In this document: in pieces, positions 1-57,372 of the stretch
Numbering within the stretch: position 1 is the first letter of the stretch
Layout: each line of letters starts with the position of its first letter
NCBI GenBank assembly: GCA_002269645.1
Contig: NIVC01004161.1
Span: 1 to 57,372, forward strand
DNA length: 57,372 nucleotides
Source: Macrostomum lignano
Lineage: Eukaryota
Direction: 5' to 3'
Position numbers and translations under genes: made by a program
Notes under the pieces: generated by a model
Databases searched by the model: none
Told to the model about the DNA's origin: nothing
The model's input: only the letters and a program-made list of their open reading frames with translations

Positions 1-557
1 CAGTTGAAAGTGCATTGATGAAGAGGCCGATGGGGAATTGAAAAAAACTCGAGCTGTGTTTGTATAAGAAGAAAACTTCAACCTACATGGCGTTGCCAAA
101 GTTTTTGAAGCCGCCAGTCTCCAGTTCTCTCACTTCGCCATATATCGGGGCCAGTTTATGTGGACAACTAATTTTCAAAGTGTGCAAGAAAATGTTTTAA
201 GAACGTGCTTTAGAGGAAGTTTTCCTTTCCTTTATCCCTATGTCAGCCAACTTATTTGTCGGCTACAGTAAGAAGCGTCGCTTTAGGATGAGATTTAACA
301 GAAGTTGAAACGTCAGAATCATAAAAAATACTAAAAAGAACGTTCGGTATTTTAGGACATGCAAGTTTACTCGTAAATCTGCAGGTAAAAATAGTGTCCC
401 AGCACGATTTGGCATGGTCGCAATTAAAATATAGATATACATTATGTTTTTAAGCTTGGCTTTTTTATCGCACGGTATAAGGGGAGAATTATTAATCATT
501 TCTGTAAATTATCCAGCATTAATACCAGTCGAGTCTTTCATAACCATCGATCGCTAT

Positions 558-1394
558 TCAGCCAGTCAGTCTTCGCATCTGCACTCTCTGCATTGCTCCT
601 CGAACTTCTTGACGACGTTGAAGGCCCAATTGCGCGGCCCTGCCGGCGCAGGTTTGCCGAAACTCCGGCACAAATCGGGCATAGACGCACAGATTGCACA
701 CCGAATCGAGTAGGACGCACAATTCCACGCAAAATTGGAACGCTTTGCCACCGGGACTGGCCACGGGAAAGTTCGTGGCGTTCTGCAGAACTGTGCCCAC
801 GAATGCAGGAGTGTGCAGCGCGGTGAACACCATCGCCATGCACAGCACGGTGCAGCTGGCGTTCCGTCGGTTCCGGCGTCCATTCCGCTGGCTGTCTTCG
901 ACGTTGCTGTGCTGATGCCTTCGTTGGTGGTGCCGCATCATTCTAAGCACCATTGCGACTGTGAAAGACAGCACTAGAGTTACTGGTACAGCCGTTTGGT
1001 AAAGAAAATAGGCGCATATTTCGAACGGTTTAAACCAGGCGTAGTTCAGCAGTAGGTTGAATGGACTCCAGTCATTGCCGGATGTTGGTTCCATGCCGGT
1101 CTCAGCCCTTGGGACGGAAGGCACTCCGATGTGACCATAAACGTCGGAATCATCGTTGCTGTCGCCGTGACAAACTACGAACGCTTCGGCGAATGAACGA
1201 ACTATGCTTAGCGCCAGACCAATAAGCCAGGATACGACCAAGCAGAGTAGAAAGTTTTTACGTCTCAGCAGTTTTCGAGCTCTAAACGGTCTAGCCAGGG
1301 CTTCAGTTCGTTGCGCTGTTACTAAAACGTTGCACCAGTTGCGCAGACTTAGGAAGCTGTCTCCAAGGCAACAAACAAAACCAGCAAGCAGAAC
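558..1394 (-). CDS. Class A (rhodopsin-like) GPCR, exon 2 (TM3-TM7 and C-tail)
   Basis: Acceptor ttcag at 1395-96 (minus). Reads VLLAGFVCCLGDSFLSLRNWCNVLVTAQRTEALARPF (TM3/DRY equivalent), further hydrophobic helices, then VCNLCVYARFVPEFR (NPxxY/helix-8 equivalent). Continuous with ORF 558..1241. Confidence 0.8.
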   Translation of the reverse strand, partial: VLLAGFVCCLGDSFLSLRNWCNVLVTAQRTEALARPFRARKLLRRKNFLLCLVVSWLIGLALSIVRSFAEAFVVCHGDSNDDSDVYGHIGVPSVPRAETGMEPTSGNDWSPFNLLLNYAWFKPFEICAYFLYQTAVPVTLVLSFTVAMVLRMMRHHQRRHQHSNVEDSQRNGRRNRRNASCTVLCMAMVFTALHTPAFVGTVLQNATNFPVASPGGKAFQFCVELCVLLDSVCNLCVYARFVPEFRQTCAGRAAQLGLQRRQEVRGAMQRVQMRRLTG

Positions 1395-1461
1395 CTGAAT
1401 GAATATTTTTAGCGGTTCAACTCAGAACTCGAGCGATTTAATAATGAAAAACTAGATTTAC

Positions 1462-1776
1462 CTGAGGATGAGCCTCAACGTTCGTCCAGTACATGCAAGC
1501 GCCGCTAAGCACATTGATAAAATCCATATTGGCGCAAGACAAGTATAAACATTGAGTAACTGTCAGAGAAACCAAAGAGCACCGGAAGTCAGTGGATCTC
1601 CTTCGGGGAGCTCGAAGAAACACGACCAGGGTTGCCAAGGTGAGCAGCAGAGCCAGGCTGGACACTGGGAGTAAAGCCATAGACATCTTGATGTCGGTCG
1701 AGTCGCAGTAACTAGCCAGCTGCGGCCGATCTGACTGATGCTGCTCGTGTTGATAATCTGGAAAAGAGTGGCGCAC
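1462..1776 (-). CDS. Class A GPCR, exon 1 (N-terminus, TM1-TM2); start uncertain
   Basis: MSMALLPVSSLALLLTLATLVVFLRAPRRR...LVSLTVTQCLYL. The cag|gtaaat donor at 1461 is phase 0 and joins exon 2 in frame. Confidence 0.7.
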
Positions 1777-2518
1777 GAGCTGAGATTTCTATGAAGACTG
1801 CGGCGATAAAGAGCGCCCTCGAACATGACTGGAAACTGATCCGATGTACACTGAAATTGAAGCAACAAATGCAGGAATTTGTGGCGCAGTTCGGCCTGCA
1901 TCGGTTAACCGGCTAGAAAACTTTTTTATAGTTCTTCCCAGCTTGTTTCCAGCAATTAGCAAGGCGTGATTGGTAGGATTTTTATTCGCCATAAGCGAAT
2001 GCACTGGCGTGCGTCGGGCTGGTCTCTCTGGCTCCTTTTTTTAAAGTGGCTTAGAAAATTCTGAGGCTGGCCCAGTCTATCAAAATATCTTGAATTAAAA
2101 TTGAAATTTTGTGCAGTTATTTTCCACTCAGACTCGGTTTGTTCCAATATAATTTTTCGTTAGCTAAGTGACTACCTTTTTTGCATGGCAGTTTTGCGTG
2201 CACTTTAAGTGCTCAAGGGTAATACGGGCGTAGGTTAAAGGACATTGTACCCCTTGTACTTAATCCTAGAGTCTTTTGCCTCGATGAAGTTATTTGCAAG
2301 CTGAATATATTTTATAGCGCGAAGCAAGAATTCGCATGCACATGCGATACTGCTTTTAGACATTTAAAAAGGCACCATTGCTATTTCACTTTTTTGTTGT
2401 GGAACTCATGCTTTGACTTTATGGTTCCTTTTGCTGTTGTTCGGGTTCACATGTGTTTACTAAAGTGTCTGATAAATCATTAGTTCATGGCTACCTAAAC
2501 AAATCATTTCACACCTAG

Positions 2519-3452
2519 ACTGTTTCTGACACAGCACCTGTACGCCGCCAATGAAGTTCTGCAAGGCTGTCTGTCTCACGTTCAGCAATTGTGCGAGGCG
2601 GCGTGTCCAAGAGCTGCATCGGTGCAGCAGCAGCAGCAGCTCAATCAGTCCTCAGCTTCTCCAGGCATTGCGCTGCTCGTTTTAAACCCGAACGAGCCCT
2701 TGCCGCTCGATGAATTCCTGGATAGGCAGGCCACTCAACGTCAACTAGGCGCGAAAGCTATCGTCGCGTTGCGTCAGACCATCGTCGAGTTGGCTTACGA
2801 GTCCTGCGCCGTAGTGGCCGAAATGGAGGGCATCACGACTGGCATCCGGGATCCCCAAGACCCGTCCGACTGTCGGCCGAACGCGTAGCCGATTTGACTC
2901 TGCCGCCGGGCGCTTCAACTGCGTCGCCTCGACGATCGACCGCTGAACCGTCTTACGCTGAGCGCGGCCAGTGGAAGAAGATTCTGCGCCGGCTGTGCGA
3001 GTTTCTGCGTCTACTCGACTGCCAGGTGATGGACCTGCTGCACCGCTTGGTACTGCGCGACGTGCGCCGCCTAGTGGACTTTCTTGGCGCCTCCTGCGTC
3101 GAAGGCGAACGACTGGCGACCGAGGCTGAGCGACGTCGACTGGCGAATCAAAGCAACAGCGCCATGGAATTTGATAGTGACGGCGAAACTGATGCCGGGG
3201 TTAAGGAGCCTGTGGACAAGCGCCCTCCAGCTCAGGCCCAGCCTGGCGCCGACGACGGCATTCCGCGATTCGATTTCGAGCGTCGACCGGAGGTTCAAGT
3301 ACCGCCCGATCCTGACGCCGTGCTGGCCGCTGTAAAAGCTCAGCGTCAGGTCACACGACCGCCTGAGGCTGCGCTGAAGCTGCGACTGCAGCTCGACTTT
3401 GTATCTGCGGCTGAGGCGGCGGCGGCTGCTGATACTAGAGGGGCCGTTTATA
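2519..3452 (+). CDS. Dynein heavy chain exon (tail) with a 1-nt frameshift near 2850-2887
   Basis: Acceptor cctag 2518, donor gtgagt 3453. ORFs 2589..2888 and 2894..3466 are two frames of one exon. Confidence 0.7.
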
Positions 3453-6400
3453 GTGAGTTTTATTGACTATAATAATCCATATAATCTCTATGCCTGATGT
3501 AGTTGATTTGAAGAAAGAAGCTTTCTCTTTGGGGAATAAATTTACGATCCTTATTATTTTTGTGTCGTAAACAAAAAATGGTAAAACAATAAAGTTGTGC
3601 CAACGTTATTGTCTCATTAAAATTGCTTAATATATGGCGATTTTGTTGAGTGGCATTTACCCGCGAAAAAAATTTATTCATAAATAGAAATTTGTTGTGT
3701 TCAGCCTAATTCTAGGCATTATTGCTTTTTTGTCGCATCATTAAGTTTAGCTTTAGGGGTTGGCACACTTTCTGGAGGCAAAGGTTCACGGGACAAATGT
3801 CATACGAGCGCGCATATTTCATTTGTAAGCAATAGCGTCTATGTTTTTCCTTTTCGTCTTTTAGAGTTTCATTGCAGAAAATTTCAGTATTCACTAATAC
3901 TTTGGAAGCGAAAGTTAGGTCCGACTGTTATTATGGTTATGTTATCGTCATGTTATGCTAGGTAATGCTATGTTATGTTAAGAGTACGTTTTAGTAAAAA
4001 TTACCCGTATTTCTTGCTCTCCCTCAGAGCCGGCCTCCGCCCAAGCCAGCCAACGTCGACGGCAGACCACGGCCACCTCATCGTCAATTTCATTTGGCGG
4101 CGTTGGCGCTTCAACTTTTGCCGACGCGGACAGCAACGCTGCTAACGAAGACGACGATCTACAGGATGAAGACGTCAACGAAGACGATGGGAGCGATGGA
4201 ACCTCGTCTGAGACCGACGACAATCAGGACGACGACGACGATGACAACGAGAATGCGTCGAGACACGGGGACGACGCACCAGAAGAGAAAATGGGTAGCA
4301 AGGATCTTCGCGCCCTGCCGGTCACTAAGCCCGAGCATTCCGAGCTTCGAATGCGCCTAACGGAGCTCGTCTCAGCCACCGAGCAATGCGCACTCGAAGC
4401 GCCCAGCCTGCTAAAATGCGACCGACTGCGCGTGTTCGACTATCGCAAATACGACAAGCGACAGTCGCAGTCGAGACCTGCTTCCGGCGCATCTGCCGAC
4501 AACAAATCCGTTGCCGATGAGGAAGACAAAGACGACGAGACGGTGGCCACTCTCGGTGGCGACATGACCTGGCCAAATCGTCAGCTGCTCTTCGACAGCG
4601 ACGCGGCGCATCAGGCGGCTCTGTCGGAGCTGAGCAGCACCGTCGACCGATCAGAGTCAAACGTGGCCGCTTTCGCTCGCCAGTTTATCCGTTTCTGCGG
4701 CATGGTGGACACAGCTAAGCAGTTGGACGTTCACAAGGCTAACGCTAAGCGTCCGTGGCAGACGGAAGATTTTCATCGGGCGCTGCTAACCTTCACCGAG
4801 CACGTTTCGGCTATGAAATCCATGGTGCCAGAGCAGCGCGTAGATTTTGTTAGCGTATCAACCGAAGATTTCGCTTCGTCGTGTCTGCCGCACCCGTCTC
4901 GAGTGCTGGGACAGATCAGCGAAATCCTGCCGCGGCAGGCTCACGCCAGAAACGTTGCCCTGCTTAACCACGTGCACGACGCATCGAAACGGTTGGACAT
5001 CACGCCGGACAACGTCGAACAGTTTGTCGATCATTTGACCTTCTTAAACAAGACGGCCGCCGAGCTGCCCGCTATGGAAAAAGAGTTCCTAGTTGTTAAT
5101 AGGATGTTCACCATCGCCAGAGATTTCGGTGTACAGTTGGAAGCCGAAAGCATGGCTCTGTACAAAACTCTGGGACCGAGCTACCAACGATTGAAGAACA
5201 TCGTCATGTACCACGAGGCCAAGAAGGAAGAAAGTGTGCAACGCTTCAGCGCTGACCTGGAGAGCCTCATCAACAAGATTAGGAACGAGATCACCGACCT
5301 GAGAGTGGAGGTCAATCAGCCGATGTTTCTAAGTCGAGCGACCGCAGAGAAAACTGCGGTCGAAGCGATCCGCGAGCTCCAGGAGAAAGTCGGCGGACTG
5401 AGCATCAAAGCGCGCAGCTACGCCTCCTATCAGGAGCGATTCGGCAGCCAGGCCCAGGCTAGACAAGCTCGCTTCTTCTCCGAGTGAGTGAATGCTCCAA
5501 GATAATTCTAAATCCCACTTTTTTATTTCGATCCCACATCTCAGGATCTGAGATTTTAGGATTTTAGGATTTTAGGATCCCCAGATGCCACATCCCCAGA
5601 TGCCACATCCCCAGATGCCACATCCCCAGATGCCACATCCCAGATGCCACATCCCCAGATGCCACATCCCCAGATGCCACATCCCCAGATGCCACATCCC
5701 CCACATCCCCAGATGCCACATCCCCAGATGCCACATCCCCAGATGCCACATCCCCCAGATGCCACATCCCCAGATGCCACCCTCTTGCTTCCCGCATCCG
5801 CCCACAGAGCCACTCCGGAGGTGCCAGCAGCACTGCCAAAGCGATTCAGCAGGAGCTGGCTGAGCTGGAGCGCGACCTCACGCTGCGCCGCCTACTCTGG
5901 GACAGCCTGGAGGAATGGCGCCAGCTGCACAAGGAGCTGGAGCTGACGCCACTGCACCAGTTGAACGTGGACAGTCTACAGAAGAGCGTCGCCAAGTTCA
6001 CCCAGACAGTTTTCATGCTAGAGAAAGGCCTGCCTCATAACGACGTTCTGCCGCACCTCAAGGAGGAGGTGATGGAGTTCAAAACCGGGATGCCGGTTGT
6101 GCTGGCGCTTAGGAATCCAAATTTGAAGCCGCGGCATTGGAAAGATATTGACGACATTGTGCAGAAGAATATCAGCCAGGATGAGCTGTTGACCTTGGTG
6201 GATCTTATCGAGACAAATGTGAGTGCGGTGGCTTAGTGATGATGCGCGATGGTTGTTTGGCCTTAATTTTTTGTTTGATGTGGCATAATGGAATGACGGG
6301 ATGGGATCATTGGAGGATGGGATGATTGGGAAGAGAAGATGCTAGAATTATGGGATGATGCATGGGATGGTTGGAGGATGGGATGATAAGATGATGGGAT

Positions 6401-9400
6401 GATGGAATGATTAGATGATGGGATGATGGGATGATTAGATGATGGGATTATGGGATTCTGGGATAATAGGATGATTGGATGCTGGGATGATGGATGATGG
6501 GATGACTGGAGGATGGGATGATAGAAGTATGGGTTGATTAGATGATGGAATGACGGGATGAGATGACTGGATGATGGGATAACTATTGAGGATGTAGGAG
6601 CCTTGGATATGCATGATGAATCATGTATCCAGGATAACCGAAACGTTAATTCCAAACTCGACCCCTCTTCCCCAAAACCCGCCAGGTGCTTCGGCATCGC
6701 AACACAATCCAAGAGATTTCCACAACTGCTAGCAACGAGGCCACTCTGGAGCAGATGCTGCGCAAAGTGGTGGAGCTCTGGCAAAGCACCGAATTCCGGC
6801 TTGTCAGTCATCAAGCTCGCGGCACCTGGATCGTGTCCGGTGCTGAGGACATCCAAGCGCAGCTAGAGGAATCGCAGCTTACAGTCGGCACAATCCGGTC
6901 ATCGCGATACGTCGGACCGATTCGCAACCAAGTCGAAGAGTGGGAGCGCAGGTTGAACCTGTTCTCTCGCACCCTGGACGAGTGGATGTCCTGCCAGAGG
7001 AACTGGCTCTACCTGGAGCAGGTGTTTCACACGCCCGATATTCAACGCCAGCTGCCGGCAGAATCGAAGGCGTTCGCCTGGGTGGACAAGCAGTGGCAGG
7101 AGCTCATGCGCAAGGTTGACGACCGACCGAACGCGCTTCGATGCGGAACTTCCGCTGGCACGTTTGAAACTCTTCAACAGTGCAACATCCAGCTGGACAA
7201 GGTGCAGAAATGCCTGGAAGACTACCTGGAAACTAAACGACTTATCTTTCCCAGATTTTATTTCCTTAGCAACGACGAACTGTTGGACATCCTGGCGCAG
7301 GCCAAGAATTTGGATGCCGTACAGCCGCACCTGCCGAAGCTGTTCAGCAACGTAAAGCAGCTGGACATTCGCCAGTTGCCAAGGCAACCGCCCACAGTGT
7401 TCAATATGGCCAGCGCTGAGGGGGAAATTATGAGCATGCCAAAGTGAGTTGTGACGTCGAATTAAAGTAGAATGATTCACGGATTCACGGCTGAAAGGTC
7501 GGGGGTTCGATTCTCGACCCCCCTCGGAACAATTTGAGTCCTTGAGCAAGACACTTAACTCTGCATTGCTTCAGTTCACCCAGCTGTAAAATGGGTGCCA
7601 GCATTAGCTGGGGTAATTGAGGGTGTGTGTGGTGACCCCCCCCCCCCAGTCCTTGGACTGAACAGCCGTACGCAGCCTTCAGACGTGCCGCGCAATAGCT
7701 GCGGCTGAGCTGTCGGTTGCACATCTATCCGTCTATAGGTCAGTAATTATTGTAACAAGTCATATTATCTTAAGATTAGCATTTGGTCTGCGTTTTTACG
7801 TCTAAAAGCAGTCTTCATAGTCTGTCCAAGCAACAAAGATTCATCTAAAATGCTTTTTTGCTCTAAAACCGAAACGATTTTAAAATCGAATGCACTCTGA
7901 ATTGCAGAAATCTGCGCGCAAGAGGCGCAGTGGAGCAGTGGCTTGGCAGCGTCGAGGGCGGAATGTTCGACACCGTGAAGAAGTGAGCAATTTTGGGACA
8001 GTGTTTTGTTTAAATAATTGCTTGTACTTTGCTTTGAGCAAACATTATCCTAACGTTAGGAATGACTGAAGATATTCTTATTATGGAAAATTTTTTAAAT
8101 GCGAGAGATTACCCAAGGTGTGGGATTCCTAAGGTGTGAGATTCCTAAGTTGGGAGATTCCTAAGGTGTAAGATTCCTACGGTTTGAGATTCCTAAGGTG
8201 GTAGATTCCTTAGGTGTGAGATTCCTAAGGTGTGAGATTCCTAAGGTGTGAGATTCCTAAGGTGTGAGATTCCTAAGGTGTGAGATTCCTAAGGTGTGAG
8301 ATTCCTAAGGTGTGAGATTCCTAAGGTGTGAGATTCCTTAGGTGTGAGATTCCTTAGGTGTGAGATTCCTAAGGTGTGAGATTCCTAAGTTGGTAGATTC
8401 CTTAGGTGTGAGCTTCCTTAGGTGTGAGATTTCTTAGGTGTGAGATTCCTTAGGTGTGAGATTCTTAAACTGTGAGATTCCGAAGGTGAGAGATTTCCAA
8501 GCGGTTGAATTCCTATTCTCAGTCTGGGTGATTATCAAAGTATATGAGATTCTTAAGATGTATGAAGTTTCTAATGTTCGAGATCTTAAAAAGTGTGAGA
8601 TTTCTCAAGAATTGAGTTCCTTAATGGCTAACGATGGCTATTCCGGGACGTGAGATCCACCTATTCGTGTGGTAGTTTGAGTACAATAGCCCCTCCAGAC
8701 ATTGAAAGAATCTAATGCGTCACAATACCCAACACAAATCGCCCAGGCACATTCGCCAGGGTCTCGCTGAGCACCCAGGCTATGCTGGTAAGGGCGTGAG
8801 TCAGCTGCAGAGCTGGCTGGTTGATCACGCTGGTCAAGTCATCCTGACTGTGGTGAGTCTTCAAAGTCTAGTGACGTAATCACTGGAAAGTAGCCGAGGG
8901 ACCAGTATTTTCTATCCTTTCTATTTACCTTGGCACCCCATCTATAGTGACCTATATAGTATTATACAGTCAAGGATGTTAAAAGACCCTCAAGATAAAT
9001 CTAGAGACCCTGACAACCTATCTAGAGACCCTGATACCCTATCTACAGACCCTGACACCCTATCTAGAGACCCTGACACCCTATCTAGAGACCCTGACAC
9101 CCTATCTAGAGACCCTGAAACCCTATCTAGAGACTCTGACACCCTATCTAGAGACCCTGACACCCTATCTAGAGACCCTGAAACCCTATCTAGAGACTCT
9201 GACACCCTATCTAGAGACCCTGACACCCTATCTAGAGACCCTGACACCCTATCTACAGACCCTGACACCCTATCTAGAGACCCTGACACCCTATCTAGAG
9301 ACCCTGAAACCCTATCTAGAGACTCTGACACCCTATCTACAGACCCTGACACCCTATCTAGAGACCCTGAAACCCTATCTAGAGACCCCTGAAACCCTAT

Positions 9401-12400
9401 CTAGAGACTCTGACACCCTATCTAGAGACCCTGACACCCTATCTAGAGACTCTGACACCCTATCTAGAGACCCTGACACCCTATCTAGAGACCCTGACAC
9501 CCTATCAATGTACGGCGCATAGGTTTGTGTACCTTTCAAATAGAAAGACCGAACAAAGATTTCAATAACCTAACAAGAGGACAAAAATTCATTCCAGACT
9601 CAAATAATTTTCACCCGAAGCGTCGATGCAGCACTGAACTCGTCAGATCCACACAAAGGTGTCGTGAAATTTTCCATGAGTACAGTCCAGCTGCTCAACC
9701 AGGTGGCCGGGGTGATTTCGGCGCCGCTCAGCGAACACATCCGTCTTGCACTCGAGGCCATGCTGATAGTGAATGTGCACAATCGCGACATCTTAACCAG
9801 CTTGGCAGACAATAAGGTGTCCAGCTCTGAGGATTTCAACTGGAGAAAGTGAGTTGTGTTTAGAAATTGCCTCAATTGCACCGTAATTGTACTTTTGAGC
9901 AAAGTAATTCCACTTTTTAAACAAAGTTTGCTGGCCCTTGGTGCTGGCGCCCCTTGGTGCTGGCGCCCCTTGGTGCTGGCGCCCCTTGGTGCTGGCGCCC
10001 CTTGGTGCTGGCGCCCCTTGGTGCTGGCGCCCCTTGGTGCTGGCGCCCCTTGGTGCTGGCGCCCCTTGGTGCTGGCGCCCCTTGGTGCTGGCGCCCCTTG
10101 GTGCTGGCGCCCCTTGGTGCTGGCGCCCCTTGGTGCTGGCGCCCCTTGGTGCTGGCGCCCCTTGGTGCTGGCGCCCCTTGGTGCTGGCGCCCCTTGGTGC
10201 TGGCGCCCTTGGTGCTGGCGCCCCTTGGTGCTGGCGCCCCTTGGTGCTGGCGCCCCTTGGTGCTGGCGCCCCTTGGTGCTGGCGCCCCTTGGTGCTGGCG
10301 CCCCTTGGTGCTGGCGCCCCTTGGTGCTGGCGCCCCTTGGTGCTGGCGCCCCTTGGTGCTGGCGCCCCTTGGTGCTGGCGCCCCTTGGTGCTGGCGCCCC
10401 TTGGTGCTGGCGCCCCTTGGTGCTGGCGCCCCTTGGTGCTGGCGCCCCTTGGTGCTGGCGCCCCTTGGTGCTGGCGCCCCTTGGTGCTGGCGCCCCTTGG
10501 TGCTGGCGCCCCTTGGTGCTGGCGCCCCTTGGTGCTGGCGCCCCTTGGTGCTGGCGCCCCTTGGTGCTGGCGCCCCTTGGTGCTGGCGCCCCTTGGTGCT
10601 GGCGCCCCTTGGTGCTGGCGCCCCTTGGTGCTGGCGCCCCTTGGTGCTGGCGCCCCTTGGTGCTGGCGCCCCTTGGTGCTGGCGCCCCTTGGTGCTGGCG
10701 CCCCTTGGTGCTGGCGCCCCTTGGTGCTGGCGCCCCTTGGTGCTGGCGCCCCTTGGTGCTGGCGCCCCTTGGTGCTGGCGCCCCTTGGTGCTGGCGCCCC
10801 TTGGTGCTGGCGCCCCTTGGTGCTGCCCCTTGGTGCTGGCGCCCCTTGGTGCTGGCGCCCCTTGGTGCTGGCGCCCCTTGGTGCTGGCGCCCCTTGGTGC
10901 TGGCGCCCCTTGGTGCTAAAGCCCCTTGTTGCTAAAGCCCCTTGGTGCTAAAGCCCCTTGGTGCTAAAGCCCCTTGTTGCTAAAGCCCCTTGGTGCTAAA
11001 GCCCCTTGGTGCTAAAGCCCCTTGGTGCTAAAGCCTCTTGGTGCTAAAGCCTCTTGGTGCTAAAGCCCCTTGGTGCTAAAGCCCCTTGGTGCTAAAGCCC
11101 CTTGGTGCTAAAGCCCCTTGGTGCTAAAGCCCCTTGGTGCTAAAGCCCCTTGGTGCTAAAGCCCCTTGGTGCTAAAGCCCCTTGGTGCTAAAGCCCCTTG
11201 GTGCTAAAGCCCCTTGGTGGGTGCTAAAGCCCCTTGGTGCTAAAGCCTCTTGGTGCTAAAGCCCCTTGGTGCTAAAGCCCGTTGGTGCTAAAGCCCCTTG
11301 GTGCTAAAGCCCCTTGGTGCTAAAGCCCCTTGATGCATTTGGTGCTGGCGCCCCCCCCCGAAAAAATCCCAGCTACACCCAGAGACTTATCCCCATTCCA
11401 TTCTGCAGACAGCTTCGCTACCAATGGGACGATGTCAGCAACCAGTGCCAGGCCCTGCAGGTGGACGCAGTCATCCAATACGGCTACGAGTATCTTGGCT
11501 GCGCGCCTCGCCTGGTGCTGACGCCCCTGACAGACCGGTGCTACCTGACCCTGACAGGCGCTATGAGCCTCCACCTGGGCGGCTGCCCGGCTGGCCCGGC
11601 TGGCACTGGCAAGACGGAGACGGTGAAAGACCTCGCCAAGTCAGTGGGCAAGCACTGCGTTGTGTTCAACTGCTCGGAAGGCCTGGACTACAAGATGCTG
11701 GGCAAACTGTTCAGCGGACTGGCTCAGGCTGGAAGCTGGGCCTGCTTTGATGAGTTCAATCGAATCGACATTGAAGTGCTCAGCGTTGTTGCCTCGCAGG
11801 TGCAAACAATCAAAGCTGCCAAAGATCAATTGGCTCAACGATTCGTATTCGAAGGTCGCGAAGTGAAGCTGGACTCGTCGTGCGGCATCTTCATCACGAT
11901 GAATCCGACTTACGCTGGCCGGGTGGAGCTGCCGGACAATTTGAAATCTCTGTTCCGTCCAGTCGCAATGATGGTGCCGCACTATGCTCTCATTGCCGAG
12001 ATTCTGCTGTTCTCTGGCGGATTCCGGTCCGCGAAGATCCTGTCTAGAAAGATTGTCAATCTGTACGAGCTGACCTCTAAGCAGCTGTCGCAGCAGGATC
12101 ACTACGATTTCGGTATGCGAGCGATCAAGTACGTCCTGGTCATGGCCGGCCAGATGCGGATGAAAGCGCAGCAGGGGTGAGTGCTGTTTCAAATTTAACC
12201 TGTTGAAAATTACTACGGATCTACGTAATTGAATTCACGAATAGTTTTTAACAGTTAGGGCAAGCAGCTTTGCAGTCAGCGTGTCCGACTTTTTCGTGCC
12301 ACACGACCCCTAGCTGGTTCGGTTCCTCGAGAATTTCCTTAGCGGTGGGACCAATTTAGCTAATTGAGGCTAATTGAAACGCGTCGAATACTAGTAGTTG

Positions 12401-15400
12401 AATCTCCATTCTTAGCCGCCTCTCGAGGATGCTAAACTTTAGCAGGGGCCGATTTCATAAAAAAGCTACAAGTGACAAGTGACAAGTCGACAAATGACAA
12501 GTGACAAGTGTCAAGCGTCAACGATTTTGGTTTTATAAACATGGGGGTCCTTACTCGTGTTAAAAATAACTCAATTTTATGTCTATGGTTGAGACACCAT
12601 ATGAAATCAACCCAGCCTTTAGACCACAGAGCACAATTTTAGGATCTGTGTTTTAGACAGACTTGCTTTAAAGACGGCCTCTGCGTTCTTCTTGGACTTT
12701 AATACACAGCTTTAATATAGCTTTTTGCAGCCCATTTGGGCTTACGCGCATTTAATTTAATCCAAGATAGGTTTGCCAATGTAACGGAGCTTTTGTCTAT
12801 GGTAGCAAGGCTGGCGCAGCGGCACTTAATTTAGTCCAACAAGCATCAATTTGGTCCATAGCTTTATTTGCAACTGTTGCGGAGGAGCAAGATCAGCCCC
12901 AGAGTTGTGGACCATGCTAGGTTTTCGAACGAATGCCACTGGCTTGTGATCAAAGCACTCAACAGAGGTGAACACCCAAAGGACATTGCAAGGTTGCTGA
13001 ATATAGAAGAAAGATGATTTACAGCATCCATCAGCGTGTTGAAACCACTTCTGGCATAGGTCGCCTGTGAAAGGTGGCAATCGCCAAGGCAAGTTGCTAG
13101 AGACTCAGGTCTAACTGCTACTTAATGCAACTGAGCCGAATCCTTTTTGACGTTGCAGAAAATGCAGCAGCAGTTGAAGGAACAGTTCCAGTTGGTTATC
13201 AGATTTGGACTATCAGCAGAGCTCTGGAAAAGCGACTGAAATTGCTGGTACAGACGCTGACATTCCAGCGGTGCGCAACAACCCTTAGGCGGTTGCGAGA
13301 AGGCAAGAGTTTGCCATTGGCTCACAAGCGTTTGGACCAAATTGATGCTTGTTGGACTGGATCGGATGCCGCTGCGCCAGCCTTGCTACCATAGACAAAG
13401 GGCCGTATGCAGAAAGCTCTGTCTAGGGTAGTCCGGTCTTGAAAAGCTAGTCTGGACTTGGATTTGGTATGCAGAAACGCAAAGTTAGACCGGTCTACTA
13501 TAGACAGAACTAGGGTAGCTAGACCATAGACCATAGACTGAACTACCCAAGTCCGGACTAGCTAGTCTGGACTAAGCTTTCTGCATACGGCCCAAAAGCT
13601 CCGTTACATTGGCAAACCTATCTTGGATTAAATTTAATGCGCGTAAGCCCAAATAAGCTGCAAAAAAGCTATACTCCTTTTTGCGGCCTAGTTGGTACTG
13701 CAAGCTTTCAATTTAATCATAGATACGGAAATCAGGCTTGCGAGACTGAAAATTTTCTGTCTATGGTCGACACTCGCTGGCATAGCGGAGTTCAATTTTA
13801 ATCCTGAGGGCATCAATTTGATCATTCTAATCATATAACGTTAGATATCCTGTCTTGAAATAAAATTCGCTTACTTATCGTTGACAAAACTGAAAACAGA
13901 ACTACACAATAAACAAATAAACGCTTTGGTGCTGGATGTTGTCTGAAAGCTACAAGTGTCACAGCGACTTGTCAAAAACACAAGACAAGAGGAAGTATTT
14001 TCACACAGAAGCATCCAGCTTAGTGCATGTCTATGGACGAAACCCCTGAAGAAGCGCTTGTAATTTGTCAAATTTTGCTTGTCACTTGTCACTTGTAACT
14101 TGTCGATTTGTCAAGCGGTAGCTGTTTTATGAAACGCATTATTTTGCGTAATTGTCACTTGTCACTTGTTATTTGTCCGACAAGTGATTTATGAAATAGG
14201 CCCCAGTAAAAGTTTTATCATTTTAGCTGAACTGCTACGCTCACGAAACCGCGATCTAGCAAGCTGCTAAAAACCAAGACTTTCGACCATAGACATCGCT
14301 CAGAAACCTCTCATCCGACTGCTAAGTTCGTGAAGCCGAAAGTTAGCAGACTATTAAAAATTAGAGTTCGACTGCTAGACTCAAGAAACCAAAAGCTGCC
14401 TAGCAGCTGCTAAATAGCAGCTAGCAGTGCTTCATGAAATTGGTCCCTGGAGTGGTGGGACGATGACTCCACGAATTTCAACGAAGGCGTTGAAATTTTA
14501 ATATACGCTCGTATTTTATTCATGTTACCAATGCATTAACGAAATCTTTAAGCTTGAGTCAGTTCTAAGCTCAAAATATCATTTTTTTCTGGCGGCTTCA
14601 ATTCGGTGCTGGAAAACATCCGCTTTCGAACAAATGAAATAATTTATAATTTTGTTATAATTTATCTAAAATTATAACAAATTTCCTTGAATTCTCGTCT
14701 CACTACGAGCGTATCGTTTACTTTCAGCATAAGCGACCATCCACTGTCTGTGTAAGACTGCAGATTTAATCCAAGCGTTATTACCCTTTACCTTTTATTC
14801 AATTACTCTTTTCTGATTTCCTTTAGCTGAAGAGCAGCCCTCTAAGGGTACTCAATGTGGGGCCGTAGCCCAGCGGTAGCGCAGGCTCTGGTGTGCCAGC
14901 GACCCAGGCTCGATTCCAAGTGCAGTCACATTAATTTGGGGCTGAATTGGAATCTCGGCTTGGCTCCGCTCGTGCAATTAACGGCCTTGAGAGCCACCCC
15001 CCCCTCCAAGGCACAGTGAAGTGTACATGCCTAACGATAAATAAAGTTAGGGCCGCTGTACACTCCTGTGTGAGTGTGTGCCTGCGTACGTATCCGCGCG
15101 CTTGTGTGCCTGCTCAGGGGAGTCGGCGGAATGGGCAGTAATGCCTCTCGCCGGTTGTGTGCCTATGTCGCTTAAAGTGCACCAGGGTGCACAAAACCCC
15201 CCTGCCTTTAATAAAAAAGGGTACTCAATGGTTTAAAAGAATTTACGAAGGAATGAGATTTTTAATTTGTTCACCATTGTACGTAACTATCGGTCGTAAT
15301 GCATGCACACTTTTCTTTGATGTCGCACCCAGTTTTATATTGTACAGTATCCCTGTACCTAACACCATTATCTAAGTAGTTTTTTGACATTCTTTCATAT

Positions 15401-18400
15401 CAAATAGTTCTAAATAGTGCACCTCAAATTTCCTGTAAAAATATCTACACATTATGCACCTTCTATTTTAGGATTCCACAATAAAAAAAAAATTGGTTGC
15501 ATTGGGTGTGGAGTTCATTAAATTGTATGTTTGCATTCTCTCCTAAATTTCCCTGGTAAAAGAGTTAGCTAACACACTATTAATTTCTCATGTAACCTTA
15601 ATTGGCTTTATTTCCAGTATTCGTCGTGTCGATAAAAGCGATAAAATACCATCCCGATTTGCCTACTAGTTTGTGCTACTTAACGTGAGTAGTAGCATGC
15701 GACGTTTTTTCGAGCAAAATTTCGATCACAAATCAAATCACGTCATGAATTTTCGAATCACAAAACGCGCTGCTGTTTCAATATTTGCACAAAAATCTTT
15801 CTATAATTTAACTCAACTTTTATATAATGACTGCTAAAAGTAAAATCCGAATAAATAAAAATTTATCCTTTCGACTGACAAAGCAAAATAAAAGTTCAGA
15901 AGTTTGATTAGCTTAACTATCTAAACAGTTTATAATTTAAACAAAAGTTGTGGAAAATCCGATGTACTTTGTTTTAATGCACTGAATGTTTTTTCAGCTT
16001 TGCATCGCCGCAGTACAGGTGAGACAGACAGCTGCATAGACAGACAAAAATATTTTTTCTATTGTGTATTCTCTATTTTTAGTGAACATCGATCCCATTT
16101 TTTTTCAAAAAGCTTCTTTAAATTAAAATAGAAACACTTTGACAGTGTTTATAAGCTTTTCAGTTCAGATTAAGCTTTGCTGATTAAATCATTACATTGC
16201 ATATATTGGCTTCCGATGACTATAAAGTAAAAATGTCATTTTTTGCTGAACAGGTTTTTAACTTAATGAGAATAAGAATAATAATGATCGTTGAAAAATG
16301 TTTTTAAACCTTAAAAATGCACAAAAATGCTACGAATTTAACTCTAAATGTATTTGTCTACATGGATATTAATCGTGTTAATTTGATTTCGTTATAACAA
16401 CTTCTAAGATATCAGATGAGACAAAATTATTCGTTCGGTATTTTCGCTCATGGAAGTCTACGAAGTTGTGCAATTAATCTGCAATCAACCTCAGCAAATA
16501 TTTTGATCTTTTAAACTCTGGAATTATATAGGTTCTAAAGTTCTAATTTTGTGTAGCCCTCTCACGTACTACGAGTATAAAATTTGACTGATTACTATTA
16601 GTAGTGCATGTTGATTTTTTCTGGATAGCGCAAGTTATTGTAGTAAAATTTTAAATTCCTGTGTTGTCTGTGAAATCAGCGAACCATTTTTAGTAAACAG
16701 TCGGATAGATGTATCTTGCTTTCAAAGTGTACTATAGCAACAATCACAGTTTATTAAATTTGCTTGCTTATTTAAAGACGCAATTAAAATTTCACTGGTA
16801 AAATCAAATGCTTATCACGATGGCAGTGCCACGAAAGTCGTTATGCCACAGAAGTATTCAAATATCTATAAAGTATATTTTACTTGAAATCTTTCCACTT
16901 TCAGATTAATTGAAGTGCCAGATCTCAAAGCAAGCGGAGGCAGAGGTAGACACAGTGTGCTCACCGAGGATCAAGAAGCCTATATACTTATTCAGGCGCT
17001 CAGAGACTCAAATCTGCCCCGCTTCGTAGCCGAAGATGTACCACTATTCGAAGCGATCATGTCGGATCTGTTTCCGAATTTTTCTGCACCGGATAAGCTG
17101 AGCGAACATCTTGACGTAAGGCCTGTTTGATCGTTTGAATTCGATTTTTTTCTTTCGTGTTCTTCAGTTTCAATTTAAACAAACATTCCTTCTCTCAGTC
17201 TACTTATCACAGAGTATGCACAGAATGCTTCAATAACGCATTTCGAGAGAATTTCTTGCACATGAATTACATTCTTCACTAGCTACTCTCATTGTGAAGA
17301 TAAGTAAATTAGGTTGTATGGCATTGTGTCTATAATAATGTTCTATATATAGGATTTTTTTAAAAACATTTTAATGATTAAGAATCTAACTCCTATCATT
17401 ATTAAAACTGATTAGGCAGAAGGCATTTCTTTTCTCTCCCCTCTATACTTTTAGTCTACCTATTCTCTACTCACCTGCTTCTTTTCTCTAATAATGTCTC
17501 TACGAATCTGTTCATTACATTTTTATCTTGATGTCAAGGCTTAGAGGGAAATTTCTGAGACGTCAAGGCTTCCTGATGGAATTGCTGAGATGTCAAGGCT
17601 TACTGGGGGAATTGCTGAGATGTCAAGGCTTACTGGGGGAATTGCTGAGATGTCAAGGCTTACTGATGGAATTGCTGAGATGTCAAGGCTTCCTGATGGA
17701 ATTGCTGAGATGTCAAGGCTTACTTGGGGAATTGCTGAGATGTCAAGGCTTACTTGGGGAATTGCTGAGATGTCAAGGCTTACGGGGGGAATTGCTGAGA
17801 TGTCAAGGCTTACGGGGGGAATTGCTGAGATGTCAAGGCTTACGGGGGGAATTGCTGAGATGTCAAGGCTTACTTGGGGAATTGCTGAGATGTCAAGGCT
17901 TACTTGGGGAATTGCTGAGATGTCAAGGCTTACGGGGGGAATTGCTGAGATGTCAAGGCTTACGGGGGGAATTGCTGAGATGTCAAGGCTTACTTGGGGA
18001 ATTGCTGAGATTTCAAGGCTTACTTGGAGAATTGCTGAGATGTCAAGGCTTCCTGATGGAATTGCTGAGATGTCAAGGCTTACTTGGAGAATTGCTGAGA
18101 TGTCAAGGCTTATTTGGAGAATTGCTAAGATTTCAAGGCTTACTGAGGGAATTGCTGAGATATCAAGGCTCAGGTCAAAAGCTATTCTTTGTTGGCTCCC
18201 CATGAGAGGGCGCTGATTGCCAGTCCAATTGCTAATTTTCACGCTAAAAAACCTGTTGTCAGGTGGCCATCCGTCAGAGCTGCCACGAGCTGGGCCTGCA
18301 GGTCTGGGAGTCGCAGGTGGCCAAAGTGCACCAGCTGTACAAGCAGCTGCTAGTCCGTCACGGAGTCATGCTTGTTGGCCCAACTTGCGGCGGCAAAACA

Positions 18401-20443
18401 GCTACACGGTTGATTCTGTTCAAAGCTCTGGGCCTGTTGCCAAGTGTGGTTTCTAGGGCTGAGGCTGCGGCCTCCGCCGCTGCTGCTGAAGCGGCTGGGA
18501 GAGCCAGCCAGACTCCGGTGCAGGTAAGCTCTTCTGAGTGCGATGAACGTCTGGTAACTTGGTTTTGATTTGGGGCATTTGCGACTTGCGATCTGGGAGC
18601 TATTGACTTCTAATTGGGGATCTGCTGACTTCTAATTGGGGATCTGCTGACTTTTAATTGGGGATCTGTTGACTTCTAATTGGGGATCTGCTGACTTCTA
18701 ATTGGAGATCTGCTGACTTCTAATTTGGGGATCTGCTGACTTCTAATTGGGGATCTGCTGACTTCTAATCGGGGATCTGCTGACTTCTAATTGGGGATCT
18801 GCTGACTTCTAATTGGGGATCTGCTGACTTCTAATTGGGGATCTGCTGACTTCTAATTGGGGATCTGCTGACTTTTAATTGGGGATCTGCTGACTTCTAA
18901 TTTGGGGATCTGCTGACTTCTAATTGGGGATCTGCTGACTTCTAATCGGGGATCTGTTGACTTCTAATTGGGGATCTGCTGACTTCTAATTGGGGATCTG
19001 CTGACTTCTAATTGGGGATCTGCTGACTTCTAATTGGGGATCTGCTGACTTTTAATTGGGGATCTGCTGACTTCTAATTTGGGGATCTGCTGACTTCTAA
19101 TTGGGGATCTGCTGACTTCTAATCGGGGATCTGTTGACTTCTAATTGGGGATCTGCTGACTTCTAATTGGGGATCTGCTGACTTCTAATTGGGGATCTGC
19201 TGACTTCTAATCGGGGATCTGTTGACTTCTAATTGGGGATCTGCTGACTTCTAATTTGGGGATCTGCTGACTTCTAATTGGGGATCTGCTGACTTCTAAT
19301 TGGGGATCTGCTGACTTCTAATTGGGGATCTGCTGACTTCTAATTGGGGATCTGCTGACTTCTAATTGGGGATCTGCTGACTTCTAATTGGAGATCTGCT
19401 GACTTCTAGTTGGGGATCTGCTGACTTCTTACTGGGGATCTGCTGACTTCTTATTGGGGATCTGCTGACTTCTAATTGGGGATCTGCTGACTTCTTATTG
19501 GGGATCTGCTGACTTCTAGTTGGGGATCTGCTGACTTCTAATTGGGGATCTGTTGACTTCTAATTGGGGATCTGCTGACTTCTAATTGGGGATCTGTTGA
19601 CTTCTAATTGGGGATCTGCTGACTTCTAGTTGGGGATCTACTGACTTCTAGCTCGTAATTGGGGATCTGCTGACTTCTTATTGGGGATCTGCTGACTTCT
19701 AATTTGACCTTTAAGTTTGAATCTAATGGTTTCCAAAAGAAAATCAATATTTTTCTCCGATAAACCGCAAATCAACCAATGAACTCGACAGTCGGCAAGA
19801 TCAAAGAGATTGTCGGCAAAGCAGAAGGAGCGCAAAAAGGAAGCAGAAGGAAACAGGACCGAAGAAACGGTATCCGAGATTTTTGCCTAGATTGAGTCCT
19901 TGTATTTTGTTTTATTCGGAATTCATTTTTATTCAGCTTACTTTATTTAGATGATTGGTTATTTTAATACAAAAAAATTATCCACTCGCGGTAACTTCAT
20001 GCCTTTTATTTACCCCCTCACACTTTATTTGAAATCCAGTAGCTAAATAAGGAAATGGAATGCTTTCCTTAGACTTCAGTTGCTTTTTTATGCTTTAAAA
20101 ACGCTGAAACCGCCTACACTTTACTGTTAGTAGTTGCAGTGCAGAGACTGCGAGTCATTCTTTACTACTTACGTCTCAGTAGGATTTATAGATTAACTAA
20201 TTTAGTTTTGTAATGTGTGTAGCAAAGGGATGTAAATGATTAGAATTTTTCGCTGAACAAAACCCGCAGAAGCCGCGCAAAGCTCACGTTGAGCACGTGA
20301 TTCTGAATCCGAAGTGCGTACAACTTGGCGAACTGTTTGGCTGCACAGATCCAAACACGTTTGAATGGACAGACGGTCTGGTTGCTAATATTGTTAGAAA
20401 GTTTACAAAAGCAGAAAATCAGCAACAACAGCAGCAACAGCAA

Positions 20444-20478
<35 letters not shown>

Positions 20479-23400
20479 ACAGTCACCTGAAACACCAAAA
20501 GTAAGAATAATAACCTCACATATATCTGTTTGGCTTACAAAGTGCCGCATTTAGTAATGCAATAATAGTACATTAATACCCATGCTTTAAGGGCGTTAAT
20601 GGATAAATAATCAGCGGTCCCAGTGCGTGACAACGATTATTTGCATTGTTTTTCTGTTTGACGATCCTACAGACAATGCATTGTTTGTAGTAATGGATTG
20701 TTCTGCACTAAAAATGTAAATAATGATCGTCAAATTGCTAAACAATGGGAAAATCAGAGGGCGCCGAGGATTTCTCATTAACGCCCGCAAAGCATCGGTA
20801 TTACTATCATTGTTCCCTTTTGTCTATGGTTTCCGGCATTCATACTTGCGGTAACAATTTAATTGTTTGTCGGCTTTTTTCGATTGTTGCCGGATTTCAG
20901 ACGAATGTATTTGGCTATCAAAACAAGGAACAACAATAGCAACACGGCGAAAGTGTTTCATAGTCACAAAAAGTTCTTAAGAACAAACCGATCGAATCAA
21001 TTGTTTTACTTTCCGTAAAAGTTGAATGTGCAGTTGTGGAACTGACCACCACAGAGGCTTCTCGGCAGGTCTTGGCCGCCCTCGGGTGCTTTCATCAGCT
21101 CGCCTCTTTTCCAGATCTTCGCTACCTAGCTCAGGCAGCCCGTTGGAACTGGACGACGCATCCAGGTTGTCCATCTCCAGAACGTAGCGCGTGCTCGACT
21201 CTCGGGTGACAAAAGCCAACTCGTCCGTGGAGAGTCCACATATTTCTCCGCCAGGAATGTTTGCGTAGCGAATCATAGCTACTTTTCCTATTTGCACTCC
21301 GAATAGGAGAATTAATTCAAGCTCAAAATCAACTTGAGAATTAACTCATGGCAGCCAGGCTAGCTGTCTTCACTGTCCTTTAAATTTGCCATAAACGATT
21401 AATTATCTCTACAACCCTTTCATTTAGAGAGCAACTAAATTTGCCATAGACGATTGATTATCTCTACAACCCTTTCAAAGCGCATTCCGGCAACAATCGC
21501 ATTTCATACTCAGCATCCGCACTATGTCTGGGCCATAGACAAGGGAAGTCAAAAGGGTACAATAATGACATGTACCGATTTTTTTCGGCAGCAATTGCTC
21601 TACTAAGCTTCAGCCGCTACGCGGCTTCAGCTTACGCAATTGCTGCCGAAAAAAATCGGTATATATCGATACATTGTGCCATAGACATTTGTGTCCTTGA
21701 CAAAGTGGGACAAAATTAGCGGGCAGTTAATGTTATTAACTGCCCGCTAATTTGCATTAGAGTAAGTTTGAAATAGACAATCGGGCGTTAAATGTCATAA
21801 ACTGCCCGCTAATTTGCATTAGAGTAAGTTTGAAATAGACAATCGGGCGTTGAATGTCATAAACTGCCCGCTAATTTGCATTAGAGTAAGTTTGAAATAG
21901 ACAATCGGGCGTTAAATGTCATAAACTGCCCGCTAATTTGCATTAGAGTAAGTTTGAAATAGACAATCGGGCGTTGAATGTCATTAACTGCCCGCTAATT
22001 TGCATTAAAGTAAGTGTGACTCCTGCAAGCGGGCTTAAATGTAGTGTATGGCATTAAAAGGCAAGAATAAGTGCCCAGCGGGCACAAATGTCATGGTACA
22101 GTAACATTTATGTTCGCATCACCTTTCGCGTCAGATAGCACAACTGTTACAGACTGATATGGACCATTTTCGTGCTATGGGTTTTGTTAAAAGGCACAAA
22201 AAGTTTTTTTTTGTTTTTTAAGACAAACACAGATATTCGCAGGAGCCTTCGGCGAAGTCGTTCCATAGCCAGTGTTGTGACAATTCTGTGCATTCCGCTG
22301 ACTTCAGAGCATGCACACACAAGCACGCCAATACTGTACGCAGGCACGCACTCACACACCGGCTCACACAGGGTGTACATCGTACGATTCAACCCTTGAA
22401 AAAAACTCCCTACGCCAGATTCCACGCGAAGGCTCGGCAGTGTCTTCAGAGAACGCCGGCTCGGCGACACCTGTTGAAGGCGAGGACGACGCTGCCAGCG
22501 TAGGCGACGTCGAGGGCAGAAAGCAGTCGGCAGAGTCGAAGAAGGATGAAGCAGGCGGTGGCCTGTCTAGCGGTCAGACTGAGAAGATTCTACCCTATCA
22601 AGGTAACGTTGATTTATAATTCTACGTAATCAACTTAAAAAATTGTTCAAGTATCGTAACAGCTAACACTTCTCTTTTGTATTCAACGATTAAACTTTTG
22701 TTGTCAACTTTCAGTTGCAGAAAAGATAGTGAGAGGTTGGTGCCGAAATTTACATGTACCTCATTTATTTTTACTGCTGTTTTTGTGTTAAAAACTTTTT
22801 TACTCACGCATGAATGATGAAGCTTCTCGTTGTATTTCTGTGTGCAATTTTAAAATCGATGCTTGATAAGACATGCTTATGGACCACTAGAAGTTTCCAT
22901 TTTATCAGGATGTAACAATTTGCGTACTTTGGACAAATATAAAGTTTTCAAAACTCTAGCAATAAAAATACAGTCAGAAACATCAACTTCAGGGCTTCAA
23001 ATATCCAAATAAGGCTGGTATGTCCTTGGTTGGAAGTTTGCTCGTAGGATAGCACAAAATACGATAGATTAGAATGTCATGGTAATTTTCAGTGGTCTTT
23101 GGAAATGCTTTGCGCAACTACTTTTATACACTCGTAAAATACAGCTTGTACTGCGACTTTCTGTGAAGACAATGGTTATTGATACAATTGTGATTGATGT
23201 ATGTATTAAAATTAATTTCAATAACTTTGCCGTGTTTTTAAAGTAAACAGAATGCTGTTTGCATCGGTCAGATTTTTTACGGCATTATTTCACAAGTTAG
23301 AAATGACAGAAAAACAAATGCAAAACTTCAGATTGGCGTTGGCTCGTTCTGGACGGCCCAGTCGACACACTCTGGGTGGAGAATCTCAACACGGTGCTGG

Positions 23401-26400
23401 ACGACTCCAAGGTGCTCTGTTTGGCCTCAGGCGAGCGTGTCGCCCTCACGCAATCAGTTCGACTGCTATTCGAAGTGGACTCGCTAGCCCAGGCGTCCCC
23501 GGCAACCATCAGCCGATGCGCCATGGTCTACATGGATCCGGTGCAGCTGGGCTGGCGACCCTTCGCGAGAACTTGGGCCGCCCGTCTGCCAAAAGATCTG
23601 CCCGAGAGCGGTCGCAAGCACCTGCTGGACCTGATGGAGCGCAGTGTCAGTCGCGGTCTGACGTTCCTGCGCGAGAAACCGCAGCACCAGCTGATCAGAT
23701 CGCCGGAGCTGGGCCCGGTGCAGACTCTGTGTCACCTGATGTCAGCCATGCTCAACTTCATGACCGATCATGGCGGTTTCGGCGCTCCAGACGCCGTAGC
23801 GACTGCAACGGCGGGTGCCGGCGCTGCACCTGCTGCCGATGTCGGAGGTCGCGGAGGCGGAGGTGCCGGCAGTCGAGCTGGCGAAGTGACGACAACAGGT
23901 GGACAAGCTGAGTAAGAATTTCATATTTACTAAAAATAAACAGCTAGAATTATTTTTCAATTTTTTCGACCAGCTGGTATTTAGACAACCAAGTCAACAT
24001 GCTTTGCAGCCAACTTCAAGTCAAGAAACGTCGTGTAGTTGTAGCGCCAAAGCCAAAAATGCGACAGTTGTAAGAGTTCGCAGAGGACTTTTAATCTAGT
24101 TTTACTTTTACTGAGTTTCAGTTGTTTCTTCTTCTTTTCTGTGATTTTCTTGTACTTCAAAAAATAGCTACTCCACTCTGCTACAAGCAGAAAAACACAT
24201 CTACTGGTTTATTATTGTTAAACTTCGATTTTAGTTTTTACCTCTTGTACGCTATAGTCTTTGCTTTACACTGAATATCGAATGACAGTGGCTGCTTTCA
24301 AGTGCATTGCTTTGCTTGTTAACGAACTCTCTAGAAACTAGTTGGATTTGTAAAAAAAATATAACACTCTAAAACCCTCAGAGCAAAGCAGCTCTACTAC
24401 ATGGAGAAGAACCCTAAAGAGCTCAAAAACCTTCTCGGCAAGCTATTCGTATTCGCCTTCACCTGGGCCTTTGGCGGAAATCTGAACCGTCAGGAAGAGA
24501 TGGACATCGACATCAGCAATTTGAAAGGTGCCGGTGGCGGCGGCGCTGGTGGCGGCGGCAGCAAACGGCCGATGGAGGACGTGGCGGACGAATTCGACAA
24601 CCTGGTGCACGAGTTGTTCGACACTGAGCCTCCACTTGGCGTGCGCCTGCCATCGGCCAGTCGCAACATCTTCGGCTATTTTGTCGATTTAGAATCTGGC
24701 AACTTTTTGCCCTGGGAGAGCCTTGTGCCGAGCTCCAGCAGCTTAGTTGAACGCGCCACCTCGGTTCTTGGTGGCAGCGGAGGTGTCGGAAGTTCCGGCG
24801 GCGCGGTATCGAGGAGGTCAACCCAGCCGGAGTTGGTGGCCACGGTTGACACGATCCGGTACTCCTTCCTGACTGCTCTGCTTCTGGTCAGTCGCAGTCC
24901 AGTGCTACTCGTTGGCGAGTCTGGTGTTGGTAAAACGGCCCTTTTAAGGTCACTATTGAAAAAGTTGGCCGAACCGAACGGCGCCTCTACGCAAGGCAAA
25001 TCTGTTCTCGGACAGGTGTTAAGCTACTCAGAGAAATCTGCAGGACTGCTGGAGAGTCTGCGAGCTCTGACGAACGATGGTGATGACGATGGGTCAGATG
25101 GTAAGTAGTGAGACAATATATTCCAATGTATTTCTAAATGCATTGTAGGGACAACTCGATTTAAAATTGATCTGTCTTGTGCAGCATTCATGGCTTTTAT
25201 CATGGCTTCTTGTCTTCACAAAGAACAAAGGGACAAATAGTTCGTATTTATGCATAGTATACTGTCAAAGTATGAATTTAAAAGTACAAATCAGTAAATT
25301 GGCATCTGCGAATGTTTCCAGCTTATCAGCAAACATTTCTGTGTAAGTTTCTGCCTAACAGCTAGAACCAGAATAACTGAAGCGTTTAACGATGTTTTAA
25401 TTCTGAACCATATCGTTTGTTTGTGCTTTTGCTAACCATGGTAAGACTTGAGCGGCAAAGTTGCATGTTAGACAGCTTTTTTGTTTGTCTTCAAAGCAGC
25501 GTTGTTAACAATAGTTTGCTATTACGTTTGTAATTTGTGTCGCACATTTTCTAGCTGAAATTCGACCATTCGCGAGCATCGAAGACTTGGATTTGGGTAA
25601 ATCTGGGGTTTCCTAGAAACTTAATCCCGTTTAGTTACGGCACATTTGAGTAGGCAGAGCATCAGCTACTCAATACTCGAATTTAATTTCACCCCTGAAT
25701 AGACATGCAATTAAAGTTTGTTAGTGTTGTCTTCCTTGTGTTCAAAGCTGTAGCGTCACTATCATTTTCTTATTGTTTTATTTGAGCACTTTATAACCAT
25801 CTATTAATTTTTTGACGTGACTTTCAGTTAATATAACTTACTTATTCGAGTGATTTGTGTTCTGTTTGCGGTACAAACAGTAATTTTCGATAGCATACCG
25901 TTATAGACCCTTAGATTTTAATGTTATCAAATATTAATCAACTTTTACGAGCTAGGGCAGGTGTTCGTCGGAGTTCTAGTGTAGTGGTGGTGTACGAGTG
26001 TACGATTTAATGTGAAGCAAGTAAAGTTTACTACAGAAAGAACTAAAGAAGCTAAAAATCATCAAAATGATTTTTCTGTAATATCTTAACACTAAATTAA
26101 AACTCTCTTAGACGGTGCCCAAACGGAGAAACAGGGCTTGGAGCACAGCCTCCTGTTTACCACATTCGAGTTCACTGCTCAAACGCGACCGTCTCGGCTG
26201 CAGTCGCAAATCTCCGGCCGACTTGTCAAACGCAGCCGCGACGTTCTCGGTCCCCGAAAGGGTCGTCGAATGGTGATCTTTGTCGACGACTTGAACATGC
26301 CGCTGCCTGACGAATTCGGCACTCAAGCTCCGCTAGAACTGCTGCGACAATTCCTCGATCTGGGTGGATTTTACGATCTGCAGAAGCTGAGCTGGCGCAG

Positions 26401-29400
26401 CATTGTTGACACGGTGATGCTGGCCGCCTGCGGACCGTCTGGCGGTGGACGGCACCCCGTGTCTCCTCGGCTGCTTCGGCACTTCAGGTTTGAAAAGAAC
26501 AAAATTGATTGAAAACTACGAGCTACCTATTTTTTAATTAGAACCATTTAGAACATCAATATAATTATCGTACAATACCTTTCTACAGTCTTCTCTCGCT
26601 GCCTCTGCCGTCGAGTCGCTCTCTGCAGCACATCTACCACGTGCAGCTCGGCCGATTCCTGCAGGATCACGACTTTCACGCCGAAATCCGCGACCTCATG
26701 CTAAACATGGTCAGCTGCGCCATCAATTTGTACTACAGGCTTCGAGCAGCGCTAAAGCCGACACCAGCCAAGCTGCACTATACCTACAATTTGAGAGATC
26801 TGACCAAAGTTGTTGAAGGATTTTACATGGCTAGCGAGAAGGTGATTGATAGTTATTCTAATCTCTTTTTAGTCTACTACTCATTCCTCAGCTAATCCTT
26901 TATTTCTCAATTCAACCGTTCCTTACTAAATGCAGGTTGTGACAAGTCGCGAAGCCTGCATCGACTTGTTCGTGCACGAGTCAACCCGCGTTCTCCACGA
27001 TCGCTTGTGCACCCCGGAGGACAGGGAAACCTTCTTTGCCCATCTGGCAGACGAACTGCGCCAACAGTTGAAGCTTCGTCTGACCGGAGACGCGTTGCGC
27101 GATCAGACACTCATGTTCGCTCGCTTCCTGGACCCCTCAGCCGCCGAAACATCTGGTGCTCGCGGTGGCGGAGCCGGCGCAGCCGACGAAGCAGCCAAGA
27201 ATGCGCCCTACGCACCCGTGCGGGATCTCCGCCGACTCCGGCAAGCGTTGGAGGATCTGCACATGAAGCAACGAGTTCAAGAGGTCGATGGGGCGGGCGA
27301 CGAAGCGTCGGGCGGCGGCGGAGACCAGCAGTTCGTGTTCTTCAAGGAGGCCATGGAGCATATTGTCCGAGCGGTCCGCGTGCTCGGCCAGCCTCGGGGC
27401 CACCTGCTTCTGATCGGCATCGACGGTACTGGCAAAACATCAACAGTTCGCATGGCCGCGAGCATCGCCCGTGCAAGGGTCGCCCGACTTAGACTGACTC
27501 GCAACTACCAGCTGCAGGACTTCCGTGCCGACCTCAAATCGGCTTTCATCAGGTCGGCGGTTCAAAACTCCGGCACCGTGTTTCTTCTGACTGACGCCGA
27601 TATTGTCAATGAATCGTTCTTAGAAGATGTGAACTCGATTCTCAACTCGGGTGACGTTCCTGATCTATTTGACGCCGAGGAGCTCGAAGGCGTGCTCATC
27701 AACTTGAAAGGCGACGCCAGTTCAGCTGGCCTTCAGGATAATCGCGAGGAACTGTACGCCTTCTTTCTGGATCGGGTGCGTCGGAACCTGCACGTGGTGC
27801 TGACACTGAGTCCGCTAGGCGATCGGTTCAGACAGCGTGTCGAGCGAATCCATCCTTGATCAACTGCACCACCATTGACTGGTTCGATCCTTGGAGTCCG
27901 GAAGCCATGCTCTCCGTGGCCGAAGTCTACTTTGAGCAAGAAGACTTTGCTGGTGCAGATCCAGTAAGTTTACTCATTGTTTATTAAAGTTTGAATATTT
28001 TCTTTACTAGTCATTCCATATTTTTCGCGGTTTCTACAGGCCTTAAAACCGGAGATCTGCAAAGCGTGCGTCACTTTACATCAGGATATGGAAGGCATTG
28101 GAAAGAGATTCTTCGAAGAGACTAAGCGACCGTACTATGTCACGCCTAGCAGCTACATGGAGTTTATTAAAACATTTAGCAAAATGATGCTGGAGTGCAG
28201 GACTAAGTTGGAAGGCAACAGGTGAGTTTTATTTTGTGAATTTCAAGTAGTTATTCAATTTTTTTCCAACACTTTTTACCGTCCTAAAATATTCAGGGAT
28301 CGTCTTACTCGCGGCCTTCGGCAACTCGACGAATCTGACCGTCTAGTGGTGACAATGCAGGAGGACCTTGTCCAGTTGGGTCCGCAAATCGAAGCCAAAG
28401 CTCAAGAAACTGAGCGAATGCTTGCTGATCTTCAACTTGACCAGCAAGCTGTAGAGGAGGTTCGCCTCACTGTAGTTCAAGAAGAATCCGTTATGCAGCA
28501 GGAGGCTGAGATTGTCGAGCGTTACGCTTTTGAATGCCAGCAGGATTTGGACTCTGTAATACCGGCACTCCAGGAGGCTGTCCGAGCACTGGACGCCCTG
28601 TCAAAGCAGGACATCTCTGAGGTCCGGGTGTACACTAACCCTCCAGATCTAGTGCTCCAGGTAATGGGGTCAGTTTGCGTTCTTCTCGGCGTTAAACCCG
28701 ATGCCAAGAACCCCTGGAAGACGAGCAAGCAGCTGTTGACTGATCCGCACTTCCTGTCTCGCATGGTATCGCTTGACAAAGATGCCATTTCGCCAAAAGT
28801 GTTTCGCCAGTTGAAAAAATTTACTCGACAGGCTAGCTTTAAGCCTGATCAGGCTGGACAGGTGTCGCGAGCCTGTCAGTCAATTTGCACCTGGGTATTG
28901 GCCCTGGAGCACTATCACGATGTGCAGAACATGATAGTGCCAAAGCAGCGCAAAGTTGAAGAGGCGAAAAAGGCCCTAGCCATTGCTAAAAGCAATCTAG
29001 AGGTGAAGCAGAAGCGTCTCGGTCTCATAGTCCAACAGCTCGCAGCATTGCAACGCGACTGCGAGGCCAGCGTCTCGGAACGCGAGAGTCTCAAGCAGCG
29101 GCTGGTGCAGACGGGGGCTCGGCTGAAGCGAGCCGGACTGCTCACGGCGGCTTTGGGCGGTGAGCGGCAGCGCTGGGAGGAGGCCATAGACAGTTTGCGG
29201 CTCCGCTTGAGGACACTGTCGGGTGACACGCTTCTATCGGCTGGGGCCGTTGCCTATTTCGGCGCTTTGACCGCTCCGTATCGACAAGCCGCCACGCAGC
29301 GTTGGTGCGATTTGTGCAGAGAAAAAAGAATCCCACTCAGTGACGGCTTCTCATTTGTCGGTTGCCAGACCACGCCGCACGATTTGCTTGACTGGCAGAA

Positions 29401-32400
29401 TCGGGGCCTAGCTAGGGACGCAAACTCGGCTGAGAATGCCGTGATACTGCGCGAGAGTCGTCGCTGGTGTCTTATGATCGATCCGCAGCAGCAGGGTCTT
29501 CGGTACTTGCAGGTAAATTATAACTGATTCTTTCTTTCTATCTAAATCCTACTCAACTCTTGACTGACTACTGAATACTTTGCAGGGTCTCGAGCCGAGC
29601 TTGAAACTCGCCCGAGCAACCGACCCAGCTTTCCTACAGACTGTGGAGCGAGCCATTCGAGTTGGCGAGCCGGTCGTCTTGCTTGACGTGGGAGAATCTC
29701 TTGACCCAACTCTCGGCCCCGTGCTGCGGAAAGAGATCTTCCACAGGGGCGGGCACAAGCTGATTCGTGTTGGCGAGAACGACATTGATTATGGCGATGG
29801 CTTCCGACTCTACTTGTGTTCTGCCACGCATAACCCCCACTTTCTGCCTGCCGCCAGCATCTTAGTGAACATCGTGAACTTCTCTGTGACTTTTGAGGGT
29901 CTTCAAGAGCAACTGCTGTCCTGTGTGGTGGCTCAGGAGCGGCCCGAACTCGAGCAAGAAAGAGCAGCGCTGTTGCAGTCTCTGGCTCGGTGAGTTGTAA
30001 AATCGATACTGTTTAAATTGTTTTTCATTGTAGTTTCCTCTAATAAATATCTAATAAATCGAAAAAATTAACTTTACAGCGACGGTTCTCTCCTCCGTGA
30101 ACTAGAAGACCGCACCCTAGGCCTGCTCCAAGGCTCTACCCGTCACATCTTGGATGACGAGGATCTGCCTCGCACCCTCGAACAGAGTCGCTCAATGTCC
30201 TCCGAGATCTCGGAGCGTGTCGCCAAAGCTGCCGCCACCGAACGCGAACTCAGCGCTGCGCGCCAAGTCTACCTGCCAGTGGCCACACGCGGCGCTGTCA
30301 TCTATTTCGTGATCGCCGACCTGCCCTCCATCAACTTGATGTACCAGTTCAGTCTGTCAACTTTCGAGTCCAGCTTCAGACGCGTCATCGCTGCAGTGCC
30401 TTCCAAGGAAAGCGAGGATCAGCCGCTATCGCTGGAGCAGCGGATGCGTCAAATGATCCACGACGTCACCATGACAACGCAACGAACCGTCACCCTGGCG
30501 CTGTTCTCTGAACACCGACTCTGCTTCGCTTTTCTTCTCTGCGCCGCTGTTATGCGCGCTGTCGACCGACTTCCGGCAGCCGCTTCCGTCGGCACTTCGG
30601 CTGAGCCGCTGCCTCAGCGCGACTGGAACTTCTTCCTGCACGGCGCGGAGCTGGCGAGTCTTTCCGCCACGGCAAGCTCGGGAACTGCCGCTGCTCCGAC
30701 CGACAGTCCTATTGAGATTGACTGGCCTTCCGAATCAGTCAGAGCAGCATGCGCCAGTTTGGAGTCAGCGCCGTCTAGCGGATTCGAAGGTCTTTGCGCC
30801 AGTTTCAGCCAGGCAACGGCGCAATGGCAAAGCTTTCGCGACGCTGACGACGCCTTCGAGTTAATGCTGAAGCCGCCAAACTTGACGCCCCATTTTGATT
30901 GGTCAAAGTTGCCCGATTTCCGACGCTTGCTTCTGATTCGATTGCTTCGACCGGCTCAGCTAGAAGCAAGCATGCGTCATCTGGTTGCTAGGCAACTCGG
31001 GCCGGAATTCACCGGTACGAATACGGCAGGACTACGGGAGGCCTTTGAATCGGCTAGCGCCGAGACGCCGCTTCTGTTCCTGATGGCTCCGGGCGCCGAT
31101 CCCACCGCTGCGCTGATGCGACTAGCCACGGATTTGCGCGGGTCGGCACTCCACCTGGACATGGTATCGTTAGGACGCGGCCAAGGACCCAAGGCGGAGG
31201 AGCTAATCGGTAAAGCCCAGATTCTCAAAGGTCGATGGGTGTTTCTGCAGAACTGCCATCTGGCCGCCTCTTGGATGCCGCGGTTGCAGCAGCTGGTTGA
31301 TAGGTATGCTTTTTCATAGTTGTTCAAAAAACTTTCTCACAAAATTTAGCATAGCGTTTTTGATCCGCTTCAACCGTTTCGATCATCTGTTCCATTTCAA
31401 AGCTAAGTATATTGTTTACAACGCACTTGAACGTAGTAGCATGGTCGTAGCATAATCGCATTGAATGGTCAAAGGGGGTTTTAGATTCATGATTTGAAGG
31501 TCAGGGGTTCGATTCCCGATCCCACTGGAAAAAATTACGTTCTTGAGCAAAACAATTAGCCCTGCATTGCTTCAGTTCACCCAGCTGTGAAATGGGTGCC
31601 AGCAGCATTAGCTGGGATAATTGAGGATGTGTGGCGACCCCACCAGTCCTTGGACTGAACAGCCGTACGCAGCCTTCAGATGCGCCGCGCAATAGCTGCG
31701 GCTGAGCTGTCGGTTGCACATCTACATGTACCTATCAGGGCAGGTATATTCAAATATTATTATTAATATTATAGATTGGTCAAAATAAACTAAACTGATG
31801 TTCGAAATTGGTTGTGCCCTAAAAATTAAAAAGACAATGATTGTTTTGTATGAGGCGTTTTCGCGATCCAACCTTAGCATGGCCAGGGGCAAGACAGGCC
31901 CAGACGGTTTTATTTATTAAAAACGAATAGGGTTTACAAATTAAAGGAGGGGGCAGACACGAGAGATAAAGTTCGATAATTTGAATATATCTAGGTCGAT
32001 AACAGCACAATTAAGGTACGACGGAGGGACACAACAGGAGGGAAAGTTTACCGGCACGATTTTTTTGCGACAGGTTGAAGCAGACAGGCTGAGCGAGAAA
32101 AGCTCTGAAACTCTGCTACGAGCATCTATTGCGTGTAAAGAAAAGTATGGACGATGCTAAACTTGAAGAAAGTCCAGCATCGATTCGTGGGGAGCGTAGC
32201 GACCAGAGAGAATTCATTGATAGCTCGTATAATATCACATAGCTCGTTAGTAACACTACGAAAATTTTCTTCTTCCAGCTTCCAGCGCGGAACGATGCAG
32301 CTAGACTCGCAGTTTCGGCTTCTGCTTAGCTCCAAGCCGGACGCCAGCTTCCCTGTCCCGGTGCTGCACGCGGCCTGCAAAGTGGCCATCGAAACGCCAC

Positions 32401-35400
32401 GCGGAGTCAAGAGTCTCTTGCGGAAGGCGTTTGCGCCAGACGGTACCGGCTTAGTGTCGAGTCGCGGGTTCGACTCTCAAACGCCGGACACACGGCGCTT
32501 GGTGTTTGCCCTGTGCCTGTTCAACTCTGTGCTGCTTGAGCGCAGTCGCTTCGGCAGTCTCGGCTTCAACGTGCCGTACGAATTCAATGACAGCGACCTG
32601 GAGGTGTCCCTTGTTCACCTGACTGGCAAGTCGACAGTGGACTGGCCCGCCGTGAGCCACCTGGTTGGAGACATCGCCTACGGTGGTCGAGTCACCGACG
32701 AACGCGATCGTCGCTGCTTAGCAGCCGTTTTAGGCGCCTTCCTGCGCCCGGAGGCCCTCCAACCGGGCTGGCAGTTTGCCACCGGCCTTACCAGCCTCCC
32801 GGATGAAGCCGAATTCAACTGGACTCAAGCCTACATTAACCAGCTACCGGAGGCGGAACCACCCGACGTGTTCGGCATGGACTCAAACTCGGAGCGAGCG
32901 GCGATGGAAGCGCGCGGCCGTCGATTGCTGGATGTGGTTGCAGCGGCGCAACCGAGAATTGCCACTACCACTGCGGCTGGGTCTGCGACCTCAGTCGACT
33001 CCATCGGCGGTGCCGACGCTCTAGCTATAGAGGTTATTGAGCACTTGACTCAGGTGAGTGTTGAGAAAATTGCCATGAAATATTAATATTGAAACCATAG
33101 TTGTTCGATCATTATGTTTCACACTTAGAGCGTGTTAGCGCTGCCACTCGAGGACACAAACACACGGATGTATGACACGCATAAGCATAAAAAGTAACCT
33201 CTAAGAAAAATCAAGATATTTGTCTTTTTCTTCGCAACTCTGGCGCGCTTCGTTCAAAAAGACAGAAGGTGCTGCGAGCACAAGACGTCAGTACATTAGT
33301 AGTGGGATTCAATAAGAGAAGAAGTTTTGTAAAGACAGCTAAAAGGCGGCGAGTGAGAGAAGCGACTTCAGGCAGGCTTAAAATGACAAATTCTGGGGGT
33401 GAGACTGGTACTGAAGTCGGTTAGTTTACCATACCAAGCAACCACTATCTTCTTGCTCACATTTTTAGCTGCTACCGAAGTCGGTAGAACGCGAATCTCT
33501 CGAACCGGAGGATCTCCGCAAACGACTTGGCCCTCGCCAGTCCCTGGCCAAAGCCATGGCGCTCGAGGCCCAACGAAGCGGCAGCGGCACCGTCGCCAGC
33601 GGGAAGCTGGGCTCGGCGCTTCATCAGCTTCTGCGCCAGGAGATAGATCGCTACGACAACTTGTTGCGTCAGGTCCGACGCGACCTCAAGCAACTACGTT
33701 TAGCTCTGCACGGCGACACCCTGATGACGGACTCGCTAGAGTCTGCCCTGTCCGCTTTCCTGCGCAACCGGGTGCCGCCCGCCTGGCTGCGCTATGAGTC
33801 CTGCAAATCCCTCAGCGCCTGGGCTGCCGATCTGCGCACTCGGGTTCGATTCCTCGCCGGCTGGGCGGAACGACTCGTGCGCGACTTCCAGCAACGCAGC
33901 GGCCTGCTCAAGGAGCCGGATATGTTTCCGCACGGACCGGAACCGTTCGCGCATTGGCTGCCGGCCTTCTTTTTTCCGCAAGGATTTCTCACCGCCGTGC
34001 TTCAGGCGCAGGCCAGGAGGCTTCGCGTGCCAGTGAGCCACTTTATTCTGAGTCACCGCATGCCATCACCGATTGACTCCATGCTACCACCCCTCTACTC
34101 CATGCTAAAACACCCTCTACTCCACGCTAAAGCACCCTCTCCTCCATGCTAAAACACCCTCTCCTCCATGCTAAAACACCCTCTACTCCACGCTAAAGCA
34201 CCCTCTCCTCCATGCTAAAACACCCTCTCCTCCATGCTAAAACACTCTCTCCTCCATGCTAAAACACCCTCTCCTCCATGCTAAAACACCCTCTCCTCCA
34301 TGCTAAAACACCCTCTCCTCCATGCTAAAACACTCTCTCCTCCATGCTAAAACACTCTCTCCTCCATGCTAAAACACCCTCTCCTCCATGCTAAAACACT
34401 CTCTCCTCTATGCTAAAACACCCTCTCCTCCATGCTAAAACACCCTCTCCTCCATGCTAAAATACCCTCTCCTCCATGCTAAAACACCCTCTCCTCCATG
34501 CTAAAACACCCTCTCCTCCATGCTAAAACACCCTCTCCTCCATGCTAAAACACCCTCTCCTCCATGCTAAAACACCCTCTCCTCCATGCTAAAACACCCT
34601 CTCCTCCATGCTAAAACACCCTCTCCTCCATGCTAAAACACCCTCTCCTCCATTCTAAAACACCCTCTCCTCCATGCTAAAACACCCTCTCCTCCATGCT
34701 AAAACACCCTCTCCTCTATGCTAAAACACCCTCTCCTCCATGCTAAAACACCCTCTCCTCTATGCTAAAACACCCTCTCCTCCATGCTAAAACACCCTCT
34801 CCTCCATGCTAAAACACCCTCTCCTCCATGCTAAAACACCCTCTCCTCCATGCTAAAATACCCTCTCCTCCATGCTAAAACACCCTCTCCTCCATGCTAA
34901 AATACCCTCTCCTCCATGCTAAAACACCCTCTCCTCCATGCTAAAACACCCTCTCCTCTATGCTAAAACACCCTCTCCTCCATGCTAAAACACCCTCTCC
35001 TCTATGCTAAAACACCCTCTCCTCCATGCTAAAACACCCTCTCCTCCATGCTAAAACACCCTCTCCTCCATGCTAAAACACCCTCTCCTCCATGCTAAAA
35101 TACCCTCTCCTCCATGCTAAAACACCCTCTCCTCCATGCTAAAACACCCTCTCCTCCATGCTAAAACACCCTCTCCTCCATGCTAAAACACCCTCTCCTC
35201 CATGCTAAAACACCCTCTCCTCCATGCTAAAAGACCCTCTCCTAAAGCATTAAAGTTGACCTGCAAGGTGACGTCACCGGTTCTAGAGGCTATAAACAGT
35301 ACGGCCCTATTATGGCTATAAATAACGGAGAAGTGCCGTTGTTACACGTATTTTGTGTTACAATAGGTACCTGGTTAACAGTATTCAATAATCGTTTTAT

Positions 35401-36935
35401 CTGTTAAATGTTAAACAAAAAGGTCGACCTACTGGAGTTCCGTCATCGAGTCCTGCCAAGCAGTCCCCCGATTGGCACCGGCAGCGTCGAGGAGTTCGCC
35501 TTCCAGTCTGGCTCTCCTCCACCAACCGACGGAGTGTTCGTGTTCGGCTTGGTGCTGGACAGCGCCGCTTGGACCGAGAGCGCCGGCGGTCTCACAGAGA
35601 GTCCGCCGGGTTCGAGATTTTGCGAACTGCCCGCTATGCACATGCTGCCGTGTCAGGTTAGTCCGAATCTCGCGCTAAAGTCGTTGGGTTTTATTCCATG
35701 CATGGCCTTGATTAGGCTGGCTAAGGCACAACGAATGTAGGTACATACTAGAAAATGAGAAATGCAGGGTCGCTGTACAACCTGCGTACGTATCATTATC
35801 CTATCGTTAATCCTTTCGGCAAAGCTGTTTTCCTCCTCTTCAATGTGGCTCTTGATTGATGATTAATTGATTAGTAATTGATTTGCCAAATTATTATTAC
35901 TCAGTTTGTTCGGAGCCTCAGACACTGCTCAGACACATCAAGAGCAGTAGGAATGGGCATAGCTGTTTTCCTCCTCTTCAATGTAGCTCTTAGTAATGTA
36001 ACTCTTCGATGTAGCTATAGATGACCCGAATTTGTGTCATACCATCATTAAATAACCTTGATTTGTGTCATAATATCATCGTTAGATAACATTGATTTGT
36101 GTAATATCATAATCACTAGATAACCTTGATTAGTGTCATATTATCATCATTAGATAACCTTGATTTGTGTCATAATATCATCGTTAGATAACATTGATTT
36201 GTGTAATATCACAATCACTAGATAACCTTGATTAGTGTCATATTATCATCATTAGATAACCTTGATTTGTGTCATAATATCATCGTTAGATAACATTGAT
36301 TTGTGTAATATCACAATCATTAGATAACCTTGATTTGTGTCATATTGTCAACACTAGATAACCTTGATTTCGGGTAATATTGTCAACACTAGATAACCTT
36401 GATTTGTGTCATATTGTCAACACTAGATAACCTTGAGTTGTGTCATATTGTCAACACTAGATAACCTTGATTTGTGTCATATTGTCAACACTAGATAACC
36501 TTGAGTTGTGTCATATTGTCAACACTAGATAACCTTGATTTGTGTCAAATTTTCAACACTTAAAATTACACTTAATTTTCGTCATGTTGTCAACGTTCGA
36601 CATGGCTCATTTTTGTCATATTTCCTGCATTATACATCTGTTGAATTCTGTTGTCTTATTTATTTGGATTTAAAGTATCAACACTCGTCTGCCATTTACT
36701 CTCAATTCAGACCGGCACCCCTGACCCAGCTGACTCTACCGACTCAACAGCGGTTGGTTCGGCCAGCTTCAGCTACGACTGTCCCGTCTACCGCACCGCC
36801 AGACGCGCCGGGGCGCTGTCCAGCACGGGCCACAGCACCAACTTCGTCTGCTCGGTGCGCCTACCGGCCACGCAGCCGCAGAGCGTGTGGCGACTGCGCG
36901 GCGCCGCCCTGCTCTGCGCTCCGGACATTGATTGA
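2519..36935 (+). CDS. DNAH14: Axonemal dynein heavy chain, single-headed inner-arm type (DNAH14-like); about 26 exons, 5' end outside the window
   Basis: Four P-loops ([32 protein letters not shown]), linker [14 protein letters not shown], stalk, AAA5/6 and C-terminal [23 protein letters not shown] exons traced by hand are phase-compatible except at three 1-nt indels. AAA1 residues KDLAKSxGKHC, ASQxxTIKAAKD and MMVPHY resemble DNAH14 rather than DNAH6, from recall; the paralog assignment needs a phylogeny. Confidence 0.9.
4028..5484 (+). CDS. Dynein heavy chain exon (tail)
   Basis: Acceptor ctcag 4027; in frame with ORF 4291..5487. The donor gtgagt at 5484 is one base out of phase with the next exon. 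Confidence 0.8.
5578..5780. repeat. 15-bp minisatellite (CCCCAGATGCCACAT)n in a dynein intron
   Basis: Directly visible tandem array ending about 30 bp before the acceptor. Confidence 0.95.
5808..6218 (+). CDS. Dynein heavy chain exon
   Basis: cacag|AGC...[12 protein letters not shown]...[11 protein letters not shown]...AAT|gtgagt. Confidence 0.85.
6290..6620. repeat. Degenerate GATG/GGAT low-complexity intronic tract
   Basis: Repeated gatgg/ggatgat motifs. Confidence 0.8.
6686..7443 (+). CDS. Dynein heavy chain exon (linker/DHC_N2)
   Basis: [29 protein letters not shown]; canonical splice sites. Confidence 0.9.
7470..7725 (+). mobile_element. tRNA-derived CORE-type SINE, copy 1
   Basis: B-box GGTTCGATTC followed by ccttgagcaagacacttaactctg..cttcagttcacccagctgtaaaatggg, which resembles the MIR/CORE central domain. 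Near-identical copy at about 31430-31722. Confidence 0.7.
7908..7982 (+). CDS. Dynein heavy chain small exon
   Basis: tgcag|...[22 protein letters not shown]|gtgagc. Confidence 0.8.
8105..8640. repeat. 16-17-bp minisatellite (GAGATTCCTAAGGTGT)n, degenerating at the 3' end
   Basis: Visible tandem array. Confidence 0.9.
8747..8852 (+). CDS. Dynein heavy chain small exon
   Basis: cccag|...[14 protein letters not shown]|gtgagt, phase-compatible. Confidence 0.75.
8990..9505. repeat. 21-bp minisatellite (CTAGAGACCCTGACACCCTAT)n
   Basis: Visible tandem array; source of spurious ORFs 8976 and 8990. Confidence 0.95.
9598..9848 (+). CDS. Dynein heavy chain exon
   Basis: TQIIF...[10 protein letters not shown]...SSEDFNWR; tccag acceptor and gtgagt donor. 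Confidence 0.85.
9933..11352. repeat. 16-bp minisatellite (GCCCCTTGGTGCTGGC)n switching to (GCCCCTTGGTGCTAAA)n at about 10917
   Basis: Visible tandem array of about 1.4 kb. Confidence 0.95.
11409..12176 (+). CDS. Dynein heavy chain exon (AAA1)
   Basis: [45 protein letters not shown]. Confidence 0.95.
12716..13673. mobile_element. Long-TIR element nested in the Harbinger-type element
   Basis: About 108-bp inverted repeats at 12716-12824 and 13367-13673; the right arm is split by the 13400-13593 MITE. Confidence 0.7.
13400..13593. mobile_element. 194-bp Harbinger-like MITE
   Basis: TIR GGGCCGTATGCAGAAAGC at both ends with a 3-bp AAA duplication; removing it restores the right TIR of the 12716-13673 element. 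Confidence 0.8.
14858..15216 (+). mobile_element. tRNA-derived SINE with a 14-bp target-site duplication
   Basis: A-box TAGCCCAGCGG, B-box GGCTCGATTCC, A-rich tail; AAGGGTACTCAATG at 14844-14857 and 15217-15230. Confidence 0.85.
16905..17115 (+). CDS. Dynein heavy chain exon
   Basis: [27 protein letters not shown]; ttcag acceptor and gtaagg donor. Confidence 0.9.
17530..18170. repeat. 30-bp minisatellite (ATTGCTGAGATGTCAAGGCTTACTGGGGGA)n
   Basis: Visible tandem array; ORFs 17528, 17541 and 17590 arise from it. Confidence 0.95.
18263..18523 (+). CDS. Dynein heavy chain exon (AAA2 P-loop)
   Basis: [16 protein letters not shown]; donor gtaagc at 18524. Confidence 0.9.
18600..19700. repeat. 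22-bp minisatellite (GGGGATCTGCTGACTTCTAATT)n
   Basis: Visible tandem array of about 1.1 kb. Confidence 0.95.
19792..19869 (+). CDS. Possible extra dynein exon (charged insert)
   Basis: gacag|[26 protein letters not shown]|gtatcc; 78 nt, phase 0-0; no homology support. Confidence 0.35.
20270..20500 (+). CDS. Dynein heavy chain exon (AAA2, poly-Q insert)
   Basis: [14 protein letters not shown]....FEWTDGLV followed by a CAG/CAA run; donor gtaaga at 20501. Confidence 0.9.
20824..21276 (-). CDS. Putative nested antisense two-exon gene, about 106 aa, unknown function
   Basis: Exons 21276-21047 and 20914-20824. ATG lies 11 nt after a caaatag acceptor. The gtcagt donor and ttttgatag acceptor are both phase 2, and the frame stays open to TAG. 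GC-rich, coding-like composition. Confidence 0.5.
21573..21661. mobile_element. Small palindromic MITE-like hairpin
   Basis: 26-bp perfect inverted arms TACCGATTTTTTTCGGCAGCAATTGC with a quasi-palindromic centre. Confidence 0.6.
21740..22015. repeat. 62-bp tandem repeat, about 4.5 copies
   Basis: ctgcccgctaatttgcattag recurs at 21740, 21802, 21864, 21926 and 21988. Confidence 0.9.
22419..22602 (+). CDS. Dynein heavy chain exon (acidic low-complexity insert in AAA2)
   Basis: gccag|[14 protein letters not shown]...ILPYQ G|gtaacg; phase 1 joins [12 protein letters not shown]. Confidence 0.7.
23332..23911 (+). CDS. Dynein heavy chain exon (AAA2)
   Basis: [46 protein letters not shown]. Confidence 0.9.
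24382..25100 (+). CDS. Dynein heavy chain exon (AAA3 P-loop)
   Basis: [32 protein letters not shown]. Confidence 0.9.
26112..26487 (+). CDS. Dynein heavy chain exon (AAA3)
   Basis: [34 protein letters not shown]. Confidence 0.9.
26589..26841 (+). CDS. Dynein heavy chain exon (AAA lid)
   Basis: [20 protein letters not shown]. Confidence 0.9.
26936..27963 (+). CDS. Dynein heavy chain exon (AAA4) with a 1-nt frameshift near 27838
   Basis: [40 protein letters not shown]. Adding one base restores [17 protein letters not shown]. Confidence 0.9.
28040..28221 (+). CDS. Dynein heavy chain exon
   Basis: [12 protein letters not shown]; canonical splice sites. Confidence 0.85.
28297..29512 (+). CDS. 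Dynein heavy chain exon (stalk/MTBD, start of AAA5)
   Basis: Coiled coil, [38 protein letters not shown]. Confidence 0.9.
29586..29989 (+). CDS. Dynein heavy chain exon (AAA5)
   Basis: FRLYLCS...[20 protein letters not shown]. Confidence 0.9.
30080..31303 (+). CDS. Dynein heavy chain exon (strut, AAA6)
   Basis: [44 protein letters not shown]. Confidence 0.9.
31430..31722 (+). mobile_element. tRNA-derived CORE-type SINE, copy 2
   Basis: Same B-box, CORE-like body and 3' part (cagtccttggactgaacagccgtacgcagccttcag...gtcggttgcacatct) as the 7470 copy. Confidence 0.7.
32279..33053 (+). CDS. Dynein heavy chain exon (AAA6 lid)
   Basis: [39 protein letters not shown]. Confidence 0.9.
33469..34032 (+). 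CDS. Dynein heavy chain exon (C-terminal domain)
   Basis: [35 protein letters not shown]. Confidence 0.9.
34085..35242. repeat. 22-bp minisatellite (CTCTCCTCCATGCTAAAACACC)n
   Basis: Visible tandem array starting about 50 bp after the donor. Confidence 0.95.
35423..35656 (+). CDS. Dynein heavy chain exon (C-terminal domain)
   Basis: [15 protein letters not shown]. Confidence 0.85.
36050..36560. repeat. 34-bp minisatellite with a 3-unit (102-bp) higher-order structure
   Basis: GATAACCTTGATTTGTGTCAT... units; three variant units recur in order about three times, followed by a homogeneous block. Confidence 0.85.
36711..36935 (+). CDS. Dynein heavy chain last exon
   Basis: [23 protein letters not shown]...[10 protein letters not shown]. 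Confidence 0.9.
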   Translation, partial: TGTPDPADSTDSTAVGSASFSYDCPVYRTARRAGALSSTGHSTNFVCSVRLPATQPQSVWRLRGAALLCAPDID

Positions 36936-37901
36936 CGTTATTGAAAATATGCTTTACTCGTTCATTTAATTTGAAACGTGCATGTTGTTGTGTTTGTTGA
37001 AACTAGACAATTTTTTAACGAAATTATTATAATTAACGCTAAATATGCTGTTTGAATTTTAAATTGGCGCCGAAAATAGCTAAGCCTTACAATTTGTGTT
37101 TTACTGTAGTAATTGATAAATTAAAAAAAGTTGCAATTTTCGGCACGATTTCAAATATCGATACTTTCAGTCCCGTTTATCGTTAATCTGTTTACAAGCA
37201 TATAGAGATTGTTGAGAATTTGAAAACCTGATAGGAGAAAAACAAGAATCTCGTAATTTTTTGTTAAAAATATTATTTTATGATACATTGGTGAATTTTA
37301 TTGATAAACTACTAAATAAATAAAGCAGGACTGTGATAACAGTGTAAAACAACAAATCTATTGTTTCTACTGCTGACAGCTTTTACATTGAATACAAAAT
37401 TAAACCAAAAACGCGCAATAAAAATGAACGATTTCTGTGATTTTCCTTTCTTTTAACTATAGCTCGTACTTATCATAAGTACTCTAATCATAACTCGTAC
37501 TCTAATCATAAAAAGTGCATACTTTACGGCAAACTATATGCACCTGTCATATTAAAATTCAGGATTAATAAAGCTTTATATACTCGTACAATTACTAGCT
37601 ACTACCAATGAAGGTCTAAAAGATCATTCATTTCTGAGTCATTAAAATTTAAAAGAGGATGTTGAGCCCATTTCCCCATTGTAATGGCTACTTCAGATAG
37701 TTTTTATCCGATAGCTAATTGGTCACTCACTTTTACTTTTTTACGCCTACCAAAATCTAATCTAATAATTTATTTTCTGTACTTTTATCGTAGTTCTTAA
37801 GATTGCAAAGCAAAGTCTTAGTGTGGTTGGGTGAATAAAAATCTCTTACAAGACAATTAGTGAGATTAAATACTTGAGTACGAGCCAACCATTCAAGAGT
37901 T

Positions 37902-40286
37902 TCAAGTCAGAGCCAGAACCAATTCCAGAAAGATCTTGTCCGCCGTTTGACGAAACCGCATCAAATCGGGCAACAGTCGTTGGCCAATTATATTGGAAAT
38001 GTCAAGGAAGAATCGCTGATTTAAAAGAATTGACCAAGCCACGGAGAGACTGCAATAGATAGAAAAAACTTTGTTTTGTTAGTCGAATTTGTACTATTAA
38101 AATGCAAAACTTGACGAATCGCAACTTACAGGGGCAAGATTGCAAAAATGCTCAGCATAAGCATTTGATTCGATTGGTGTCTTGATGGCGTGTTGTAAAA
38201 CTGGCAGATCACAAACTTTGTGTGCAGAAATAATTGAAGACACGCGAACGCAGCCACAATGAAGACTACAATTTCTGCTGCACCTACCAGGACAGGTCCA
38301 TCACTGATGAGGATGGGAACTCTGGATAGAGCGGCCAATGCAGCGGCTAACATCGTCACCATGAACAGGCCATTGAAGCACGCTTTTCTTGCGACACTCC
38401 AATGCTTCTGCGCATCGCCGAGACCGCGATTCTCACAATCTAATAGCTCCCGGATTTTCTTAGAACATTTTCGAATTTGCTCGGTATTTCTGCTGTAGTG
38501 AGCTAGCGCGTACAACTCGTCGATGTCTGGGTCAGGCTCGAGCGCTCTGCGCCACTCGTTCAGAAATATCTGCTCTTTCGACAGCAGCTCCGCCTGAAGA
38601 CTCATCAGCAGGGAGTGAAAATTCACTTGCAGCATGTTGCCACTGCCGTAGGGCGTGATTTTTATTAGCTTCCGGGTGAACTCTGGTAGAAAGCTGAAGT
38701 CTGGTTCCACTCCGCAGGGAAAGTTGAATCTACAGGGCTCCACATGTCTCCACATGACCTGTTGCAGTTTTTCTTTGGCGCTCTCTGAGTCATCCAGGCG
38801 GAGACGAGCCATAATTACCAAGCAAGCGCTTACTGAAGATGAGCTCGGGAGCGATCGTAGCTTTTCAATGTGCTGAAGAAATTCCTTCCGAGCATCTACC
38901 TGCAGCTTCGGGATCTCGTTGAACAAATGTTGCACAAGCAGATAAAGAAGGGCGTCACCAGTGAACGCTTCGAAATCATTTAGCTCCACCATCGGTAGCG
39001 CAGTGAACAACTGGAATACCCTGTCCGATTCGCGCGCACTGACGCGATTCTTCACGAAATTCAGCAGCGGTGTGACATCTTTCTGGAGTGTACGCAGCCT
39101 TTCAATAATGCGATTTTTTCCTTTTTAAAATCGATACGACCGGCTTTAGACGTAGATTTTAGACGTAGTGTCGCATCCGGCATGAAAAAGTTCGGCATGC
39201 AATCGCCAGGAGTCTTGGTGGCAGTAAGGTAGTTTACTAGCATGCCAAGGGACTCCTTCAGCAATGAGATTAGCTTTTCTTTAGTCCAAGCGCTCTGTTG
39301 ACTGTTGCTATGCCCACTTATCATGAAGAAGAGCAAAGCTTTTGCGTGGCAAGCCCTAAGGCTGCGGATACTCCCTGGTGCCTCTGGAAGTAGACGCTTG
39401 AAGACGAGCAGAAGCAGCACGTACAACTGGCCTTGAATAGTGCTCAGTCTGCGCATGATCTGCTTCTCTTGCAGCTTGAAGCTCACTTTCAGTTGGCCCA
39501 ATTCACCCGATTCAGTATCCAGCTCTAGAACAGTGCAAGCAGAAGTACAGGAGAGGCCTTTTGGAAGCAGTAATCGTACTCTGTCAGCCCTGTTGGGTCT
39601 GCAGCACTTGTAGACTTGGCGTATCTCCTGACTTGGCCGCGAACCATTGTTTGGAAACTTCAGCGTCACAGGATCAACTAAAAATTTATTTAATAGAATA
39701 TTTCAATACTTCTCTTTACCACTCTTTAACTTAGATATCAGTGTTTGTCCCTAAATAAGAATTGTTGGCTTTGCTGCATAAATTTTACCAATAGATCCAG
39801 ATGTTTTAACTCGTCCGTCTAGCACTGGTAGCCTCTGTCCTGCCTTGCCCTTGCACTGACAATCACCATCGAGATGAGCTTGATCCTCGATCTTGAAGCT
39901 CAGCCATTTGATGCTGTCTTTGCCGAGTCCATTTCCCTGAGGGTCAGTCAGGAGGCTCAAACTCCAGCCTTCAGCAAGCGAACCGATTAAGAGCCGTTCA
40001 TCCGGATTGAGCTGTCTTGCTGCATCTTCCAGGCCGTCTGCAGCTCGGCACTGTTTACTGGCGCCTCGATCATTGATGCCAGCTTGGTTCAAATGCTCGT
40101 AAAGCTCAATTGATGCTAGTTCGTCTGGGTCTCGTTTGGAATTGCTGAAGCACATATTTACATTTTTTATCACAGGGATTACAGAACTCAAAACTACGAT
40201 CTACTCAAGAATGAAAGCGCTAAGCAGAACTTACTCTTCGCCACAATCTTCTACAGTGCTGCTTTCTTTTGTTGAGCTGTTTGCAT
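37902..40286 (-). CDS. Mab-21/cGAS-like nucleotidyltransferase-fold protein (cGLR-like) with a C-terminal multi-TM region; contains 1-nt frameshifts
   Basis: Exons about 40291-40235, 40144-39789, 39677-38130 and 38049-37902. GSLAEG motif and Mab-21 helical-lobe signature (VSFKLQEKQIMRRL..QGQLY, HAKALLF, W..E.L..LL, CMPNFF). A frameshift in the A-run at 39114-39119 joins ORF 39061..39669 to ORF 38126..39055. Confidence 0.75.
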
Positions 40287-40760
40287 CACTACTGTAAGTA
40301 AAATCATGCTTTGTATTTAAATCCATTAAAAAGAGTTAATTTTTTACAAATAAACTTACTTTACTTGACGACGCTTTCGACCTCTGGGCCTTAAAAGCAG
40401 GAAGAGAAAGTGTCTGAATAAAGCATTTCAAAGCTTAAAGTGTAAGTCAAAGGTAAATTCAATGCGCTCATTTAGCCAGGCACTGTAGAGTTTTGATGCT
40501 TTGTTATACTTTGCAACAGAAATGCACAGTTTCGCAATAAGCGCACAAGGACCAGTGAAATAACTCGTGCAGAGGTCCTTGTAACAACAATAGACGTAGG
40601 TTTCATATCAATATAGTACAAGGAAATCAAATCAAGTCAATCAAGACAATTATTTCTTACATTTTATCCTCCAATTTTAGCACCAGAATCCTTTAGGATG
40701 GAAATCTGATTGAAAGCGAACCAAAAACGGAAAATCTTGCAACTTTTCCGAGCATATTTA

Positions 40761-40852
40761 AGTAGTATACGTTTTTTTGACACAAAGCCGATTTCCTTAT
40801 GGCGAAATACATAGTAAGTACAGGCCCAAAAAAATGGCAGAGTCCGAAATTT
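40761..40852 (+). repeat. Left terminal inverted repeat
   Basis: Reverse complement of 55981-56072 with one mismatch at 40845. Confidence 0.95.
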
Positions 40853-40932
40853 CATGTGCACGCAGTCTGAAATTCCATGTGCACGCAGTCTGAAATTCCA
40901 TGTGCACGCAGTCTGAAATTCCAAGTGCACGC
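40841..40932. repeat. 4 x 23-bp subterminal tandem repeat (AGTCTGAAATTCCATGTGCACGC)
   Basis: Visible; the right end has only one related copy. Confidence 0.9.
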
Positions 40933-41652
40933 TAAATATCTTTTACGCAACGTGATTATTCAGACGAATTGCATATCCACCTGTCCAAAATACAAGTAAC
41001 CGATTCTAGCAATGGTGACACAAACACACTTCAAAGGATTCCATTCAAGACAAATTTACTCCAAAGCTATTCACACATTTCAAGTGTTATTGAAATATTG
41101 AAAACTTGTGAATATTATCACCCTTTTGAAGAAAGATAGTAAATGATCTATTCTTGAGTGCCTATAGAATTTTTGCACCAACTTGAGCAGATGGTTTACA
41201 GATACTATGTCAACAACTGCGTCAACATGCTTCTTCTTTATACTATATATATATACGAACACACTGACACAGAAAATATTAAATAACTTAAACCAAGTTT
41301 ACATTATACTACTTGTTCAACTATACTTACATCTTAAGTGAAATGAAGCGATCACGTCAGCAGGAATTGGCCGAGCGCTATGTTAAACAAGGTAAGATAA
41401 TCACCTACTCTAGTTCAGTTTTCTTTTTTAGATTGACTGTTCGCTATAGTTTAGTTTCTAGATTGATTGTTGGTTCGGTTTCTGTTTAGACCGATCCTCT
41501 GTTTGTTCAGTCTCTAGATTGATTGTCTGCTAGTTCGGTTTCTGTTTAGACTAATACTCTGCTAGTTCAGAATTTCTAGATTGATTGTCTGCTAGTTCGG
41601 TTTCTGTTTAGACTGATTCTCTGCTAGTTCAGTTTCTATATACATTGTATAC

Positions 41653-42204
41653 ATGCACCTATACCAAATTTCCCTCATCTTATCCATTATTATAGCATTC
41701 AAGAATGGTTTCTTCACGCGGCCACCTCCAGATCAGTGCAAACGCATTTGCCACGACACCACCACATCCAATTCTGCTGCAAGAGCATCATATTCTACAT
41801 CTCTCGCCAGAGTAACCTCGATTCATGTCGAGAGACAGACAACTGAGCTAGATCGCATTTACACAAGAACTGATGTTATTCAGTCAATTAGGCAGCAATC
41901 GAACCCACGACCAACTGACCAACTGCAGTATGCACCACCACCACCATCACCAACCAGCTACAATGACCCAACAAAGCAAACTTGCAGTAAGCCTACAAGT
42001 ACCAAACCAACGACAGCAACTGAAACACCATCATCATCAATTGCTATTTCTACCCAAGTTCAACCGCTGCTAAACTCGCCAATTATTGTACAGAAGGACA
42101 TCAAGTCTGTAAAAGTCTCTCAAATGAGCACAGGCTTCTACCAAGTAGAATTAGCAAAGACCTGTAATACAACTCAAGTATTTGAATATTGGGACCTATC
42201 TTAA
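41653..42204 (+). CDS. Polinton accessory ORF, Thr/Ser/Pro-rich, unknown function
   Basis: 183-codon ATG-initiated ORF in AT-rich surroundings; the hydrophobic N-terminus may instead be sequence upstream of an acceptor at 41695. Confidence 0.45.
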   Translation: MHLYQISLILSIIIAFKNGFFTRPPPDQCKRICHDTTTSNSAARASYSTSLARVTSIHVERQTTELDRIYTRTDVIQSIRQQSNPRPTDQLQYAPPPPSPTSYNDPTKQTCSKPTSTKPTTATETPSSSIAISTQVQPLLNSPIIVQKDIKSVKVSQMSTGFYQVELAKTCNTTQVFEYWDLS

Positions 42205-42459
42205 AAAGACATTTTTTCTATCTCTTCATAAAATTTTGCCAGCAATGTGTCCAAGTAATTGCTCTTTTAGTATATATCAAACAAGTCTGTAATCAATAAT
42301 ATAATCTCTATAAATTCATTATTCTAAAAAATTCTTTCAATTTTATTCACCATTCATTGAAATTATTTAATTCAACATAAAGTCAATATCTTGTACAGTC
42401 ATCATTAAACAAAAATTATTAATCCATGCAAATAATTTTTTTTTCATACGTTTCTTTAG

Positions 42460-43700
42460 CCATGGTCTGGCTTTTGCCTCAACAGTATGATTTAGCTGTG
42501 GTCCAGCTTTTGCCTCAACAGTATGATTTAGCTGTGGTCCAGCTTTTGCCTCAACAGTATGATTTAGCTGTGGTCCAGCTTTTGCCTCAACAGTATGATT
42601 TAGCTGTGGTCTGGCTTTTGCCTCAACAGTATGATTTAGCTGTGGTCCAGCTTTTGCCTCAACAGTATGATTTAGCTGTGGTCCAGCTTTTGCCTCAACA
42701 GTATGATTTAGCTGTGGTCCAGCTTTTGCCTCAACAGTATGATTTAGCTGTGGTCCAGCTTTTGCCTCAACAGTATGATTTAGCTGTGGTCCAGCTTTTG
42801 CCTCAACAGTATGATTTAGCTGTGGTCCAGCTTTTGCCTCAACAGTATGATTTAGCTGTGGTCCAGCTTTTGCCTCAACAGTATGATTTAGCTGTGGTCC
42901 AGCTTTTGCCTCAACAGTATGATTTAGCTGTGGTCCAGCTTTTGCCTCAACAGTATGATTTAGCTGTGGTCCAGCTTTTGCCTCAACAGTATGATTTAGC
43001 TGTGGTCCAGCTTTTGCCTCAACAGTATGATTTAGCTGTGGTCCAGCTTTTGCCTCAACAGTATGATTTAGCTGTGGTCCAGCTTTTGCCTCAACAGTTT
43101 TTAGCCGTGGTCCGGCTTTTTTGCCTCAGCAGTATGATTTAGCTGTGGTCTAGCTTAAAACTGCATCAACAGTGATTTAGCTATAGTCCAGGCTTAACTA
43201 CCTCAACGATGATTTAGCTATAGTCAAGGCTTAACTGTCTCAACAGTAATTTTAGCTGTTGTCCAGACTTAACTGCCTCAACAGTGATTTTAGCTGTGGT
43301 CCAGGCAACTGTCTCAACAGGGATTTAGCTGTAGTCCGATTAGCTTAACTGTCCAGTTATTTAGCTGTGAGCCAAGCAGCAGCACCCGTCTCAACAGTGA
43401 GAATTAGCTATGGTCAGCTTTACCTCAACTGTGATTTGGCTGCTGTGGTCTAGCATAACTGACTCAACAGTAATTTTAGCTGTAGTCGTCCAGCTTAACC
43501 ACCCGTCCAGTTTTATAACCATGGTCCAGCTTAACCACCGTCTCAACGTACAGCGATTTAGTCGTGGTCCAGCTTAACCGTCTCAACGTACAGTGATTTA
43601 GCCATGGGTCTAGTAGCAATTAACCGTATCAATAGTGATTTAGCCGTGGTCCAGCTTAACTGTCTCAACACAGTAATTTAGCTTAGTCCAAACAGCATTT
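42460..43700. repeat. 36-bp tandem array inside the Polinton, homogeneous to about 43100 and then degenerate
   Basis: (CTTTTGCCTCAACAGTATGATTTAGCTGTGGTCCAG)n. Confidence 0.9.
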
Positions 43701-44393
43701 GTGTGTCAACTGCACTGACTGCATGCGGTTATAGCAGCGGCAGTCATTATAGTCCCAACAAGCTGCGCGTCGCAGCATGATAGTGTAACTCTATATAGCT
43801 TCTGCTCAATATAGGACTGCAAAAGCTGAGTTACAACTATACCTTTTTCTGTTTGAAAAGTAACACTCTATATATAGGTTACTCAAGCAATCTCTTGTCA
43901 CCGTGCGAGCTAAAAAATTCCAACATGCAAGCAAAACTTTCAATAAATTAATTTCATAGCACCGCGTGCAGCTTATTTTTACTCTAAAATCCAAGATTGC
44001 TAATTTTTCAAGTCGCAAAATATTTTAATTACATTCTACTTGAGAACAAAACCAATCTAATGAAGCAGCAACCAGCAGTCTTCTTATTAAACGCTTGCCA
44101 TCGTGTTACTCTTGCAAATTTATAACTAGTGTGCCTAAGATTCATTAATTTTATTTTATAAAATATCAACCTACATTTGCGTAAAATTAGACCTAATCAT
44201 GCAACCCACCCTAGAAACTTATGCCACCTTTGGCACGCAACAATGTCTTAATCAGCACGCAACAATTAAATTTGTTTACTAGTTCACAAACAGCATGCAA
44301 TGCTTGCTATAAATACAAGACCCGAAATGGTCAATTTTTCATGAGCTCAATCATTACAGCAAAAGAAATACTATATTCAATTGCTTGTAAGAC

Positions 44394-45592
44394 ATGGCAG
44401 CTTGCATCAAGACGGAGTCAATTGTACGCTCCGACTCGAGTCCGATTTTTTACGTTGGAGAGCAGTCTACAACCACGACTGGTTCGTCCTGCCAGTTTCG
44501 ATCTATTGCGTGGAAACCATCAATCGAGTGTACAAAATGGTACCCAATTATATTGCAAACCAAGGCTCCAATGGAGCTTTTTCGTGGAATCGCAGAAAGG
44601 CCAGAGCTCGATCATCCGTCTTGCAGACATGACTCTCGCGACGCAGTAAGTGTCCAATTTCATCCAGACAGCTGCGATAAGGAACTCTTCCACTCTCTCC
44701 GGTGAGCACCATATTAAATTTATACAATTAATTTTAGGAAACTATATTCATAATTTATATAATGTTTTGCAGTCAAGTCGAAAAAGGTCTATCGGTCAAG
44801 TTGAACGAGATTCAAGATGCTCGACCCTTGGCACGACTAACAAAACCAGCTCATCAGCATGCTAACGACGTCCTCGAGTTTGTGCCTCAACAATGGCTGG
44901 CTATAAAGCCTGCTTACCCTTGTGCCACAATCAGGATCAGCAACGATCATCCACACGGGAAGGAGGTGTCCATTTCCGATTTCAAAGGTGTCAGCGGTAC
45001 CTACCAAATGACAGTGCAAGCAACGAGCTTGTATTGTCCAAAAGGCTGCCTCGTCTGGCGCATTACATTCGCTGTGCGCTCTCTGACACTCATAGAATCT
45101 TCCGACAACATGTTGCAGCGCCTCGACATGTTCAAGGGAGTGCTTGCACACCTACCCGCGACCAAGTCAGCAATTAGAAGCAGGAGTCCGTCCCCAACAT
45201 CTACCTGTGAGCAAGAAGAAGCAAATGAACAAAGCCTGCAGAATTCAAGCCAGGTGACACCTGCCAAGTCACCTGCAAAGCGTCGGTCTACCACCACCGT
45301 ATCGAAGAAGTCGACTACATCGAATGCAGCGCCAGCCTCTATTGAACCGCCGCCTAAAAAGCAAGTTCGAAAACGCAGCGGTGCAAAACAGCAAAACAAT
45401 TCTGCCGAAGCTGGTGCAGATGGCACAGACTGGGTGGAGGCTCCACCAGCAAAGATCTTGGTGAGTACACCTGCCTCTGGAACCAGGGTAGCGTCCAAGG
45501 AGACAGCATTTTTAAAGCGTGCTGCTGCGGACGCTACTACAGCTAGCGTGTCTTCATCGGACGACTCGTACAGCAGCTCTGATGATGAGTAA
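44394..45592 (+). CDS. Polinton spliced gene, 375 aa, unknown (SSB/OB-fold candidate with a disordered tail and acidic C-end)
   Basis: Exon 44394-44701, intron 44702-44772 (gtgagc...ttttgcag), exon 44773-45592; the phase 2 junction joins ORFs 44394 and 44762. Confidence 0.65.
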
Positions 45593-45802
45593 CAAAATTT
45601 TTGACTAATTTTATCCAAGTTTTAACTAACTTATTCCACTATATTTATCAAATTTTTGGCTAGGGAAATATTATTTTTTAGGGAAAAGCTCAAAACATTT
45701 TTTGCTACTCCTTGTACGCTAACCAGGTTTTGTAATTTAATATTAGAATTTACGATAGTATAGTCATGTTTAACTTTTCTTATTATTTATTTTCCGTTTT
45801 AG

Positions 45803-46360
45803 CGACTTGTCCTATTAATAGTTACTGCGAGTCTGAAGCTGCACCCGTTTGAAAAATTTGATTTAAAGCAGACCAAACAGAAGCTACAGACCAGAAACCG
45901 GTTTTGCAAACTATTCCTAAGCCGACCAACAATGCTAAAGACAATTTATTCAAATGCTAAAATCCAACTTTATCCAGCAGGAAAACTAACTATATATGGC
46001 TGTAAATCAAATTCTCAGATAGTCTCAGTTTTACGATTTATCAACGACACTATTAATTGTGTAGATTTTGATTCAGTAAAAATTCAGAGCAGTACCTATG
46101 TCGGCTTTATTGGTCATCTTTGGCCAAAATTCGGTTTCTCTAGTCTAAAAAGATATGCAGGCTACTATTCGAATTATCTGGTTGGATACGATGCAGAAAA
46201 TTTCCCACAAGCAGTTTCTGTTAGATCAGCATCAAAACCAAGGCTTTTTTGTAACATATTTTTTTCGAAAAAGTTTGTTATTATGGGCGTTCAAAACACT
46301 CATGAATTGAATAATATTCTTAACCATGTCAAGGATTTTTTAATCTCTGTTAATAACTAA
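45803..46360 (+). CDS. TATA-box-binding protein (TBP)-like protein encoded by the Polinton
   Basis: Two-repeat TBP-core pattern: LIVTASLK..FDLK, QLYPAGKLTIYGCKS (cf. LIFxSGKMVCTGAKS), VKIQS (cf. FKIQN), YDAENFPQAV (cf. YEPELFPGL), NIFFSKKFVIMGVQ (cf. LIFVSGKVVLTGAK). The frame is open 43 codons upstream of the ORF-track ATG, back to a ttttag acceptor at 45802. Confidence 0.75.
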   Translation, partial: RLVLLIVTASLKLHPFEKFDLKQTKQKLQTRNRFCKLFLSRPTMLKTIYSNAKIQLYPAGKLTIYGCKSNSQIVSVLRFINDTINCVDFDSVKIQSSTYVGFIGHLWPKFGFSSLKRYAGYYSNYLVGYDAENFPQAVSVRSASKPRLFCNIFFSKKFVIMGVQNTHELNNILNHVKDFLISVNN

Positions 46361-46583
46361 ACTTAACAAGTAAACAATTGCTGTCAAATCGCAGTTGCGA
46401 TGCATTCTTTTACAAACATTTTGTCTTTTTTTATTTATTTACCAATTGTTTTCTCTAATAGTAAACGTGTCAGCTATACCTATAACTAACCAAATCATCA
46501 TTTTTCTTACAGCCGCAAATGACAAACCGGATCATCTATTAATATTATGCTCGATACGCTCGTTGTCGAGCTAGGTGCACACA

Positions 46584-47318
46584 ATGCCGCGTGCACAATG
46601 CCAAATCTGCAGAAAAAAGTTCAGTAATCAAGCCGAGCTGCATGCTCACTCGCATGGTGCTTGTTTTTCACCGCAACGATTACTGACCGGATCGCTGCAA
46701 AACCTGATCGAAAACCCACCAGATGGGTGGTCCATCGCTTTGCGCGAGTCAGCTCATCGTGGTCGGGTAAATTTTGTCGAATTTACTCCCACTCTTGAAC
46801 AACAAGGCAACAGCTCTGGCGAGTTACTTCCTGGCGAGTTGATTGCGTCTTTAAGAGAACCAATATTTAAAATATTGGAAAAAATTGGCTCACCCAGTTT
46901 ATTAATAAGAGTCTGCTTTCACTTGAAAGTGACACTATTTCGACCGAAAACAGCAGCAGACGACAACGATGGCTCGAGCAGCGAAGAGATCATTTCGGTC
47001 TATTTTAATACCAACATTGCGACAATATCATTTGATGAGACGATTGCAAACAGTGACATGCTGTTATCTCCCGAGGCCTACAATGACTGGTTCGCACGCG
47101 TTATTAATCAGTTGTTAATAAAAATTGACAATTTTCAATCTCGAGGTAGTAATTGGCAATATAGAGCAATCGAGCAGCTAGACTTGATGCTCTGCGTTTA
47201 TCGCAAAAGCCATGCAAGCACACTGTCAACAAATACGTCCCACGGTGGTGTGGGGGCGGGCGGCGGCAGTGGTGGTGGTGGCGGCGGTGGTGGTGGTGGT
47301 GGTGGCGGCGGTGGTGGT

Positions 47319-47350
<32 letters not shown>

Positions 47351-47681
47351 GCGCGGGGAGTCCGGTCCAGTCCGGTCCGGTCCAGTCCGGTCCGGTCTGG
47401 TTAAGCAGCAATCGTTTAAAGTTCCAGTCTCAATCGGTCGCAAAGCTGGAGCAGTACTGCTTCTAAAGCCGCACAGAGCAGTTTAAAGCATCAAGACTAT
47501 TTAAGAGTCTTACACAAGCGACAACTTGTGTTTTCGCGCATGCAGTCCATTCGTTCTCGAAAACAGAAAGTTTTTTTTGATGCAACAAAGAAAACTTGCA
47601 CTAAGCTTCTTCGATACGAAGCGATCCTGGACAAGTTCAATTAATTCGCTACCCTTTGGACACTGGCACTTGGCTAATTAA
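46584..47681 (+). pseudogene. polB: Protein-primed DNA polymerase B remnant: N-terminal zinc finger and GS(G/N)W domain fused to the extreme C-terminus; catalytic core deleted
   Basis: CQICRKKF..L..H zinc finger and IDNFQSRGSNWQY..I..L typical of Polinton PolB N-regions. After about 47460, in other frames, SKAAQSSLKHQDYLRVL..MQSIRSRKQKVF/LMQQRKLALSFFDTKR...SLPFGHW* matches the Polinton PolB C-terminus. Confidence 0.75.
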
Positions 47682-47973
47682 TTAACAATATGCTCTGATC
47701 TCTTTTGTTGTACAAAGTAATAGCATGCTATAGAAGACTGTAACCCATCATTAATTTTTTCATTGATCATTATTTACAATAAATAAATGATACCGGCATT
47801 CGTTTAAATTATAATTTTAGCACTTTTTTGTGTTTAATTATTTGAAAAAGTATATTTTTTATAGTTAGATTCTCAAGACTAAGCTTGTGTTTGTAGTAGA
47901 CGTAAATGTAGTGCTATCGTTCATGTTTCAAGAAAAAAAACTTTTTTTTAAACTTTCAGCTACAAGAATCGAC

Positions 47974-48456
47974 ATGAATCCCGAGCAGCAGCAGCAACAA
48001 CAACTAACTGATCGTAAGCTTTTAGTTGAACGTCTATACGATTCGGCAACGATTCCGACCCGAAAAACTGTCGGGTCGATCGGGTATGATCTTTGCGCTG
48101 GCGTCGATGGTACCATTCCGGCCTACGAGTCCCGGAGTGTGCGAACCGGACTCAAAATTCGCTTACCGCCTGGTACCTATGGCAGGATAGCGGGACGTTC
48201 CAGCATGGCTCTGCACAGCTTATTTGTTGGCGGTGGCGTAATCGACCCCGACTATACTGGTGAAATCTGTATAGTCTTGTTTAATTACAGTCCGGAAGAC
48301 TTTGAGTACTATGCCGGGCTCAGTATTGCACAACTGGTTCTGGAGCAGGCCGTGCTTGCTTCAGTCTATGTGACTGAAGCAGACAATTCGATTCGGATGA
48401 TTGAGCCGCCGACCAAGCGGCGCGGCTTTGGCGGCTTTGGCAGCACTGGCCAATAA
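47974..48456 (+). CDS. dut: Trimeric dUTPase
   Basis: All five motifs: GYDL, GRSS, GVIDPDYTGEI, IAQL, RGFGGFGSTG. Confidence 0.95.
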   Translation: MNPEQQQQQQLTDRKLLVERLYDSATIPTRKTVGSIGYDLCAGVDGTIPAYESRSVRTGLKIRLPPGTYGRIAGRSSMALHSLFVGGGVIDPDYTGEICIVLFNYSPEDFEYYAGLSIAQLVLEQAVLASVYVTEADNSIRMIEPPTKRRGFGGFGSTGQ

Positions 48457-48547
48457 GTATAATAATAATAATAAACTGATTTTTTTCTTTGGTGATTGGT
48501 GCACTATGCGAGAGCTTTGTAAATACTATAAGCAATTTTAAAAATTT

Positions 48548-48991
48548 ATGCCTAAAATATATGTTGTAAAAATGTCTCCAGCGAAAGATCGAGGTTTTAA
48601 AAAGAAAAAGAAGAGCATTCGTAAAAAGAAGAAATCTATTAGAAAGATTAATAAAAAGCAACAAGGTTATGGTGTCGTAAATTGGTTAATTAATCATTTA
48701 CCATTTGAAGCACATTTACCCGGCGGATATCAGTTTTGTGGTCCAGGTACGCAACTGCAAGCTAGGCTAGCAAAAGGACAACGAGGAATTAATCGGCTTG
48801 ACAATTTGTGCATGCTTCACGACGTGGCCTATGATAAAAATTCTGACGTGCAAGAGAGGTTAAAAGCTGATAAGCTATTAGAATCTGGTGCACGAGAGAT
48901 TGCCCACGATCCGTCTACTGGTTGGAAAGAAAAACTAGCTGCGAAGTTGGTTACCAAGGTTATGCAAGTTAAGCAACGCTTTGGTGCTTGA
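48548..48991 (+). CDS. Parvovirus VP1-type phospholipase A2 domain protein (PLA2X-like) with a Lys-rich N-terminus
   Basis: PGGYQFCGPGT (Ca-binding loop) and DNLCMLHDVAY (HD catalytic helix). Confidence 0.9.
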   Translation: MPKIYVVKMSPAKDRGFKKKKKSIRKKKKSIRKINKKQQGYGVVNWLINHLPFEAHLPGGYQFCGPGTQLQARLAKGQRGINRLDNLCMLHDVAYDKNSDVQERLKADKLLESGAREIAHDPSTGWKEKLAAKLVTKVMQVKQRFGA

Positions 48992-48993
48992 AA

Positions 48994-49683
48994 ATGCAGC
49001 AGCCATACAATATGCAACTAGCTCACGATTCTACATTTATTATTGCTGGACCTTCAAACTCGGGTAAAACTGAATGGACGTTGCGTTTGTTGACTGAACG
49101 AAAAGAATTATTTGATAAAAAACCGTGCCGTCTTGTTTGGTGCCATGGATCAAGTTTGAAACCAGACGATCAACAACGAATTAGAACATGCTGGCAAAAA
49201 AGCGGTCTTGACCCTATTGTTTTTGTACCCGAATTCACACCACAGATGATTAATCGTTTTTTACCACACGATTTGGTTGTTGTTGACGACTTGCAAAGCG
49301 AGATTGCTAAGTTGCCAGAATTTACTAGTATGTTTACAAAGCATGCGCATCATATCCCTTTGACTTGTCTGTACCTTTGTCAAGGTCTTTTTAACAAGTC
49401 TGATCCAGAAGCACGCATGCGAAGTTTATCAGCTAGTTATATTTGTCTAACTCGTAGTGTGCGCGATCGAACCACAGTTGAACATCTCGGTCGACAAATG
49501 TATCCGCGTAATAGTAGGTTTCTAGTGAATGTGTATGAAGACGCAACAAATAACAAACCTTTTTCATATTTATTCATTGACCTGCGGCAAGTGACACCAG
49601 ATTTTTTACGATTGAGAACAGGAATATTTTCTGGTGATGAACAAGTTGTCTATACTCGTGAATGTGATGCAAAGTTTGTGTAA
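48994..49683 (+). CDS. FtsK/A32-like DNA-packaging ATPase
   Basis: Walker A GPSNSGKT, Walker B LVVVDD, FTKHAHH...LCQGLF. Confidence 0.9.
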   Translation: MQQPYNMQLAHDSTFIIAGPSNSGKTEWTLRLLTERKELFDKKPCRLVWCHGSSLKPDDQQRIRTCWQKSGLDPIVFVPEFTPQMINRFLPHDLVVVDDLQSEIAKLPEFTSMFTKHAHHIPLTCLYLCQGLFNKSDPEARMRSLSASYICLTRSVRDRTTVEHLGRQMYPRNSRFLVNVYEDATNNKPFSYLFIDLRQVTPDFLRLRTGIFSGDEQVVYTRECDAKFV

Positions 49684-49740
49684 TATTATTATAAGCAAAT
49701 TATAAACTGTTGTCAATATTAGTTTGTGTTTTATTTCAAA

Positions 49741-50730
49741 ATGAGTTTTTACGTTTTTTTGCCGTCAAACGATATCAGTTACGAAACCAACTCGCCTAAT
49801 GAATTTCGAGTGCGACTAACTGAACCAATAAATTTATTGAACGGATTCTTCGAGGTTGCACTAGTTGAATTACTGTGCCATGGAGCAATTACGACGCCAA
49901 ATGCTCATCGTGAGCGTCGATTTGAAGTTCCATATTTTGCGGACATTGACTCAATAATACGATTAAAGAAAAACTATTGGGGTCGTGTTTGGGCAGAGGC
50001 AGACTTGGATGCTTACGTTTCCTGGCAACCGTCTGGTACAGATGAAAAATTTGCCTGGCTTTTACGAAATTCAGGCGAAAAAACTATTGGATTAGAACTA
50101 CCAGTTACATTTATGGACGCTTTCAAATTTGACTCTTGGAAGAAACTTTCTGGACTTGTCTCGGAAAAATTATCAAAACCTGCCGCTGGTAGTGTACAAC
50201 CACCGGATGGTTCATACTTGGATTTGATAAAAAGTCTCGACAATACTCTAGCGCTAGTACCTGAGAACTATTATGTTTTTTATTGTGTTCTATCGCCTGG
50301 TGAAGCTATACGACTTGTTTCGCATGGAGACTATCTTCGAAAAACGGAAGGAGAAGTGTACATCAAAGTACACCAATATTGGTTGAGAAATCGTGTTTGG
50401 CGCATTAACAAAACCTACTTGGATGCTGTGCTACCTTCTCCGATGCCTAGTAAAACGGTTTACATGTACTGTTACACAGATATAATCGAGTATCAAGCAG
50501 TGGGAAGTACATCAGTACCGTTGCTTCGAGTTGTGGAACTCCAACAAAAGAAAAACGGAGAACTTATACGCGATAGCAGTGCATTGCAAACACCCTACTA
50601 CTTGAAAACAAATCGACAACAAATTCACGAGATTTCGATTCGACTATCGGACCAGCGCGGAAAACCGTTTAATTTTGATCCGGGAGCACACGTTGTTGTC
50701 GTACTGCATTTTAAACATAGGTCGGACTAA
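49741..50730 (+). CDS. Minor capsid protein (penton)
   Basis: Starts MSFYVFLPSN..YETNSPNEFRVRL..PI.L...FEVALVE and ends VYMYCYTDIIEYQ.VG....PLLRVV...I.IRLSDQRG.P..F...V.VVLHFK, the Polinton penton signature. Confidence 0.85.
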   Translation: MSFYVFLPSNDISYETNSPNEFRVRLTEPINLLNGFFEVALVELLCHGAITTPNAHRERRFEVPYFADIDSIIRLKKNYWGRVWAEADLDAYVSWQPSGTDEKFAWLLRNSGEKTIGLELPVTFMDAFKFDSWKKLSGLVSEKLSKPAAGSVQPPDGSYLDLIKSLDNTLALVPENYYVFYCVLSPGEAIRLVSHGDYLRKTEGEVYIKVHQYWLRNRVWRINKTYLDAVLPSPMPSKTVYMYCYTDIIEYQAVGSTSVPLLRVVELQQKKNGELIRDSSALQTPYYLKTNRQQIHEISIRLSDQRGKPFNFDPGAHVVVVLHFKHRSD

Positions 50731-50786
50731 TTTATAAGCAAAGATTAATTGTGTAATAGAAAATTTTGTGAATTTGTTTTGTAAGA

Positions 50787-51215
50787 ATGAGCGAACTAAC
50801 AGAAAAAGGAAAACAAAATGCTCGCTCATTGTGTCAGTGTGCTTTTTTACTACAAATTGTTTATCGGCTAAAGCATCCAAAGCAGAGAAAAAGTTTTTTA
50901 CAAACACTTTCAGAGTCGGAGATACGATGTCTAGTAGACTTTCTGTTTAATATTATTAGTGGACGTATTAAAATTAGTAACTGTAACAAAAGACGACTTG
51001 AGAAGCATCGCAGATATATACGCCAGCTTTTGGAACAGAAGACTCCAATTACTGCAAAAAGGAAAATACTTGTCCAACACGGAGGATTTTTACCTTTTTT
51101 GGCTCCAATTATTGCCGCTCTACCTGCTATAAGCACTGCGCTTGGGATAACGTCTGGAGTAGTTGGTACCGCCGCGGGAGCAGCGAATTTAATACGATCA
51201 ATTCAACGAAAGTAG
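50787..51215 (+). CDS. Conserved Polinton virion protein with an adenovirus pX-like C-terminal hydrophobic segment
   Basis: Basic helical domain followed by QHGGFLPFLAPIIAALPAI, similar to adenovirus pX GG(F/I)LPxLIPxIAAAIGA. Confidence 0.7.
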   Translation: MSELTEKGKQNARSLCQCAFLLQIVYRLKHPKQRKSFLQTLSESEIRCLVDFLFNIISGRIKISNCNKRRLEKHRRYIRQLLEQKTPITAKRKILVQHGGFLPFLAPIIAALPAISTALGITSGVVGTAAGAANLIRSIQRK

Positions 51216-51225
51216 TAGGAATATA

Positions 51226-51915
51226 ATGCGAACTAACGAGAGTAGTAGTTTTCAACGAATGTATCTAGTACCTGAATCTGTGTATCAATCTGCATGTCAA
51301 GGTGCAGAGCAAGGATCGTCACCAACTGCTGAGACACCTCGAAAAACTGAAGTTTTAGACGCACCGCAAGATGCTCTGGCAAAAAATATGGTGGAAATGA
51401 GAGACCAAATGGATAACTTGGACAAGGAAATGGAAAAGGAGCCAAATTACACAGCTCAATTGAAACGAAGCAGATTGGAAGACAAACTTTTAAAATTGCG
51501 CAAAGTCTATCGCACTGGAGACGAGGACAATCTGTCACTTGTTCGCAAAGGGACTACTGTAAGAAGTTCATATGCCAGCGAATCAAGGGAAATTCCTAAA
51601 GTTTTTTTACCACGTTTCGAAGCTCTCGCTCAAAACCTATTTTCGGACATGGACAAGAATGCAGAACCAATGCTGGCTAATTTGACTGATGCCGAGATAC
51701 AAGATCTCATGGAATATGTTGTTCGAGACAGACCGCTTAAGCGACACGAGACTCAACCGCCTAGTGGACTAAAAACATTTTTAGACTTTCTTCGAAAACG
51801 TGGAATCGCAGCAAACCAAATCGGGCGTCATGTACGAAACGAGCTAATGTCTGCTCCAAAAACTGTTGCAAAGGAGGATCTTAGTCTGTTTGAAAATTAT
51901 CAAACACTGAATTAA
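51226..51915 (+). CDS. Polinton hypothetical protein
   Basis: 229-aa ORF with an N-terminal RMYLVP motif and a coiled coil, tightly packed between core genes. Confidence 0.7.
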   Translation: MRTNESSSFQRMYLVPESVYQSACQGAEQGSSPTAETPRKTEVLDAPQDALAKNMVEMRDQMDNLDKEMEKEPNYTAQLKRSRLEDKLLKLRKVYRTGDEDNLSLVRKGTTVRSSYASESREIPKVFLPRFEALAQNLFSDMDKNAEPMLANLTDAEIQDLMEYVVRDRPLKRHETQPPSGLKTFLDFLRKRGIAANQIGRHVRNELMSAPKTVAKEDLSLFENYQTLN

Positions 51916-52027
51916 GTTGTTTTAAAATTACAGATTACGTTTTAACAAAATTGATTCGAGCACTATAAGCTTTTTAAAAAGGTTAATTTTTTGTTTATGA
52001 AAAATATATAGTTTAATAAGACAAACC

Positions 52028-52216
52028 ATGTCATCTATCTTCCAAAAACTTTTGATTCGTCTCTGTGAGTTTTTTTGCATAAAATCTGAATGTGTGCCGT
52101 TTCTGGGAAAGGAGCACAACGAGGATACTGACGGAGATTCGATCGAGGCTTCGTTCTTTTGTTGCAACTGTCAAACGACTAGCATCAATCTAACTGATGA
52201 TGAAGCGAGTGCGTAA
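52028..52216 (+). CDS. Small Cys-rich ORF overlapping the integrase start
   Basis: 62-aa ATG ORF filling the gap between genes; no recognised motif. Confidence 0.3.
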   Translation: MSSIFQKLLIRLCEFFCIKSECVPFLGKEHNEDTDGDSIEASFFCCNCQTTSINLTDDEASA

Positions 52217-53357
52217 GGAAATTGAAGAATTTTTGACGGATGCTTTTTTTAACTTGAACAGGCCTACTTCATTTAGTGGTAACAAGACTATACTTGTTCG
52301 TGAAGTACGTAAAAAGTTTCCACAGATTACGAACAAAGTTGCAAAGCGCGAAGTTGATAATTGGGTGCGATCAACAAATGAGCATCATTTATTTCGAAAA
52401 ACACGACGAAACTTTCCAACTCCAAAAATTAGTGTGCCACCAGTTGCAAAGTTTCAGTTTCAAATCGATTTGGCAGATTTACCTCAATACAAGACGGAAA
52501 ATCGAGGTTATCGTTACATACTTGTTCTTATCGACTGTTTTACTAGAGTTGTACGACTAAGACCATTGCGTACAAAGAAGCCTTCAGAAGTTAGTCAAGT
52601 ATTACTAGAGATTTTTCGAAGTGGTTTTAAGCCTGTTTATTTACAAGGTGATGCTGGTATGGAGTTTCTCGGAAGAGCTACACGTCAAATGCTGAAACAG
52701 GAAGGAGTTCGATTTTTTGTTAGCCAAAGCAATTACAAGGCAAGCATGGCTGAACGATTTATCCGCTCGTTAAAGGAACGTCTATTACGATACTTTCGAG
52801 CAAAAAATTTACCTCGATGGTTTGACATTTTACCGCAATTGGAAGATAATTTCAACTCTAGTCCTCATCGATCCTTGAGTGGAGAAACACCAAAACGGGT
52901 AGAGACAGACCCGCATTTACAAGGAATTTTGTGGGACAAAATGTTTGCGAAGTCGTACACTAAAAAGAATGAGAATAAATTTAAAGTTGGTGATTGGGTT
53001 AGAATTACACGACGTCGAGGAACATTTGAAAAAGGATACACTACGACTTGGAGTAATTCAAAATATCGCATTCATCGTGTACACTTGACAGACCCGCCAA
53101 TGTACGAATTAGTGGACCCTGAAGATGGATTTGAAGTGCTGAAAGGAAGGTTTAACCAAGCGGAACTAATGTTGGTAAACGAGACAGATGAAACACCTAA
53201 TGAAATTGAAAAAGTTATTGAAACTGATCGAGCGAAAAATGGAAGTCGTCTGTATCTAGTAAAATGGAAAGGTATGCCAATCTCAAGAAGTCAGTGGTTA
53301 AACGAAAATGATCTTGACGCAAAGACTGCTAAACTATTTTCTAAAGTGTATAAGTAA
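52197..53357 (+). CDS. int: Retroviral-like (rve) integrase with a C-terminal chromodomain
   Basis: DDE: FQIDLADL, LQGDAGMEF, KASMAERFIRSLK. Chromodomain EIEKVI...YLVKWKG......WLNENDL. Confidence 0.95.
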   Translation: MMKRVRKEIEEFLTDAFFNLNRPTSFSGNKTILVREVRKKFPQITNKVAKREVDNWVRSTNEHHLFRKTRRNFPTPKISVPPVAKFQFQIDLADLPQYKTENRGYRYILVLIDCFTRVVRLRPLRTKKPSEVSQVLLEIFRSGFKPVYLQGDAGMEFLGRATRQMLKQEGVRFFVSQSNYKASMAERFIRSLKERLLRYFRAKNLPRWFDILPQLEDNFNSSPHRSLSGETPKRVETDPHLQGILWDKMFAKSYTKKNENKFKVGDWVRITRRRGTFEKGYTTTWSNSKYRIHRVHLTDPPMYELVDPEDGFEVLKGRFNQAELMLVNETDETPNEIEKVIETDRAKNGSRLYLVKWKGMPISRSQWLNENDLDAKTAKLFSKVYK

Positions 53358-53398
53358 CACATGAATTGGGATTGCATGACGAAGAGAAGACTGTTGAA

Positions 53399-53857
53399 AT
53401 GGATCCTATTTTTGCTTTTTATTCTGGTCCGAATAGATCTGCTGAAGGTGGAGGTGGATATGGCATTCCTGTTTACGAAGGTTACGGTTTTTTGTCAAAT
53501 TTGGCGGACAGATTGGTGTATCCTGTACTACGCAACGCAAAGAAAGATTTCTTGGATCGTGGTCTGGAGTATTTGAAAAGTGCGACAGCAAAAATTGGTA
53601 TGGGTCGGAAGCGTCACTTGGACACAGAATCGAGCGAAGAGATGTTTAATACAACTGCAGTTTCGAGACCAAAGCGAAGGAAAAGAACCAGTGGAGTGGC
53701 TATAAGCTTAGGAAAGAAGAAACGGCAAAAGAAACGACGAACAAGACAGTGTGGAAAGGGACGCGTGAACAAAAGAAAACGCAAGAAGACCGGTGGTATA
53801 GGAAAACGTCGAACTGCTACTGCAAGCAAGAAACTTTTTAGTCTGTTTGAAAAGTAG
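53399..53857 (+). CDS. Arg/Lys-rich putative DNA-condensing core protein
   Basis: GGGGYG..YEGYGF N-terminus, amphipathic helix, then a very basic tail (KRRKR, KKKRQKKRR). Confidence 0.7.
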   Translation: MDPIFAFYSGPNRSAEGGGGYGIPVYEGYGFLSNLADRLVYPVLRNAKKDFLDRGLEYLKSATAKIGMGRKRHLDTESSEEMFNTTAVSRPKRRKRTSGVAISLGKKKRQKKRRTRQCGKGRVNKRKRKKTGGIGKRRTATASKKLFSLFEK

Positions 53858-53858
53858 C

Positions 53859-55180
53859 ATGAACCATTTGCTTGGACCTGATATTGCTGCTCTTAAAAGT
53901 GAATTGTCGCTATTTGATCAAAGTCCTGTTCAGTTTAGTGTTTTGGATAATCGATATACTAACATTCAACCGCAACATGGTATTACAAAAGGATCACCTA
54001 TCGAATTTGAAGTTGTGCCTGCAGGCGATTTGTATTTGGATCTACAAGAAACTGTGCTCACGGTATGCTTCAGCGTTAGTGATAGTGAAGGTGAACCTAT
54101 AGATGCAACGAAAAATTTTGTTTGTTTGAATAATTTGGTTATTGGAACATTGTTTGAGGACGTTCAATTTACTATTGGCGATACTGTAGTTGAAGGTGGT
54201 AGTTTTATGTATCCATACAAGGCTATGCTTCTTACATTACTGGAATATGGACATACAGCTCAGAAGGCTGGTTTACTGCCGTGGGGGTTTTACAAGGATA
54301 CAGCTGGTAAAATGAATGCAACAAGTGAAAACGATGGACGAACAAAGAGGCAGGCGCTCATTGCTAACAATAGGCGGTGCACTGTATCGGGGCCGTTATT
54401 CTTGGATTTGTTTCGTCAGCCTCGGTATCTACTATCAAAGACACCACTACGGATCAAGCTCATACCGGCAAAAAGTAAATTTGTCCTGAGCGGGTCAACA
54501 TTAGAAGCTGGTGCGGTTTTAAAAGACTATGAGATCAAGTTTTTGCGTGCAGAACTACGATTGCGGTTTGTTCAACCCTCGCCGAGTGTTATCAGTGCAC
54601 ATGCTCATGGACTTAAAAGTCACAATGCATTATATCCGCACCGAAGTCTAAGCCTTGGTACGTTTACTATACCCGAGGATCGTCTAGCCATACGCATGAA
54701 AATTTGTTTCCTAGTGGGGTACCACGGCTTTTATTGATGGCAATCGTAAGCAACAAGGCATTCAATGGAAGCATGGACACAAATCCGTTCAACTTTGAGC
54801 ATGCAAATGTGAGCAGCATTGGTGTGTTTGTGAATGGAGACTCGGTACCATCGCGTCCGCTGCAGACAAACTTTGGAGATGATTGTGTGACAGAGTATAA
54901 TTTTTTGCTACAACAGCTTGGAATCTATCTACAGGGACGAGATATTGGATTTAATATGCTGGATTACGCCAATGGTTACTCAATTTTTGCATTCAGTCTT
55001 GGAAGTGAACCTGGTGTCGGACGGGGAGTGCAACTGTATAAGGAAGGAAATGTAAAACTAGAGTTACGCTTCAATGCTGCAACTAGTACCGTGTACAACG
55101 TCATATTTGGAGGTATATTTGACAAGCAACTGCAACTGACTGAACTTCGCGACATTGTTCCTGGCACAGTATGGAAGTAA
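53859..55180 (+). CDS. Major capsid protein (double jelly-roll hexon) with a 1-nt frameshift at about 54675
   Basis: KSELSLFDQSPVQFS, PIEFEV....LYLDLQET, MYPYKA, GPLFLDLFRQPRYLL. The second frame ENLFPSGVPRLL..V.N.AFNGS...NPFNF joins if one G is added in cccgaggatcg. Confidence 0.9.
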
Positions 55181-55734
55181 TTGATTCTATCCTAGATCGT
55201 GGTGTAACAGATCGCTTCCTTCGCAATGTTGTATCGAAATTGTGCGCACATTTTTTAAATGTTGTATTTCTTGGTGTTTTTCCTCAAAACTTTGTTGGTG
55301 GACTTAGACGCTTACCTTTAGACGGTAAAGACTATTTTTTTATCGTTAATACTGACGTCTCCAACCTGCCCGGAAAACATTGGGTATGCGTTTGGGTTTA
55401 TGGTCATCGAGCAGGTCGCGGTAGCAAACGACTTGGTGAATATTTTGATTCTCTTGGTCTAGTACCATTGCCAAGAATAGCAAAATGGCTAGGAAAAGAA
55501 TGTGGAAATTCGAAAAATTGGTGTTATAGTCGCTTTGCTATCCAAGACCCACAGAGTGGAAGTTGTGGATTTTGGGTAATTTTTTATATTTTTCATAAGT
55601 TGACTACCAGAGGAAACCTAGAGTGTTTTATTCGAAGCGTTTTTAAACGGAATATAATTCGCACTGGTTCGTTTCGATACTTGTATGCTAAATTACGCAA
55701 TTTTGTTTTACGAGTGCTGCCTCAATATTTGTAA
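55171..55734 (+). CDS. Adenain-like cysteine protease (maturation protease)
   Basis: VNTD....PGKHWV (His), YFDSLG (Asp), IQDPQSGSCGFW (Gln/Cys). Confidence 0.92.
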   Translation: MEVIDSILDRGVTDRFLRNVVSKLCAHFLNVVFLGVFPQNFVGGLRRLPLDGKDYFFIVNTDVSNLPGKHWVCVWVYGHRAGRGSKRLGEYFDSLGLVPLPRIAKWLGKECGNSKNWCYSRFAIQDPQSGSCGFWVIFYIFHKLTTRGNLECFIRSVFKRNIIRTGSFRYLYAKLRNFVLRVLPQYL

Positions 55735-55980
55735 ACTCGCTAATTTGTGCGTCAAATTGTGTTTGTATCTAGTTGAAATATACAATACTGCTTGAAAAGA
55801 AGAATTTAAATGCGTTAAGTTATACGCGAAATAAGCTTTGTGTCAAATTGAATTTTGGTTGGGCTTGTAATTAGCTGCATTCATTGCGGATAGAATTTAG
55901 GTGGATAGACAGGTGTTTGCGTAAAAGTGATTCAGCTAATTGGTTAATTCATTGCGTAAAAGCTAGTTTGCGTGCACGGC

Positions 55981-56072
55981 AAATTTCAGACTCTGCCATT
56001 TTTTTGGGCCTGTACTTACTATGTATTTCGCCATAAGGAAATCGGCTTTGTGTCAAAAAAACGTATACTACT
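55981..56072 (-). repeat. Right terminal inverted repeat
   Basis: Ends ...GTATACTACT; inverse of 40761-40852. Confidence 0.95.
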
Positions 56073-56913
56073 GAGCCAAACGCACCATTAGACTGCTCTG
56101 GGGCATGAGAATCGGCTGTGTTGTAATCTGCGGCAACCTGCTGGGCGGTGCCATCTTGCTGTTGAGTTCCCGCAGGTGGTGGCAGCTGCTGGGCGGTGCC
56201 GTCTTGCTGTTGAATTCCCGGCAGGTGGTGGCAGCTGCTGGGCGGTGCCGTCTTGCTGTTGAATTCCCGCAGGTGGTGGCAGCTGCTGGGCGGTGCCATC
56301 TTGCTGTTGAGTTCCCGCAGGTGGTGGCAGCTGCTGGGCGGTGCCGTCTTGCTGTTGAGTTCCCGCAGGTGGTGGCAGCTGCTGGGCGGTGCCGTCTTGC
56401 TGTTGAATTCCCGCAGGTGGTGGCAGCTGCTGGCGGTGCCGTCTTGCTGTTGAATTCCCGCAGGTGGTGGCAGCTGCTGGGCGGTGCCGTCTTGCTGTTG
56501 AATTCCCGCAGGTGGTGGCAGCTGCTGGGCGGTGCCATCTTGCTGTTGAATTGCCGCAGGTGGTGGCAGCTGCTGGGCGGTGCCATCTTGCTGTTGAATG
56601 TCCACAGGTGCTGGCTCGCAGATGCCGGGAGGCTGCTCATTAATGATAGCAATGTCGCTGTCCTCAGTCTCCTCACCGGTTGGCACTTCGTACAGTAGGC
56701 TGCCCGGACTGTCCATGCGAATCTGCTTTCTCTGATAACCGGGAAATGTCTAGCCGACTGAGCAGCGAGTGGGCGTTGGAATTGTGGCTGCTGCTGCTGC
56801 TCAACAAAGTCATCATCGCTGTTACAGCCGTCTCTAATTACACCGTTTATTAATTGGCTGAGAGCCTGTCGTGCAGCGGTTTGCTCTCCGGCTATTTGAT
56901 GTGCTTTCTGCAT
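56073..56913 (-). CDS. Hypothetical coding sequence with a 48-bp (QQQDGTAQQLPPPAGI)n repeat, truncated by the Polinton; contains indels
   Basis: ORFs 56068..56913 and 55949..56716 are alternate frames of one GC-rich coding-like tract that runs into the TIR at GAFGS. Confidence 0.45.
56140..56600. repeat. 48-bp tandem repeat
   Basis: (CTTGCTGTTGAATTCCCGCAGGTGGTGGCAGCTGCTGGGCGGTGCCGT)n with single-base indels. Confidence 0.9.
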
Positions 56914-57372
56914 AACTATGCGTCTAAATGTTTTTATTCCATTGTCTCCAGTAGGTAGCTGCTGGTGTCCGCGTGAGCTTTGAATTTTCCTATATTTCCT
57001 TCACGCTTTTTTTACAACGCCAAACTGCCAACAAGCGCTAAAAATGCGCTTGTTGCACTCTTTTTGACAGCCAGTCTTTAAAAATCCAACAACGCATTTG
57101 TTTCTCCATTGTTTCGGTGGAAGTGAGAATTTGGAAAGACTGCAGTTATTTTTTACCTCATTTATATACAACGAGGCCAACTCCTCCGTTGGCGGAGTGA
57201 GGGGATAGAACTCCATCGCCAGAATTTCATTCCCGAAACCATCAGCTGAATCCAATGACACGAATCCGCATCGTCCAAATCCTCTCCAAATCCTATATTA
57301 ACCTCCCAAAAACCATGTTGTTTTACGCTGTGTGCAAAAATTGACTGCCTGCCATCGTCCAGACTGAGACTC

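What the first reader, a model, noticed from the sequence alone, without database searches (positions are those of the whole stretch)
40761..56072. TIR-bounded Polinton/adintovirus with an unusual accessory gene set
Seen: 92-bp TIRs 91/92 identical (recent), the full morphogenetic module (hexon, penton, ATPase, adenain), an intact DDE chromo-integrase, plus TBP-like, dUTPase, PLA2 and two unknown genes, all co-oriented. Established: Polintons are capsid-encoding self-synthesising elements. The combination of a basal transcription factor, a nucleotide-metabolism enzyme and an entry phospholipase is more typical of larger DNA viruses and suggests a virus-like lineage.
Basis: partly seen in the sequence, partly recalled or inferred. 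Interest (0 to 1): 0.8.

Follow-up and report, generated by a model that had tools for sequence, protein, structure and literature searches.

The report
Polymerase-less Polinton outnumbering its parent
A virus-like jumping element in a flatworm genome has lost most of its DNA polymerase gene yet sits at 17 separate insertion sites against 2 for the polymerase-bearing form, so it likely borrows the enzyme from such relatives, as defective viruses do; its accessory genes are shared with sister families and are less unusual than first thought.

Summary
A 3,163-bp deletion removes codons 291-1346 of a 1,411-codon pPolB, leaving the predicted terminal-protein domain. The same junction lies at 30 places in the assembly and 17 sites defined by 6-bp target duplications; the polymerase-bearing form is at 3 places, 2 sites. 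Short copies differ by 0-31 substitutions in up to 12 kb. Best reading: a defective-interfering-like element that keeps origins, integrase and virion genes and takes pPolB in trans (0.55); rival: integrase-only transposition (0.25). This contig joins halves of two different insertions, its hexon split is likely an assembly error, and the 91/92 TIR mismatch is inherited, not a date. TBP-like, dUTPase and PLA2 genes are syntenic in sister families; PLA2 is a known adintovirus hallmark. One 'unknown' pair of ORFs is a single spliced gene resembling giant-virus ssDNA-binding proteins. Host named by database hits: Macrostomum lignano.

The parts
40755..40760 (.). host 6-mer TATTTA: left half of the target duplication of one insertion; its right half is in contig C4469
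   Evidence: empty alleles in C690 and C3702 hold one TATTTA and run on into the C4469 right flank
40761..40864 (+). left TIR, begins AGTAGT; first 92 nt identical in the polymerase-bearing form
41343..42204 (+). left-arm gene of unknown function, probably spliced (short first exon, donor-like site at 41392, acceptor-like site near 41695); splice inferred from sequence only
   Evidence: no Pfam family
42470..43337 (.). 36-bp tandem array, 2 to 20 exact units among copies; the long form has 1.6 kb of other sequence just before it
44394..45592 (+). one spliced gene (GT..AG intron 44702-44772), 375 aa, acidic tail; likely ssDNA-binding protein of the giant-virus type
   Evidence: joint in 3 of 3 runs guessed RNA, 0 of 1 guessed DNA; frame fits; annotated 375-aa protein P0152; Atlas features 0.92-0.95 to NCLDV clusters incl. 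DUF5871, DUF2738, Pox_I3; single-sequence fold failed
45803..46360 (+). TBP-like protein, two divergent repeats; open frame starts before the first ATG (45932)
   Evidence: PF00352 E=2e-7; weak hits to solved TBPs; alignment with 4 relatives
46584..47486 (+). 5' remnant of pPolB: zinc finger, predicted terminal-protein domain with the invariant G-S-x-W loop (Ser190), Gly linker, then a stop; ends 6 residues before the predicted vOTU catalytic Cys
   Evidence: domain definition from PMC11161782
47480..47690 (+). deletion junction (3,163 bp missing) and frame-broken 3' remnant of pPolB
47923..48456 (+). dUTPase; part of a block (about 47480-48500) 8-12% diverged from the long form against about 2% elsewhere
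   Evidence: PF00692 E=1.5e-29
48548..48991 (+). parvovirus-type PLA2 domain protein
   Evidence: PF08398 E=3e-9; motifs
48994..49683 (+). A32/FtsK-like packaging ATPase
   Evidence: Walker motifs; sister-family protein hits Pox_A32 weakly
49741..50730 (+). probable penton (minor capsid protein); inferred from position and conservation
   Evidence: no Pfam hit
50787..51215 (+). pX-like core protein
   Evidence: PF05829 E=2e-6
51226..51915 (+). conserved 229-aa ORF, function unknown
   Evidence: 31-40% identical in sister families
52197..53357 (+). rve integrase with chromodomain, D-D-E present
53399..53857 (+). basic 152-aa ORF, probable DNA-condensing core protein (inferred)
   Evidence: no Pfam hit
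53859..55180 (+). hexon (double jelly-roll major capsid protein), split near 54,670 in this contig, likely by an assembly error
55171..55734 (+). adenain-type maturation protease
   Evidence: PF00770 weak; His-Asp-Cys motifs
55969..56072 (-). right TIR, ends ACTACT
56073..56078 (.). host 6-mer GAGCCA: right half of the target duplication of a second insertion; its left half is in contig C2967
   Evidence: empty alleles in C3844 and C2424

Best explanation
This is a polymerase-deleted Polinton that has inserted at 17 separate sites with 6-bp target duplications and likely multiplies like a defective-interfering virus, with polymerase-bearing relatives likely copying it from its identical terminal origins and its own integrase likely inserting the copies. 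Shown: one shared 3,163-bp deletion, loss of the protease, exonuclease, endonuclease VII and polymerase parts, TIRs identical to the long form, 17 versus 2 sites, near-identical copies with nested shared variants, open frames for integrase, virion genes and replication accessories in most copies. Inferred: that pPolB is supplied in trans; that the shorter genome (14.7 versus 19.6 kb) out-replicates the helper; that the junction arose by a template switch between two related genomes. Untested: whether the remnant terminal protein is made or used, and whether particles form.
For: Junction at 30 of 40 scored places; pPolB middle at 3 of 3 places; 17 paired 6-mers for the short form and 2 for the long form; empty alleles with a single 6-mer at 2 of 2 sites tested; the joint is in contigs of 4 of 4 public runs and its ends are not splice sites. 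Long-form pPolB is one frame of 1,411 codons with exonuclease and polymerase motifs in 2 of 3 contigs, and its TIRs match. Shared variants at 44301, 47542 and 47046 span several sites, so spread was in rounds or from a diverse pool. The block right of the junction is 8-12% diverged with mostly synonymous changes (11 syn, 5 nonsyn on the short branch), as for a piece from another working relative. A few short copies carry small runs of long-form variants. A 2026 preprint reports polB-lacking polintons that stayed mobile beside polB-bearing ones.
Against: No direct evidence of trans supply. The long form differs by about 2-3%, so the direct parent is not in this assembly. Selection on the terminal-protein remnant after the deletion is unresolved: 6 syn/8 nonsyn, 1/3 and 7/5 with three outgroups. 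Substitutions among short copies look unselected (13 syn, 37 nonsyn or stop, not shared with the long form), as expected after insertion or from sequencing error, and say nothing on use of the genes. The runs of long-form variants may be ancestral states. Contig depth at the junction was only about 2-5 times that of the pPolB middle (the tool warns this is no copy number), less than 17:2. In a second Polinton clade of this genome 19 of 20 stretches fetched keep pPolB sequence, so the pattern is not general.
Confidence: 0.55

Rival explanations
1. The element moves without any pPolB: its own rve integrase cuts and pastes it and host repair or replication raises the copy number, as for ordinary DNA transposons.
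For: Integrase intact and identical in 17-18 places; exact 6-bp duplications; only 2 helper sites and no direct parent; no shown selection on the terminal-protein remnant.
Against: The two empty alleles read show one 6-mer and no footprint, i.e. pre-insertion states, not excisions (only 2 sites tested). Every sister family with enough sequence fetched keeps a pPolB. The mosaic block at the junction fits recombination between replicating genomes.
Confidence: 0.25
2. One recent infection by a free virus population, dominated by a deletion variant and helped by a complete virus now absent, seeded the germline many times at once; nothing has moved since.
For: Copies are almost clonal (0-31 substitutions per up to 12 kb, most under 10); direct parent absent; insertions are on one of three homologous loci at both sites tested.
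Against: Nested shared variants and repeat-length classes across sites and one older-looking site with a stop in integrase (GCGGTC copies) suggest more than one round; no close free relative found (viral contigs none, metagenome hits 27-38% identity).
Confidence: 0.15
3. The many copies are assembly redundancy or segmental duplications of one dead, deleted insertion.
For: The assembly is redundant (several contigs per site) and 4 of 12 contigs with both ends read join flanks of different sites, this window among them.
Against: 17 different paired 6-mers with unrelated flanks, empty alleles, junction in 4 of 4 independent runs.
Confidence: 0.03

Closest known systems
Alpha-type adintoviruses / Polintons (Starrett et al., PMC8502044; sections 3.1 and 3.2 read)
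   Same: adenain, rve integrase, FtsK-like ATPase, hexon, penton, PLA2, pX-like gene; parent pPolB hits PF03175 and has an OTU-like domain; best Foldseek hit of the N-terminal model is a Drosophila-associated adintovirus 2 protein
   Different: pPolB core deleted in this form; PLA2 and pX are separate genes; adds TBP-like, dUTPase and an SSB-like gene
polB-lacking polintons of Pieris mannii and others (bioRxiv 10.1101/2025.02.07.637071, sections 12-13 read)
   Same: TIR-flanked, lack polB, still multiplied, polB-bearing relatives in the same species; authors leave the mechanism open
   Different: there polB loss goes with LINE or LTR cargo and few copies are described; here a clean deletion keeps the terminal-protein domain and outnumbers the parent 17 to 2
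Split terminal protein / pPolB of adenoviruses and a Stylophora coral polinton (PMC11161782; passages and section on D1 read)
   Same: a terminal-protein domain encoded apart from the polymerase
   Different: there both genes are on one genome; here the polymerase is absent from the element
Defective-interfering virus genomes and helper-dependent adenovirus genomes (recalled, no call)
   Same: internal deletion of the replicase, termini kept, excess over the complete form
   Different: this one is integrated, keeps all virion genes, and interference or packaging is not shown

Membership tests
Polinton/Maverick | terminal inverted repeats with AGTAGT-type ends | tested here: met
Polinton/Maverick | 6-bp target-site duplication | tested here: met
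   met for the family (17 + 2 paired 6-mers, 2 empty sites); not in this contig, which joins two sites
Polinton/Maverick | rve integrase | tested here: met
Polinton/Maverick (autonomous) | complete protein-primed DNA polymerase B | tested here: not met
   codons 291-1346 absent; met in the long form
Polinton/Maverick | double jelly-roll major capsid protein | tested here: met
   Atlas features 0.98 to DJR-like clusters for a sister copy, recognition value just under the tool's threshold; no solved-structure hit by sequence; not folded
Polinton/Maverick | penton (single jelly-roll) | tested here: inconclusive
   conserved syntenic ORF, no Pfam hit, not folded
Polinton/Maverick | packaging ATPase and maturation protease | tested here: met
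Alpha adintovirus | OTU + pfam03175 class PolB | tested here: inconclusive
   parent hits PF03175 at E=3.6e-20; Cys297 and His399 conserved in relatives; no tree against reference PolBs was built
Alpha adintovirus | PLA2X (PLA2 with C-terminal pX domain) | tested here: inconclusive
   PLA2 and pX-like domains present but in two genes
PRD1/adenovirus-like terminal protein (D1 of pPolB) | four-stranded sheet, two helices, Ser/Tyr in the loop before the last strand | tested here: met
   model pLDDT about 55-85 over most of residues 40-210 shows that order with S-R-G-S in the loop (definition); viral fold hits are adintovirus and MELD PolBs; solved-structure search gave only Z up to 6.4
Defective-interfering genome | depends on and competes with a helper | not testable with these tools
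   only the excess over the long form is shown
Infectious virus | particles and free linear genome | not testable with these tools
   only contigs were served, no raw reads

The most novel reading that the evidence does not exclude
A naturally bipartite Polinton: the deleted element makes its own stand-alone terminal protein, pre-cut at the linker where the viral OTU protease would act, plus SSB, TBP, dUTPase, integrase and virion, and takes only the polymerase from a rarer helper: a defective-interfering virus living in an animal germline, and an adenovirus-like TP/polymerase split spread over two genomes.
Probability: 0.2. Interest if true: 0.8.

Novelty: new variant of a known kind. Interest (0 to 1): 0.55.

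Why it matters
How Polintons multiply has not been shown experimentally, and whether pPolB must act in cis is an open question raised for polB-lacking elements in a 2026 preprint. Here one defined deletion, a cognate polymerase-bearing form distinguishable by 3.1 kb of unique sequence, 17 fresh sites with empty alleles and a laboratory flatworm host make the question testable by knock-down and sequencing. Surveys that require pPolB next to integrase (as in PMC11414722) would miss or mis-score the commonest form of this family.

Tried and rejected
Deletion as an intron: rejected, ends AA..AA and present in genomic contigs. TIR identity as a date: rejected. Hexon split as real decay or programmed frameshift: unlikely, a minority real allele not excluded. 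Selection on the terminal-protein remnant: inconclusive. Homologue searches: TBP-like found nothing at E<=0.001 among 36 candidates and nothing in viral contigs; pPolB N-terminus gave 3 hits and 420 unnamed representatives, mostly on the OTU part; hexon found no close relative outside this genome. Fold of the 375-aa protein without alignment failed, pLDDT 34, so no fold search was run; sequence search of solved structures gave nothing; comparing its two exons with each other gave nothing. No RNA holder was listed on record; runs guessed RNA also cover host flanks and intergenic parts, so expression level and short-versus-long origin of the spliced contig cannot be told. Internal AGTAGT motifs in the second clade first looked like element ends; the true ends with target duplications lie further out. 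No tree against reference Polintons was built, as no named reference proteins were on hand. Earlier-findings look-ups returned nothing. Paper search for DUF2738 returned nothing; its and Pox_I3's SSB role is recalled.
Full report
Observation. The inverted repeats are real: 104 nt, 96% complementary, starting AGTAGT, at 40761 and 56072. Between them lie co-oriented ORFs with Pfam hits to TBP, dUTPase, PLA2, pX, rve and chromo and intact-looking catalytic motifs. The element is 40% GC against 47% for the rest of the window. Database labels of two proteins of this family name the host as Macrostomum lignano.

The missing polymerase. No ORF in the element holds a pPolB core. The ORF at 46584-47486 matches, at 95%, the start of a 1,411-codon pPolB (PF03175, endonuclease VII) in contigs C1136 and C2373; C84 has the same gene with breaks. 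The window lacks 3,163 bp at position 47480, codons 291-1346. The joint is in contigs of 4 of 4 public runs laid, and its ends are not splice sites. A model of the first 450 residues (6 sequences, mean pLDDT 58) shows four strands and two helices with an S-R-G-S loop before the last strand, then a disordered Gly linker, then a second domain. This fits the terminal-protein and vOTU domains described in PMC11161782 (passages and one section read). The G-S-x-W motif is invariant in 6 of 6 family members aligned and two of them have L-R-G-G at the linker, a ubiquitin-like motif (recalled). The deletion starts 6 residues before the predicted catalytic Cys, so the remnant is the terminal-protein domain plus linker. 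The 3' remnant is frame-broken.

Copy census. The junction is at 30 of 40 scored places (48 candidates); the pPolB middle at 3 of 3. Reading the 6 bases beside every TIR in the fetched loci gave 17 paired 6-mers for the short form, each with a contig carrying the junction, and 2 for the long form. Two of the 17 lie in repeats, where the duplication is less telling. Of 12 contigs with both ends read, 8 have matching 6-mers; 4, this window included, pair with other contigs. For both flanks of the window, empty alleles exist with one 6-mer, and the left flank runs into the right flank of C4469 while the right flank follows the left flank of C2967. The contig therefore joins halves of two insertions, by mis-assembly across near-identical copies or by ectopic recombination; I favour assembly because the complementary halves sit in other contigs. 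The gene order is not affected.

Age and structure of the spread. Thirty-one short-form contigs differ from the window by 0-31 substitutions over 4-12 kb. Variants shared across sites are nested (44301 in 14 contigs, 47542 in 15, 47046 in 7). The 91/92 TIR difference is in 21 of 23 right TIRs, one of them long-form, so it is inherited. Short and long forms differ by about 2% in most genes with dN/dS about 0.17 overall, but by 8-12% from the junction through dUTPase, with mostly synonymous changes on the short branch: the short form is a mosaic and its direct parent is not in the assembly. It also lacks 1.6 kb of the long form's left arm; sizes are 14.7 kb (C4373) against 19.6 kb (C84), about 75%, near the lower packaging limit of adenoviruses (recalled).

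Hexon. Split in the window; one frame in 17 of 27 copies examined, the same split in 5, other breaks, an insertion or a contig edge in 5. Contigs of all 4 runs differ from the window at the break at full depth, so the split is likely an assembly error.

Accessory genes. In the sister elements fetched (C2529, C889, C1680, C1668, C4948; integrase 55-66% identical) dUTPase and PLA2 follow pPolB in 5 of 5 and a TBP-like gene precedes it in 4 of 5; C2529 and C889 add a deoxynucleoside kinase. A second clade (integrase about 32%) has another TBP-like gene and a PC4 domain. PLA2 is a described hallmark of Alpha adintoviruses (PMC8502044, sections 3.1-3.2 read); TBP and dUTPase appear in figure legends for related MELD viruses (passages only). 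The two 'unknown' ORFs at 44394 and 44762 are one gene: a 71-nt GT..AG intron is joined in 3 of 3 runs guessed RNA and not in the run guessed DNA, the frame fits, and the annotated 375-aa protein scores 0.92-0.95 by features against giant-virus clusters including DUF2738 and Pox_I3, families I recall as ssDNA-binding proteins; the fold could not be confirmed. So the set is a real lineage trait, mildly notable, but not particular to this element.

Mechanism. The element keeps both origins (identical to the long form), integrase, virion genes, SSB-like, TBP-like, dUTPase and a terminal-protein remnant, and lacks only the enzyme that can most easily act in trans. I put helper-dependent copying at 0.55, integrase-only movement at 0.25 and a single seeding from a free virus pool at 0.15. 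Against my reading: nothing shows trans supply directly, selection on the remnant is unresolved with three outgroups, changes among short copies look unselected, the depth ratio in public contigs is lower than 17:2, and a second clade here keeps pPolB sequence in 19 of 20 stretches.

Literature. bioRxiv 10.1101/2025.02.07.637071 (passages and sections 12-13) reports polB-lacking polintons that stayed mobile and asks how. PMC8097293 (passages) calls the amplification of defective Mavericks in axolotl and tuatara unexplained. PMC3014272 (passages) notes an apparent absence of non-autonomous Polintons in anole. PMC11414722, PMC11131425, 10.1101/2023.08.22.554363 and 10.64898/2026.10.13.758929 were seen as passages only and gave no matching case. 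Searches found no description of this element or of a deletion that keeps the terminal protein; subscription papers, Repbase and the supplements of these papers were not seen and could hold one.

Verdict. Real, recent, a new variant of a known kind. The accessory set scores low; the polymerase-less form that outnumbers its parent, with a testable helper, scores 0.55.

Noticed in passing
window 38126-40155 (-): Host ORFs just left of the insertion include a weak Mab-21 C-terminal hit (E=5e-4), i.e. possibly a cGAS-like receptor gene about 600 bp from the TIR.
   Followed up: partly
L080-L082, L085-L087 (C4827, C2428, C300): A third derivative with a different pPolB deletion (1,153 bp, also in 3 of 4 runs), an internal inversion and loss of integrase and most virion genes; one site, exact 6-bp duplication TATGAT.
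   Followed up: partly
L032-L033 (C4072), L091 (C2932): An insertion of about 8.4 kb with its own pPolB-like gene interrupts the hexon at the GATGTG site; similar pPolB hits are numerous in the genome.
   Followed up: no
L067:979-2262 (C4948): A sister Polinton carries a second, unrelated DJR-like ORF (PF21738 E=1e-4) upstream of pPolB, perhaps a nested element.
   Followed up: no
L073-L074, L112-L143: A second Polinton clade of about 16.8 kb with TBP-like and PC4 genes, over 50 integrase hits, internal AGTAGT motifs around pPolB; one copy (C1580, 212054-220716) ends at such a motif without pPolB.
   Followed up: partly
L063:4132-4800, L066:4592-5251: Deoxynucleoside kinase between TBP-like gene and pPolB in sister families, absent from this family.
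   Followed up: partly
alignment A1, linker of L063 and L066: L-R-G-G at the start of the Gly linker between terminal protein and vOTU, like the ubiquitin C-terminus (recalled): a candidate self-cleavage site.
   Followed up: no
window 12462-14177 and 21567-22029: Nested inverted repeats (74 and 67 nt arms) and a 62-bp tandem with inverted units, probably small non-autonomous elements; many minisatellites across the window.
   Followed up: no
L093-L095 (C3922, C616, C201): Older tandem or rearranged relatives at about 80% identity in which the pPolB match ends near the Gly linker and a left arm follows.
   Followed up: no

Follow-up and report, generated by a model that had tools for sequence, protein, structure and literature searches.

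In the adenovirus E2B region a shared ATG mini-exon gives a start, by cis-splicing, to a frame without an ATG of its own, and in composite terminal exons of the IgM type a donor within the terminal exon competes with polyadenylation. In flatworms the 3'-terminal AUG of the spliced leader (SL) can act as the initiator (Cheng et al. 2006, via PMC9851317); passages of PMC9851317 put the share of trans-spliced S. mansoni transcripts with the leader AUG in frame at 28% and mention >40 cDNAs that need it. Accessible sections of PMC8629364 describe SL trans-splicing and operons of Macrostomum lignano host genes, with donors of the type GT[G/A]AG, and excerpts of PMC12582326 state that flatworm acceptors are often common to cis- and trans-splicing, cis-splicing being rare at the acceptors that resolve operons. 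On the viral side, the vTBP of beta/gammaherpesviruses acts at TATT late promoters (PMC7162547, in its accessible part), and a figure legend in PMC8502044 names a TBP-like gene for related MELD viruses. Leader-AUG initiation in flatworm host genes and a TBP-like gene in a related virus are known. In the literature searched, which mostly left out subscription journals and supplements, we found neither an SSB-TBP splice arrangement nor the use of a leader by Polintons; the Polinton papers PMC11161782 and PMC10748475 yielded no passage on splicing or leader use, and PMC8502044 holds no word beginning with 'splic'.

The locus described here differs from E2B and IgM in that a whole upstream domain would be added by splicing and the host leader AUG would offer a second route. 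As in the flatworm cases, the leader has a terminal AUG with which a frame can open; unlike them, the genes concerned belong to a virus-like element and not to the host, and this use is deduced from sequence. The leader, the YTNCAG acceptors and the short spacers are those of M. lignano operons as described in the sections of PMC8629364 mentioned above, whereas the block lies inside a Maverick and those operons consist of host genes. The window, that is, the whole stretch of DNA analysed, is 57,372 nt of contig NIVC01004161.1 (forward strand) of M. lignano; all coordinates refer to it, and L numbers denote the genomic loci compared. A host dynein heavy chain gene with introns rich in tandem repeats (Pfam MT, AAA_9) lies at 3982-36940 (+), and the frames at 38126-40200 (-), beside the left end of the element, give a weak Mab-21 C-terminal match (E=0.0014) and are possibly a cGAS/Mab21-like host gene. 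The Maverick/Polinton element itself extends from 40761 to 56072, with the following features.

40761 to 40864, plus strand: left terminal inverted repeat, 104 nt, begins AGTAGT, 96% complementary to the right arm
44394 to 44701, plus strand: SSB-like gene, exon 1, carries the ATG; the gene corresponds to database model P0001 (375 aa)
44702 to 44772, plus strand: cis intron of 71 nt, GT..AG, phase 2
44773 to 45592, plus strand: SSB-like gene, exon 2, acidic tail in the 375-aa product when the donor is read through
45461 to 45466, plus strand: splice donor within exon 2, phase 0, after codon 332; consensus GTRAGY after a Leu codon (protein P-x-K-x-L/V-S, the slash marking the junction)
45787 to 45802, plus strand: TBP acceptor, pyrimidine tract and YAG
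45803 to 46360, plus strand: TBP-like frame, 185 codons, full two-repeat core, first ATG at 45932
46507 to 46512, plus strand: polymerase acceptor TTACAG, where the host leader is joined in one contig of run X7
46584 to 47486, plus strand: protein-primed DNA polymerase, 5' remnant with its own ATG and a C2H2 finger
47974 to 48456, plus strand: dUTPase, with a TTTCAG acceptor 14 nt upstream of its ATG
48527 to 55734, plus strand: right-hand block with PLA2-like, ATPase-like, penton-like, core pX-like, integrase-chromodomain, major-capsid-like and protease genes
55969 to 56072, minus strand: right terminal inverted repeat, pairs with the left arm

The ATPase, penton and capsid labels are ones that we assume from motifs and gene order, without a family match. 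The assignment to Mavericks/Polintons is based on terminal inverted repeats starting with AGT, on a retroviral-type integrase (Pfam rve, 4.5e-8, plus a chromodomain) and on a protein-primed polymerase B, recognized by Pfam DNA_pol_B_2 in the sister copies L067, L069 and L072. Pfam also returned Adeno_PX (2.5e-6), a PLA2-like domain (3.6e-9) and, weakly, Peptidase_C5 (E=0.043), and the major-capsid-like gene is split over two frames in the window copy. A 6-bp target-site duplication was present in 3/3 other copies with both ends found, three further copies with only one end in the fetched stretches standing outside this count. No duplication was seen at 40755-40760 and 56073-56078; the window copy may have arisen by recombination or by a join in the assembly. 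Inverted repeats, 6-bp target duplications, integrase, pPolB, PLA2-like gene and protease are likewise found together in adintoviruses (PMC8502044, in the part available). The first element gene, at 41342-42204 (+), has an apparent ATG exon, a Pro/Thr-rich frame and, near 41391, a GTAAGA donor. It is followed by a 33-nt tandem array at 42420-43700 that decays rightward.

The initial annotation had proposed that the TBP-like gene depends obligatorily on the host leader for its start codon. Its reading of the frame holds: the frame opens at 45803 right after the acceptor TTATTTTCCGTTTTAG, which ends at 45802 and whose TAG is an in-frame stop. Pfam identified TBP (E=2.2e-7), and the AlphaFold model (pLDDT 88.9) contains the two-repeat saddle core; its best Foldseek matches are TBP chains over the whole core (E about 2e-7), with a TM of about 0.44 that reflects a loose relative placement of the repeats. 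In agreement with the earlier description, the frame and the model show no ATG for 43 codons even though the first strand (residues 4-11) and helix (residues 21-30) are encoded there. Up to 45940, the sole ATG in any frame of the TBP exon is that at 45932 (codon 44), and a start at this position would drop both elements, since they precede the first Met. By itself a run of 43 codons without Met is unremarkable, as the Met frequency of the element gives P about 0.51.

We then looked at the other copies, for which conservation of the acceptor had been suggested as a check. The acceptor stands directly before TBP codon 1 in 58/60 loci, across six subfamilies whose TBPs are 28-64% identical; the two remaining loci have lost the TBP 5' end. 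In 2/58 loci (L049 and L050) the pyrimidine tract itself holds an in-frame ATG, 11 codons upstream, and the same ATG is out of frame in the sister copies L054 and L059. A spacer ATG at 45766 was rejected as a start, being out of frame and missing from sister copies. The window copy has no in-frame ATG upstream of the frame, and the leader AUG is in frame with codon 1, as had been noted. The TBP-like gene needs a spliced 5' piece.

The homologs of the TBP-like frame bear on the form of its product. The four distant homologs, 169-190 aa long, are stand-alone proteins, and three of these (P0008, P0009 and P0013) start 2-3 residues ahead of codon 1, an architecture that would be expected of a leader-started product. 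Among the close homologs from ENA/Logan (P0004-P0007), P0004 and P0005 carry '...LQ' just ahead of codon 1 at the protein level, which would resemble an acceptor read through. Word-based protein searches with the frame, weak ones covering near and longer lengths, gave no match at E<=0.001, and scans of viral contigs for it gave none either; a bacterial metagenome locus was rejected as a chance match of 32 residues. In sister subfamilies a deoxynucleoside kinase follows TBP (L051:2240-3619 (-); L067:102-800), joined to it as one frame in the L051 group and a gene apart in the other groups; it is absent from the subfamily of the window.

Upstream of the TBP-like frame lies a gene that is likely to encode a viral single-stranded-DNA-binding (SSB) protein. 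Its look-alikes in the Atlas, at 0.95, are clusters of Nucleocytoviricota in which 10-17% of the members carry DUF2738/DUF5871, and DUF2738 is presumably a viral SSB, hence the label. A Pfam search of the protein (44394-45592) gave no match and its single-sequence fold is of low confidence (pLDDT 34), so that the label draws on the Atlas look-alikes. The UniRef name of P0001, 'VASt domain-containing protein', looks wrong, given these viral look-alikes and the empty Pfam result. Gene models of the P0001 cluster in the database are 374-378 aa long and end in the acidic tail, without TBP.

As an alternative to the leader, the initial annotation had pointed to a cis donor in this gene, and this now appears to be the likelier route. 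The donor reads TTG/GTGAGT in the window, begins at 45461 and was found in phase at the same position in 23/23 loci, chosen to cover all six subfamilies, with 28 near-identical copies represented by one; the intron that it would form with the TBP acceptor measures 259-619 nt across these loci. In 10 further loci the donor was present in 5/5 that retain the TBP 5' end. Counted over six subfamily representatives, 4/6 positions are invariant at the donor (K-x-L-V-S), as compared with 1/110 in the linker before it and 0/41 in the tail after it. The Val codon at the donor is GTR in 6/6, against a background of 125/298 (42%), which corresponds to about 0.005-0.013 if the lineages are independent; the test is modest on its own because 2/26 other invariant degenerate columns also have all-purine third positions. 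Away from donor sites V-S was encoded by GTRAGY in 1/23 cases, and the Leu codon next to the donor varies freely. Within the disordered linker the donor stands out as an invariant island, a pattern that points to constraint at the nucleotide level.

Up to the donor the exons add up to exactly 332 codons; splicing out 45461-45802 therefore predicts an SSB-linker-TBP fusion of 517 aa (332 + 185). Because the in-phase donor is kept in all 23 loci, we consider the cis-spliced fusion the likelier form, and the TBP-like frame is likely to be an alternative last exon of the SSB-like gene. Since donor and leader are both phase 0, this arrangement obtains the in-frame leader AUG for free. A conserved donor under nucleotide-level constraint means that a route to an ATG independent of the leader has been kept, and with an ATG exon available by cis-splicing in 23/23 loci the obligate dependence first proposed is not supported. 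The use of cis introns by the element is consistent with this route. Reading through the donor would give the 375-aa SSB-like protein with its acidic tail, the form seen in RNA contigs.

From the stop of the SSB-like gene to the TBP acceptor, the spacer measures 124-490 nt. Five subfamilies have poly(A)-like hexamers at a distance of 53-92 nt ahead of the acceptor, regardless of spacer length, a pattern that was spotted after the fact and carries no shuffle control; at that distance the window's own subfamily has no such hexamer. This placement looks operon-like. If cleavage and polyadenylation of the upstream mRNA took place in the spacer, the TBP acceptor thereby freed may take the host leader, whose AUG in frame at 45803 would give an optional free TBP.

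For the leader itself, host identity and SL sequence, both called for as checks, were confirmed: UniRef lists the upstream protein under M. lignano, and 30 genomic SL-RNA loci end in TTGCATG/GTAAG, with control matches at 0. We examined 8 of 24 listed runs, all as contigs; none is recorded as RNA, and their RNA nature is a guess. The 71-nt intron at 44702-44772 is spliced in contigs of 6/8 runs; run X1 has no intron joint and may be DNA. Among the contigs listed, 45460/45461 is crossed unspliced in X1, X4, X7, X9, X11 and X13, so that read-through is a common form. Neither a leader joint nor a cis joint at 45803 was seen among the contigs listed for the eight runs, where contigs show presence and not absence, and cover of the TBP exon is patchy in most of these runs. 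One X7 contig starts 12 nt upstream of the TBP acceptor and contigs of X4 and X6 cross it unspliced; these may be pre-mRNA or DNA.

A leader junction was found at the next gene. One X7 contig carries 23 letters of the host leader, present in the SL locus and absent from the window, joined at 46512/46513 ahead of the polymerase gene. This single contig from a single run matches a 95%-identical subfamily, of the type with its own polymerase ATG, at 17/17 tested variant letters. The element family is therefore leader-spliced: the part of the initial proposal that gave element RNA a host leader stands, at the polymerase acceptor, while the obligate dependence of TBP is unsupported.

We then studied the start of the polymerase gene in the six subfamilies. 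Two subfamilies, those of the window and of L054, have a genomic ATG as polymerase start (M-P-R-x-Q-C). The acceptor ahead of it is out of frame, at a distance of 14-71 nt, or of 82 nt in two copies that have decayed. The remaining four (the L041, L043, L045 and L051 groups) have an in-frame phase-0 TTCCAG acceptor instead, at 22 distinct loci, where it is followed by P in 21 and by L in 1. Relative to the finger Cys, TTCCAG sits at -12 in three of these subfamilies, which is the ATG position of the two ATG-type ones, and at -24/-27/-30 in the fourth, so that indels there keep the frame. Where CAG-type copies have a long open frame, the next Met comes 81-114 codons beyond the first finger Cys, and in the L045 group an in-frame ATG precedes the acceptor by 19 codons. 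Over 15 loci, the interval between the TBP and polymerase acceptors showed no donor or ATG/GT mini-exon common across subfamilies; the SSB donor could reach the polymerase acceptor by exon skipping. As the ATG is replaced by an in-frame TTCCAG, the leader likely supplies the start codon, and we think it fairly probable that the leader AUG initiates the polymerase in the four CAG-type subfamilies. A borrowed start appears better supported at the polymerase of these sister subfamilies than at TBP. The TBP tree favours neither type of polymerase start as ancestral.

The window polymerase lacks about 3.16 kb of core found in a sister copy, and the window copy and three near-identical copies that were checked keep the 5' part only. 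With 28 matches at >=99% identity, the three checked sharing the loss, window-type copies are likely a recently expanded non-autonomous derivative. The loss sits at a G-rich simple repeat (47240-47480). An Endonuclease VII-like domain precedes the pPolB core in the frames of L067, L069 and L072.

How, then, does the TBP-like gene obtain its start? If the leader AUG were the only one, TBP would be a separate gene of the operon and the donor would be kept for some other reason, such as a U1 site tuning 3' end formation or a protein motif. The in-frame AUG, the host SL loci ending in ATG, the leader received by the next gene, stand-alone homologs that start about codon 1, hexamers at -53 to -92 in five subfamilies, the read-through of the donor in RNA contigs and the same design at the polymerase of four subfamilies all fit this reading. 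It needs, however, a second explanation for an invariant consensus donor in phase with the acceptor in 23/23 loci, which it must call a coincidence or give another job, and no subfamily has a conserved ATG-for-CAG swap at TBP, unlike at the polymerase; we judge it unlikely. The same favourable points apply if both forms are made, with a leader-started free TBP as the main functional product and the cis fusion as a minor regulatory form, and the sharing of acceptors, common in flatworms according to the excerpts of PMC12582326, adds to them. That the donor is under selection speaks for a role of the fusion, and we give this second possibility little credit as well.

Translation of unspliced RNA from the 45932 ATG or from a non-AUG start, with an incidental acceptor, would agree with the X7 contig that starts 12 nt before the acceptor and with the X4 and X6 contigs that cross it, but conservation extends over codons 1-43, which make up the first strand and helix, and in six subfamilies the acceptor keeps its place at codon 1; such a start is most improbable. 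We thus retain the cis-spliced SSB-TBP fusion as the preferred reading; the read-through, the stand-alone homologs, the hexamers and the literature on shared acceptors keep a leader-started TBP plausible beside it.

The role of the TBP-like protein was considered in the light of the motif TATAAG. The element has eight TATAAG on the plus strand, each 21-233 nt ahead of a different right-hand gene (window 48527-55042), and none on that strand in 40761-48500. In 5/6 stretches examined (the window, L067, L069, L071 and L072 among them) one lies 48-54 nt ahead of the penton-like ATG. The raw count is within chance in the window (7 vs 6.8) and in L064 (9 vs 4.8, a number reached by 16/200 shuffles); it is the placement of this candidate late promoter, and not its count, that appears notable. 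The TBP-like protein is likely a viral late-promoter factor at the TATAAG sites ahead of virion genes, by analogy with the vTBP of beta/gammaherpesviruses (HCMV UL87), also a TATA-binding-like viral factor with a variant TATA before late genes. The viruses are unrelated; the comparison is a functional analogy for the TATAAG sites, to which binding of the TBP-like protein is putative.

Taken together, these data suggest a scheme in which the left block (SSB-like, TBP-like, polymerase and dUTPase genes), with an acceptor 0-71 nt ahead of each start, would be processed by host splicing in the manner of a host operon. Joined at the acceptor of the polymerase gene, the host leader would probably give the polymerase its start in four of six subfamilies, and the right block would run from the TATAAG sites, switched on by the TBP-like protein. 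An operon-style left block with a leader AUG for the polymerase in 4/6 subfamilies, and a TBP exon that may use both leader and cis fusion, with TATAAG late promoters, is on balance probable; towards the whole scheme, with a cis-fusion TBP, an optional leader form, an operon-like left block and TATAAG late genes, we lean slightly. Animal Maverick gene expression is largely undescribed in the literature searched, and this locus offers a scheme that can be tested, with ATG-type and CAG-type subfamilies in one genome as a natural comparison. The scheme also explains why gene callers miss such genes. If it is true, the essential viral polymerase of four subfamilies would depend on a host RNA found only in flatworms, and such elements would be tied to their host lineage and readable only where the leader ends in AUG.
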